This document shows, piece by piece, positions 1 to 64,000 of a stretch of 64,000 bases of DNA. The translations under genes and the position numbers were made by a program. Position 1 is the first letter of the stretch. Each line of letters opens with the position of its first letter. This stretch comes from Octopus sinensis (taxonomy: Eukaryota): NCBI RefSeq assembly GCF_006345805.1, contig NC_043014.1:8246001-8310000 (forward strand). The letters run 5' to 3'. Below the pieces are notes generated by a model. That model ran no database searches, was not told the DNA's origin, and was given only the letters and a program-made list of their open reading frames with translations.

Positions 1-529
1 TTTCTGAAGATAGCAAAAAACCTTTTCTCCTACCCCTAACCCTAACCATATATAGAAAGAAAAACACTTTGTTGAAATGTATCTGGTACTTCCGGTACCT
101 ATACCGAAGTTACGCCAAAGCCTCCCTTGTGACTGCAAACTTCAAATTGAGTTTGGCTTTCTTCCTAAATCTAAGAAAACAGTAACGAATTTGGCAACTT
201 ATTGATTTGAAGTCTGACTTAACTGGAAATAAAATCCCAGACACATTTGAAAGACTGACACGAAACGAAACTTAGGATCTGAAAGTTGTATGCGTCGAGT
301 CCTTACTCTTCAGTTGCGTATTAAACTCTTTTTTAACTTGGGGGGGGGGCGGACATTGGTGGAGATGTAAACGAAAGAAGTGGTAGTGGGGGGTTGAAAT
401 TTTGAAGTTGCTATTTTTGAAAAATTCTTTTCAGAATCTGAATCTCCATAGCCTAAAACGTTTGATTCTGTAAAAAAAAAAAATTCATTAAAAGAATTAA
501 GGTGGGGAGGGTTTCTTGCAGAAAAGAAC

Positions 530-825
530 ATGGGCAAGTGTCTTCTATAGCCTGGGGCCGACCAGAGCCTTGTGAGTGGATTTGGTAGACGGAAACTGGA
601 AGAAGCCCATCGTATATATATATATATGTGTGTATTTGTTCCCCCACCATCGCTTGACAACCAATGTTGGTGTATTTACGTCTCTGTAACATAGCGGTTC
701 GACAAAAGAGACCGATAGAATAAGTATTAAGCTTACAAAGAATAAGTCCTGGGGTACCTTGTTCGACTAAAGGCGGTGCTCCAGTATGGCAACAGTCAAA
801 TAACTGAAACAAGTAAAAGAATAAA
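530..825 (+). mobile_element. SINE family A (tRNA-derived, internal TA/TG microsatellite), 5'-truncated
   Basis: gggcaagtgtcttc...ggatttggtagacggaaactg...gactgaaacaagtaaaaga. Confidence 0.85.
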
Positions 826-1125
826 AGAAAGTAAGAAAATAGAGAAAAAAGAAGAATGCACACTCCAGTTACATGTCCTGCCAGGAGAAATAGTGTTTCC
901 CTCCGAATTGTTGAAACACCAAGATATTAACATTGCTGGAGATAATAGCAAGGTTGAGGTACTTGAACAGTTAAGCTATCTCCTGTACATTAGCTGTTAC
1001 ATCAGTGAGTTGGGATACTCCTGGAGTCAATTATATTCCCTGTCAGTAGACCAGCACCACCATCCCCAATTTCTCAAAAGTCATTGGCTTAAAAGGTATA
1101 ATTTACCAACAGATTACAGTATTCA

Positions 1126-1460
1126 TCATCATCATCGTTTAACGTCCGCTTTCCATGTGTTGGACGATTTTGACTGAGGGCTGGCGAACCAGATGGCTGC
1201 ACCAGGCTTCAATCTTGATCTGGCAGAGTTTCTACAGCTGGATGCCCTTCCTAATGCCAACCACTCCGAGAGTTTAGTGGGTGCTTTTTACGTGCCACCG
1301 GTATGGGCGTCAGTCAGGCGGTACTGGCAACGACCGCGCTCGAATCTTTTTTACACATGCCACCAGCACAGGTGCCAGTGAAGCGACGTTGGTAACGATC
1401 ATGCTCGAATGGTGCCCTTTTACGTGCCACGGGTACGGGAGCCAGTTGGCTGCTCTGGCA
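1126..1460 (-). mobile_element. Family C element (RTE-like 3' end, (GAT)n tail, internal gtgccggtggcac repeats)
   Basis: tcatcatcatcgtttaacgtcc...ggatgcccttcctaatgccaaccactcc. Confidence 0.85.
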
Positions 1461-2079
1461 AACCTGCCATCTCCTTTATAGCTTTAAGAAATTTCAATAT
1501 AGGAAATAAGTCACTAATGGTGGCATCTCAAGTAAAGCATCTATTTCTATCCCAAGGGTAAAGAGAAACTCCATCAAGACTCTTCCCATCATCTCTAGAT
1601 GATAACAGTGGTTCCAGAGCTGGGGTGGTGTTTACCTTGGCTAGTACTCATTTGGCAACCAATGTAACCTGCATTTAGTCAAGATGATAACATTAAGGCC
1701 TCCAGAATCAAAGCACCATAATGACGCTTCATTCCCCCACATACATCAGCCTTAACTCTGAAGGCAATGGAAATGCAGAGATCATCCAGGCTTAGTAAGC
1801 CAGTGGTGTTTGCTTCAGGCAAAGTGTCAACTGTCTTTAGCTCTCACAAAAAGTAGGCAGTACTTTGAGTATTGATCGAATTCAACAAAAAGGGAAATAA
1901 AATGGTGCTTTGTAAATTGTCCAGGCAATAATTCTTTTTTCTGGAACTAAGAGTTGAAGCCTTCTCAGCGGTTGTTGAGCTGCAACCACCTCGTTGTTGG
2001 AAAGAAAATAATGTTGCCAACCAATATGGAACAAGGAAGTAAGGCAGAAATAGAGAGTAGCATTTATGTCAACGAAAAT

Positions 2080-2500
2080 CAAAATCGAAATCGATCAACA
2101 TCAATGGAAATTGTAGCTGTGATACCAGTGTCGATGGCATGTAAGAGAACCATCCGAACGTGGCTGTTTCAGCGCCACCCCGACTGGCCTCCGTGCCGGT
2201 GGCACGTAAAATGCACCGTCTGATTGTGGCTGTTGCCAGCCTCGTCTGGCCCCTGTGCCGGTGGCACATAAAAAGCACCATCCGATCGTGGCCGTTTGCC
2301 AGCCTTGTCTGGCACCTGTGTGGGTGGCACGTAAAAAGCACCCACTACACTCACGAGTGGTTGGCGTTAGGAGGGGCATCCAGCCCTAGAAACACTGCCA
2401 GATCAGACTGGGCATGGCGCAGCCTTCTGGCTTCCCAGACCCCAGTTGAACCATCAACCCATGCTAGCATGGAAAACGGACGTTAAATGATGATGATGAT
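2080..2500 (+). mobile_element. Family C element
   Basis: Several gtgcc-ggt-ggcac units, then gcgttaggaggggcatcc...ggacgttaaatgatgatgat. Confidence 0.85.
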
Positions 2501-2725
2501 AGACCCCAATTTCTTTGGATACTACTCCCTGGGTAAGGGATAGTGAAATGAGGTTAATAGTGACCAAGCTTTTGAGCTTTTCATGAATTACATTGTCAAA
2601 GACTCACAGAGATAACAAGAATGCAGGACTTCCCTTCAGTACTTAAACTTAGAGATAGATAGTTCTTAAAAATAAAAAAACAGAATTTTGATAGTATTGA
2701 CTTACATTACTATCATTTTGACAAT

Positions 2726-3130
2726 TCTCTCTCTTTACTCTTTTACTTGTTTCAGTCATTTGACTGCAGCCATGCTGGAGCACCGCCTTTAGTCGAGCAA
2801 ATTGACCCCGGGACTTATTCTTTGTAAGCCCAGTACTTATTCTATCAGACCCTTTTGCCAAACCGCTAAGTTACGGGGACGTAAACACACCAGCATCGGT
2901 TGTCAAGCAATGCTAGGGAGACAAACACAGACACACAAATATATACACACACATACATATATATACATATATACAACAGGCTTCTTACAGTTTCTGTCTA
3001 CCAAATCCACACACAAGGCATTGGTCGGCCCGAGGCTATAGCAGAAGACACTTGCCCAAGATGCCACGCAGTGGGACTGAACCCGGAACCATGTGGTTGG
3101 TAAGCAAGCTACTTACCACATAGCCACTCT
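2726..3130 (-). mobile_element. SINE family A
   Basis: Full copy in a PFDN2 intron; B-box-like ggttcagtccc and (taaaagag)n tail on minus. Confidence 0.9.
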
Positions 3131-3232
3131 TTTTTTTTTTTTTTTTTTTTGAATTGCACTTCAAATTACAAGATTGCCTCCAGACTGATCATGTTTCTTG
3201 TTAAACCATTTTCGCTATATCTTTCTTTCCAG

Positions 3233-3356
3233 CCTAGTAATAGAAAATCTTTCAGACGTTGATCCTGGTAAGAAATGTTTCCGAATGCTGGGTGGTGTAC
3301 TTGTAGAGCGGACGGTGAAAGATGTCTTGCCTGCTATAGTAAATAACAAGCAACAG
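3233..3356 (+). CDS. PFDN2: Prefoldin subunit 2, penultimate coding exon
   Basis: Acceptor ctttctttccAG (3231-32), donor CAG|GTAAG (3357). After one split-codon base it reads LVIENLSDVDPGKKCFRMLGGVLVERTVKDVLPAIVNNKQQ, matching the prefoldin-2 signature (K/R)C(F/Y)RM(L/V)GGVLVERTVK(D/E)VLPA. Confidence 0.93.
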
Positions 3357-3455
3357 GTAAGAAATATTTTTAAATAATTTCAGTATTTGTGAATAAAAAT
3401 ATTCTGCTGAATTAAATACTTACTAACATAGAATAATTTTGAAATATATATATAT

Positions 3456-3862
3456 GTGATCGTTGCCAGCCTCGCTTTACTGGCTCTTGTGCCCCGTGCT
3501 AGTAGGGTGCTAAGAGAACCATCCGAGCGTGATCGTTGCCAGAACGGCTAACTGGCTTCCGTGCCAGTGGCATGTGGGAGGCACCATTCGAGCGGGATCA
3601 TTACCAGCATTGCCTTACTGGCACCTGTGCCGTTGGCATGTGTAAAAAAACAAAAAAAATTTGAGCCACCTGACTGGCTCCCATGCCGGTGGCACGTAAA
3701 AGCGCCCACTACACTCTCGGAGTGGTTGGCGTTAGGAAGTGCATCCAGCTGTAGAAACTCTGCCAGATCAAGTCGAGCCTGGTGCAGCCATCTGGTTCGC
3801 CAGCCCACAGTCAAACCGTTCAACCCATGCTAGCATGGAAAGCAGATGTTAAACGACGATGA
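3456..3862 (+). mobile_element. Family C element, PFDN2 last intron
   Basis: Same structure and tail. Confidence 0.85.
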
Positions 3863-4350
3863 GATAGATATATATATATATATATATATAGTAAAGATGC
3901 TTCTGGCTCAATGATACAAACTCCTTTTTAAAGTGATGTAAATTAAAACCTCTCATTGAAATTTCCTATTAATTTAGGCTTTAAACAATGTAAAAATGAT
4001 AGTCATTTTGCTAAATCCTTAATTATTTTCAAAACTGAATTAAAAGCAGTATATTTCATCAGAAATATGGTGACAAACGATTTAAATCCCATGAGCAAAT
4101 GGATAAAACCATTTTTGTTTATTATGACTTGTTGGGTGTCATCACTCTTAATTGTTTTGGTTTTGGCTTGAACACTTGATCGAGTCTAAACATTAGTTTA
4201 ACAGCAGATTTCAGAATATGTGTGGATACACTGGAGTGATTCCTAGTTTCCAATGCAAAACTGGAACTCTGAACTACAAATTAACAAAACACCTGTAAAT
4301 TATAGAATGACAGCATAATTAATTACAGCCAAATAGACTTAAATAAGTAT

Positions 4351-4725
4351 GGCTTTCTTTCAATTTCTTTCTACCAAATCCACTCAAGGATTTGGTCAAC
4401 AGAAAGCTGACCAAATAAGTAGAAGACACTTATCCAAGGTGTCATGTTGTGGAACTAAACCTGGAATAATGTGGTTGGAAACCAAGCTTCTTACCACACA
4501 GCCACAAGCTGGCAGAAACGTTAGCACGCCGGGCGAAATGCTTAGCGGTATTTCGTCTGTCATTATGTTCTCAGTTCAAATTCCGCCAAGGTCGACTTTG
4601 CCTTTCATCCTCTAGTAGTCGATAAAGTACCAGTTTCGCACTGGGTTGATGTAATCGACTTAATCCATTTGTCTATCCTTGTTTGTCCCCTCTATGTTTA
4701 GCCCCTTGTGGGTAGTAAAGAAATA
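4351..4725. mobile_element. Partial SINE A (minus) abutting SINE B (plus), PFDN2 last intron
   Basis: 4351-4505 matches the family A head; 4505-4725 matches family B. Confidence 0.8.
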
Positions 4726-4915
4726 TATATATATTTTAGAAATTTGGTCATAAAGGCGTTAATTGATATGTAATATTTTTGGGGTGGGCTTTGCGAAAAT
4801 TCCAGTCATTCATACTATGTAGGATTTTGATTATATAGAAAGTTGTGAAAATTTTGACTGTATTCTCAGATATGTCAGTGGTTGTAATACTAAATTATTT
4901 ATGTTTATTTGTCAG

Positions 4916-5077
4916 ATGTCCAAGTTAATTGAAACTTTAAACAAACAGTTGGAATCCAAAGGTATAGAAATAAACAAATACAGAGAAACCCATAACTTAA
5001 AGATACGTGGTGAAGAAAGTAGTGAAGTGGAGAAGCAAGAAACCAAGCCTGGAACCCAGGGTGTCCTTGTCAGCTGA
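4916..5077 (+). CDS. PFDN2: Prefoldin subunit 2, last coding exon
   Basis: Acceptor tttatttgtcAG (4914-15), in phase with the previous exon. Reads MSKLIETLNKQLESKGIEINKYRETHNLKIRGEESSEVEKQETKPGTQGVLVS*; the GVLVS C-terminus and KG.E.N..RE.HN motif are typical of PFDN2. Confidence 0.92.
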   Translation: MSKLIETLNKQLESKGIEINKYRETHNLKIRGEESSEVEKQETKPGTQGVLVS

Positions 5078-5197
5078 GAAGTCAAATCGGGGTGCTTTTT
5101 TTTTTTTTCATATTAATTATAAATCCACAATTTATGAACAGTTAAAGATATATTGTCTGAAACCTTCAATGACTGAATAGTTTCGTATTTGAAAAGA

Positions 5198-5336
5198 AAT
5201 AAACTAAGGATGGCTTGTTTACGCTTTGATGTTGTAATGTTTCTACTTGAACATTCTTTCAGCTTTCTTTCAACATTTATTTATTTTCTCTGCCCTACCC
5301 TGGTTGCCTTTTAGGTTCTGGCAACACTTTAATAAA
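5198..5336 (+). terminator. Candidate PFDN2 polyadenylation signals
   Basis: AATAAA at 5198-5203 and 5331-5336, 120-260 nt after the stop codon, followed by T-rich sequence. Confidence 0.45.
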
Positions 5337-5566
5337 CTTCCACATGATTTTTATGTTAATTATCTTTCCAAGACTGGATGACGTGTCCTGGAGAGGATAT
5401 CAGCTCAGCTTGTATGTAGTGTGTTTGTAATGTTATTTTTAACCATTTTTCTTGTGGAAAGCTAAAACAGCCATATGTGAGGCTATTATATATTCCCATG
5501 TTTTGACTAATTCTACATAAGAGCGTGTGAGTGCGTGAACTTTACTCTGAGGTATTAACACCAGAA

Positions 5567-5783
5567 GGCGGCGAGCTGGCACGCCGGGCGAAATGCTTAG
5601 CAGTATTTCGTCTGCGTTACGTTGTGAGTTCAAATTCCGCCGAGGTCGACTTTGCCTTTCATCCTTTCGGGGTCGATAAATTAAGTACCAGTTACGCACT
5701 GGGGTCGATGTAATCGACTTAATACCTATGTCTGTCCTTGTTTGTCCCCTCTGTGTTTAGCCCCTTGTGGGTAATAAAGAAAT
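5567..5783 (+). mobile_element. SINE family B (tRNA head, Nin-like central domain) with 17-bp TSD
   Basis: ggcggcgagctggca...gactttgcctttcatcctttcggggtcgataaattaagtacc...aagaaat; TSD aggtattaacaccagaa at 5550-66 and 5784-5800. Confidence 0.9.
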
Positions 5784-7052
5784 AGGTATTAACACCAGAA
5801 TTATATTAAAACTGGACTAAGTATATTGCTTGTTATTCTCATGTGTAACACTTTGCATTCTTAGTCTTTATTATAATTTGCCCGAGTCTGTTCTTCGGTT
5901 CTTTCACCTGTAACAGTTCAGGCTGTATGGAATCACTGCCTTCAGTAAGATATTAAAATTTAACTTAAGTCTGAACATTGTACAGAGTATCCTGGGCGCA
6001 TCTGTATGTGTGTGTTGAAATGATAACTTTAATGACATCCACTGTTAAACATGCTTCAACATATTAACTATTAACAATCATAGTGAATATCTTGACCCCA
6101 CTTTAATTACTGATATACTGCAAAAGACTTGGTGTAGGAAATCTCTACAAGGCTCCTTTACAGACACCATCCTTTTACACACTTTAAACTATGGGAAGCT
6201 TTGAACCCAGTATTGCAAATTAACAGAAAATACCTGATAATTACACAGTATGTATTTCTGCTATCTACTATAATATATATATGTATATATATATAGTCCA
6301 ACCCATATCGACATGGAAAACAGACATTAAATGTTGATGATATATCTTGCAACTAGCCTGGAGATATCTCAACAACTTGGGCTACACTTCAGTTTCCTAT
6401 TTTGGCCTGTTTTAAGTGTCTACATTTCCATTAAAATTACATGAAATGCCACCAGCTAAGACTAATTTAATTACAGATTGCATTTAAATTTCCTCTAAAA
6501 TCATTTTGTGTTTGTTTCTCATTGTCTTTTCTGGCTATTTTCCTGCATAAATTCAAAGCTGAAAATTTCCTGACTTAAGATTAGATCTTTCCCACCTTAA
6601 GCCAGCTTTCCTGTTTCAAACTAGCAACTCCAGATATTTTCTTGGTAATCTTCGTTTCCTGAACTGCAACCCAAATTTTGTGGATTTCATTTATGCATTA
6701 TTTTTAATCCCTGTTTTTGACTTTGTTTTTCTTTTTATAATTTTTACTTACAAAGTATTAAAGATGTCTAAAATATAAATAAATAAATAAATTTTTCTTT
6801 TACATCTGAAGTAAATATATTTGATTTTTATTTTCCTCCCCAAATGGAAAACTTTTATTTAAGAAATGGGCTCATTATTAATGTTGTATTCAAAACATTG
6901 ATATTTAATACATTCTTCAAAAAAATTTTTTTTAATTAGTGTTTGTGAAAATGCATAACTGTACTGTACTAAAACTGTCTTGGTATCAACACAACATCAT
7001 ATTGGGTTGGTGCATAATTATTGCAGATTTTATTCAACAAAAACATCTTTAA

Positions 7053-7475
7053 CCCTTTAGTGTTCAGATTGTTCAATCAAACATAATGCCTATTGATTCC
7101 CATTGATTTGAATTAACCCTTTCATTACCAACCCGGTTCTGGCTCTGTAGTACAAATGTCTTGTTTTCATAAGTTTTGCATCAAAATATACCACCAAACC
7201 TTAGTTGCAATTTATATTCCTAACACTAGCTTAATGATAACTAAGTTATTTTACTAAATTCTTTGTTATATTTAAAATAATTGAAAGAAACACAGAGCAT
7301 CTCAAAATAAGTACGGTAATGAAAGGGTTAATCATGCATTATCTCATATCTTCAAGATCTTGATGGTGTAATTACTTGATGTAGAGTAACATTGTAGGGT
7401 AGGTGTGAGGGCCTGGATCTGGTCAGTATGAACAAAAACAGATTAAACATTTTGGCCGGTTTAAATACTAAAGAG
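7053..7475. mobile_element. piggyBac-type MITE (outer)
   Basis: TTAA flanks at 7049-52 and 7476-79; ends ccctttagtgtt ... aatactaaagag; same family as 60773-60988. Confidence 0.75.
7117..7327. mobile_element. piggyBac-type MITE (inner)
   Basis: Perfect TIR ccctttcattacc/ggtaatgaaaggg with TTAA at 7113-16 and 7328-31. Confidence 0.85.
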
Positions 7476-7695
7476 TTAAATGACGGTCTAACCGTCTGCC
7501 AAGCAAATGAGAAGCAGTAATTGAAGTAGATGATGAATATGCTCCAGAATAATCATTTAAAGATGTTTTTCTTACATGTTATTTTGTTGAATAAAATTTG
7601 ATGAAAAAAGCCGCAATAATTATGCACCAACCCAGTAGATTGTATCCCTTACCAAACTGGTTCGACAAGATATGTAAAAATAAGTGAAATAGTTA

Positions 7696-8075
7696 GCAGG
7701 AGTGGCTGTGTGGTAAGTAGCTTGCTAACCAACCACATGGTTCCGGGTTCAGTCCCACTGCGTGGCGTCTTGGGCAAGTGTCTTCTGCTATAGCCCCGGG
7801 CCGACCAATGCCTTGTGAGTGGATTTGGTAGACAGAAACTGAAAGAAGCCTGTCGTATATATGTATATATATATGTATGTGTTTGTCCCCCTAGCATTGC
7901 TTGACAACCGATGGTGTATTTACGTCCCTGTCACTTAGTGGTTCGGCAAAAAGAGACCAATAGAATAAGTACTGGGCTTACAAAGAATAAGTCCCGGGGT
8001 GGATTTGCTCGACTAAAGGCGGTGCTCCAGCATGACCGCAGTCAACTGACTGAAACAAGTAAGAGAGTAAAGAGT
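7696..8075 (+). mobile_element. SINE family A
   Basis: Matches family consensus end to end. Confidence 0.9.
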
Positions 8076-8419
8076 TACAGCTTCAAAGGATTTATTCTTA
8101 AATAAAAAGTTCCCTTGAGTTACATTTCAAAGGTTCAAAGGGGAATAGTAATGGTGATGGGGTTAGAATCTTTTTGGTATTCTCTGCACTGGTTTGCATA
8201 TTTCATTATTGCTTATTATTTCAGCTGGGATGCCCATAAGGCGAACCATGAAATAATTGGAACCTATTTTCTCTGGCAACCTTATTAGAGTGCCTGGTAG
8301 TTGGTGAGTTTAGTGGTTCATAAATCATAAAGGGGAGAGATTTATGGGCACATTCCACATATACGTACCTTTTCCTTCTTTGGACACTAAACTCTGCTTG
8401 TGAAGACCTATTGAGGCAG

Positions 8420-8750
8420 GTGAAATCAAAATCAAATTTGATGACTGGCATCTGTGCTAGCGGGGTGCAAAGAGCACCATACGAATGTGACCGTTGACAG
8501 AGTGGCTAACCGGCTTCCGTGCCGGTGGCACATAGAAGGCACCATTCGAGTGTGATCGTTACCAGCATCGCCTTACTGGCACTTGTGCCTGTGCTAATAG
8601 GGTGCCAAGAGCACCATCTGAGCATGATCGTTGCCAGAGCGGCTATCTGGCCTCCATGTAGGTGACACGTAAAAGGCACCGTTCAAGCGTGATCGTTACC
8701 AGCATCACCTTACTGGCATGTGTAAAAGATTCGAGCGAGGTCGTTGCCAG
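8420..8750 (+). mobile_element. Family C element, 5' part only
   Basis: Repeat units present; cut at 8755 by a family B 3' end. Confidence 0.75.
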
Positions 8751-8799
8751 TACCTATTTCTTTACTACCCATAAGGGGCTAAACACAGAAGGGACAGAC

Positions 8800-9290
8800 A
8801 TGGATTAAGTCGAGGCTGGCATATATATAGAGTGAGAGAGCTATTACCTCTGTTGGCAACCAAAGGGCTCTGTCAGAGTGAAAGGTAGACTATATGATGC
8901 TTGTGTGCGAACAGCTATACTCCATGGTAGTGAGACATGGGCTCTGAATGCAGAAGACATGCATAGACTGGAGAGAAATGAAGGTCGTATGCTCTGTTGG
9001 ATGTACAAAAGTATTGAGAGAAAAGTTGGGCGTTAGAGAAATCAAATGTAGTATGCAAGAGAGAAGACTACGTTGGTTTGGACATGTGGTGCGTATGAAT
9101 GAGGACAGCTGCATGAAGTGCCAACCACTGAAAGAGGATGGTACCTGCAGAAGAGAGAGACCCAGGAAGACGTGGGATGAAGTGGTAAGGACCGATCTCA
9201 GGATGTAGGGCCTCGCAGAGGAAATGACTGGACCAAGATGTCTGAGGATATGAAGTTCTTGAGAAGGCCTGCCCATGTCAGCAAAACAGT
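8800..9290 (+). mobile_element. RTE-type LINE 3' fragment
   Basis: ERRLRWFGHVVRM...RERPRKTWDEVVRTDL, a typical RTE ORF C-terminus. Confidence 0.8.
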
Positions 9291-10227
9291 TCTAGAAGCA
9301 CTGTGTCCCACCAAGTAAACTCACACAGCCTACCACAACAAACCAAACTACATCTCTTCTCTTCCTCATATTTCTGCTTCATGCACTGTGCTTACTTCCC
9401 AGTCCTGTCCTCTTGGCCCTGTGTCACTGTATCATTGCTCTCCTCTAGTCCCCAACCTGTGTGTTCCACCCACATGCTCTGTCTCACTGTATTATTGCTA
9501 TCTGGTAGCCCCCAGACTGTGTGTTCCACCTATACATAACAAAAAAACTTTTCACTCACCCTACCCCAACAAACCCATCTACATCTCTCCTCTTCCACAC
9601 ATTTCCTCTTTCATATACTATGCCTTGTTCTCGCTCCCAAATCCTGTCCTCACGGCCCTGTTCCTCTGTATCATTGCTATCGGGTAGCCCTACCCTCACC
9701 CCCAACTCTATGCCCAGATTTTCGCCACTCACTTCTCCCCTCCGCACTCTTTAATCACACTCCCTTTGCAATATCTTGCTACTTATATTATGGCATTCAT
9801 GGTGAGGAATCTGCCAAGTGTGTCATTACTTTTGAACAAAATTCTGAAGTTATATGCACTACAAACCTGAATTTTTCTCCAACAAACCCTTTCAGTAAAG
9901 TAAAATCATTGTAATTTAAATCTGGTGTATGCAATTGAGGGAGTTTTAAATTAAAAAAAGGCATCTTGGTATCATACTTAAAGTATACACACTGTCAATA
10001 GGCCAGTTTTTGCAGTATTTGTCCTGATATAGCATCTCTTATGGACATGATGTGTTAAAAACTATTAATATTTCATGCTCAAATCCACTGCACAGGACCT
10101 TCGGGAAGTGTCTTCTAAGATAGTCCCATATCATATATATTTAATTTTATTGGCCCTCAGAGAATGAGAAGCAAATTTCACTGAGACAGGATTTGAACTC
10201 AGAACAAGAAATGCTGGAAGAAATACC

Positions 10228-10566
10228 TATTTCTTTACTACCCACGAGGGGCTACACGCTGTGGGGACAAAGAAGGACAGACAAACGGATTATATCGACC
10301 CCAGTGCGTAACTGGTACTTAATTTATCAACCCTGAAAGGATGAAAGGCAAAGTCGACCTTGGCGGAATTTGAACTCAGGACGTAATACCAGACGAAAAT
10401 ACAGCTACGCATTTCGCCCGGCTTGCTAAAATTTCTGCCATCTCGCCGCCTTCCGAAAGGATGAAAGGCAAAGTCGACCTCGGTGGAATTTGAACTCACA
10501 ACATAACGGCAGACAAAATACAGCTACGCATTTCACCCACCGTGCTAACGTTTCTGCCAGCTCGCC
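10228..10566 (-). mobile_element. SINE family B, double-headed composite
   Basis: Direct repeat ggaagaaatacc at 10216-27 and 10566-77. Confidence 0.85.
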
Positions 10567-10675
10567 GGAAGAAATACCACCAAGCATTTTTTGTGATGCT
10601 CTACTGATTCTTCCAGCTCTGTCCTTATATTTTTTTTAATCCTGTTTGCTCTTCGTCTTCTGTTTTTAATGTTCT

Positions 10676-11040
10676 TCAAGGCATGCAAACCAAATACAAC
10701 ACAGTTTCATCTGCATTATAAATTTGCCAAGGATTAAGGTCTTCGTCGTATAGGAGTTGTACAGATCCATCAACATATTTTGCAGATTTCTTCATGGTTT
10801 TCTCTGCACGCTTCATTCTTGAGAATTCCATAACGCTTCTTTTACCAGAAGCACACTCATTTTCTAAACTGAGTTCTTTAGGAAACAACTTAACCGATTC
10901 CATTATCAAGTTACCAGACAAGTCCAATCTATCACTCCGACGTTGTCGAAATCATTCAATCATCACTTAAACATAATCAATACTTTTACCAAGCCATAGA
11001 TTTTCTAATGGTCATTTTGTTTTTTCATACATTGACCAAT
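10676..11040 (-). pseudogene. Tigger/pogo-family transposase fragment
   Basis: ORF 10676-10927 contains LNPWQIYNADETVL (pogo IYNADETGL motif); upstream sequence resembles the CENP-B HTH (W/F RQRRSD..LSG.LIME.VKLF) with stops. Confidence 0.7.
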
Positions 11041-11086
11041 GCCACAGATATCACAACTTGCTTATAGAAACATTATTATTATTAAC

Positions 11087-11480
11087 AGGCGCAGGAGTGG
11101 CTGTGTGGTAAGTAACTTGCTTACAAACCACATGGTTCCAGGTTCAGTCCCACTGCGTGGCATCTTGGGCAAGTGTCTTCTGCTATAGAGCCTCGGGTCA
11201 ACCAAAGGCTTGTGAGTGGATTTGGTAGACGGAAACTGAAAGAAGCCTGTCGAATATATGTATTTATATATATGTGTGTGTGTGTGTGTGTGTTTATCCC
11301 CCCAACATCGCTTGACAACCGATGTTGGTGTGTTTACGTGTCCGTAACTTAGTGGTTCGGCAAAAGAGACCGATAGAATAAGTACTAGGCTTCCAAAGAA
11401 TAAATCCTGAGGTCGATTTGCTCGACTAAAGGCGGTGCTCCATCATGGCCGCAGTCAAATGACTGAAATAAGTACAAGAG
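11087..11480 (+). mobile_element. SINE family A
   Basis: Matches family consensus. Confidence 0.9.
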
Positions 11481-11591
11481 TTCTACTTTATCTTGCGTTG
11501 GAGCTTCTGCAGTTTCACGCCTCACCTTCAATAACGCAATTTTTTTCAAAACATTTCTTCGGATTCCTAGATTTTAGATGTTGGAGATTAC

Positions 11592-11950
11592 AGATCTTTT
11601 TTCTAGCGGTGTTGTATGAAATTGTCACCCATAATTATGACCCTAGAATCGATCTATTGCATTTCAATTCAAGGGGTGGGGGAAGGGTATATCTTTTCTT
11701 CACAAATGTAAATAATCCCAATCTGTTTCTTAAACAAGGGACATATTCATACGGCACAGAATGTTTTTTTTACCTCAATGGACGTCAGTGATTGGTTGAA
11801 ATTGCAGAAATTGAAGAAAAAACAACAACAAATATCTTACAAACTATAGAATTTTCTCAATAAAGCCAGGAGTAAAAGATGTTTTATAAACACATTCTAC
11901 CAGTATACGAAGTTTAAAACTTTTTAGTTACCTAGAAATTATGTTAAATA
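11592..11950. mobile_element. MITE family B, deleted copy
   Basis: Near-identical to 14800-15140; further fragments at 1-50 and 30400-30480. Confidence 0.7.
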
Positions 11951-12129
11951 CCATCAAGCATTTTCCCCATGAACACACATACAAGTTCGCAGTCTATTTC
12001 CCGCCAACTGATTATTCAGTACATTACTTTATACGAATAAATTATCAGCGGGGAGTTGAATTGCTCTACCACAGGAGGCTTTGTGTACATCTTTGTTTAG
12101 TGACGGTATCAACAGTCTGAATTTGCGTT

Positions 12130-12400
12130 TCATTCTTTTCTGGGTCGATTAAATAAGTACCAGTTACGCACTAGGGTGGATATAATTGACTTAATCCCTT
12201 TGTCTGTCCTTGTTTGTCCCCTCTATGTTTAGCCCCTTGTGAGCAATAAAGAAATAGGTATTTTGCCTGTCTTTACGTTTGGGGTTCAAATTCTGCCGAG
12301 GTCGAATTTGCCTTTCATTCTTTTGGGGTCGATGAAATAAGTACCAGTTACGCACTGGGGTCGAGGTAATTGACTAGCCTCTTCCCCCAAAATTTTCAAG
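12130..12400 (+). mobile_element. SINE family B tandem fragments
   Basis: Unit junction aaataggtattttgcc at about 12250. Confidence 0.8.
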
Positions 12401-12806
12401 GCCTTGTACCAAGAGAGTAGAAATAATTATTATTATTATTATTACACGTGGGACTCATTCTCATCATAGCAATCGTTCCAAGAGACAAATTCATTGCTTT
12501 ACGGTCAAAGGGAAGTAACTTTTGTAGTAAATTCGCTCCATCCGTTGAACGGGTGAAAAGCCGACGTCGTATCGTCTGCTTTGTTTAAGGACATTATTAT
12601 TCAATATAATCTTATACATTCAAAGCGATTTCGGTGGGATTTGAAAGAAATTTCCTTCTTTCTAGAAAAGCGAGGGGTACTACTTGAGAACAGTGGTCCC
12701 AGTGCGCGCACTCGCGTAGTAGCGCATCCGCGCTAAATACTCGTGACTAGTCGATCCTACTACGATTACGTAGCAAAGTAAATAAAACACAAAAACACAA
12801 AGTAAA

Positions 12807-13510
12807 GGATCTTTTTCCTTTTGAACGGCAGACAATTTCTAGTTAACTAAACACTTTAAAACTTCGTATACTGGTAGAATGTGTCAAAATAAAACATTTT
12901 TTTCTCTTGGCTTTCTTGAGAAAATTGTAATTTGTTTGTTTAACGTAGTTTAATTTTTCGAATTTTAACCAATCCTATGCTCTCTTTTGAGCTAAAATCA
13001 TTTGCTGTGTCTAAAACTGAGACAACATCCTGTAACTAACCCTAAACCTAACCCTAACTCTAATTTTTTTTCTTAATTACTCTTTACTCTTCTACTTGTT
13101 TCAGTCATTTGACTGTGGCCATGCTGCAGCACCGCCCTTAGTCGAGCAAATCGATCCCGGGACTTATTCTTTGTAAGCCTAGTACTTATTCTATCGGTCT
13201 CTTTTGCCGAACCGCTAAGTTACGGGGACGTAAACACACCAGCATCGGTTGTCAAGCGATGTTGGGGGGACAAACACAGACACACAAACATATATATATA
13301 TATACATACATATATATGACGGGCTTCTTTCAGTTTCCGTCTACCAAATCCACTCACAAGGCTTTGGTCGGCCCGAGGCTATAGTAGAAGACACTTGCCG
13401 AAGGTGCCACGCAATGGGACTGAACCCTGAACCATGTGGTCGGTTAGCAAGTTACTTACCACACAGCCACTCCTGCACCTAATTGTTAAGTTAATTTAAG
13501 GAAAAGATCC
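12807..13510. mobile_element. MITE family B (GGATCTTTT termini) nested in MITE A, with a SINE inside
   Basis: Ends ggatcttttt / aaaagatcc, flanked by direct repeat caaagtaaa; internal cctaac repeats. Confidence 0.7.
13078..13480 (-). mobile_element. SINE family A nested in MITE B
   Basis: Matches family consensus. Confidence 0.9.
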
Positions 13511-14059
13511 CAAAGTAAATAATTTTTTAAACAAAGTAAATAAAACAAAAACAAAGTAGGGATCGACTAGTCATGACTAGTTAGCGCGGATGCGCGACTA
13601 CGCGAGTGCGCGCACTGGGACCACTATTCTCAAGTAGTAACGAGCGAGGAACCACAAAGAGAATGAAAGAATGAACAAATATTTCTGAACTTCATGAGTG
13701 ATGGGCGGATGCCTTACATTCAACCATTTCTCTTCCTCTCACGCCGCAGTCCCGTCCGGCAGCTGTACATTTTATCACGGTCTCTATGCCGTCCGCTTTT
13801 TGTTATCAACAATGATGTAACATTCTTATAATACTGTTACAATTGTTTATCGATTGAAGTATAAATTTTATTCATCGATTCACTTTCTATCTATCAATTC
13901 TTCCAATAGTTTTAAAGTATCAAAGCTATAGTATACGAAAATATGAAAGGGAATAAAAGCCCATGCTGACAATGTCAACAGGCGTAAGCATGAATGATTG
14001 GTTCACTGCCCCAGTGACTAGGTTTCAGGTTTTGTCCTATTATAGGGTGCGTTAAGCAA

Positions 14060-14091
<32 letters not shown>

Positions 14092-14094
<3 letters not shown>

Positions 14095-14485
14095 CAGTAT
14101 CGCCCGGCGTTGCTCGGGTTTGTTTCGACCCTTTAGAATTGGAATTTTTGAAAAGTAAAAATCTTGTTGCATTATGTAGCTTGTTATTCTCTTTAAGTGA
14201 ACATTGTTCTGGTTGAAATACACCGAAAAATGGCGACACAGCAGTCAAAAAATTCTTTAAAAAATAGGGATTTTCATAGAAAAAAAGGCACCTTTTTGAT
14301 GTAAATAATTTTTGGCGTTAACAAGGTCCGATTTGAATTTTTTCTTCTACGGAAGGATGAGCAAGCCTTCTTCTATCATACTCTCAATTTTGGTGAACTT
14401 GCGCCGCAGGATCTCGGAGGAGATAGTGCTTGTTGAAGGCTACCAAACCTGCCATACACAGACAACTTCAGCTTTATATAGAGAT
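14092..14485. mobile_element. Helentron-associated (HINE/DINE-1-like) element
   Basis: Termini tagcagtatcgcccggcgttgctcggg and acagacaacttcagctttatatagagat, shared with the two copies below but with a different interior. Confidence 0.6.
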
Positions 14486-14493
14486 ATTTATGG

Positions 14494-15232
14494 TACTATT
14501 TAAGAAGAGTTGTCCCAGTGTGCACACCCGCACAAGCTAGTCGATCCTACAAAGACTCCCTATCCTATAACAAATGTTTTACAAATTCGGTTGAAAGTTA
14601 TTAAACAACGAAAAATAATTTACGTTGTTTAGAATAAAAATTTATTTACTTTGTTTTAAAAAAATCATTTACATTGTGTAAAAAATTATTTATTTTGTTT
14701 AAAAAAAACCCATCAAATTTATGATGGGAGTACTTAAAGTTTATTTACTTTGTGTAAAAAAATTAGAATCTTTTCGGTTTGAACGGCAGTTTGTTCTAGC
14801 AGTGTCATATGAAATTGTCACCCATAATTATGACCCTAGTATCGATCTATTGCATTTCAATCTGTTTTAGGGTTAGTTAGGGTGAGGGGAAGGGTATCTT
14901 TTTTTCTTCACAAATGTAAATAAACCCAATCTGTTTCTTAAACGAGGGACATATTCATACGGCACAGAATGTTTTTCACCTCAACAGACGTCATTGATTG
15001 GTTGAAATTGCAGAAATTGAAGAAAATAAAACAACAAATATCTTACAAACTATAGAATTTTCTCAATAAAGCCAAGAGAAAAAGATGTTTTATAAACACA
15101 TTCTACCAGTATACGAAGTTTAAAAGTGTTTAGTGACGTGGAAATTATTTTAAAAAACTGCCGTTCAAACAGAAAAGATCCAAAAATTATTTATTTATTC
15201 ATTTTGTTTAGAAAAAAACCCACCTAGCGCGG
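14494..15232. mobile_element. Second, diverged MITE family A copy
   Basis: tactatttaagaagagttgtcccagtgtgcacac...ctagtcgatcctac resembles the 12680 TIR; internal tttatttactttg subrepeats are in the opposite orientation; right end degenerate. Confidence 0.55.
14766..15181. mobile_element. MITE family B, complete copy
   Basis: TIR gaatcttttcggtttgaacggcagtt / aactgccgttcaaacagaaaagatcc; 8-bp direct repeat aaaaatta. Confidence 0.8.
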
Positions 15233-15468
15233 GCCATTCCTATTAACCTCTCCCAGTGTTCGATATTGCTCTACTGCAAAATATGTATACAATATCCAGT
15301 TTTATTTTGATAGATGGATCCAAAGGAAATCCGAGCGAAAAGAAAAAAGCATTTCAATCGATAAACAATTGTAACGATGTCACAAAACATAAACTCTTTT
15401 TCTTTTCATGTGAAAGCCGAAAGGACTCCGGAGTTATTTCCCTTTGACTATAGCATGAGAAATAGCAA

Positions 15469-15984
15469 ATCTATATATATAAAACTCTAGTTGTGTGAGT
15501 GTCTGTCCCTTTCGAATTAGATTCCTAACTCCTCCCACATTTTGCGGTGCAGTTTAACCAAATTCGGGTATCTTATAGTCGTGATTCATATCGAGCCCGT
15601 CTGACTATTAGCGCGCGTCAACGATGAGTCTACGATTTTAAAAATAATTTAACATCATTTTTTATTCCATTTTAATGCATAAAATGCATCGTATGTCGAT
15701 GGCGGCGGAGTTGGCGTCCACGCTCACAGCTGCACCTGTTTGCTTCTCCCCTTCTTCCCTCCCTCGTGAAGCTGTGGGGAAGGGAGTGTAAAGAAATCAA
15801 CGTCGTAAAGCGTTGTCAAGGAGACCAGCGTTCTTTTAGAACAACGACTTCATGGCTTGAAGACACCAAAACAGAAATGGCTAAGAAAGCCCAAATTGGC
15901 ATCTATAAAGGAAGTAACTCTCTAAAAATGCTTATATAGTTATTTCCCTTACAAACCCGAGCATCGCCGGGGGATACTGCTAGT
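15469..15984. mobile_element. Helentron-associated (HINE/DINE-1-like) element
   Basis: atctatatatataaaactctagttgtgtg ... cccgagcatcgccgggggatactgctagt; no TSD seen. Confidence 0.65.
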
Positions 15985-16079
15985 CTCTTATAAATCCCAT
16001 CAAAATCAATTTGAAACAGTAAAAACACATTGAATTATAATGCTCTTAATCAAAAAAGAAGAGGTGACTACGGTTGGAA

Positions 16080-16470
16080 TAGGCGCAGGAGTGGCTGTGT
16101 GGTAAGTAGCTTTTTTACCAACCACATGGTTCCGGGTTCAGTCCCACTGCATGACACCTGAGACAAGTGTCTTCTACTATAGCCTTGGACCAACCAAAGC
16201 CTTGTGAGTGGATTTGGTAGACGGAAACTGAAAGAAGCCTGTCGTATATATGTATATATATGCGTGTGTGTGTCTGTGTTTGTCCCCCCAGAATAGCTTG
16301 ACAACCGATGCTGGTGTGTTTATGTCCCCGTTACTTAGCGGTTCGGCAAAAGAAACCGATAGAATAAGTACTGGGCTTACAAAGAATAAGTCTCGGGGTC
16401 GATTTGCTTGGCTAAAGGCGGTGCTCCAGCATGGCCGCAGTCAAATGGCTGAAACAAGTAAAAGAAAGAA
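16080..16470 (+). mobile_element. SINE family A
   Basis: Matches family consensus. Confidence 0.9.
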
Positions 16471-16899
16471 TCAGAAATTTGTTTGCTCATAACTTCAATA
16501 GAGCCGAGTTCCTGCAGCAGTTACCTCCCTTCCACTGTAAATCTAGCAAAGAACTTCAGAAAGGCTGTGAATGAGGACAGCTTTGAACGAGAGACTTAAA
16601 ATTTGAATTTCAAAATATTTCTTTATTCTAATTTCTTTCTTTATTAATACTAAGAATATAACTTTATTATACACATCCTCAGCTTATATAAACCATATAA
16701 CAATATAACCTTAATACATTTGAAGAAACCGAGTTGTTACACGGATTATCACCCTTGCCCTATAAGTCAAAAACAGGTTGGAACGATGTGAATGGTGAGG
16801 ACCCCACAGCATTCTTTGATAAATAGCGTTCCAGTCGTAACCATCTAGTCTCCTATTCTTTTTCTCCCAAATACCGTGTACTCTTACACTACGTTATTC

Positions 16900-16932
<33 letters not shown>

Positions 16933-16936
16933 ATAT

Positions 16937-17431
16937 TGAAGACACACGTGGAAAGGCAGAGGAGGCTAAGCGACTTTCATTCTTGTTTTGAATCTGGCGG
17001 TACTACCATTAGCTAGAAGGAGTCATTCTAATGTTTTAGTACCTTCGGATTATTGCAGAAAATCCATACTGAAGAGGAATGTGGTTAGTAAAGTTTATAT
17101 TTTTGGATATTCTTTACTTAAATCCTGATTCCGAAACGCGCGTCTATGGATAATCGGATATTGATTGATTTTCGTTACGTTACCCTCTGCCTAGATGAAT
17201 AAGATTCAAGTATTAGGGTTTCTCTGGTAGACCCTTTTTTTAAGTAGAAGAAATGGCTTAGATTTTGGCTGCTATTTCTGAACTTCGGTATGTGGTGATG
17301 CATTTCTTTTGCTGACCCCTCAATATTAGTATTACTAGAATTTACCGTATAACGGTCCTGTTTGCATACCGAATTCTACTTGGTGAAATTTATTGAATAC
17401 TTCGTAATTAATTAGTTTTACCCTTAATTGC

Positions 17432-17432
<1 letters not shown>
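16937..17432 (+). mobile_element. ~500-bp hammerhead-bearing cassette in (TA)n (Penelope pLTR- or retrozyme-like)
   Basis: Non-coding unit bounded by (TA)n on both sides; contains the 17062-17151 ribozyme. Confidence 0.6.
17062..17151 (+). ncRNA. Minimal type I hammerhead ribozyme (canonical core)
   Basis: Stem I atccata/tatggat; core CTGAAGA 17069-75; stem II ggaat/attcc; GAAA 17133-36; palindromic stem III cgcgcg; cleavage triplet GTC ending at 17144. Confidence 0.85.
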
Positions 17433-17462
<30 letters not shown>

Positions 17463-17869
17463 TTTAAGCCTGGCATTTATTCCATCAATCTAGTTTTGCC
17501 AAACTGCTGAGTTACAGAAATGTAACTAAATTGATTGGAATGCAGTAGGAGTTCAAATACTTAAACGAAGTTCCGTACATCCACAAACATACATATACAC
17601 GCATACACGCTCAGGATTCCTCACAGTTTCCATCTACAAAATGCACACACAGAACATTGGTCAACTAGGCTTTATAACAGAAGACATTTAGCCGAGATAC
17701 CAAGCAGTAAGACTGAACCTGAGCCCTCGTGGTTGCAAAGTTAATCTCTTTTATATATATATAATTATTATTATTATTTGAGGGAATATAAATCCAAACT
17801 TACAGGGAAAAAAATTCAATTTAGAAATACTAAATCAAATTTCACACAATATAGTATATATATATATAT

Positions 17870-18340
17870 TATATATAAAACTGTAGTTGTGTGAGTGTCT
17901 GTCTCCTACGATTTAGATTCCTAACTCCTCCCACCTTTTGCGGTGCAGTTTAACCAAATTCGGGTATCTTATAGTCGTGATTAATATCGAGCCCGTCTGG
18001 CTATTAGCGCGCGTCTATTCCATTTTAATGCATAATTTTTCGTGTGTCGATGGCGGCGGAGTTGGCGTCCACGCTCAAACACCTGCACCTGTGTTTGCTT
18101 CTCCCCCTTCTTCCCTCCCTCGTGAAGCTGTGGGGAAGGGAGAGTAAGGAAATCAACGTCGTAAAGCGTTGTCAAGGAGACCAGCGTTCTTTTAGAACAA
18201 CGACTTCATGGCTTGAAGACACCAAAACAGAAATGGCTAAGAAAGCCCAAATTGGCATCTATAAGGGAAGTAACTCTCTAAAAATGCTTATATAGTTATT
18301 TCCCTTACAAACCCGAGCAACGCCGGGCGATACTGCTAGT
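17870..18340. mobile_element. Helentron-associated (HINE/DINE-1-like) element
   Basis: Close copy of 15469-15984 with a small internal deletion; explains the ORFs at 17938-18295. Confidence 0.65.
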
Positions 18341-18625
18341 ATATATATAAAATTAGGAAAAACAACCTTTTATAAATTCAAAATGAACAATTAAATCAAT
18401 GATTAAGTAAATTGCAAAAAAATATAAACGTAATAAAAACGTATATAATTGGTAGAATAACAATTATATACGTTTTTTTTTTGTTTTGCAATTTACTTAA
18501 TCATTGATATTTTATTGTTATTTTAATATTAATATTTCTATTATATGTAATTTTCTAGATGGTGTAATTTAATTGTTCGTTTTGAATTTATAAAAGGTGG
18601 GTTTTTTCTAATTTTTATATATATA
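18341..18625. mobile_element. Palindromic AT-rich foldback element in (TA)n
   Basis: Three nested inverted segments: outer tataaaattag..gaacaattaaat; middle 18395-18419/18484-18508; inner 18435-18451/18461-18477 around a 9-nt loop. Confidence 0.7.
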
Positions 18626-18639
18626 TATATATATATATA

Positions 18640-19052
18640 TCAAAAATTTATATAAAAAATTTAAGCGTTCACTTCCGAACTAACTAACTCGCTCTGTGAG
18701 AGCCTCAGTTCAAATCGCACGTGCCTCGAATGGGATGGAGTATTTCTATTTTGGATGTATTTGGGGTACTTAGTTGTGCCCGTGACTTAGTATTTGCTTC
18801 TTCCATGGATATGAGTAAGTATCTCATTTATTTCTTTTGCCACATGTATCACTGACGAAGAGAGGGCTCTTAGTAGCTAACTCTGAAATCGGTCCGATAT
18901 GGTAATAATGGAATTTTTTAGAAATGTCTGTTGACCTTTTTTCGAGTAGCGTGCATATTGTGAAAAACTTATATGGTTAATGGACAATATGTCCAATTTT
19001 TCGGCATATTTGGCATTAGAATATTTTTTCCTTTGCCCTCATTTATGAATTA
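18640..19052 (+). mobile_element. ~400-bp hammerhead-bearing cassette in (TA)n
   Basis: Bounded by (TA)n on both sides; contains the 18846-18900 motif; no visible similarity to the 16937 cassette. Confidence 0.5.
18846..18900 (+). ncRNA. Minimal type I hammerhead ribozyme (slightly mutated)
   Basis: Stem I gtatc/gatat with a mismatch at the core-proximal pair; CTGACGA 18852-58; stem II agag/ctct; GAAA 18885-88; tcgg then TC, a variant of the GAAACCGGTC form. Confidence 0.6.
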
Positions 19053-19161
19053 TATATATATATATATATATAAAATTTAGATTCAGATGAATATGGTACT
19101 TAAGTTGAGGCACCAGAATTCAGTATGGTATTATCCATGTAATTTAAAATAAGGCGATTAA

Positions 19162-19427
19162 AATCAAAATAAGCAACAAGGATATCCAGAGGTAATGCAG
19201 TATGATCGTTTCATGCAACTCAATTAATTGAAATGTTATGTTGTTGGTGAAACATATTCTTTATCTAATCCTCTTGGAGATTTTGGATAAAATTATACTA
19301 ATGTGTCCTTCAAATTTAATTAAATTCTATGTTTTTGTGCAGCTGAAGATTGCTCTACATTTTAAATTGATGTAATGAAACGATCATCCTGCATTACCTC
19401 TGGATATCCTTGTTGCTTATTTTGATT
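19162..19427. mobile_element. Element with 53-bp inverted arms overlapping a hammerhead motif
   Basis: 19162-19214 and 19375-19427 are inverted repeats with one mismatch; the right end abuts (TA)n. Confidence 0.6.
19337..19394 (+). ncRNA. Hammerhead ribozyme-like motif with non-canonical stem II junction
   Basis: Stem I gtgcag/ctgcat; CTGAAGA 19343-49; ttgc/gtaa stem II with an extra T before GAAA 19377-80; near-palindromic cgatca then TC. Confidence 0.5.
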
Positions 19428-19456
19428 ATATATATATATGTATATATATACATACA

Positions 19457-19506
<50 letters not shown>

Positions 19507-19644
19507 AGGTAAATGTAAACAAAAACACAAACTGGGACAAGAACGCAAAACATTTAGAAGATGATACAAAAAAACGGACGGGACATTCGAAGCCTTCGAT
19601 CTTCAGTCAAGAACCGGATCATCCTCGCAATTTCGGCTGATTAT

Positions 19645-19682
<38 letters not shown>

Positions 19683-20069
19683 ATATATATATATATATAT
19701 ATATCTATATATATATATATATATATATATACCGGAGTAAACACAAATGTGAAACAAGGTGGAAAAAGAGTACTCAAATACCAGTAATATATATTAAATA
19801 TATACAGAGAGAGAGAGAGAGAGAGATGTGATCACAAGTTCAAATCTCAGACAGAACAATGTGTGTGTTTATGAGCAAAACACTTAAGCTCCACGTGGCT
19901 CCGGCAGAAGGTAATGGCAAACCTCTGCGGACTCTTTCACAACAACTTTTCCTCACTCTTTCCACCTGCATTTAGCAGCTCACCTGTGACGGATCGGCAT
20001 TCCGTCCAGGTAGGGAGCCTATACGCCAATGAAACTGGGAAACCGGCTCAACGAGACCGAGCCGTGAAA

Positions 20070-21928
20070 ATTGAAAAGAAGGAACGCTTCAGTTATGAAT
20101 ACAAAATCGCGGCAAATGCCAGTAGCAATCCAAAAACCTTCTTTGCCCATGTCCAGCGGAATTCCCGCTTGAACAACCAGATTGCAACGTTGGTAGACTC
20201 AACAGGCGTATCGATTGAGGACCCTTATCAACAGAGTCAATTATTTGCCGAGGCTTTTCAACTATTTTCAAACAAGATGATGGTCGTGAACCCCCTCCAT
20301 TTGATAGATCGGTACCTCCAATGCTTCGATTGATCATCACGCGGGACCAAGTCAAACGTGTTATTCAAGGCCTCTCGATGTCAACAAGGGTCACGGCCCT
20401 GACGGCATACACCCACGGGTTATCAAAGCGTTGGCTCCGGTCATTTGCGAGCCCTTAACACGACTATTCAATATGTCATTGGCGACGGGTGTTATACCTG
20501 CAGACTGGAGACACAGCGATAATCTGCCCAATTTTCAAGAAAGGGAGCCGCGAAGACCCGCTTACTACCACCGGTTTCCCTTACATCAATAATCAGCAAG
20601 ATGTTCGAAACCATCCTTAAGAAAAGTATGATGCTCCACCTCCTAAACACAGCCTCGATCACTGATTCCCAACACGGCTTTGTTCCGAGAGATCATGCTT
20701 GACCAACTTACTAGTAATGGAAGAATTGGTGACGTGCATCCTCGATGATAGTGATGCTGTTGACATCGTTTTATTGGACTTTGCCAAGCTTTTGACTCGG
20801 TAAACCACCGCCTACTACTTGTCAAGCTTCAAGCATATAGTTTCCATCCGATATTGTACGATGGGTTGGTGCCTTCCTCTCAGATCGCTCCTTCCAAGTT
20901 CAAGTTAATGGTTTGCGGTCCGACGTCTCCAGTGCGAGCAGGGCGTGCCTCAAGGTTCAGTGCTTGGGCCCTTGTTGTTCTTAGTCTTCATAAATGACTT
21001 GCCCGACGACCTCACGCAACACAACCCTTCTATTTGCCGACGATATCAAACTGGTCGCTCCTCGCGTAGTATAGAGGATCTTCGTCGATGCCTCCACCAA
21101 ATTTGGAATGGTCTAACGATTGGGACCTGTGTCTGAACGTGTCAAAGTGCTGTCATCTGCCTGTCGGCTCTACTCTCCTGCAACTCAACTTGATTTCGAG
21201 CCGGGTCGTCTGCTGCTGGAGAGGACCGATCAGGTAAAGACCTGGGTATCTTGGTGGATTCCTCCTTTTCGCCTTCGGCCCAGTGCGTCCATGCTGCCAA
21301 CAAAGCGCGCAGAATTCTGTTTTTGATTCGACGGTCATTCGGAATGCTCACAGTAGCCATATTCCTGCCACTCTATGTCACGCTGGTGAGACCCATATTG
21401 GAGTATGGGATTCAAGCCTCTTCTCCTTATCTCCTCAAAGACATACAGCACCTCGAAAGAGTCCAGAGGCTGGCTACCCGCATGGTTCATGGTCTCAAAA
21501 ATTTGTCCTACGAAGAAAGGCTGAGGACGCTCGACCTTTGTTCTCTTGAAAAACGCCGCCGCCGTGGTGATCTCATTCTCCTCGCCCACAACATCATAAG
21601 CGGAAGTGTACCTCTCTCGAAAGAGCTGTTCTTCACTCCTGCTCCAGAGCGTCGGCTGCGGGGTCATTCCAAAAAGCTCTACCCTGCGACGATTTCATGT
21701 CAATCGAAGGAGAGGAGCTTTCTCTGTCCCGGGTTGCGGATCCGTGGAACAAGCTGCCAGACGAGATGGTGAAGATGCCGACGACCGCTTTGTTCAAAGC
21801 CTCCCTGGACCTCAAGTGGCCTGAACTCTTTACATGAACACCACCCTGTACTTAACGCCATGTCCCCCTACATGGCCTTGCTATTTGCTTTTGAGCCAAT
21901 TACTAACTAACTACTAACTAACTAACTA
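20070..21928 (+). mobile_element. CR1-type LINE, 5'-truncated and frameshifted, inserted into a family D SINE
   Basis: NPKTFFAHV, PQGSVLGPLLFLVFINDL, FADD (21033-44), LERVQRLATRM..LSYEERL; (taac)n tail; family D SINE halves at 19826-20065 and about 21929-21960. Confidence 0.92.
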
Positions 21929-21957
21929 GATATGGCTCGAGAAGGAACAAGCAACAA

Positions 21958-22375
21958 CTGGCAGACACACCCATAAATTATCAACCTCGCACAAACAATA
22001 ACTCTGAGCACCTCTTCAAACTCCACCCATCTAACACCCGTGGACATATTCAAAGTAAGAAAACAGCACAGCTCCCATGACTTCAGAAACATTTTTTTCA
22101 CGCTGAGAGTTGCTGAAGCGTGGAACAAACTGCCGGCATCAGTTGTTAGTTGTTGGAGCACTGCATCCTTCAAAACTTCCATGCTTCCTGAGATTCGCCA
22201 ACACTACACTTGATTTTCTCCCCTCCATACACACACAAGTATGTATCTGACTCATACACTGTTCACTTTCCAGACATTTGTACATTACTGCATGTACTTT
22301 ATATGCACTTTCTGACAAGTTGCGGTGCACCTGAGCACTGTATACTATAATTTCATTATTATTATTATTATTATA
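21958..22375 (+). mobile_element. Second CR1-type family, 3' end with (att)n tail
   Basis: Near-identical to 29055-29462. Confidence 0.85.
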
Positions 22376-22549
22376 GACAGACAGATCATAGACAAGTTCC
22401 ATATATTCTCTGTATAGAATACACTTTGTAGTGCTCAGGAGATTTAAACTTGAGCGGGTATTGAAGTAAATGTTAGCAAAAAGCAAGTTAGGCAGGTCAA
22501 TATAGAAAGTATATTAAATTTATGAAATACAAAAGAATGAATATATGTT

Positions 22550-22720
22550 TACAGGAGTGGCTGTGTGGTAAGTAGCTTGTTTACCAACCACATGGTTCCG
22601 GGTTCAGTCCCACTGCGTGGCACCTTGGGCAAGTGTCTTCTACTACAGCCTCGGGCCGACCAAAGCCTTGTGAGTGGATTTGGTAGACGGAAACTGAAAG
22701 AAGCCCGTCGTATTATATAT

Positions 22721-22764
<44 letters not shown>

Positions 22765-22995
22765 GCGTGTATATGTTTGTGTGTCTGTGTTTGTCCCCTT
22801 AGCATTGCTTGACAACCAATGCTGGTGTGTTTACGTCCCCGTTACTTAGGGGTTCGGCAAATGAGACCGATAGAATAAGTACTGGGCTTACAAAAGAATA
22901 AGTCCTGGGGTCGAGTTGCTCGACTAAAGGCGGTGCTCCAGCATGGCCGCAGTCAAATGACTGAAACAAGTAAAAGAGTAAAAGAGTAAAAGAGT
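22550..22995 (+). mobile_element. SINE family A
   Basis: Matches family consensus, (taaaagag)3 tail. Confidence 0.9.
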
Positions 22996-23167
22996 ATACA
23001 AAAAGGTCTGACTTATACAGAATAGAAACATTGGATTTGCAACACTCTTCAAAACCCCTTTTTGATTCTCAATACCATTTCTCTTCTGTGCAAGTCAGAC
23101 TTTTTTATATGTTGATATAAATACATTTTTTTAGTATTTCATGTATTTAACATACTTTAAATTCTTT

Positions 23168-24010
23168 TTTTCTTTTACTTGTTTCAGTCGTTTGACTGTG
23201 GCCATGCTGGGGCACTGCATTTAGTCGAGCAAATCGACCCCAGGACTTATTCTTTGTAAGATTAGTACTTATTCTATCGGTCTCTTTTGCTGAACCGCTA
23301 AGTTACAGGGATGTAAACACACCAATATAGGTTGTCAAGCGATGTTGGTGGGATAAACACACACACACACAAACATATACGCGCACACACATACATACAT
23401 TCATACATACATACATACATACATACATACCTACATACATATATATATACATACATATATATATATATATACATACATATATACATACATACATATATAC
23501 ACACATACATACATGCATACATACATACATACATACATATATACATACATACATATATACACACATACATACATGCATACATACATACATACATACATAC
23601 ACACACACACATACATACATACATACATACATACATACATGCATGCATACATACATATACCTACATACATACATACATACCTACATACATACATATATAC
23701 ATATATACATACATACATATATACACACATACATACATGCATACATACATACATACATACACACATACATACATACATACACACATACACACATACATAC
23801 ATATACACATACATACATACATGCATGCATACATACATACATACATACATATACACATACATATATACATACATATATACACACATACATACATGCATAC
23901 ATACATACATATACACATACATACATATATACACACATACATACATACATATATACATACATACATACATACATACATACATACACACTCACATACATAC
24001 ATATATACAC

Positions 24011-24043
<33 letters not shown>

Positions 24044-24527
24044 CATACATACATACATGCATACATACATATATACATACATATATACATACATACATAT
24101 ATACACACATACATACATGCATACATACATACATACATATACAATACATACATATATACACACATACATACATACATATATACATTTATACATACATACA
24201 TACATACATATACACATGCATACATACATACATATACACATACATACATACACACATACATACATACATACACATATACATACATGCATACATACATACA
24301 TATATACATACATACATACACACACACATACATACATACATATATACATATATGCATACACACATACATACATACATACATGCATACATACATACATACA
24401 TACTTACATACATACATACATATATACATACATACATATGTACATATATATAAATGACAGCTTCTTTCAGTTTCCGTCTACCAAATCCACTCGCAAGGCT
24501 CTGGTTGGCCTGAGGCTGTAGTAGAAG
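23168..24527 (-). mobile_element. SINE family A with internal microsatellite expanded to ~1.1 kb
   Basis: SINE 3' half at 23168-23360 and central domain at 24455-24527 flank the (TACA)n array. Confidence 0.85.
23360..24452. repeat. (TACA)n compound microsatellite
   Basis: About 1.1 kb of tacatacata with TA/CA variants; source of the HTYI/MYVC pseudo-ORFs. Confidence 0.98.
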
Positions 24528-24599
24528 CGCAAACCTGCAACAAATCCTGCTTGTATTTGATAGTGAGGATATTGTTTTGGTTACACTTGATGAACACAA

Positions 24600-25440
24600 A
24601 GTTGACCTTGCTTTACCCCCTTTCGGAGTTGATGAAATAAGTACCAGTTGAACCCTGGGCTTGATGTGATTGACTACACCCTCCTTTCGAAAATTTCAGG
24701 CCTTGTGCATATAGTAGAAAGGATTATTTCCATGTGGGCCAAGGCAGTGAGCTGGCGGAATTGTTAGCACACTGAACATGCTTCGTGTCATCTTGTCTGT
24801 CTTTACGTTCTGAGTTCAAATTCTGCCAGGATTGACTTTGCTTTTCATCCTTTCAGGGTTGATGAAATAAGTATCAGTTGAACGCTGGAGTCAATATAAT
24901 CAAATATAAGGCGGCGAGCTGGCAGAAGCGTTAGCACGCCGGGCGAAATGCATAGCCGTATTTCATCTGCCGTTACGTTCTGAGTTCAAATTCTGCCAAA
25001 GTCGACTTTGCCTTTCATCCTTTCAGAGTCGATTAAATAAGTACCAGTTACGCACTAGGGTCGATATAATCTACCTAATCCGTTTGTCTGTCCTTGTTTT
25101 TCCCCTCTATGTTTAGCCCCTTGTGGGTAATAAAGAAATAGGTATTTCGTCTGCCACTACATTCTGAGTTTAAATTCCGCTGAGGTTGACTTTGCCCTTC
25201 ATCCTTTTGGGGTCGATTAAATAAGTACCAGTTATGCACTGGGGTCGATATAATCGACTCAATCCATTTGTCTGTCCTTGTTTGTCCTCTGTGTTTAGCC
25301 CCTTGTGGGTAGTAAAGAAATAGGTATTTTGTTCGTTTTAATCTACTGAGCTTAAATTCTGCCTTGGTCAACTTAGCTCTATATTTCACGTTGATAAAAT
25401 GAATACCAGTTAAGCCCTGAGGTCAATATAATTGACTTTC
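24600..25440 (+). mobile_element. SINE family B tandem array
   Basis: Units restart at gtattt at 24958, 25142 and 25324 (period about 183 bp), plus older copies upstream. Confidence 0.85.
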
Positions 25441-25529
25441 TCTCCCTCATTTATACAACTGCTCTTGTATAAAACCAGTAACTGCTTAGAGTTAAAATGT
25501 ATCGCTTCCAGTAAACTGCTAAGCTAAAT

Positions 25530-26005
25530 TGTCTTATCACAAACAATATAATATTGTTTGTGATAAGACAGTCACCATGATAGATCGTTAGCCATTACAC
25601 ACATTTTTTTCTCTCCTTGTTTTTTCTGTGTCTCTTTCTGTAGAAGAGCGTAGGCTCGAAACGTAAAAGACTTTTTCTATTCCTGAGCGTTATACTAATA
25701 CATCTGTTTGTTTTGTACACCACCTGTCTTCGTCTTTTGTTTTTTCGTAAACTCTCCCTATATATATATATATATATACTTTCCTTCTCATGTGTGACTC
25801 TTCTGTCCAAGTCAGTCACCATGATAGATCATTAGCCACTACACACATTTTTTTTCATTTCTTTCTGTGTCCCTTTCCGTAGAAGAGCATAGGCTCGAAA
25901 CATAAAAGACTTTTTCTATTCCTGAGCGTTATACTAATACATCTGTCTGTTTTGTACACCACCAGTCTTCGTCTTTTGTTTTTTTTTTCATAAACTCTCC
26001 CTATA
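25530..26005 (+). mobile_element. Tandem pair of ~200-bp pLTR-like non-coding units with a palindromic 5' end
   Basis: 25570-25790 and 25812-26005 are near-identical; a perfect 41-bp palindrome lies at 25530-25570; the first unit ends in (TA)n. Confidence 0.55.
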
Positions 26006-26595
26006 ATAATATTGTGCTTGTACAGTTAAATGTAATACTACTACTGTTGAATTTAAAGCTCTATAATGATTATCACGATCCAGTCTGCTTTCCAGGATAG
26101 TGGTTTAATTGCTTCTGTATTAAGTAGTATTATTGGTTATGATATATAGAACAAGTAAAGGAGAAATCCCAAGAAGCACAAGTTAACATAATTTGTTCCA
26201 GCATAACTTTCACTATTGTGGTTATTTGGAATTCTGCATTGATTGTTTCCAATAAATAAAACTGAATCTCTTCCTGTCAGGTGTCCCAGATGAACCAACT
26301 TCATGGTAGGAGGTGCAGATAAGGGCAGCTGCATCGAACTCTCTCATGCACCAAATGGCAATTGCTAAAAAGCATTCGTGAAGTAAAATCATGTAGCAAC
26401 ACCAAATGGCGGTGCCCCAGCATGGCCACAGCTCGTGAGCTGAAACTAGATAAATTTAAAAAATAAAATAAGTGAAATTTGATGCTTGACTGCCATGAAT
26501 CATCAAAGGAACCCATTATTGATGATCCTTTGTGGTTGGGCATCAAATTGCACTTGGAACATACGAATGCAGAGTTCCAAACAACCACAATAGTA

Positions 26596-26790
26596 GTGGA
26601 GGCGCAATGGCCCAGTGGTTAGGGCAGCAAACTCACAGTCATAAGAACGCGGTTTCGATTCCCAGACCGGACATTGTGAGTGCTTATTGATCAAAAACAT
26701 CTAAGCTCCCCGAGGCTCCGACGGGGGTGGGTGGTGAACCTCGCTGTACTTTTTCACTACAACTTTCTCTCACTTTTTCTTCCTACTTCT
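26596..26790 (+). mobile_element. SINE family D (tRNA head)
   Basis: gtggaggcgcaatggcccagtggttagggcagc...ggtttcgattcccagacc; A and B boxes. Confidence 0.8.
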
Positions 26791-27077
26791 GCCACAAAGC
26801 AGAGGAACCATGGTGTAACCCACTATTGTGTGGTAAACTTTCAGACCCTAGTCTAGACTGCGAATCCTCTGTACCCCAGGATGGTTCAGCTCTCCACCCG
26901 TTAAAAAGCCACCGTTTACGGAATGAGGATAAAAACGTAGCTTTCACGCCCATGCAACCGCCAGTCTATCGCGTGTGGTCGGTGGATCTTCAAGTTGCCA
27001 CACGCATTCTTAGTAGCTTAGAGCAGGCTCGAATTAGAGGATTATTCTTTGTGGTTAATGGAGTGAGTCCTGATTGG

Positions 27078-27535
27078 AAGAGGAAGAAGAAGAAGAAGAA
27101 GAAGAAGAAGAAGAAGAAGAAGAAGAAGAAGAAGAAGAAGAAGAAGAAGAAAAAGAAGAAGAAGAAGGGGGAGAAGAAGAAGAAGAACAACAACACAACA
27201 ACAACAAAAACAACAACATGAAGAAGAAGAAAAAGAAGAAGAAAAAGAAGAAGAAGAAGAAGAAGAAGAGGGAGAAGAAGAAGAAGAAGAAGAAGAAGAA
27301 GAGGAGGAGAAAAAGAAGAAGAAGAACACAACAACAACAACATGAAGAAGAAGAAAAAGAAGAAGAAGAAGAAGAAGAAGAAGAAGAAGAAGAAAAAGAA
27401 GAAGAAGAAGAAGAAGAAGAAGAAGAAGAAGAAGAAGAAGAAGAAGAAGAAGAAGAAGAAGAAGAAGAAGAAGGAGAACAAGAAGGAGAAGCAGAAGCAG
27501 AAGAAGAAGAAGAAGGACAACAACAACAACAACAG
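27078..27535. repeat. (GAA)n/(CAA)n compound trinucleotide repeat
   Basis: About 460 bp of purine-rich array; source of the poly-K/E/F/S pseudo-ORFs. Confidence 0.98.
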
Positions 27536-28042
27536 TGAAACATACATTGGAACAAATTATATGTTTATTGCAATTTCCCCCTCAAATCCTAGAGATATAT
27601 TCTCTCTGTATTCTGCAAAATGCACACACACTACGACATATCGAATCTGTGAGCTACATTGCTGTTGTTTCATGAAAGACGAAGATACTGGGTAACTGGA
27701 ACCATGTTCTCTCTACATGGTCCAACGATTCAAACTTTGAGGCTACGCATCAAGTAAAATCTCTTACAATAGAGAGATGAAGCATTCTGAATGGATTTCT
27801 ACAGCTTTTGCAAGAATTCTTGTCTTTCTGGTTATTTTTTTATTTAGAGAGAAGGGCCAACTCTTGCAGTAACAAAGTTTTTGACTTTTTAAAATTAAAT
27901 TCTATTTTATTTAAATTTAATATAAAGGCACAGACGTCCCTGTGTAGTTAAAAAACTTGCTTCCCAACCATGAGGTGTCAGGTTCAATCCCACTGCCTAG
28001 CTTCTTATAATACAGCTTGAGTGGATTTGGTAGATGGAAACA

Positions 28043-28545
28043 GTTAAGTTAAGTTAAGTTAATTTTTTGGCTCAAAAAGCAAAAAGCAAGGCCATGCAGG
28101 GGAACGTGGAGTTATGTACACAGGGTGGTGTTCATGCAACGAGTTCAGGCCATTTGTGGTCAAGAGAAGCTTTGAACCGAGCGGTCATCGGCATCTTCAC
28201 TATTTCGTCCGGCAGCTTATTCCACGGATCCGCAACCCGGAACAGAGAAAGCCCCTCTCCTTCGATTGAGATGTAATCATTGCAGATAGAGCTTTTCGGA
28301 GTGACTCCGCAGCCTATGCTCTGGAGCTGGAGTGAAGAACAGCTCTTTCGGGAGCTTACACTTTCCGCTTATGATGTTGTGAGCAAGAATGAGATCACCA
28401 CGGCGGCGGCGTTTTTCTAGAGAATAAAGGTTGAGCGTCTTCAGCCTTTCTTCATAAGACAAATGCTTGAGACCAAGAACCATGCGGGTAGCCAGCTTCT
28501 GGACTCTTTCGAGATGATGTATGTCTTTGAGGAGATAAGGAGTTG
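28043..28545 (-). mobile_element. CR1-type LINE 3' fragment (same family as 20070)
   Basis: PYLLKDIHHLERVQKLATRMVLGLKHLSYEERL on minus; (aactt)n tail. Confidence 0.88.
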
Positions 28546-28646
28546 TTGATCCTTTATAAAACAAAATGCAACCCATATCAGAATAATACTCACAAATCTA
28601 GTTGACAAATAAACATACAGTCACTCACTAAAATGACAGCCATTAC

Positions 28647-29462
28647 CTTACTTCCCTGGACATAGATACATTGAAACTCCGACGTCTGGCAGCTGACTTG
28701 GTAGACACCCAACGTGACCTGGGTGTTATTGTCGACAGTGATTTGCGTTGGACAAAACACATCACTAAAATTGTCAAGAAGGCTGAGGGTGTCTTGGCAT
28801 CACTCACCAAATCCTTTGTGAGCCGCTCTCCAACTATCTATCTGTGGCTTTATATAGCTATGGTAAGACCTCACCTGGAATTTGCATCACCGGTCTGGAA
28901 CCCCTATCTTGCCCAGAATATCAATCGTCTGGAAGCCGTTCAGCGACGTGCAACCAAAAGAATACCTTCCATCAGGCATTTGCCATATTCTGAACGCCTT
29001 ACTTCCCTGGGCATGGACACATTGAAACTCCGACGTCAGGCAGCTGACTTGGTAGACACCCATAAAATTATTAACCATCTTACAAACAATAACTCTGAGC
29101 ACCTTTTCAAACTCCATCTGTCTAACACCCGTGGTCATATTTACAAAGTCAGAAAACAGCACAGCTCCCATGACTTTTGGAAACATTTTTTCACACTAAG
29201 GGTTGCTGAAGCATGGAACAAACTGCCGGCATCAGTTGTTAGTTGTCGGAGCACTGCATCCTTCAAAACTTCCATGCTTCCTGAGATTCGCCAACACTAC
29301 ACCTGATTTTCTCCCCTCCATACACACGCAAGTGTGTATCTGACTCATACACTCTTCACTTTCCAGACATTTGTACATTAGTGCATATACTTTATATGCA
29401 CTTTTGACAAGTTGTGGTGCACCTGAGCACTGTATACAATAATTTCATTATTTTTATTATTA
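28647..29462 (+). mobile_element. Second CR1-type family, 3' fragment
   Basis: ORF 28671-29306: RDLGVIVDSDL..VRPHLEFASPVWNP..LEAVQRRATK..AWNKLP; (att)n tail. Confidence 0.9.
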
Positions 29463-29889
29463 TCATTGACATATTTTTGGCACATTTATTTTTTCTTTCG
29501 TAACTACAAGAATTCCTGGTCTTCAAAACATGAAACTGATATCTATTTTCAACCAATAATATCTGAAACCATCTTTTCTTCACTCAATATCCCAAATGAA
29601 TCTCATCTATACAACTGCAGCAAAAAAGAAAATTCCTTAACTTCCAAGAACTCCCTTCCTGCTCAATATCAAAAATAGAAAATTGAAACTGAACATCAAC
29701 TATATCACCTTTAGAAATTTGTTGAGATCCGGAAAACTCCTTTTTTGACTAAGTAGTCATTTGCAAAAAAAAAAAAGCGCAATTTAGCCAAACCCCTCAC
29801 TATTTCAAGCAAACAATGACCATTAAAATATTATTGTTTTCCTTTTCGTCCAAACTACAAACCTCCACCTCCAACTACACTTTAATAGT

Positions 29890-30265
29890 ATATAATAATA
29901 ATAATGAAATTATTGTATACAGTGCTCAGGTGCACCACAACTTATCAAAAGTGCATATAAAGTGTATGCAGTAATGTACAAATGTCTGAAAAGCGAACAG
30001 TGTATGAGTCAGATACATGTTCGTGTGTGTATGGAGGGGAGAAAATCAGGTGTAGTGTTGGCGAATCTCAGGAAGCATGGAAGTTTTGAAGGATGCAGTG
30101 CTCTGACAACTAACAACTGATGCCGGCAGTTTGTTCCATGCTTCAGCAACTCTTAGCGGGAAAAAATGTTTTCGAAAGTCATGGGAGCTCTGCTGTTTTC
30201 TGACCTTGTAAACATATCCACGGGTGTTAGACGGGTAGAGTTTGAAAAGGTGCTCAGAGTTATTG
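29890..30265 (-). mobile_element. Second CR1-type family, 3' end, inverted relative to 28647-29462
   Basis: Reverse complement of about 29085-29460. Confidence 0.85.
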
Positions 30266-31204
30266 TTTGTTGATATAATAACAGTTTAGTCCTTTACAAG
30301 TCATTTAGGCATTCTTTCGATATGAGTCCCATTTACCTCACGTGTATTTGTTTACATTTGAAGAAGATCGGCACTTTCCGTAAACTTTTTATTTTTTTAT
30401 ATATGTGGAGTTAGGGTTAGGGTTAGGGGTGGGAGGAAGGGTATCTTTTTTTCTTCAGAAATGTAAATAAACCCACGTGGGTTTATAAGTGACAGTTATG
30501 TTACTAGTAACGAATGATCGCCTTTATGGATTTGGCACGTAAAAAGCACCTACTACACTCACGGAGTGGTAGGCGTTAGGAAGGGCATCCAGCTGTAGAA
30601 ACATTTCCAGATCAGACTGGGCCTGGTGCAGCGTTCTGGCTCCCCAGACCCCGGTTGAACCGTCCAACCCATGCTAGCATGGAAGACGGACGTTAAACGA
30701 TGATGATGATGATGATGACGATGATGTTACCACAGTGACAGAAACAGTCAACTTTGCTAAGACTTGAATGCACCTCAGCTGATATTTCACACCGTCTACA
30801 TCAATGAGATAAGATACATATGATATAGAGACATCCATATGAATTATGATGACATTGATAGAGTAAGTGAAAGCAAATGACTTCGTCAAGAAACAAGAAA
30901 CTCAACCGACAGGATCATATCCCAGACCTTTTACTGCAATTATGGACAATAAATAAGCAGCGTGTATACCTCAGGCGCTTTAATACAGTCACACACAATA
31001 AACAAATAAGGTGGATACCTATGACTCTTTAAAGCAGTCATACACAATAAATATATTAACAGGGAATAGATCTCTGGCACTTTACTAGCAATCACAGACA
31101 ATAAATAAGTTAAGCTGACATGGTAGTAACATCTGGCCCTCGACTGCAATCACAGACAATAAATACGTTGTCAGAGACCATACACCTGGCTCTTTACTGC
31201 TATT

Positions 31205-31535
31205 AGCCACCGTGGCTCAGTGGTTAGAGCGTCGAGCTTACGATCGTGAGGTTGTGAGCTCGAATCCCGGACCGGGCTGCGTGTTGTGTTCTTGAGCAAG
31301 ACACTTTATTTCACCTTGCTCCAGTTCACTCAGCTGTAGAAAGGAGTTGCGACGTCACAGGTGCCAAGCTGTATCGGCCCTTGCCTTTCCCTTGGACAAC
31401 ATCGGTGACGTGGAGAGGGGAGGCCGGTATGCATGGGCGACTGCTGGTCTTCCATAAAACTACCTTGCCCAGAGTTGTGCCTCAGAGGGTAACTCTCTAG
31501 GTGCACACCCATGGTCAGTGTCTGACCGAAGGGGG
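31205..31535 (+). mobile_element. SINE family E (tRNA head)
   Basis: gtggctcagtggttagagcg...gctcgaatcccgg; core gtgttcttgagcaagacactttatttc; minus copies at about 41560-41880 and 63490-63690. Confidence 0.8.
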
Positions 31536-31619
31536 TCAAAAAAATTAGCCACCAATAAATATAACAACAGAGAATAAAGTTCTTGTTCTTTACCGCAATC
31601 ACGCACAACAAACTAACAT

Positions 31620-32297
31620 ATTTCTTTACTACCCACAAGGGGCTAAATACAGAGGGGACAAACAAGGACAGACAAACGGATTAATCCAGTGCATAACTGG
31701 TACTTATTTAATCGACTCCGAAAGGATGAAAGGCAAAGTCGACCTCGGCGGAATTTGAACTCAGAACGTAACGGCAGACGAAATACGGCTACCATTTCGC
31801 CCGGCCTGCTAACGTTTCTGCCAGCTCGCCGCCTTATAATGAGTATACCTCAAGCTCTTTACTAGCAATTACAGACGATCGAAGATAAGTTGTCACAGAC
31901 CATACCTATTTCTTTACTACCCACAGGGAGCTAAACACAGAGAGGCCAGACAAACGGATTAAGTCAATTATATCGACCCCAGTGTTTCACTGGTACTTAA
32001 TTTATCGACCCCGAAAGGGATGAAAGGCAAAGTCGACCTCGGTGGAATTTGAACTCAGAACGTGACGGCAGACGAAAAACCTATTTCTTTACTACCCACA
32101 GGGGGCTAAACACAGAGAGGACAAACAAGGACAGACAAACGGATTAAGTCGATTGTATCGACCCTAGTACTTAATTTATCGACCCCGAAAGGGATGAAAG
32201 GCAAAGTCGACCTCGGATGAATTTGAACTCAGGACGTAACGACAGACGAAATACCGCTAAGCATTTCGCCCGGCGCGCTAACGTTTCTGCCAGCTCG
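31620..32297 (-). mobile_element. Cluster of SINE family B copies
   Basis: Full copy 31620-31835; tandem units 31905-32297. Confidence 0.85.
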
Positions 32298-32439
32298 CTT
32301 GTTCTTTACCGCAACCACGCACCGCAAACTAATACTGAGTGTATACCTCAGGCTCTATACTAGCCATTACGGGCGATCGAAGACGATAAGACGATAAGGT
32401 GTGACAGACCCATACCTCTGGCACTCTACTTAGAGACAA

Positions 32440-32520
32440 TGAAACGAGACAATCGAACCGGAAGCACGTATAATTACCCCTCGCCGCCACAGTTACCTCC
32501 CCTTCGTTCCCAACTAATGG
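32440..32520. promoter_or_regulatory. Candidate CpG-containing promoter element with ETS-type site
   Basis: Unique, relatively CpG-rich patch with CCGGAAG at 32458-32464, about 250-400 nt upstream of the candidate donor. Confidence 0.3.
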
Positions 32521-32689
32521 TACTTTGTTAAGCGCTAATAATTGAAGTGAATAATAATATATATACATACATGTACATATATATAAACATATTTATATAC
32601 ACACGCACTCACAGAACTATATATGTATCGGTATAACTATGTATGTATGTATTTATATTATTTGTATATAATTACCTGCTTGTTTTGCT

Positions 32690-32847
32690 ACGTTTCTACA
32701 ATGGAAATTAATCCTGATGGCTCTAAAATTCTACACCGTGGTCGTATTCCCTCCAAGATTCATCGGTTTTCTTCCTTTTAAAACTCTTAAATTCTGCTCG
32801 ATTTCGTCTTTCAAATGAAACTGATGAAAGGAGAAATAACGGTAAGC
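32690..32847 (+). other. Candidate non-coding first exon with splice donor (possibly of the zinc-finger gene)
   Basis: Non-repetitive sequence ending in AACG|GTAAGC (GT at 32842), followed by a T-rich intron-like tract. No transcript evidence. Confidence 0.35.
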
Positions 32848-33029
32848 AGTCGGAACTTTCTCTCTGTTGTTGTTTTTTTGTTTGTTTGTTTGTTTGTTTA
32901 TTGTAATTAATTAATTATTTTTTTTAAATGCAGACATGATCGAAGTTAACTCGCAAACACACACGAAGTATTTTTCTATTTATTTTCTCAGGACATCGAA
33001 GAGGTGTACACTTTGTTTTATGTGGATGG

Positions 33030-33280
33030 CTGGATAGATAGATAGATAGATAGACAGACAGATAGATAGATAGATAAACAGACGGAGAGAGAGATGGATG
33101 GATAGGTAGGTAGGTAGATAGATAGATAGATGGCTAGATAGATAGATAGGTGGCTAGATAGATAGATAGGTGGCTAGATAGATAGATAGATAGATAGGTG
33201 GCTAGATAGATAGGTGGCTAGATAGATAGGTAGATAGATAGATAGATAGATGGCTAGGTAGATAGATAGATGGATAGATA
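33030..33280. repeat. (GATA)n/(TAGG)n microsatellite
   Basis: gatagatagata with ggct/ggta variants. Confidence 0.95.
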
Positions 33281-36200
33281 TGAGTGTGTATTTGTATATG
33301 TGGTGTTTGGGCTCCAGGTCAGGCCTGATTGAGCATTTAAACCATGACAAACCCTTCTCCTTTTCTTATATCTTTTAGTGCATCTTGGACTACAATTGTC
33401 CAGTGTGACTTTCCTTGTTGAGGGCGATAGGGTGCTATTTAAGGGAATGTAGCTGCCATTTCTTTGCTGTTAGAACGACTGCAAGAAGGCTTCCTCGTTG
33501 GTTCGAACCCTTCTGCGGGTCAAAACGAAAGAACGCCGTTCGATGTATATGTTATATAGGTACACGCACGTGTGTATATGCAAGTAGACGTGTTTATATG
33601 TGAGTGTAAATATAAAGAATATATGTATATAAATATATAGGCATTCCTTCGGTATAACTCGACAAAATCAAAACATTATAATCAAACATCATTATTATCG
33701 ATTTAATATCCAATTTCCTTGTATAGATCAAAAGAAATTCATTAAGATTTTCTGTGGTCAGATGGTCTTCCTGTCGTCAATCCGTTTCCTTTTTTCTGAG
33801 CAAGGTTATAATTTTCCCAAGACTGCATGTTTTCTTAAAAAAATGCTAACACCGCTTGTATGATGGTGGTGTTTGTTTACGGACATTCGTGCGCGTGTGC
33901 ACACAAACACATACTGTAGACTATATTTTGTTTTTCAGTTTCCTTCTACCAGCTTCACTTACAAGGCTTTGATCGTCCCATAGCTATAGTTAAAGAAGAC
34001 ACTTGCTCAAAGTGCCTTGAACTTACTCACACAGCCACGTGTGTATAAACGCACACATATTTGTCGTTGTTGATGTAGTCTAACCCTGGTCACCCTTGAT
34101 CAAACAGACCTATGTTCGGAGGCATTTAAGACACGATCCCACAACCCTCCTATCTTATTAGGCTTTTCTAAGAATATCTTGTCCAACTTGTTCTCTTTTT
34201 CAAGACAATGCAGTGCTATGCAAGCGGGGATTTAGTGACTAATTCCTAAGTGTCAAGTAGACTACTAAATGCCTCCCCACTTTATATAGTTGTATACACA
34301 CACAGACACACACACACATATATATAGTTATAAAATACAGTGTACATTTAAACACATCAGGAATCCACTCGTGGGATTCAGCACACTAGAAAGAACAGCT
34401 AAGTTCTATAACCACAAAAATTAGGGATAAAATTCGGCAGGAATGAAATGAAAAAATAAAAACATTTTATCCTCTAGTTTCCTGGACCAATTGGTTTCTG
34501 ATTTTAGTTTAGCAAGTAAATAACCTGTAGCTGCCTAGGTGAAATCGTCTTCAGCAGGAACACCTTGGGTTAAATATATAAACACAAGGCGATCAAACTA
34601 TGTGCCTCTAGTTTATATATCCTAATTTCTTCAAAATCTACTGCACAGGTGCAGCCCTTCGCCAGCAATGTCATCATCATCTTCAGTCGTCCATGAAAAC
34701 ATGCCTGGCCACAGGGAAATATTACCTTATATGGGAACACTTGGCAACAAGAAGGGTATCTTAGTTGTAGAAAACCTACCTCAGTGAATTCGTTGTGAAT
34801 ATGCGAAATTCAACATCAAAACGATGATGGTGGTGTGTGTGTTTGTGTCATTGTCATCACCATACTTATATGGTTTTTAGGGGTCTTTTCCTGTAGATTG
34901 TCTCACCACATGTGATCCTTTATTATCTCCATGAGGTCCAGTCTCTTTAGATCAACTTTCACCATTTCTACCCATGTCTTCCTTGGTCTTCTTCTTCTCT
35001 AGGCCGGCACTTTGTCTCACTGTCATCCTCAGTATGCACACGTCCACACCAGTACATTCTTCCTTCAGATGCAGTCATCATCATCATCATCGTTTAACGT
35101 CTGTTTTCCGTGCTAGCAGGAGTTGGACGGTTTGACCGGGGTCTGGGAAGCCAGGAGGCTGCACTAGGCTCCAGTCTGATCTGGCAGTGTTTCTACAGCT
35201 GGATGCCCTTCCTAACACCAACCACTCCATGAGTGTTGTGGGTGCTTTTTACGTGCCACCAGCACAGGTACCATATTTATACATATATATATATATATAT
35301 ATATAGCTTCCTAGCTATATGGTTTCGGGTTCAGTCCCACTGCATGGCACTTTGGCAGGTGTCTTCTGCTATAGCCCCGAGCCGACCGAAGCTTTGTGAT
35401 TGAATTCGGTAGGCGGAAGTTACTGCCGTGTATGTATATGTGCGTGTAGGTGCTTGTGCCTCTCCGAAAGTGAGAGAGAGATAAATATATTCATGTATGT
35501 ATTTATGTTTATGTAACTTTTCTTTTATTCACATTTTTCCTCTATTTTGTGCTCCATTGTTCATGCACACATCCAGCAGAGCATAATCACCTCATTTCTT
35601 TCTAGTCTTTGTACATTTCTGTTATCACTGCCCATGTTTCGCTACCATGCAGCATCTTGCTTCGTGCACAAGCATCATACAATCTGCCCATCACTTAGTG
35701 AGAAAAGCCCTTTGCTGCCAACAAAGACAATAACTCCCTAAACTTTTCCCACTCCATTTTTACTCTGCCTACTGTGTTGTTAGAACACACTCCTCGACTG
35801 CTAATTTTGTTGCCTTGGTATCAAAATTGATCAACTACTCCCAGGGAACCATCCGAGGATTTGGAAGAATCTAAAAGTACACACTCAAATCATTGAAATC
35901 GCAAAGCTCCAAGATAATGCCTGATTAATTAAAAACAATGTTAATGAATGAGCATTACATTTGACTGAGTAATCTGAAAATAGAAGATTTGCTTCCAAAG
36001 ACATTCCTCTTTCATCCGAAGAACATGAGTGTTCTTAGTTGGATAATGAACACAATGTCTGTTCTTGCTTTATTCAGCATGCTAGCATTAATCTTTCTAG
36101 CTTCTCAGTTTATATTTAACCCTTTAACATTTAAACCGGCCATATCCAGTCCAAATGGTCTACCTGTTTTATGTTCAAACTGGCCAGATCCAGTCTTTCC

Positions 36201-36554
36201 CACCTACCCTACAATGTCATTCTAAAATTAAATGATTACATCTTCAAAATCTTGAAGCTACAAGATAATACGTGATTAATTTTTTAAAATATGGATACAT
36301 AAACATTACATTTCAGTGAAATTCTGTATATATGTTCATGTTGTAATCAACCTGTGGGCAGAACAGAGTTTCTCAAAATGAATTTATTTAATTTGATGGC
36401 AGCATTTTGAGAGTAGTTTGCCTCTTGAATTTAATGATTTGACAGATGTTACTATGAAGATTTATGGTTAAAATGACTGTAGTGCAAAAGAGATATGTAA
36501 GGAGATGCTAGATTTATAAGGAAATGATTGCAGAAAGACAGAGAGAGGGAGGGC

Positions 36555-36714
36555 TGCCTTTAGTCAAACAAATCAACCCCAGGACTTATTCTTTGTAAGC
36601 CTAGTACTTATTCTATCAATCTCTTTTGCTGAACCACTAAGTTACGGGGACGCAAACACACCAACATCGGTGTCAAGTGATAGTGGTGGGGGACAAACAC
36701 AGACACACAAGTAC

Positions 36715-36785
<71 letters not shown>

Positions 36786-36948
36786 CGACGGGCTTCTTTC
36801 AGCTTCTGTCTACCAAATTCACTCACAAGGCTTTGGTCAGCCCGAGGCTATAGTAGAAGACAACTTGCCCAAGGTGCCATGCAGTGGGACTGAACCCGGA
36901 ACTGTGAAGTTGGGTAGCAAGCTTCCAACCACACAGCCACTCCTGCAC
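36555..36948 (-). mobile_element. SINE family A
   Basis: Matches family consensus. Confidence 0.88.
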
Positions 36949-37769
36949 CTATGTATAATTATTATGTATACATAACTCTTGGCATCCTTCGTTCTCATAC
37001 ATATTATTGCAAGCTTCTTACAAAACTGATTGAAAGATTACAAAATTGTCCAGGCTCTATCCCTACGATATCATCGTTAATGCTACCTCAAAATCTTACA
37101 TGCATCCTAAACATAGTTCTTTTTGGGACATACATATGTTGAACATGTCTCGAATTCTAATTTGGCATACGTTTCTACTGTATACTAGTAAAAGGCACGT
37201 AAAATCCGTGCCGGTGGCACGTAAAAAGCACTATCTGATCATGGCTGTTTGCCAGCATCGTCTGGCACGTAAAAAGCACCCACTACACTCACAGAGTGGT
37301 TGGTGTTAGGTAGGGCATCCAGCCGTAGAAACATTGCCTGATCAGACTGGGCCTGGTACAGCCTCCTGGCTTCCCAGACGCCAGTTGAACCGTCCAACCC
37401 ATGCTAGAATGGAAAGCAGACGCTAAACGATGATGATAAAGGTGACTAAATGAATAAGTTTTAGTTATAATCAGTAAGTATAATTCATTCCTCATAAGTG
37501 ATTTTTTTTTTTGAGCTAATCCCACCAACTTGTGGTATACCAAAATGGTAGTCATCTTCACCGTTGACAAACAAAAGCAAGGGTTATTCTAATGCATCAT
37601 ATGGAAGATAATAACAATGAGTTTCAGTGTGTATTTGATTTGACTGTCCTTACATCGGAGCAATGACATAGGTGTGGTGATAGTGGTTGTGATTAGGTTC
37701 TTAAAAGTGATGGTGTTGATGTAAAAATAGTGGATGAGATGTAGTAGTAATGATAAGGAGAGTATAATT

Positions 37770-38192
37770 CATGATGGTGAGCTGGCAGAAATGTTAGCGC
37801 ACCGGGCGAAATGCTTAGTGGTATTTCGTCTGCCGTTACGTTCTGAGTTCAAATTCCACCGAGGTCGACTTTGCCTTTCATCCTTCCAGGGGTCGATAAA
37901 TAAAGTACCAGTTTCGCACTGGGCTCGATGTAATTGACTTAATCCCTTTGTCTGTCCTTGTTTGTTCTCTCTGTGTTTAGCCCCTTGTGGGTAGTAAAGA
38001 AATAGGCATTTCGTCTGCCATTACGTTCTGAGTTCAAATTCCACCAAGGTCGACTTTGCCTTTCATCTTTTCGGGGGGCCGATAAATAAAGTACCAGTTT
38101 CGCACTGGGGTCGATGTAATCAACTTAATCCCTTTGTCTGTCCTTGTTTTGTCCCCTCTATGTTTAGACCCTTGTGGGTAATAAAGAAATAG
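37770..38192 (+). mobile_element. SINE family B dimer
   Basis: Second unit restarts at aaataggcatttcgtctgcc (about 38000); period about 185 bp. Confidence 0.85.
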
Positions 38193-38208
38193 GTAAGGGT
38201 AGTGGTGA

Positions 38209-38246
<38 letters not shown>

Positions 38247-38611
38247 GCACATTCATAAAAGTAAATATATAACCATATATGCTTATGAACTTGTTCATAC
38301 ATGCAGTGCCTGATATCAGTCCAGATTAACTTCTCTGTCTGTCTGTCTGTCTTCCCATTCGTTCATCCATCCACACAATCATTCAATTGATCAATTGATC
38401 AATCAGTGTAACCAAATATCTGTATGACTGAATATCTGTGTCTTTCTGTCTAATCATTCTGCTTGTCTCACTGTCTACCTAGCAATCTCTGTCGAACTAC
38501 TTATCCTCCCATCCATCCATCTATCTGTCTGCCACTTGCTTGCCTCACTTAGAAGTCAGTGATACAAGCAATTATTTATTGTGTCACTGGACTTGGAGTT
38601 GGTAAAAATAT

Positions 38612-39000
38612 GCTTGGAGTGGCTGTGTGGTAAGTAGCTTGCTTACCAACCACATGGTTCCGGGTTCAGTCCTACTGCGTGGCATCTTGGGCAAGTGTCT
38701 TCTACCATAGCCTCGGGCCGACCAAAGCCTTGTGAGTGGATTTGGTAGACGGAAACTGAAAGAAGCCCGTCGTATATATGTATATATATGTGTGTGTCTG
38801 TGTTTGTCCGACCAACACCGCTTGACAACCGATGCTGGTGTGTTTACGTCCCCATAACTTAGCAGTTCGGTAAAAGTGACCAATAGAATAAGTACTAGGC
38901 TTACAAAGAATAAGTCCTGGGGTCGATTTGATCGACTAAAGGCGGTGCTCCAGCATGGCCGCAGTCAAATGACTGAAACAAGTAAAAGAGTAAGAGAGAG
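38612..39000 (+). mobile_element. SINE family A
   Basis: Matches family consensus. Confidence 0.9.
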
Positions 39001-39214
39001 AGAGAGAGTATCTCAAAATAAATATGGTAAGGAAAGGGTTAATCTATGAACAGATAGAGGAGTCGGAATTGAAAATTCTGTATACCAACTCCACAGAATT
39101 GTGGTTCGTCATAGCAACAGAAACTGATGTGAAAGTTTAGATGTATTCTTGTTTCACGGGTTGCCAAGACAAGCTGTGAGTACGTATATCTTATTCAATT
39201 AATCTTAATTCTTT

Positions 39215-39428
39215 ATTGCTCACAAGGGGCTAAACATAGATGGGACAAACAAGGACAGACAAACGGATTAAGTCGATTATATCGAGCCCAGTGCGTAACT
39301 GGTACTTAATTTATCGACCCCGAAAGGATGAAAGGCAAAGTCGACCTCGGCGGAATTTGAACTCAGAACGTAACGGTAGACGAAATACCGCTTAGCATTT
39401 CACCCGGAGTGCTAACGTTTCTGCCATC
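39215..39428 (-). mobile_element. SINE family B
   Basis: Matches family consensus. Confidence 0.85.
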
Positions 39429-39829
39429 AATTATTCTGTCCATAAGCCTGTCTGTTTGTCCATCTGTCCACTTAGTCAAACTCTTAGGGTGTCAAAAACG
39501 AAACTATCAGTCAGTCTGTCAAGCCCTCTGTCTGTTCATTTATCTATTGCCTGTTGAATAGATTGTTCTGCTTGATAGACAGGTGAATAGGCTTAGTTAT
39601 ACAGCTGGAGAGATGTGATGACAGATGGGTAGTTCAGAGCTCACAGCTTCTCTTGGTCACCTGCATAGCTATCAATGTACGCCTAACTTTTCATAAAGTT
39701 CTGTAGTGACAGACAGGCCGATGGACAGATTTATTTCAGTGAAATAGTAATTTTATCAATTTTTATCAAATTGCTAAGTTACTGGACTGGACTCAGGTAT
39801 GGAAACACATGTTTTTGTATGTATGGCCA

Positions 39830-40250
39830 TAGGTGCAGGAGTGGCTGTGTGGTAAGTAGCTTGCTAACCAACCACATGGTTCCGGGTTCAGTCCCACTGC
39901 ATGGCATCTTGGGCAAGTGTCTTCTGCTACAGCCCCGGGCCGACCAATGCCTTGTGAGTGGATTTGGTAGACGGAAACTGAAAGAAGCCTGTCGTATATA
40001 TGTACATATATATATATATGTATGTGTGTGTATATGTTTGTGCGTCTGTGTTTGTCCCCCGTAGCATTGCTTGACAACCGATGCTGGTGTGTTTATGTCC
40101 CCGTCACTTAGCAGTTCGGCAAAAGAGACACCGATAGAATAAGTACTGGGCTTACAAAGAATAAGTCCCGGGGTCAAGTTGCTCGACTAAAGGCGGTGCT
40201 CCAGCATGGCCGCAGTCAAATGACTGAAACAAGTATAAAAGAGAAAAAGA
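39830..40250 (+). mobile_element. SINE family A
   Basis: Matches family consensus. Confidence 0.9.
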
Positions 40251-40379
40251 GTTAAGTGTACAAAGCTGCAATCCAATGAGGGAGTCTCTAAATTAGATGT
40301 AAAGATGGCCTATACATGTTTGAAAGTGCCAGTCCTTGTACAACATATTTTATACTGTGATGGCTAGATAGTTCCCAGT

Positions 40380-40640
40380 TCCAATAAGCTTTGGCTTGTG
40401 TGGATTTTGTAGAGTACTGCTGTGGTAACCTGTGTCACTTAGCTCCATCAACTGTGATGTGTATGGATGAGGAGAGCTGCATAAATAAGTGCTGATCTCT
40501 AACTGTGGAGGGAACCTGTGGAAGTGGTAGACCCAGGAAGACGTGCGATGAGGTGATGAAATAGGATTTTAAGATGTTGAGTCTCACAGAAGCGATAACA
40601 AGTGACCGAGACTTTTGGTGATTTGCTGTACTTCAGAAGT
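40380..40640 (+). mobile_element. Degenerate RTE 3' relic
   Basis: ggtagacccaggaagacgtgcgatgaggtg resembles 9155-9190; a similar minus-strand relic lies at about 34870-35060. Confidence 0.55.
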
Positions 40641-40653
40641 CAAATCAAGCTTA

Positions 40654-40835
40654 GTGAAATGGTAGTTATGACCAGTACTGGTGATACATAAAAGGCACCG
40701 ACTACACTCTGTGGAGTGGTCAGCATTAGGAAGGGTATCCAGCTGTGAAATGGTAGTTATGGCCAGTGCTGGTGATACATAAAAGGCACCGACTACACTC
40801 TGTGGAGTGGTCAGCATTAGGAAGGGTACCCAGCT
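40654..40835 (+). repeat. 91-bp tandem duplication within a family C element
   Basis: gtgaaatggtagttatg starts at 40654 and 40745. Confidence 0.85.
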
Positions 40836-41293
40836 GTAGAAACCCAGGCAAAACAGACCGGAGCCTGGTGCAGCACTCTGGCTCACTAGTGCTAGCATGG
40901 AAAATGGACACTAAATGATGATGATGGCTTGCATGGGTCAGACAGGATTTGTTGAGGCAGATTTTCTATGACCAGATGCACTTCCTGTTGCCAACACTTA
41001 CATGTTTCCAAGCAAGGTTTGACTTCCCTCATGTTCAGACCTGTTTTTCATAGTTGACTGGAAATAAACAACATAACATATGTGACATTGATAATTTAAA
41101 ACTGTCGCACAATGTCAAGACAAAGGCATACACAAAGACTCACACTCATACACATGCAAACAGCTGGCTTCTTTCAGTTTCCATCTACCCGATCGACTCA
41201 CAAGGCTTTTGGTTGGCCTGGGCCTATAATAGAAGATGCCCAAAATGATCCCAAGACAACATGGTTGGGAAGCAAGTTTCTTAACCACACAGC

Positions 41294-41551
41294 CACACCT
41301 ATGTCTAGGTCACACCTGTGTCTATGTCACACCTGTGACTAGGTTACACCTGTGTCTATGTCACACCTGTCTAGGTCACACTTGTGTCTAGGTCACACCT
41401 GTGTCTATGTCACACCTGTCTAGGTCACACCTGTGTCTAGGTCACACCTGTGTCTAGGTCACACCTGTGTGTAGGTCACACCTCTGTCTAGGTCACACCT
41501 CTGTCTAGGTCACACCTCTGTCTAGGTCACACCTCTGTCTAGGTCACACCT
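41294..41551. repeat. 17-bp minisatellite gtctaggtcacacct(g/c)t, about 15 units
   Basis: Direct reading of 41301-41551, with occasional 15-bp units. Confidence 0.95.
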
Positions 41552-42641
41552 GCACCTATGTATGTACATACATAAAGACCCCCTTTCAGTCATGAATGAC
41601 GATGAATATTCCCCTCCGAGGTACAAATCTGAGCAAGGTTGTTTGAGGAAGACCGGCAGTCACTCATGCATATCAGTGTCCCTTTTTCATGCCAGCAATG
41701 TTACCCAAGGGAAAGGCAAAGGGGCTGATATAACTTGGCACCAGTGACGTCGCAAATCTTTTCTACAGCTGAGTGAACTGGAGCAATGTGAAATAAAGTG
41801 TCTTGCTCAAGAACACAACACACCGCCTGGTCCAGGAATCAAACTCACTACCTCATGACTGTGAGCCCGGCACTCTGCACACTCATGTGCAAATATGTTT
41901 AAGTGATTAAGTTGTTTGCTTCACAAACGTGAGGTCTTTGGTTCAATCCCACTGAAGGGTACCTTGGGAGTCTTTTTATAAACTCTGTAGTGCATTGCTG
42001 TACTCACAAAGACACCCACCACATGAGAATTGGTATCTTAAAACTAAGGTACCACATAATGAAGCATTGGTGTGGGTGCTGGTACCATTGTAAATATCAC
42101 TGGTAATGGTGCCAGGAAAGTGGTTGGCATTAGAAAGGGCACCCAGGTGTAAAAACCAAGCCAAAACTGACCATGGAACTTGGTGCAGCTTCTGGCCTGC
42201 TGATTTGCTCATCTGGAAGCCCACTATGTCACACTGGTTCTGTCCAAGAATTACGACATCAAAGATAAAAGTGTCTGTGGAATACTCAGCCACATACACA
42301 GAAATCACTGAGTTAGTAGTTCAGTTTATGAAACAACTGAAATAGTCATCATTGAACTTAATAGAAGATTTAAGGTAGTAGGGTGTAATTTGAGAGAGAT
42401 TTGGCTACTGTTTCTAGCAAATCGAATGACCATGTAGTAGTTCCATCATTGACTCTTTGCTTTTCAAATGTCGGGCTGTTATATAACTTGATACTTAGTC
42501 GTTGTTAATTAGGTTCTCTCAACTCTGCTTGAGCTGACCATTGGCTCAAATATAACCAATGAAATACTTAGCATAGGAACCGCAATTCTTATAACCTCCC
42601 CCCTCCCCCATCCCCACTACACTCTGTATTTCAGTCTTTGC

Positions 42642-43357
42642 TGAGTGGCTGTGTGGTAAGTAGCTTGCTAACCAACCACATGTTTCTGGGTTCAGTCCCA
42701 CTGCGTGGCATCTTGGGCAAGTGTCTTCTGCTATAGCCTCGGGCCGACCAAAGCCTTGTCAGTGGATTTGGTAGACGGAAACTGAAAGAAGCCTGTCGTA
42801 TATATGTATATATATATATCATCATCATCATCGTTTAACATCCGCTTTCCATGCTAGCATGGGTTGAACGGTTCAACTGGGGTCTGGGAAGCCCGAAGGC
42901 TGCACCAGGCTAGTCAGATCTGGCAGTGTTTCTACAGCTGAATGCCCTTCCTAATGCCAACCACTCCATGAGTGTAGTGGGAGCTTTTTATGTGCCACTG
43001 ACACAGGTGCCAGACGAGGCTAGCGAACGGCCACGCTCGGATGGTGTTTTTTTTGTGCCACTGACACAAGTGCCAGACAAGGCTGGCGAACGGCCATGCT
43101 CGGATGTTGGTTTTTACGTGCCACCGGCACGGAGGCCACATGTTTGTGTGTCTGTGTTTGTCCCCCTAGCATTGCTTGACAACCGATGCTGGTGTGTTTA
43201 CGTCCCCGTCATTTGGCCATTCGGCAAAAGAGACCAATAGAATAAGTACTGGGCTTACAAAGAATAAGTCCCAGGGGGGTTGATTTGCTCGACTAAAGGC
43301 GGTGCTCCAGCATGGCCGCAGTCAAATGACTGAAACGAGTAAAAGAGTAAAGAGAGT
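42642..43357 (+). mobile_element. SINE family A interrupted by a minus-strand family C element (about 42820-43140)
   Basis: Family A sequence stops in its internal microsatellite and resumes at tgtttgtgtgtctgtgtttgtcccc. Confidence 0.85.
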
Positions 43358-43954
43358 TACTCAGTAGTCTGTTCTGCTGTAGCTGTTCCAGTCGAGTGGA
43401 GCATGCCATTGAGTATATATATGAACATTTATGATTGAGGTGCAGGAGAAACAGGTGTTCTGAAACTTGAGTCAGTGCACAAAAGTTTCAAAGGCTTTTG
43501 TTATTGTTCATGGTTACTATTGTTTGTTTGTTTTGTATTTTTGCTGTTTTCCACCCTTGTTTCATAGTTTCGTAAATGGTTTTTGCTCTGGGGGGGAAGG
43601 GAAGGTTTTTTTTTTTTTTTTTTTTTTTTGCAGCTGGTTGCCTTTCTTGCTGATGAATCAATCAAACAAGTTAAATCTTTATGTTTAGGCAAACAAATGA
43701 AATGGAGCAAGGAGAATTATGACACCTTGTTTAACTCTTTTCATGCCAATCGATCTAAGATCCTCCCTTCTGGTTCTATGATTCACAACTCTCCATTCAT
43801 AGTAAAATTTAAACCATAATAGAAAGCGTTAGAACCTTTTGTTAAAAAAATATTCTGAAAACCAGCTCAATAATGAATAAATTAGTCATTTTGTGAACTA
43901 TTTGTTGTATTTCATCATTTTAGAATCTTTTTTTCTTCTGTTTTTTAACAGGCA

Positions 43955-44292
43955 TACCTTAAATCATTACTGTGTGGTTAAGATGCTTGCTATGCAACCA
44001 AATAACTTCAGGTTCAGTTCCACTGCATGTCACTTTGAGCAGGTGTCTTCTACAAGAGCCCCAAGCTAACCAATGCCTTGTGAGTGAATTTGACAGATGG
44101 AAATTGTAAGGGAACCCGTCCTCTGTGTGTGTGTGTGTTTGTCTTTATATCTCCATAACTTAGCAGTTCAGCAAAAGAGACCAATTGAATAAGTACCAGA
44201 CTTAACAAAATCAATATTGGGGTCAATCTGTTTAGCTAAATCCTTCAACAGGATGCCACAGCATGGCCATGGTCCAATGACTGAAACAAGAT
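43955..44292 (+). mobile_element. Diverged SINE family A
   Basis: Recognisable head, core and tail with many substitutions; other partial copies near 17600, 27925, 33930, 35310, 41161, 58690 and 61030. Confidence 0.7.
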
Positions 44293-44295
44293 AAA

Positions 44296-44334
<39 letters not shown>

Positions 44335-44859
44335 ATGCATGTGGTTTTTACTGGCTTTGGTCATTGGGCTGTGGCCATGCTGGAGCACTGCTAAATGGGT
44401 TTTAGTTGATTATATTGACTCCCTGTACTTTGTCCTTATTGATCCCTTAAGGAGCAAATTTTAAGTGTTAAGTGTAAAGAGAAATATAACTAGATGCCAC
44501 TGGTTTTTGTTGTTTGATGCAATTTTGTTTGCCTTACTCTCTCTCTCTCTCTCTCTCTCTCTGAGTTTCACTCACGAAGCTGGTCAGCCCAAATTTATGG
44601 TAGAGGATTCTTACACAAGATGCCATATAGTGAGGTCAATATTCCAACTCCCCCAAATCACAAGGTTGTTAAGAAGTGAAGCTCTTTTACTTCAACCAGT
44701 ACTGACACGCTAGTCATTAGACAAGTTAACAGAGAAGCTCCTATATAATTGCTTGGCCTGCTAGTAATAGTAGCTAAATTTACCTTAAATCATACACTAC
44801 TGGCTTTAGAAAAGTGATGATATATACATTGATATGATCACTGATCACTTTGACCGACC

Positions 44860-45070
44860 AGTCCGTCAGGCGTCCATTTGACACCGCTGGTCACAGCACG
44901 CTGTCCACTCCTCTCTGGATCGCGCCTTTCTCATCCACGTGATCCCAATCGTCACTCCACTGTCGTGGAGGTCTTCCGGGTGGTCTTTTCCGCTCTCACG
45001 TGGGTACCACTCGACAACTGCGTGCGTCCACCGATTATCAGTGAGCCGGGCGACGTGTCCAGCCCATCTA
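44860..45070 (-). mobile_element. RTE-like LINE 3' fragment
   Basis: RWAGHVARLTDNRWTHAVVEWYPR...ARSREEW on minus. Confidence 0.75.
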
Positions 45071-45444
45071 TACATTGATATGATATAAACGACAAATTGG
45101 CAATCCCTAGATTATAAAATAAAATACTTTGTGATCTTAGTTCTGACTCTCTGAGCTACGAGTTCAAATCCTGCCAAAGACAACTTTGCTTTCCATCCTT
45201 TCAGGGTCGATAAAATAAACATACTAGTGAAGGGTGTTTGACTGTTGGTGTTGTTGGTTCCCTGTGGTATTTATTCCATCTTTTGGAGTCTGAGTTGGGT
45301 GATAGATACGTCACCATCACCTTGTGCTTGAGTGCCTTTAGAAGAGTTCTCCTTGTTGCCTGTATTGTGGTTGCATAAAAAACAATTTCACTTTCAAACC
45401 GGAATCAGCAGTACACAAGGTAACAAGGATGAAGTTTTAAATTA

Positions 45445-45820
45445 CAGGTGCCGGTGGCACATAAAAAGCACCCACTACACTCGCAGAGTGGTTGGCGTTA
45501 GGAAGGGCATCCAGCTGTAGAAACACTACCAGATCAGACTGGAGCCTGGTGCAGCCTCCTGGCTTCCCAGACCCCAGTTGAACCGTCCAACCCATGCTAG
45601 CATGGAAAGCGGACGCTATTTAACATAGGCCTGAATAATTCATCATCATCATCATCATCATCGTCGTTTAACGTCCGTTTTCCGTGCTAGCACGGGTTGG
45701 ACGGTTCGACCGGGGTCTGGGAAGCCAGGAGGCTGCACCGGGCTCCAGTCTGATCTGGCAGTGTTTCTACAGACCAGACTGGAGCCTGGTGCAGCCTCCT
45801 GGCTTCCCAGACCCCGGTCA
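45445..45820. mobile_element. Two family C elements tail-to-tail plus a fold-back segment
   Basis: Plus copy 45445-45618, minus copy 45640-45772, inverted duplication 45773-45819. Confidence 0.85.
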
Positions 45821-46110
45821 ATTCCTGAACATTTAATATTTTAAATGCAAATTGACGTGGGGTGGACTGGGCAGAATATTTTCATAATTTGAAGTCTTTC
45901 GTGTGAAACTGCTCTGCTGTGATGATGTGAGATCCTTATTCTCCTATTGAAGGTGAATGAATATTATGCCATGTGAGGAAGATAGCATTTGAACTTTTTA
46001 TATTTACATTAATTAATTAATTAATTAATACAGTTAGATATTGTATCCTGATTTCTTTACTGTTTACTAATTCACTGAGTATCATTTTTTTCATATGCAA
46101 TAACAAAAGC

Positions 46111-46125
46111 TTTTCTTTCTTTCAG
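46111..46125 (+). other. Candidate splice acceptor of the zinc-finger coding exon
   Basis: ttttctttctttcAG (AG 46124-25), 276 nt upstream of the ATG. Confidence 0.5.
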
Positions 46126-46190
46126 CATCTCCATAGATCAACTCACACCAATTCATGACAGAAGCAAGTTTCTGTGACGTATATATTGAA

Positions 46191-46284
46191 GACCCTGGTA
46201 ACATTTGGTACCTTCTACATAAGTTATCTCCATGGTAACCGATATTCACTTATATCATTTCTCTTCAACTGTTGCCATGGTACC
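46191..46284. promoter_or_regulatory. Cluster of RFX X-box-like motifs
   Basis: GACCCTGGTAAC (46191), ATCTCCATGGTAAC (46226) and GTTGCCATGGTACC (46271), compared with the X-box GTTGCCATGG(C/T)AAC. Confidence 0.35.
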
Positions 46285-46401
46285 TAATACAGGGATTTGT
46301 AAGTGGCTCATATTTTTCATCAGCTACTCTATTACTTCTCAAGAAAGAGAAGCTTTGTTGTGATCTTGAACCAGGTTAACTAGATTGCTTCCGATCACAT
46401 C

Positions 46402-49400
46402 ATGGATAGTACGGACCAGAATGCATCAGTCGAATGGCCACCTATATTGAACTTTGTAAACAATACTGCAGGTACAAAGGAACTCCCTTTTCTTGCAAAT
46501 GGGAACTCAAGCATGTCTGCAATTACAGACATTACAGCTTCAAAGAAATATACCTGTAACTATTGTTCAAAATCATTCTCTCGCAACGGCCACTTGGTGA
46601 TGCACCGTCGTATTCACACAGGTGAACGCCCTTACGTTTGCCAACAGTGTCACAAAGCCTTCACTCAGTCCAGTGCTCTCTATCGCCATATGAAAATCTG
46701 TACTAAAGTGCCAAACAAAGATAGCCTGGAGTTATCAGCTAACGTGAAAATGCTAGAGACTTCTATTGCGGCAGCAGAAAAGCAGTATGCAATGCTATCT
46801 GCTTCAGAAAGTGCGTTTACATCACTCGGAACACTTTCAAATGATAATACTGAAACAAATGATGACATAATGTTTGTTTGTTGTAATAAAACATTTAGAG
46901 ATTCTTCTGATTACAATGAGCACATAGCTGGTCACAATGACCCGTCTCAATCTGAATTATTGAGCCTGTTACCAAACAACCACAGCCAAGTCGATGGTAT
47001 GATGAAGGACGTTACTACTATCAATAAAATAGGAAAGAAACAAAACCAGTTCCATAATAAGACAAACACATCTATAAATGGTAAAAAGCAGTCGTCAACC
47101 AAAGAAAATTTGAATATGTTGTCAAGTTCTGAGTCGCAGTATCAAATAATTGTTCGTGATAATCCGCCGGAGGTGACAAAAGATGGTCTTGACCAAAACA
47201 AGATCACCATCAATCTAACTGATAACCATATGGAATCTCCAAAGAACAACTTATGCTTTTCTCAAGCAAATAACCAACATGATCCCATATTTGATCCAAT
47301 AACAATTGAACTAACTGACCAATCTCAAGATAGCACGTATGTCTGGGATAAAAATAATATGTCACCTGGTAACAGTTCTAATAAACAGTTAAAAATCGAC
47401 CATTCTCAGTTATCAGACATTGATAGTTTGGCTGAAAATCTCAGACTGTTGCGGGAGAAAACCGATGCAATTACCAAAAAAACATTACCAAAAGACTGCT
47501 CTAGCGATACATCCATTGGTATTTTTACTTCACAAGATTCTCTGTCTTCAGATCAGTTGCTTGCTTGTAACGGGGACAAATCTTGGAAGGACTCATCTAA
47601 TTCTTTCTCAACTCAAATTCTGCCAAATAATGATTTGACAAGTAGTAAACATTTCAACCAATTATCTCATCAAAGTGACAATGAAAAAATTGCCGAAAAT
47701 GCTAACAAAGTTCAAAAAAATATAAATTCCAAGTTAAAATCTTCTGTGAAAAGCAAAATTCACCAACACTTAACTTGCCAGTTCTGCTCCCGCCAATTCA
47801 CACGTACTAGCCGTTTGACCCAGCATTTGCGTACGCATACAGGAGAAAGACCCTTTAAATGTGATTTTTGTGGTAATTCATTTACACAATCAAGTGCACT
47901 TAATCGCCATCTAAAGACATGCAGTGTTGCCCAAAGCATTAATTCGAATATTCAGTGGGACACCACTGCACAATATCACCTTACCTCTGACTTAACCCTT
48001 GGCAGTGACATTTCTTTCACGTGTCAGTTCTGTGGTGACAATTTTCAACAAGTGTCTAAATATGACAGCCACTCAAAAGTGTGTCCAGCAGCACATAAAA
48101 GTCAATTAAAGCCTAATGAAGATGTTGTGCATGATGACTTTGATATAGTTAATGATCACACTGATTCAACCAAGAACAGCTTTGTAAAAACTCCATCCCC
48201 CCTACTAAAAAATGCTTCAACTTCCATGATTAAAAGTAAGACACAAAGTTTCAAAGCTTCTATACCTGAGTCTAGACAAGTAAAACGTAGGAAAAAAAGT
48301 TTTAATACAAAAAATGATAGAACCTATCAGTGTAGCATTTGTTTAGTTGAGTTTGTATCATATCCTCACCTTAAAGTCCATATAAAGAAACACCTTCGGG
48401 TTAATACTTTATCAAAGACTTCTCAGTTGCAGAGTCGGAATTCTTCAACCAGTAATTTAATGCGATCTTTTTCAGCAAGAAACAAACACATCACAAGATC
48501 TAAAACTTCAACTAAAAAATCCCCTAGTAAGTCTTTAAATCATAGAGAGTTCTTAAACAAAGTTAATTCGCTGATAATGAAAAAGAACTCTTCACATTCA
48601 ACCAGTAACTCTGAGTTTCAAACTGAGCATCCATTGACCAACTCTAACACTTGCAAATCAAATATTTCTCTGTTACCTGATAAAACTAGCAAGATATCAG
48701 AATCCCTTGACACCAAAGGAAAACCTACTGTTGCAATGGTTAACAAAGGAAATGTTTTTAACACACGCAGTGGTGTTGAAACCAAATCCAATTCGTCAAC
48801 TACTTTTGTTTGTGATATTTGTTCCAAGCCTTTCCATTCCTCCATTGTGTATCAGATTCACAAAGCTTCACATTCCAGTGAGTCTAAAAAAACCTCCCAT
48901 TCTCAAATAGACTCCAATGCCAACAAATCCATTCATAATGAAGACGTCAACATTTTAGAGCAAAGAGATCTTGTTAGTTCTAATTCGCGTGTTGCTGTGG
49001 AGACTGTAAATGAATTTGACATTCAGCGCAAAAGTTTCCCTTGCAGTTATTGCCCCAAGGAATTCTTCAAACAATCTCATCTGGAAACACACATCCGAGT
49101 ACACACAGGGGAGAAACCGTTCCAGTGTGAGAGTTGTGGTCGTGCCTTTTCACAGTCAAGTGCTCGAAACAGACACACCAAAACTTGCTTACGAGTCAGA
49201 TACCCAGAGTTAAATGTCTCCATTAAAACCACTGGAAATGCCGTTAGTGGAATGGAGCGTTCTGAAGTAATTAACTTGGACAGTAAAATCAGAGAGGACA
49301 GTCTTGATCCTGACAATTTCACTTTTACCTGCTGTGGCCAAGTCTTCAGTAGCAGCAAAGAGCTGCGGAATCATGTTGAGTGCCACAGAAAAGGCAAAGA

Positions 49401-52400
49401 TACAATCTCCTTGCAAGATAGTGAACTAAATGATGATCTTCTGTACAATTCCCCGTTGATGCTGGAAAGCTTTACTGATTCTCAGTTGCTCTCAAGACAC
49501 ATGAGAAAGAATTATATCAGGAAATATAAAGGTACCAAGCAGTTGAGTCGTAATGATTTCAAGCAAGAAAAAGGTAGCTTGGAATTTTTTAGCAATGTTT
49601 TAGTTGCTAATCACCAAACCTCTGATTGTTCTTCCAGTTCCAGTCAGTCAGTCAACTCAGCCAGACTTAATTGTTCTACACAATCAAATTCAGCAGAAAA
49701 TGAGGCAGTTTTAAACGCTTACAAACCAGAAGCCACTGTTTATAAAAATAGCAAGCTTCTCCATGGGACTCATACCTTAAATAATCTTGACAAGGCAAAA
49801 TTTGATGGTACTTTGAACAGTTCATACTCTGAGGAACAGGAAAATATGATTCTTGGGAGTGCCCTGCAAGTTGTGCACAATAATCTCCAAGAATGTTCTG
49901 GTGAGCTAAAAATTGATCAGATTGAAGAAGGTGTCAGCTGTCAGGAAAATTCCATGATTGCATCTAATTCTAATGTAACAAAACCAACAGCTGTCGTTGA
50001 ACTGACTAACCAACTAAGAGGCGCAAATCGTTTCCGAAGTTTGCAATCCAATGATTCTAGTATATCACCTGAAATTCCTGAACCTAATGTCACTTTGACC
50101 TTAGGAAGTGACTTTAGAGACATGATTACAACTGATATTTCTCAGATTGCTGACTCTTCCGTGAACAGCAATACAGATGAACCTCCAAATTTCGAAGATA
50201 GCCATTTCCATACTTATTCGCCAGAAACCCCACCGTTTTCTTCCAGCTTTTATTCCACAACTGCAAAATCCAAGCCCGACCGAAAAGGTTGCACTGACAT
50301 GACAATCAGTGATGCACCAGCAATTTACAGCAATAGCTCTAATGTGAGCCAGCTAAAAGATCAATATCATATGGATGATAATACTATAAGTAATTGTTCG
50401 ATTGGTTTTGAAAAAGTTTCGAGTCCTCAAGAGCAGTGCAGTGTCAATGTAACATTATCTGTTGCTGAGAAATCACTGACCTGTTCAAAATGCTCCAAAA
50501 CGTTTGAAAATTCTGGTACTTTTTATGAACATTCAAAGAGCTGTGCAATGATATTGTCAGAATCCTGTATTGCTAACACCGTAGACAAGCAAGTGACTAA
50601 TGATTTAGTAATTACCGGTCAGCTGGATTCAAACTCTACCGAGAGCAAAACAACCAGAGAGGCAATTAGTCCTCTACAGAATAAGTCAGATAATTCCAAA
50701 CTGTTTGAGAATTGGCAACTTTTATCTAGTTTATCTGACCAACATGATGACAAAAGTAAATGTTCTGATAATCTTAGCTCTATGGACAGTTTAGGCAACA
50801 CTTCTGCGTGTGATATGCTTTCTTACACTTCCAAAGCAGAAAATATTGACATTTCTGGTCAAACTGATGAGCAGTGTAGCACTCTGTCAAATAACTTATC
50901 TGAACAGGAAATTACAACCAACAATAAAGATTCAGTGAGGAAATTTTCTTGTTCTTATTGTGCTGCATCATTTTCTTCATTGATGCTACTAGAAGAGCAT
51001 GTCCTTCTCCACACAAATAAAAAGCATTATGTTTGTTGGTTTTGTAAGGAGAACTATTATTCATCGTCTAAATTTGAGCAACATCTGAAAATATGTGGTA
51101 CTTCTACCACCTTTGCGAATCTGTCGGCTGAAAATATTTCCAACAACAGTACTAAAGGTAAAAGCTCTCAGTTTGCTGACATCGTTTTGTGTTCTCCACT
51201 GACTGTTGCAAACAACCAGTCTGACTGTGAAGACATTGATGAAAATGGTTGCCAGGATAAAGTGACTGAACAGTCAGTAGTTTGTGATAGTTTAGAAAGG
51301 ACACAAAACACTTCTAATGTTCAGCCTTTGAAAGGAGAGTTGCTGTCAAAAGCAAGGACTGTAGGCAGATCTAGCAACAATAGCAGCTCTTGTGCTCTGT
51401 ATCGCAACAAAGTAAACCTGGATGAGCATTTAGCTTTGAATAATATAACTACTAATAGATCGTCACTTGGTGAGAAGACAGGAGAGAAAATTCTGAACCG
51501 GTCAGTTTCTCAGGAAAATATCAAATTGAAATCAGGGACTGAAACAAACAGTGATAGTAAGGATAATAACAATGATAGTAGTTCCCAGCAGTTAGACCAA
51601 ATAGTGATTGATTTGAAAGAAGTTAATGGTGATTTATCTACATCTGATAAAAATACCAATAAAGAGGGTACAGTTAGTTTCAATAAAGATGGTATGAATC
51701 TTACAAACAGTTGTAAGATGTTTGTTTGTTGCAACCAAACATTCATGGAAGATGATTTTAATGAGCATATGAAGAGTTTCCATATAAAAGACAATCACTC
51801 GACTGATGTTGACAGTTCTGTAATACGTTCAGAGGTACAACACTCTGAAAATATGCAAACGATCTCAAATGTTGTACTATCAGACTATCAAAGAACAGCA
51901 AGTAAAAATGAGAGAAAAACACTGCTTCATAATTCAGATAACATCATCTCCAAACCTAATTGGGCCTCTTCAAATGAGGAGAACCAGTCTGAAACTCGGC
52001 GCTATGTCTGTCAATATTGTAATCGTGGATTTTCACGGTCTGGTCATTTAATGCAACATCTTCGCACCCATACAGGAGAGAGGCCATACTCATGTCAGTA
52101 CTGTACAAAAGCATTCACCCAGACTTCTGCTCTCAACAGACACCTGAAAACCTGTTGCCGAATTAAGTTACTAATGCTTCACAATATACAGACCCGAACA
52201 AAAGAAGATGAAGGGGACCTAATCCAAATAGATTCAGACTTGGATAAAAATAAAAGTTCTTTATTGTCTGAGCAAAATGTAGCTGGAGAGGATTATCAAT
52301 TAAATAGAGATTATAGCCAGATGTCTGAGGTGAGATTTAATAGTATTGATAAAATCCCTTGTGAAGAAGGCAATGAAGGTATCATAAAATGTGAATACTG

Positions 52401-55400
52401 TAGCTGTGAGTACCTGAAACTTGACGACTTTATCAAACACCAGAAGGTCTGTTCTTTTAAGATAAATTGCACTCAAGTGGACTCTGGAAGTAAAAATTAT
52501 ACACAAGAGATTAATTTGTCTTCTAGGAATAATTCCAGTCAGAACAATAGAAACCTTGAAAGTTGTGCTTCAAGCACAGTATACCGCCCAGACATTCAAA
52601 TTAAAACAGAAATTGTTGATGTTACATATAATTGTCCCTTTTGTGATGAGATATTTTCTGATAAGAGTGATGTAATTTCACATTTAATAACTCATTCATT
52701 AGACATTAATCAGCAAAATATTGCCAACCAACAAATATTTTCTGATGATCAAGAGAATCTAGTCAATCCTTGTGAAGATATGTCTGCTACATTGATGAAA
52801 GAGAGTAACCACACAGACTCCTCTGATATGACCTCTCCTACATTAGTGAAAAACGAAGATACCTGTACATTTACATGTTGTGGTCAAATGTTTGTAGGCA
52901 ATGATAGTTTTAACTTACATCTAGCTAGCCACCAATCTTTTAAAGATTGGAATACTTCTGAACCGAACAGTTTTGATGAGAACAATTCTGAAATTAGACA
53001 TCAGTCAACATTTCTAGATAATTCTTCCACAATCAAGAGAGAAGATAAAGATGATGAAGATGAGAATTTTATCATTGAAGTCTCATCTAAAGATCCAGTC
53101 TCTAACAAAGAATCTCTCTTAGAATCTAGTTTATATAATAAGAAATCTAAAGGTCTGAATAAAACAAATTCTGATGGTGTTTGCCATCTTCAAGCTATGG
53201 AATCCAATTCACCAGATTTATTATTTAATCTAAAAAATTCTTCTCTTGCTTCTCAAGCTCTGGTTTCTATGGACAAAAGTAGAAAGCTTGAAATTGAGAA
53301 GCAAATGTCTGCTATGAATAATTATGTTGTCTGGGAGGATTCCAGCAACAACTGGAACCAGTGGAACATGGACTCATCTACAAATATTTCATCCACACCT
53401 TTATTCAAAAGATTTGCATGTAAGTATTGTGAAAAGACTTTCACCCGTAGTGGTCATCTGATTATGCACCATCGTACTCACACAGGAGAACGACCATTCC
53501 GATGTAGCCATTGTCAGAAGGCCTTTACCCAGTCAAGTGCTCTCAACAGGCACAGAAAGACATGCAGTTTTGCTCGAGTAGCTCTGTCAGTGTCAGGGAA
53601 TGAATGGCCTGAAACGACAGCAGCACTTGACTTGGATAAAACATCAAACCAATTCATATGTTGTGGTTTTGTCTTTGATAAAAGAGATGAGTTCTATTCG
53701 CATTACGTTGGTCATGGCATTTACATATGTGACTGCTGTGAGATGACATTTAGTGATTTTGAACAGCTTCTTTCTCACTTGAAATTCAAACAGAGCGAAT
53801 TAGAATCCCCTACCATGACTCCAGCTGTATCCCCCAGACAGTGTCCCCAGTGTCAGACTGTCTTTGCTGATTTAATTTCTTTACTAATACACATAAACTC
53901 TAATCATAAATCTACTGCCTTAGCAAAATCTCAGACAAGCTCAGTATCTAATCAGGATTTTGTACCCAATTACAATGATGGGTCCGTAACTTCAAAAAAA
54001 TCCAAAGTATTCCAAGTACCACTCAGCTCCAGTCGAACTGTATATTCCGCTCCTGAAATACAATTGAAGATGTCAGACTCAGGTTCTACCAGTAAAACTG
54101 GTAATGTCAAAAAATTTCCTTTAATGAAGAGAGGAACTCTTCCAAACAAGTTGCATCCCTACAGCAAATCTCGTCAGAATAAGCAGGATCACAGCCGCTC
54201 GTTACAGTTTCAGCGAAGAAAATTTTCCAACTTTAATCTGGATGGAAAGACTTCTAACCCTGATAATTCCCAATTAGGGTTGGTTGCGAAAAATTCTCTC
54301 AACCAGAATGTGCGTAGAGTAATTAAAAAAGCTTTGAATAACATCAACAAGTACAGGTTTTCGACTGAACGTATATTGTCTCCTTTCACTCGAAAATTCT
54401 ATGCTCAAGCTGAAAGTCGTAGACATCATGCTGCAGCGTCTCCTTTCTCTGGCATCACCTTACCAGAAGAGCAACATAATCAGCCTTTCATCATAGAAAA
54501 TCCATCGTTAAGAGAACATTCTAGTCAACCTGAAATATCCATTTTGAACTTTGAAAATCCATCAGAGAGTGATCAATGCTCTAAGCAGTATTCAATTGAT
54601 AAATTGAAACAATTCTCAAATGAAATTACGATAAATTCAATTAACGATCCGGATTCAGGAGCTAATTCAAGGAGAGAACACAAATTTTCTAATTTAGTTG
54701 TTGAACAATCTCCAAAAATCTCAATTCCAAATAATAACCTGGTTCCAGTTCAAAGTAAAGCACAAAGATTTGAAAAACAAATAATGCTGAAAAAGTCATT
54801 ATCAAAACAAAATCCAGGAGAAAAATTTAATGCTAAGTCCAAGTATAGTTCTTTACAGACATCTTTAAAATCTAAGCAAGGCAATACAACCACTACTAGA
54901 AACAGTGAGTGTGCTACTGGCAAATCTAAAAACAAAGTTACCCAGTTAGATAAATCATATAACCCTGCAGTTGTTAATCCCACTACAGATAGTTCGTTAA
55001 AGCAAAACTTATCTCGGTTTGTCTGCACTCATTGTAGAAAAGGTTTCACTCGCTCTAGTCACTTAAAAATGCATCTCCGGATTCACACTGGAGAACGTCC
55101 ATTCAAATGTTCTGGTTGTGGTAAGCAATTCACACAAGCCAGCGCTCTCAACAGGCACCGCAAGACTTGCTTTCTAGTGATTCATAATACAAGTATACTT
55201 CCTGAAGATAGGATAGTGAAAGATCCAGAAAAAACTACTCGAAACCAGAACAGACTCAAGGCCAATGCAACAACTTCTCTTTTCCAGTGTGTGACAAGTA
55301 ACAATCAAGATTATGTAGGAAATGGCATTTCAGAAACACACAAGAAGCCATCGAAGGCAGAAACAGTCTTTGCTAATGTGTCTAAACAGAAGTTGCACAG

Positions 55401-56691
55401 AGCTGAAAATCCTGATTTAGAACCAGAATATCTTAGTAATGTCTCTAAAAAAACTGTTAACTTACTTGATGAAGAAACTAGTAGAACAGTGTCTGCTTTC
55501 ACAAAGGAGAAGGAAGGCAGGCATAAGAAAACATCTTTAACAACAACTAGCAATAAAATCAACCGCAAAAGGTTGCATACAGGGATTGGTAGCAGACTGA
55601 TGAAAAAACTGAAGCTGTCAAAACGAGGAAAGCTTCACTCAAGTTATGATTTTAATAGTGACTTGAATTGCCTTTCAAGAAGACAAGCGATTAATTCTTT
55701 GTTAGATGATCACCATAGTTTAAAGGAAAGAAGCAAAAGTCTTTTAACGGATACGGCACCTTCTGTTAACAACCCAACAAGCTTTCCTCAAAGGAGTTGC
55801 AAGAAAAAACAGTTGACCAAAACCCCTAGTGCGAAACCATGTACAGATTCAGAACGAAACAATAGAGCTTGCAGTCTTGAAGTTACAGAAGTGTCACCTC
55901 CTAAGAGGGTCAAAGAGGAGACCCAGTCTAATGCTAATGAGCTGTCTGAAGGATTTCCCCGCTGTGAAGAATGTAAAAACAATTCAAAAGAATTGTGCTC
56001 ACACTTGACAGAAAATCTATTTCTTTCCCCAGTGGATTCCGAAACAGATGATTGTTACATTAAAACTGAACCTCTTCCTTCTTCTATACCTAAATCTTTA
56101 GATTCAGAAACAAATCCTCTTAATCTTACTATTTTACAATCAAAAGCTTCAGCCAATGATGAAAGTGTTGACCTTACAAATGAAAGCATGAAAAATTCTC
56201 TAAAAGGAGAAATTGTTCAAGATGGTGGATACTTACAAGAGGAAATGGCTCTCACAAATTGCCCAGAGAGTACAGAGGGAACACATGATCAGCTAGAGAG
56301 TAATATTGCACAAGAAGACAGTAAGAGCCTTAAGTCTGTTCCATCTGCAGCTGCACATTGTGTCTCTAAAAAGTCTAAGGTTGTTAAAAGAGGCAGCAAA
56401 GTTGTCCAAGACGACACTTTCTCGCCTCAGTCAGACTCTTCGCATTCGGCTGAAAGCCGTCGTTACTTTTGTGAATACTGTGATAAAGCCTTCTCGCGGT
56501 TTGGACATCTGGTTACCCATCGCCGCACGCACACCGGCGAACGACCTTACCAATGCCGTTACTGCCAGCGAGCATTCACGCAAACTAGTGCCCTTTACAG
56601 ACACAGAAAAACATGCAGTTTCACTCCTGCACATCTTAAAACTATAGCAGCAACTGAAAGCAGTAAAGCTGCTAAAAGTAATGAGTTGTGA
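46402..56691 (+). CDS. Giant single-exon multi-zinc-finger protein (3429 aa) with eight dispersed C2H2+C2HC pairs
   Basis: 10,290-nt ORF free of stops and TEs; ATG in cacatcATGG context. TGERP/TGEKP-linked 153-nt finger pairs at 46549, 47770, 49036, 52003, 53413, 55018 and 56464, plus a diverged pair at 50944. Orphan C2H2/C2HC fingers and S/N-rich linkers lie between them. No orthologue recognised. Confidence 0.95.
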
Positions 56692-56705
56692 TTTTTATGT
56701 TGAGA

Positions 56706-56819
56706 TACATACATACATGTATATATATTATATATATATATATACATATATATTCATATATATACATATATATGTATATACATATATATATATACACATA
56801 TATATATACATATATATAC

Positions 56820-56866
<47 letters not shown>

Positions 56867-56902
56867 CACATATATGTATATATATATATACATATATATA
56901 CT

Positions 56903-56970
<68 letters not shown>

Positions 56971-56975
56971 TATAT
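56706..56975. repeat. (TA)n/(TACA)n microsatellite just 3' of the zinc-finger stop
   Basis: Direct reading; AATAAA follows at 57057-62. Confidence 0.95.
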
Positions 56976-57521
56976 ATATATTTATTTATTTATCTTTATT
57001 TCATACATATGATATAGATTTTAAAATGAAATTTTGCGGGTGAAAGTCTCGCGTTAAATAAACGAAAAAAAAGAAAAGAATAACATTTCTAACATGCAAG
57101 TCAAGTAGTGTGATCACCTGGACGGATGATATCATTTAAACAATGTGGTTCTAAATACAATAAGAAAGTTTTGTATATTGGTGTTCTCTTTGAATTGTTG
57201 GAAGGTTAACCGGTTTGCGTCTTTTAATACTAAGTGTTAGTGCCATGGTTCAATTGGAAGTAAGTTACCAAATAACTGAGGAGAGATTTTCTGGGTTGTT
57301 TTGTGTATTGCTTTACAACAAAGTCAATACAAGTGAACAGGAATGAAAGAATATATTTATATTGCCTTTCTGATGTGATATGTATGCATGATTGCATATA
57401 TGTTTGTGCGTATGTGCAGCTATTCAGCTACCACCAGAATTAAGTCCCTCTCTTCAGACATTTCCCAAAATGTAAATGTACAAAGATGTTATGGTTGTTA
57501 GTTTGTGTGCACAAAAATAAA

Positions 57522-57576
57522 ATGCATGTATGTATGTGTGTGTGTATATATATGTGTGTGTGTGTGTATGTATGAA

Positions 57577-57641
<65 letters not shown>

Positions 57642-57644
57642 GTG

Positions 57645-57687
<43 letters not shown>

Positions 57688-57800
57688 GTGTGTGTATGTG
57701 TGTATATATATGTGTGTGTGTGTGTGTATATATATATATACATACAGACATATATGTGTATGTATATATATATTATATATGAATGTGTATGTGTATAAAA
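57522..57800. repeat. (TG)n/(TA)n microsatellite
   Basis: Direct reading; a similar array lies at about 62840-63055. Confidence 0.95.
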
Positions 57801-59199
57801 ACATATGTATGTATATATTATATTACATCTGTGAACAATCCGAAGGGTAGACTTAATCCCCTGCCTGGTTTAACAGCACTCTGTAGGGGTGGGAGGAACT
57901 TTTAACAAAATTCATGTTGTAAGCGATCAAGCAAGGTATCTGGTTTGAGGATAAGTTCTTCTCTCCAGTCCCAAAGTCCTTGAAAAGCGTCAGTGGTGCT
58001 ATCTTTCTTTCTCTGACTAAGCCATTAAAAAAAAAAAAAAACGGCGTTGCTGGTTACAGGTTTCCAATAGGACAATCCTTGGTTCAATGCATTGATAATG
58101 GTATGAATAACAAGGGAATGTCTGTGCATCTCATACAGCTGCAGAAGACATAGATCAGTGTGAAGCACTGGTTTATCATTCCTTTCTCACCGATCTGTTT
58201 CTCTAACATTCACACGCATGTGCATATGTGCACACAACATACACGTGTATAAATGTGATCTGCAGAAACACTGCCAGATCAGAGTGGAGCCTGGGGCAGC
58301 CTCCTGGCTTTCCAGATCTCCGGTCGAACCGTCCAACCCATGCTAGCATGGAGAACAGACGTTAAACGATGATGATGATGATGATAAAATACAAATTAGA
58401 GATAAAACCACTATTATTATATATATTTTATATATTATATTAATTATATATATTATTGGTTTATGTCTATCACTGTTTGAGTTGCCTAATATGGTTTTAT
58501 CTCTAATTCATATTTTATGTATTTATACTGCGAAATTTAATTTAATACTAAATTTAATTTTTCCCTGTAAGTTTGGAGTTATACTCCCTAATATTATTAT
58601 ATATATATATATATATATATATAATCACCATTATGATACATATTACATGCACAGGAATATACGTTCATATGTGTGTATGTATATGTTAGAAGCTTCCAGT
58701 TTTCAGCTTCTTGTATCAATAACAAAGCTTTAGCTAGTCGACCCATGGATGTGACAGAAGAAAGGCACTTAACTGTGGTGCCATGCAGCAGAATTACATT
58801 AGGAGCTAGCATACGGTTATGAAGTGAACTTCTTTACCACATAGCTATGCCTACACACACACACGCAAAAGCAAAAATATATTTTTCTATTGATTTTCGA
58901 CATATTTGCTTCTTTTTAGAACTCCTTTGCTCTGCTCTCCATTTATGCTGCCACCACATCATCCGTTGGAAGTTCAAATTTAATGTTTAACATATTTGTC
59001 TGTTCCACTCGTCATAATCTCACCAGTGATAAAAATTAAATCCTGGGTGGAGACAGATAAAGCTCATAGTCAGGGACATAGTTACTGTGAAGCTGGAATA
59101 CCTTCTCGACAAGGAAAACTTATATAAACAGATCAAAGAGTGATCAACAGCAATTACAGAAAGAGTTTAGAGAAGAGTCGCTATTGTTTAACCAGAGTA

Positions 59200-59750
59200 T
59201 CATCATCATCATCGTTTAACATCCGCTTTCCATGCTAGCATGGGTTGGACGAATGACTGAGGGCTGGTGAACCAGATGGCTGCACCAGGCTTCAATCTTG
59301 ATCTGGCAGAGTTTCTACAGCTGGATGCCCTTCCTAACGCCAACCACTCCAAGAGTGTAGTGGGTGCTTTTACATGCCCCCGGCACGGGGGCCAGTGAGG
59401 CGGTACTGGCAACGACCTCACTCGAATCTTTTACACATGCCACCGGCACAGGTGCCAGTAAGGCAATGCTGGTAACGATAACGCTCAAATGGTGTCTTTT
59501 ACGTGCCACCGGCACGGAGGCCAGATAGCCGCCCTGGCAACGATCACATTGGATAGTGCTCTTAATACCCAACTAGCACAGGGCTCGTGTGCCAGTAAGG
59601 CGACGCTGGTAACGATCACGCTCGAATGGTGCCTTTTAAGTGCCACTGGCATGGAAGCCGGTTAGCCGCTCTGTCAATGATCACACTCATATGGTGCTCC
59701 TTGCACCCCACTAGCACAGATGCCAGTCATCGAATTTGATTTTGATTTTT
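59200..59750 (-). mobile_element. Family C element, long form
   Basis: Reverse complement of the 3456-3862 and 8420-8750 structure; shorter copies at about 30530, 35075, 37190, 40654 and 58260. Confidence 0.85.
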
Positions 59751-59978
59751 GAGTATAGTGACAGAAAAGGCTAGATTAGATAGTGGTGCTAGAAGACATT
59801 CAAAACTGCAGTTAGGAAAGGCATAGCATTTGGTGTACCAATTCAACCATTTCTTTTATGCAACTATTGCTGGACTTAGGACCAGTTAAGCAGCTTTGAG
59901 TGTGGTTTGGTCAACTTTTGTCAACTTGATAAACTTAGACTGATAGGTGGTTTGGTACGCAGAGTTTTGTGATATATG

Positions 59979-60327
59979 TTAACCCTTTGTGAATGAGAAC
60001 TAAGTTATTTTACTAAATTCTTTGTTATATTTAGAATAAGTGAAAGAAACAGAGCATCTCAACAGAAATTTGGTAACAAAAGGGTTAAAATATATATAAT
60101 AGAGAAACAATTCTTAACCCATTTGATACCAACTCTGGCTCTGTAGTGCAAATGTTTTGTTTTCATAAGTTTTGAATTAAAATCTTCCACCAAACCTTAG
60201 TCACAATTTATGTTCCTAACACTAGTTTAATGTTAATAAGTTATTTTATTAAATTCTTTGTTATATTTAAAATTAATTGAAAGAAACATAGAGCACCTCA
60301 AAATAAATACGGTAACGAAAGGCTTAA
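59979..60327. mobile_element. Two adjacent piggyBac-type MITEs
   Basis: ttaacccttt...aaagggttaa (59979-60088) and ttaacccattt...gaaaggcttaa (60114-60327); internal sequence shared with 7117-7327. Confidence 0.7.
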
Positions 60328-60768
60328 GGATGTGTTGAGTGTTTTGCATGTAAGTATGAAATGAAATTGAAACTTTACTGCTATTGATGATGGATAAAAT
60401 GATACATATTTTGTTGTTGAAACAGTCACATATCTTCTGTATCAGATTCATGAGTCATGTGGTGCTTATATACAGTGGCCTGAATCCACGTGATTTGTGG
60501 GGAGCAATATATGGGTTAGTAATGTCAAAGATGGTGAGGTGGGGGTTAATGTTTGAGGAGTGCATATGAGGGTGATGAGTCTATGTGATGCTGCTTCAAT
60601 TCGGATTCAATCGAGCTTTGTGTTTTTAGGATTTTTCCTAATTTCTTGTGCAGTCTCTTAGCATGCCGGCTGAGCTCTCCCGACTCTCTGTTCTCATTTG
60701 AGTCACACATAATAAAGTAAATATATGTAGCTCTACAATTAATACACATAGCTTTATAAATATTGTTT

Positions 60769-60993
60769 AACCCTTTGGTGTTTAAACCGGCCATATCCGG
60801 CCCAAATATTCTACATGTTTTATATTCAAACTGGCCATATCCAGCCTCTCACACCTAACCTATAGTGACATTCTAAAAATAAACAATCACATCATTGAAA
60901 CCTCAAAGCTATAACATAATGTATGATTAATTTAAAACAATTTGAGTGAAAAAGTATTACATTTAATAGAGAAATTGAACACCAAAGGGTTAA
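60769..60993. mobile_element. piggyBac-type MITE
   Basis: TTAA-ccctttggtgtt ... aacaccaaaggg-TTAA; a truncated relative lies at about 36118-36310. Confidence 0.8.
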
Positions 60994-61589
60994 ATGGGTT
61001 AGCTGGCAAACCCATCTTTGATTGCAAGCATGGCTGTGCGATTAAGAAGTTCATTTCCCAACTGCATGATTTCAGGTTCAGTCCCACTGTTTGGTACCTT
61101 GGGCAAGTGTCTTCTATTATAACCCTGGTCCAGCTATACCCTTGTGAAAGGATTTGATAGACAGTAACTGAAAAAGGAGGCGTTATATATATATATATAT
61201 ATATATAAATATATGTGTGTGTGTCTGTTTATATCTGCTTGCTTATTCAAAAGTTGATGCAATGTTCTGACAGCATTTCTTTTATCAGTAGATTGCCTGC
61301 TCGCTTTGTGCCTTCTGAGTCTGTGGAATAAGAGATTCCTTATTTAAAACAGGCAAAGGCAAGCATCAGGAAGGGCATCTGGCTATAAAACAATACCTCA
61401 ATAATATATTCATCCAAACCATGCCAGGATGGAAAACCCAATGTGATAGAATTCTGCATACACCTCACAATTTTCAGGTGGCAACTAATTGTTTACCATA
61501 GTTCTGTTTGGGTGCATTGTTAATGAAAGCTGTATATTATTCAGTGGTTACTCTCAACCTGAGGAAGTGGAATACTCACAGGGAAGTGG

Positions 61590-61900
61590 GGACATAGGTT
61601 TTGTTTGTTTGTTCCTTCTCGAGCCATGTCTGGCTCATAAGGGCTGGTTTCTTGGCGTATAGGTTCCCCACCTGGACGGGACGCCGGTCCGTCACAAGTG
61701 AGCTGCAAGATGCAGGAGGAAAGAGGGAGAGAAAGTTGTGGCGAAAGAGTCAGCAGAAGTTTTGCCATTACCTTCTGCTGGAGCCGTGTGGAGCTCAGGT
61801 GTTTCACTCATAAACACACACATCGCCTGGTCTGAGATTCAAACCTGCGATCCTTCGACCGCGAGTCCGCTGCTCTAACCACTAGGCCATGTGTCTCCAC
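61590..61900 (-). mobile_element. SINE family D, full length
   Basis: tRNA head on minus; tail ggctcgagaaggaacaaacaaac; related copy at about 63690-63985. Confidence 0.8.
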
Positions 61901-62855
61901 GAGGACATAGGTAATTTAGTGAAAATGCTAAATAATTTTACTTCAAAATTTGAGAAACAAAGAAAATAAAACAAATTTTTAATTTAAAATGTACAATGAA
62001 ATATAAAATTGAGACCAGTAATTAAAAGTCTGATGTTTGGTACAGAAAAAATTCTATTTGGTTTTAACCTGCTAAAATATATAAAAATTTGCAAACTGTT
62101 TTGTTTACAGTAGGAAGATAGGCAAAACCACTTCTGTAAAGTGTCTCACCTGGTTGTATGCTGTGTTCCTCACAAAATCATTTCAGTATTGATAGCCTAG
62201 TCTACTTCACTATAATCATCATCATAATAGGTAGTATTTTGTTATTATTAAATTCTCTGTGGCTTAGTTAAGTAAAAGATTGGTGTGAGAAAAATGAATG
62301 AAATCAGAGAACTTGATCAAATGCTTGCAACAGACTGGACGCATAGTGTCCGGTGGTGGTGGTGTTAGACTTGGTGACAGATTATGTCTACCTCTCAAGA
62401 GCAGGTACACTTCTCTAAAATCTACCATAAAGCTTTATATACAGGTCTTTTGCTTGAGGAGCTATACAGTAGAATTCAACGTATAATGATGCAATTGTGA
62501 AGTGAAACATATGACCGTGCTTGTCTCAATAATTTTTGGGGAAATATATACTAAGTTTGCAAGCATCATACTAACAACCATTTTATCTTGCAATACTGAA
62601 TTTTAATCATCCCGAGTATGTAACTAGAAGAGGGACAAACATATGGGTGCTTGTGATTATGTGAGGCTATAATTGATGGGTTTTGTTGCATTTAGTTTTA
62701 TTATCCTACCAGGTTTTGTATGCCCTGAGATCTTTGATGGTAACCAGAGTGCAAGAGTACAAATTGATAAAGTATGTCGAACGTTGAGATTCCAGAGAAT
62801 TTGTACAAATAGCCTGGCACAGATGATACTCTATATACATATATATACATATACA

Positions 62856-62902
<47 letters not shown>

Positions 62903-64000
62903 ATAGATATTATATACATACATAAATACAATTATATATACACATGCGCACACACACATACATATATACATGCTCATATATAATTATATATATATATGTG
63001 CGTGAATATATATGTATATATACATATATAAACATGTATATATGTATGTACATATATTTAAAAGTCATGGAATTAGTGAATGTATTTACTTTTGGATTTT
63101 TCTTTGTAGGGTGACGCCAAAAGTCTTTCAGGAGAATCCAATAATTTTGAATAAATGTTTATTTATAATATTCTTGCTCTCCCTAATCTAATAAGGGACA
63201 ATTGTAAATATGTGTGCTTCAAAGGATTCAAAAAAATTTAATTTAAATAAACATTTTTTTTTTAACAAAAAAATTGATGTTTTTGAAATATTTGCTTTAT
63301 TTTACTCTCAGACAATTTATTTTCTTTTTTCTTCCTTGTTTCATATCTTCCATTGTAGGGGACACCACAGAGTAAGAGGGGACTACTGACAAATCGTGCT
63401 CATAACTTAAATTACAACCCTAATTAAAAACTGCACTGTTAATTTTAAGTCATTGGTTCTGTATGCTGAATGTCATTGCAATTGTGATAGTGACGTCCTT
63501 CGGTCAAGAATGACCATGGAATTGCACCTAGAAAGTTACCCTCCGAGGTACAAGTCTGGGCAAGGTTGCTGATGGAAGACCTGCAGTTGCCAATGCATAC
63601 CAGCCTCCCCTCTCCGTGCCACTGATGTTAACCAACGGAAAGGCAAAGGCCGATACAGGATGGCACGATTGACATCGCAGCTCATTTAACGTGCAAGTGG
63701 CTGAGCACTCCACAGACACGTGTACACTTAACGTAGTTCTCAAGGAGATTCAGCGTGACACAGAGTGTGACAAGGCTGGCCCTTTGAAATACAGGTACAA
63801 CAGAAACAGGAAGAAAGAGTGAGAGAAAGTTGTGGTGAAAGAGTACAGCAGGGTTAATCACCTACCCCTGCCAGAACCTCGTGGAGCTTTAGGTGGTTTC
63901 ACTCAATAAACACTCACAATGCCCGGTCTGGGAATCAAAACCGCGATCCTACGACCGCAAGTCCGCTGCCCTAACTACTGGATGTCATACTGCTGATGTA

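What the first reader, a model, noticed from the sequence alone, without database searches (positions are those of the whole stretch)
46402..56691. 3429-aa single-exon zinc-finger protein built from eight widely spaced C2H2+C2HC modules
Seen: eight 51-aa pairs of exactly 153 nt start at 46549, 47770, 49036, 50944, 52003, 53413, 55018 and 56464. They are 350-640 aa apart in S/N/T-rich linkers, and the second finger always ends H-x3-C. Established: the cephalopod C2H2 expansion is known mainly for tandem poly-finger arrays, and dispersed-pair proteins such as Spalt, Schnurri/HIVEP and RREB1 mostly use H-x3-H pairs with other helices. Inference: an internally duplicated multivalent DNA-binding scaffold, possibly a looping or bridging factor.
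Basis: partly seen in the sequence, partly recalled or inferred. Interest (0 to 1): 0.75.

Follow-up and report, generated by a model that had tools for sequence, protein, structure and literature searches.

The report
Giant octopus zinc-finger protein, eight pairs
This is a real, conserved but unstudied octopus gene for a 3,429-residue protein with eight near-identical two-finger DNA-reading units on long floppy linkers; I found it only in Octopus and two unnamed, probably cephalopod, assemblies, and the general design has precedents.

Summary
Window 46402-56691 (+) is one uninterrupted 3,429-codon ORF. It carries eight 51-aa C2H2 + C2HC (H-x3-C) finger pairs at exactly the stated coordinates.

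The window is Octopus sinensis LOC115221598, annotated as uncharacterised. It is single-copy. dN/dS against another octopod is 0.31 overall, 0.09 in the pairs and 0.34 elsewhere. Collinear orthologues exist in O. bimaculoides, O. vulgaris and two unnamed assemblies that are about 30% identical. Nothing related turned up outside this family in a 1.84-billion-protein profile search.

Seven of the eight pairs share the same base-contacting residues and a TGE[RK]P linker, and they match DNA-bound Krüppel fingers. The linkers are S/N/K/T-rich and predicted disordered. The best reading is a nuclear, homotypically multivalent DNA binder; looping or bridging is untested.

It is not unique. Fish ZNF1035 also has dispersed C2H2+C2HC pairs, and a second 3,442-codon octopus ORF has dispersed homotypic pairs. 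It is a new variant of a known kind, of moderate interest.

The parts
46402..56691 (+). Complete 3429-codon ORF (ATG to TGA). This is Octopus sinensis LOC115221598 isoform X1. An in-frame stop lies 6 codons upstream, at 46381-46383.
   Evidence: dN/dS 0.31 against the octopod orthologue L013
46106..46125 (+). Polypyrimidine tract followed by CAG, a possible splice acceptor of the coding exon. If used, the 5'UTR within this exon is about 276 nt. It is conserved in L013.
   Evidence: read from the sequence only, usage not shown
46300..46472 (+). Alternative 173-nt intron (GTAAGT...CAG) implied by the O. vulgaris model CAI9737359, which starts at ATG 46233. It would replace the first 24 residues only.
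   Evidence: The MDSTD... N-terminus is 23/24 conserved in L013, whereas the upstream ATG is absent there.
46549..46701 (+). Pair module 1 (aa 50-100). Contact residues F1 RNGHLVM, linker TGERPYV, F2 QSSALYR, ends H-x3-C.
46873..46935 (+). 'CC'-type variant finger [21 protein letters not shown] (aa 158-178)
   Evidence: 0 matches in 2000 shuffles
47770..47922 (+). Pair module 2 (aa 457-507). RTSRLTQ / TGERPFK / QSSALNR.
48016..48084 (+). Lone C2HC finger [23 protein letters not shown] (aa 539-561), at the position where other units carry the CC finger
48325..48393 (+). Lone C2H2 finger (aa 642-664), conserved in the distant orthologues. It is preceded by the basic cluster KRRKK at about aa 630-634.
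48805..48873 (+). Lone C2H2 finger (aa 802-824)
49036..49188 (+). Pair module 3 (aa 879-929). KQSHLET / TGEKPFQ / QSSARNR.
49324..49386 (+). 'CC'-type finger [21 protein letters not shown] (aa 975-995). AlphaFold gives a beta-beta-alpha fold at pLDDT 68-80.
49726..49755 (+). 30 nt ([10 protein letters not shown], aa 1109-1118) that are absent from O. sinensis isoform X2 and from O. bimaculoides. The segment is not bounded by GT...AG, so it is more likely an indel than an intron.
50476..50544 (+). Lone C2HC finger (aa 1359-1381). It is the surviving second finger of a ninth pair that is intact in the two distant orthologues.
   Evidence: pLDDT 73-75
50944..51096 (+). Pair module 4 (aa 1515-1565), degenerate but conserved. 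SLMLLEE / TNKKHYV / SSSKFEQ.
51721..51783 (+). 'CC'-type finger [21 protein letters not shown] (aa 1774-1794). It is preceded by a Cys, giving C-x4-C.
52003..52155 (+). Pair module 5 (aa 1868-1918). RSGHLMQ / TGERPYS / QTSALNR.
52384..52452 (+). Lone C2HC finger (aa 1995-2017) inside the most conserved non-pair block, [22 protein letters not shown]
52627..52695 (+). Lone C2H2 finger (aa 2076-2098). It is preceded by an invariant I-K-x-E (a SUMO-consensus-like motif) at aa 2067-2070.
52870..52932 (+). 'CC'-type finger [21 protein letters not shown] (aa 2157-2177). The stretch [10 protein letters not shown] is invariant in all four orthologues aligned.
53413..53565 (+). Pair module 6 (aa 2338-2388). 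RSGHLIM / TGERPFR / QSSALNR. AlphaFold gives two beta-beta-alpha fingers at pLDDT 72-80.
53653..53907 (+). Cluster of a CC-type finger (aa 2418-2438), a decayed finger YICDCC... (aa 2441-2464) and a lone C2H2 finger (aa 2479-2502)
55018..55170 (+). Pair module 7 (aa 2873-2923). RSSHLKM / TGERPFK / QASALNR.
56464..56616 (+). Pair module 8 (aa 3355-3405). RFGHLVT / TGERPYQ / QTSALYR. It lies 24 residues before the C-terminus and is the most conserved pair (84% to the distant orthologues).

Best explanation
This is a single-copy, protein-coding gene, Octopus sinensis LOC115221598. The family was found only in Octopus species and two unnamed, probably decapodiform, cephalopod assemblies.

The protein was built by internal duplication of one unit: a canonical C2H2 finger, a TGERP linker and a C2HC (H-x3-C) finger, usually followed 80-110 residues later by a variant lone finger. 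The ancestor had nine such units. Octopus keeps eight and half of the ninth.

Seven units keep the same DNA-contact residues. Finger 1 reads R(-1), H(3) and a module-specific residue at position 6. Finger 2 reads Q(-1), A(3), R(6). Each unit should therefore read the same, or nearly the same, roughly 6-bp site weakly on its own. By the canonical recognition code that site is roughly 5'-GNA-NGG-3', which is an inference.

The units sit on 300-600-residue S/N/K/T-rich linkers that are predicted to be disordered. The whole protein would then bind by avidity wherever several copies of the motif lie within reach, whether as clustered sites or on different DNA segments. The linkers carry a few conserved short motifs and lone fingers that probably recruit partners.

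Shown here: the ORF, its selection, conservation and copy number; the module anatomy; and the fold and family of the fingers.

Inferred: DNA binding, the shared motif, nuclear localisation, avidity and any bridging.
For: Real gene under selection:
- dN/dS against an 84%-identical octopod orthologue is 0.31 overall, 0.09 in the eight pairs and 0.34 in the rest, with dS 0.24.
- Only one copy of linker 5-6 exists in the genome.
- Orthologues are collinear over their full length. This exact sequence is itself on record in NCBI, on the same O. sinensis contig as isoform X2 (LOC115221598). The others are O. bimaculoides XP_014782524 at 93%, O. vulgaris CAI9737359, an octopod at 84%, and two assemblies at about 30%.

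Modules are the conserved islands:
- They are 66-84% identical to the distant orthologues, against 29% for the whole protein.
- Each octopus module groups with the module at the same position in the distant orthologues, mostly with strong support. The array is therefore old and does not evolve in concert.

Internal duplication:
- The six best hits genome-wide to module 5 lie inside this ORF at 65-100% identity. The next best, at 62% or less, are H-x3-H fingers.
- All eight terminal ligands are Cys (TGY). Changing Cys to His needs two base changes (genetic code).

DNA-binding type:
- Pfam zf-C2H2 scores 235 bits and zf-H2C2_2 155 bits over 8 stretches.
- The best PDB sequence and fold matches are DNA-bound ZNF568, Aart, CTCF, PRDM9 and ZBTB7A.
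- The contact residues are conserved between modules and between lineages.
- CTCF shows that a C2HC finger can close a DNA-binding array (PMC10094706).
- Widely separated finger pairs with intrinsic DNA-binding specificity are established for Schnurri/HIVEP (PMC10853822, which cites Fan & Maniatis 1990).

Disordered tethers:
- Linker composition is given.
- AlphaFold on linker 3-4 gives mean pLDDT 36, with 512 of 585 residues below 50. Only the CC finger, the remnant finger and one short helix rise above that.
Against: - No binding, localisation or expression data exist, and I found no paper on the gene.
- Two fingers alone give low affinity and specificity. The predicted motif rests on a generic recognition code, with Ala at position 3 of finger 2.
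- Module 4 has lost DNA-type residues yet is conserved, so at least one unit does something else.
- C2HC fingers in FOG/U-shaped and in plant IDD proteins are said to mediate protein contacts (from memory). Pfam's plant IDD C2HC model just passes its cut-off, 29.3 against 27 bits.
- The AlphaFold runs used only 4 sequences. Low pLDDT in the linkers is therefore weak evidence of disorder on its own.
- The two distant orthologues come from unnamed assemblies, so 'coleoid-wide' is an inference.
Confidence: 0.55

Rival explanations
1. The protein is a protein- or RNA-binding scaffold rather than a DNA binder. On this view the C2HC fingers, as in FOG/U-shaped or IDD ZF4, and the many lone variant fingers dock partner proteins. 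The protein would then be a hub for complexes and not sequence-specific on DNA.
For: - Thirteen lone or variant fingers are conserved across the family, as is the degenerate module 4.
- Pfam PF22995 (IDD C2HC finger) scores 29.3 bits over 4 stretches.
- Lone C2H2 fingers can dimerise (PMC12774644).
Against: - The C2HC finger here is always joined by a TGE[RK]P linker to a canonical finger, and it keeps Q(-1)/R(6). That is the signature of tandem DNA-reading fingers.
- The closest solved relatives are all DNA complexes.
- FOG-type C2HC fingers are isolated, not TGEKP-linked (from memory).
Confidence: 0.2
2. The protein is a transposon-silencing zinc-finger gene of the lineage-specific cephalopod C2H2 expansion, analogous to the KRAB-ZNF arms race.
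For: - The octopus genome holds very many C2H2 loci: more than 33,000 first-look candidates for a single 51-aa pair.
- The window is full of SINE-like repeats and microsatellites.
Against: - The gene is single-copy.
- Orthologues are one-to-one and collinear, with position-by-position module orthology.
- Contact residues are nearly frozen, with dN/dS 0.09 in the modules.
- There is no tandem gene cluster here and no repressor domain by Pfam.
- Arms-race ZNFs instead show rapid turnover and diversifying contact residues (established knowledge).
Confidence: 0.1
3. The protein is a diverged orthologue of a known bilaterian dispersed-finger protein, such as vertebrate ZNF1035, ZNF236 (the name given in the O. 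vulgaris annotation), Schnurri/HIVEP, Sall or RREB1.
For: - ZNF1035 proteins have 5-6 dispersed C2H2+C2HC(H-x3-C) pairs and recur among the hits.
- RREB1 and Sal-like proteins appear as weak hits.
Against: - Similarity to ZNF1035 is confined to the fingers: 23% over gapped stretches and 35-45% within single pairs. There is no collinearity.
- ZNF1035 pairs form their own clade, and their second fingers have a different helix, R-x-D-Y-L-K-x-H.
- RREB1 and Sall hits cover 2-3% of the query.
- A profile of the best-conserved non-pair region finds only the family itself among 1.84e9 representatives.
Confidence: 0.08
4. The ORF is not a functional gene. It would be a chance ORF, a pseudogene or an assembly artefact.
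For: None found.
Against: - The frame is open for 3435 codons in 37% G+C DNA.
- The same frame is open in five independent assemblies.
- dN/dS is well below 1 in every linker.
Confidence: 0.01

Closest known systems
Vertebrate 'zinc finger protein 1035' (fish; P0013 Polyodon, P0069 Brachyistius, and unnamed relatives P0018 and P0022)
   Same: These are large proteins (2100-2800 aa) with 5-6 dispersed two-finger units made of C2H2, an HTGEKP-type linker and C2HC ending H-x3-C, plus lone C2HC fingers. The family is uncharacterised: it gets a single GWAS mention in the literature searched.
   Different: The pairs are only about 90-180 aa apart and sit next to ordinary finger clusters. The second-finger helix is different. 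There is no collinear or linker similarity, and the pairs form a separate clade in the module tree. Orthology is not supported.
Schnurri / HIVEP (PRDII-BF1, MBP-1)
   Same: These are giant, mostly disordered proteins with widely separated two-finger units that each have intrinsic DNA-binding specificity. The separated units are reported to recognise the same sequence (PMC10853822; title of Fan & Maniatis 1990).
   Different: They have two conserved pairs, not eight or nine. Both fingers are C2H2 (from memory). No sequence relationship was detected in any search here.
Basonuclin / Drosophila disconnected
   Same: [quoted passage not shown]
   Different: They have three pairs, a different finger sequence, and are much smaller. 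They were not recovered in any search.
Second giant octopus ORF, G000:C11 ~22.592-22.602 Mb (3442 codons), with relatives P0024 and P0025
   Same: It is in the same genome, is also a single open frame of about 3.4 kaa, and has at least 6 widely spaced homotypic two-finger units on long linkers.
   Different: Both fingers end in His (helices ...STASNMREH / AQSSTHSKH). The family is different, and there is no similarity outside the fingers.
CTCF zinc finger 11
   Same: A C2HC finger closes a DNA-binding C2H2 array (PMC10094706). CTCF is among the best sequence and fold matches.
   Different: CTCF is one contiguous 11-finger array, not dispersed pairs.
FOG / U-shaped and plant BIRD/IDD C2HC fingers
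   Same: They are classical beta-beta-alpha fingers in which the last His is replaced by Cys. Pfam PF22995 gives a marginal hit.
   Different: Those fingers mediate protein contacts, or sit in a fixed four-finger array (from memory). Here the C2HC finger is always the TGERP-linked partner of a canonical finger.

Membership tests
Krüppel-type C2H2 zinc-finger proteins (Pfam PF00096 / PF13465) | C-x2-C-x12-H-x3-H fingers scoring above the Pfam gathering cut-off | tested here: met
   PF00096 scores 235.2 bits (cut-off 25.2) over 17 stretches. PF13465 scores 154.9 bits over 8 stretches.
Krüppel-type C2H2 zinc-finger proteins (Pfam PF00096 / PF13465) | TGEKP-type linker joining consecutive fingers | tested here: met
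   TGE[RK]P[FY] is present in 7 of 8 pairs. Pair 4 has TNKKHY instead.
Krüppel-type C2H2 zinc-finger proteins (Pfam PF00096 / PF13465) | Sequence-specific DNA binding | not testable with these tools
   Only inferred, from contact residues and from the closest solved structures.
Vertebrate ZNF1035 | Collinear similarity beyond individual fingers, i.e. orthology | tested here: not met
   BLASTP alignments are anchored on fingers and gapped, at 23% identity. The linker profile finds no ZNF1035.
Vertebrate ZNF1035 | Dispersed C2H2+C2HC(H-x3-C) pairs | tested here: met
   There are 8 here, against 6 in P0013 and 5 each in P0018 and P0022. The pairs fall in separate clades.
Cephalopod lineage-specific C2H2 expansion (tandem clusters of poly-finger genes) | Many recent paralogues, tandem gene arrays and contiguous finger arrays | tested here: not met
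   Linker 5-6 is single-copy. There is no other ZNF ORF in the 64-kb window. The fingers are dispersed rather than contiguous.
Schnurri/HIVEP, Sall, RREB1, ZNF236 | Detectable full-length or domain-order similarity | tested here: not met
   RREB1 and Sal-like hits cover 2-3% of the query. HIVEP was never recovered. The 'finger 236' label is only an automatic name on the O. vulgaris record.
FOG/U-shaped-type protein-binding C2HC fingers | Isolated C2HC fingers that bind GATA factors | not testable with these tools
   The architecture differs, because the fingers here are linked to a C2H2 finger. No binding data exist.
Plant BIRD/IDD C2HC finger (PF22995) | Third finger of a fixed ZF1-ZF4 array in plant IDD proteins | tested here: inconclusive
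   The model just passes, 29.3 bits against a cut-off of 27, over 4 stretches. The four-finger IDD array is absent. The match reflects the C2HC pattern, not membership.

The most novel reading that the evidence does not exclude
The gene encodes a cephalopod-restricted architectural chromatin protein. Seven or eight two-finger units of identical specificity, on tethers hundreds of residues long, would gather many copies of one short motif, for instance in a dispersed repeat, a satellite or clustered regulatory sites. They would hold these copies together, acting like the multivalent chromocentre bundlers (Drosophila D1/Prod, HMGA1) or like loop-anchoring finger proteins.

Together with at least one other octopus giant of the same layout (C11, 3442 codons), it would define a 'beads-on-a-string' class of homotypic multivalent zinc-finger proteins. 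That class might be relevant to the unusual genome organisation of coleoids.
Probability: 0.15. Interest if true: 0.75.

Novelty: new variant of a known kind. Interest (0 to 1): 0.45.

Why it matters
If the modules really read one shared motif, this protein is a natural example of extreme homotypic multivalency in a sequence-specific DNA binder: eight or nine identical readers on disordered tethers. The arrangement has been kept position-for-position between lineages that differ at 70% of their residues. That makes it a clean system for asking how avidity, tether length and site clustering set genomic targeting, and a candidate architectural factor in cephalopod genomes.

It also shows that the cephalopod zinc-finger repertoire contains old, single-copy, strongly constrained giants as well as the young tandem expansions usually discussed. 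If the modules do not bind DNA, it is simply one more uncharacterised large zinc-finger protein.

Tried and rejected
(1) A word-based search scored on module 6 alone gave only 6 candidates, all poly-finger proteins or the family itself. It says nothing about distant relatives.

(2) The third homologue search, with the distant orthologue P0004 as query, found no named squid or cuttlefish protein. The taxa of L011 (ENA ERZ21867824) and L012 (SRA ERR12921340) therefore stay unverified. A literature search for these accessions and for both LOC numbers found nothing.

(3) I hoped the roughly 10.9-kb Logan contigs were full-length transcripts. L013 begins in a SINE-like repeat, carries the sequence upstream of the putative splice acceptor, and ends at the microsatellite after the stop codon. 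It is best read as genomic, and gives no evidence on splicing.

(4) Self-BLASTP with the eight pairs masked found no further internal repeat at E<1. The idea that the ancestral unit was 'pair + third finger' rests only on motif positions.

(5) P0035, the best non-family hit of the profile search (E=1.7e-7), is a repetitive, artefact-like sequence whose ordinary fingers matched the CC-finger region. I rejected it.

(6) The Dipteran 'CGxPhi' dimerising finger (PMC12774644) looked similar to CCGQ[VM]F. In that family the motif lies in an extra strand before the finger and is Diptera-specific, so it serves only as a precedent for lone-finger dimerisation.

(7) Pfam on four other ORFs in the window gave nothing.

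(8) I did not scan the genome for the predicted hexamer. GNANGG is too degenerate for enrichment to mean anything.


Full report

Yes. Window 46402-56691 (+) is a 3429-codon ORF from ATG to stop. The stop-to-stop frame is 3435 codons, with an in-frame stop six codons before the ATG. It is the only long ORF in the window. The next longest frames, up to 396 aa, are translated microsatellites and repeats. In DNA of about 37% G+C, such a frame cannot arise by chance.

A regex scan finds the eight units at aa 50, 457, 879, 1515, 1868, 2338, 2873 and 3355. Each unit is C-x2-C-x12-H-x3-H, seven residues, then C-x2-C-x12-H-x3-C. These positions correspond to nt 46549, 47770, 49036, 50944, 52003, 53413, 55018 and 56464, each 153 nt long, exactly as reported. 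All eight second fingers end in Cys, with codons TGT or TGC. Start-to-start spacing is 353-636 aa. The linkers are 15% Ser, 9% Asn, 8% Lys and 7% Thr.

**2.

- The protein has many more fingers than the sixteen in the pairs.
  - There are seven lone C2H2 or C2HC fingers, at aa 539, 642, 802, 1359, 1995, 2076 and 2479.
  - There is one decayed finger at aa 2441.
  - There are five copies of an odd motif, F-x-C-C-[GN]-x-x-F...H-x3-H, at aa 158, 975, 1774, 2157 and 2418. This motif never occurs in 2000 shuffles of the protein. It is conserved in the distant orthologues, where [10 protein letters not shown] is invariant. AlphaFold models it as a beta-hairpin plus helix, at pLDDT 51-61 in one run and 68-80 in the other.
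  - In six of the units a third finger follows the pair. It lies about 80-130 residues after the pair start for pairs 1, 2, 3, 5 and 6, and about 260 for pair 4. The original repeat may therefore have been 'pair plus third finger'. Apart from this positional pattern I could not show that.
- Pair 4 is degenerate. Its linker is TNKKHY, its helices are SLMLLEE and SSSKFEQ, and it is only 27-39% identical to the other pairs, which are 51-73% identical to each other. It is nevertheless conserved.
- The two distant orthologues have a ninth pair between pairs 3 and 4. Octopus keeps only its C2HC half, at aa 1359-1381.

**3. Identity of the gene**

The translated ORF is itself in the public protein collection. 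It lies on the same 55,351,117-bp contig as XP_036366586.1, 'uncharacterized protein LOC115221598 isoform X2 [Octopus sinensis]'. The window is therefore O. sinensis and the ORF is isoform X1.

Isoform X2 lacks ten residues (nt 49726-49755). O. bimaculoides lacks the same ten. The segment is not bounded by GT...AG, so I read it as an indel rather than an intron.

The orthologues are:

| Orthologue | Identity to the window | Length |
|---|---|---|
| O. bimaculoides XP_014782524 | 93% | 3429 aa |
| O. vulgaris CAI9737359, auto-named 'finger 236' | not measured here (same 90%-identity cluster) | 3428 aa |
| an unnamed octopod contig, L013 | 84% | 3418 aa |
| unnamed assembly L011 (ENA ERZ21867824) | about 30% | 3286 aa |
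| unnamed assembly L012 (SRA ERR12921340) | about 30% | 3257 aa |

L011 and L012 are 64% identical to each other. From their divergence I take them for decapodiform coleoids, but I could not verify this.

The O. vulgaris model uses an upstream ATG (46233) and a 173-nt intron (46300-46472, GTAAGT...CAG). The MDSTD... start is better conserved among octopods, and the upstream ATG is missing in L013. Either way, all modules lie in one exon. A polypyrimidine-CAG at 46106-46125 may be the acceptor of this exon, so untranslated upstream exons are possible.

**4. Selection and conservation**

dN/dS against L013 (dS 0.24) is 0.31 for the whole ORF, 0.09 for the eight pairs and 0.34 for the rest. Every linker lies between 0.15 and 0.38.

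Against the distant orthologues the protein is 29% identical overall. The pairs are 66-84% identical and stand out as islands. Smaller islands are a few lone fingers and several short motifs:
- [14 protein letters not shown]
- PNVTLTLGS
- YSPETPPF
- [22 protein letters not shown]
- YSKSRQNKQ
- [13 protein letters not shown]
- an invariant I-K-x-E at aa 2067-2070

In a tree of the 51-aa units, each octopus pair groups with the pair at the same position in the distant orthologues, mostly with strong support. The array was therefore complete before these lineages split and has not been homogenised since.

The gene is single-copy: linker 5-6 finds only itself in the 2.7-Gb genome.

**5. Relatives elsewhere**

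- Two word-indexed searches of 5.8 billion proteins, with the octopus protein and with the distant orthologue as queries, found four clusters of true relatives. Everything else aligned over 1-26% of the query, through fingers only.
- The exhaustive profile search used the best-conserved non-pair region (linker 5-6, 418 positions, four sequences) so that poly-finger proteins could not swamp it. Among 1.84 billion representatives it found the family itself at E<1e-170. Everything else had E of 1e-7 or worse. The top non-family hit is a repetitive artefact, and the rest are weak finger matches.
- No orthologue of a characterised bilaterian protein was found. This is limited by which mollusc proteomes the libraries hold.

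**6. Is the module type or the layout unique?**

No.

- Fish 'zinc finger protein 1035' (P0013, P0069) and its unnamed relatives (P0018, P0022) contain five or six dispersed C2H2+C2HC units ending H-x3-C, about 90-180 residues apart. Similarity to the octopus protein is confined to the fingers. The second-finger helix differs, and the units form a separate clade. I treat this as the same kind of module, not the same family. ZNF1035 is itself unstudied.
- Within the octopus genome, a 3442-codon ORF on contig C11 carries at least six widely spaced homotypic pairs of a different type, with both fingers ending in His. It has relatives in other assemblies (P0024, P0025).
- O. vulgaris 'finger 236-like' (P0017) carries dispersed homotypic triples.
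- The top hits lie in open frames of 3442, 3259, 2785, 2545, 2526, 2424, 2334, 2229 and 2122 codons. Giant single-ORF, beads-on-a-string zinc-finger genes are thus a recurring design in this genome. This one is the case with the most regular array and the only one found with C2HC pairs.

**7. How it most likely works**

Shown:
- The pairs are canonical Krüppel fingers by Pfam.
- Their best solved relatives are DNA complexes of ZNF568, Aart, CTCF, PRDM9 and ZBTB7A.
- AlphaFold folds the pair as two beta-beta-alpha units at pLDDT 72-80.
- Seven pairs have a TGE[RK]P[FY] linker and nearly the same residues at helix positions -1, 2, 3 and 6. Finger 1 has R/K, G/S, H (R in pair 2), then a module-specific M, Q or T. 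Finger 2 has Q, S, A, R. These residues are also conserved between lineages, including the module-specific position 6.

Inferred:
- By the canonical recognition code (established knowledge: R(-1) reads a 3' G, H(3) a middle G or A, Q(-1) a 3' A, R(6) a 5' G), each pair would read something like 5'-GNA-NGG-3'. Only one base would vary between modules.
- Two fingers bind weakly, so eight on one chain would bind by avidity where motifs cluster. With tethers of 300-585 residues they could also span distant sites.
- The tethers are probably disordered. The evidence is their composition and AlphaFold on linker 3-4, with mean pLDDT 36 and 512 of 585 residues below 50. That run had a shallow alignment, so it is weak evidence by itself.
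- Basic clusters (KRRKK near aa 630, and RKR...[10 protein letters not shown] near aa 3058-3080) are NLS-like.
- The terminal Cys is best seen as a frozen ancestral state. Cys to His needs two base changes through a non-ligand intermediate. A last finger has no following linker to constrain it, and CTCF likewise ends in a C2HC finger (PMC10094706).
- Precedent for separated pairs that each bind DNA comes from Schnurri/HIVEP (PMC10853822).
- Module 4, the lone fingers and the short linker motifs most likely recruit partners. Lone C2H2 fingers can dimerise (PMC12774644).

**8. Rivals**

- A pure protein or RNA scaffold is possible but fits the TGERP-linked, contact-residue-conserving pairs poorly.
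- A transposon-silencing arms-race gene is contradicted by single copy, one-to-one collinear orthology and frozen contact residues.
- Orthology to ZNF1035, ZNF236, HIVEP, Sall or RREB1 is not supported.
- A non-functional ORF is excluded.

**9. Verdict**

Internal duplication and a multivalent DNA-binding design are the best reading, but looping or bridging is untested, and the claimed uniqueness of the H-x3-C pair and of the layout does not hold.

The gene is already annotated but uncharacterised. I found no paper on it. I class it as a new variant of a known kind, namely large proteins with widely separated finger pairs, of moderate interest.

Noticed in passing
G000:C11:22592487-22602065 (outside the window): This is a second giant open frame (3442 codons) in the same genome. 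It has at least six widely spaced homotypic two-finger units of another type, with both fingers ending in His and helices like STxxNMxEH / AQSSTHSKH. Relatives P0024 (3113 aa) and P0025 occur in other assemblies. The same 'beads-on-a-string' layout therefore evolved, or was kept, at least twice.
   Followed up: partly
G000, several contigs: C27:13458672, C4:75545040, C2:100962833, C11976:7916, C5:99531412, C18:25485923, C1:11258810, C16:15563442: There are many further zinc-finger open frames of 2100-3300 codons without stops. Those I read (L007-L010) have dispersed clusters of 3-6 canonical fingers. Giant single-ORF zinc-finger genes appear to be common in this genome.
   Followed up: partly
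window 46873-46935, 49324-49386, 51721-51783, 52870-52932, 53653-53715: A conserved variant finger has two adjacent cysteines (F-x-C-C-[GN]-x-x-F...H-x3-H). Only two of the five copies have an upstream Cys that would restore a C-x4-C knuckle. How, or whether, the others bind zinc is unclear. In one distant orthologue the first copy reads CCDC, a normal C-x2-C.
   Followed up: partly
window 56705-56993 and 57526-57739: An (AT)145 microsatellite starts 14 nt after the stop codon, and a 26-nt TG/TA-rich repeat follows. Public contigs of the orthologue end at this point, which probably explains their uniform length of about 10.9 kb.
   Followed up: partly
window 23385-24450; 27077-27515; 33033-33280: Three long microsatellites are present: (ACAT)268, (GAA)147 and (GATA)62. 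The first two produce the long pseudo-ORFs listed in all frames.
   Followed up: no
window 310-1177, 8890-9291, 11062-11791, 36520-36975, 38584-38964, 39687-40186; tandem 184-186-nt units at 24958-25329 and 37823-38193: Many copies of SINE-like elements lie on both strands. Their frame translations share strings such as ...RPQDLFF.SLVLILS.SFAEPLSYG.... One such element also forms the 5' end of the orthologous contig L013 and matches window 44161-44288.
   Followed up: no
window 21194-21772 (+) and 28632-29306 (+): Two ORFs of 192 and 224 aa share a pattern (...LE[YF].......P.......LE.VQR.ATR/K...L.YEERL..L.L.SLE/L.RR...DL...). To my eye it resembles the C-terminal part of LINE reverse transcriptases. 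Pfam gave no hit.
   Followed up: partly
window 46233-46472: The O. vulgaris annotation of the orthologue uses an upstream ATG and a 173-nt intron with consensus GTAAGT and CAG sites. The NCBI models use ATG 46402. The true 5' structure is unresolved.
   Followed up: partly
window 2128-2342, 8452-8718, 40654-40842, 42985-43124: Short tandem arrays have 62-137-nt units sharing a core like GTGCC.GTGGCAC.TAAAAAGCACC. The units look tRNA-like or SINE-head-like and recur across the window on both strands.
   Followed up: no
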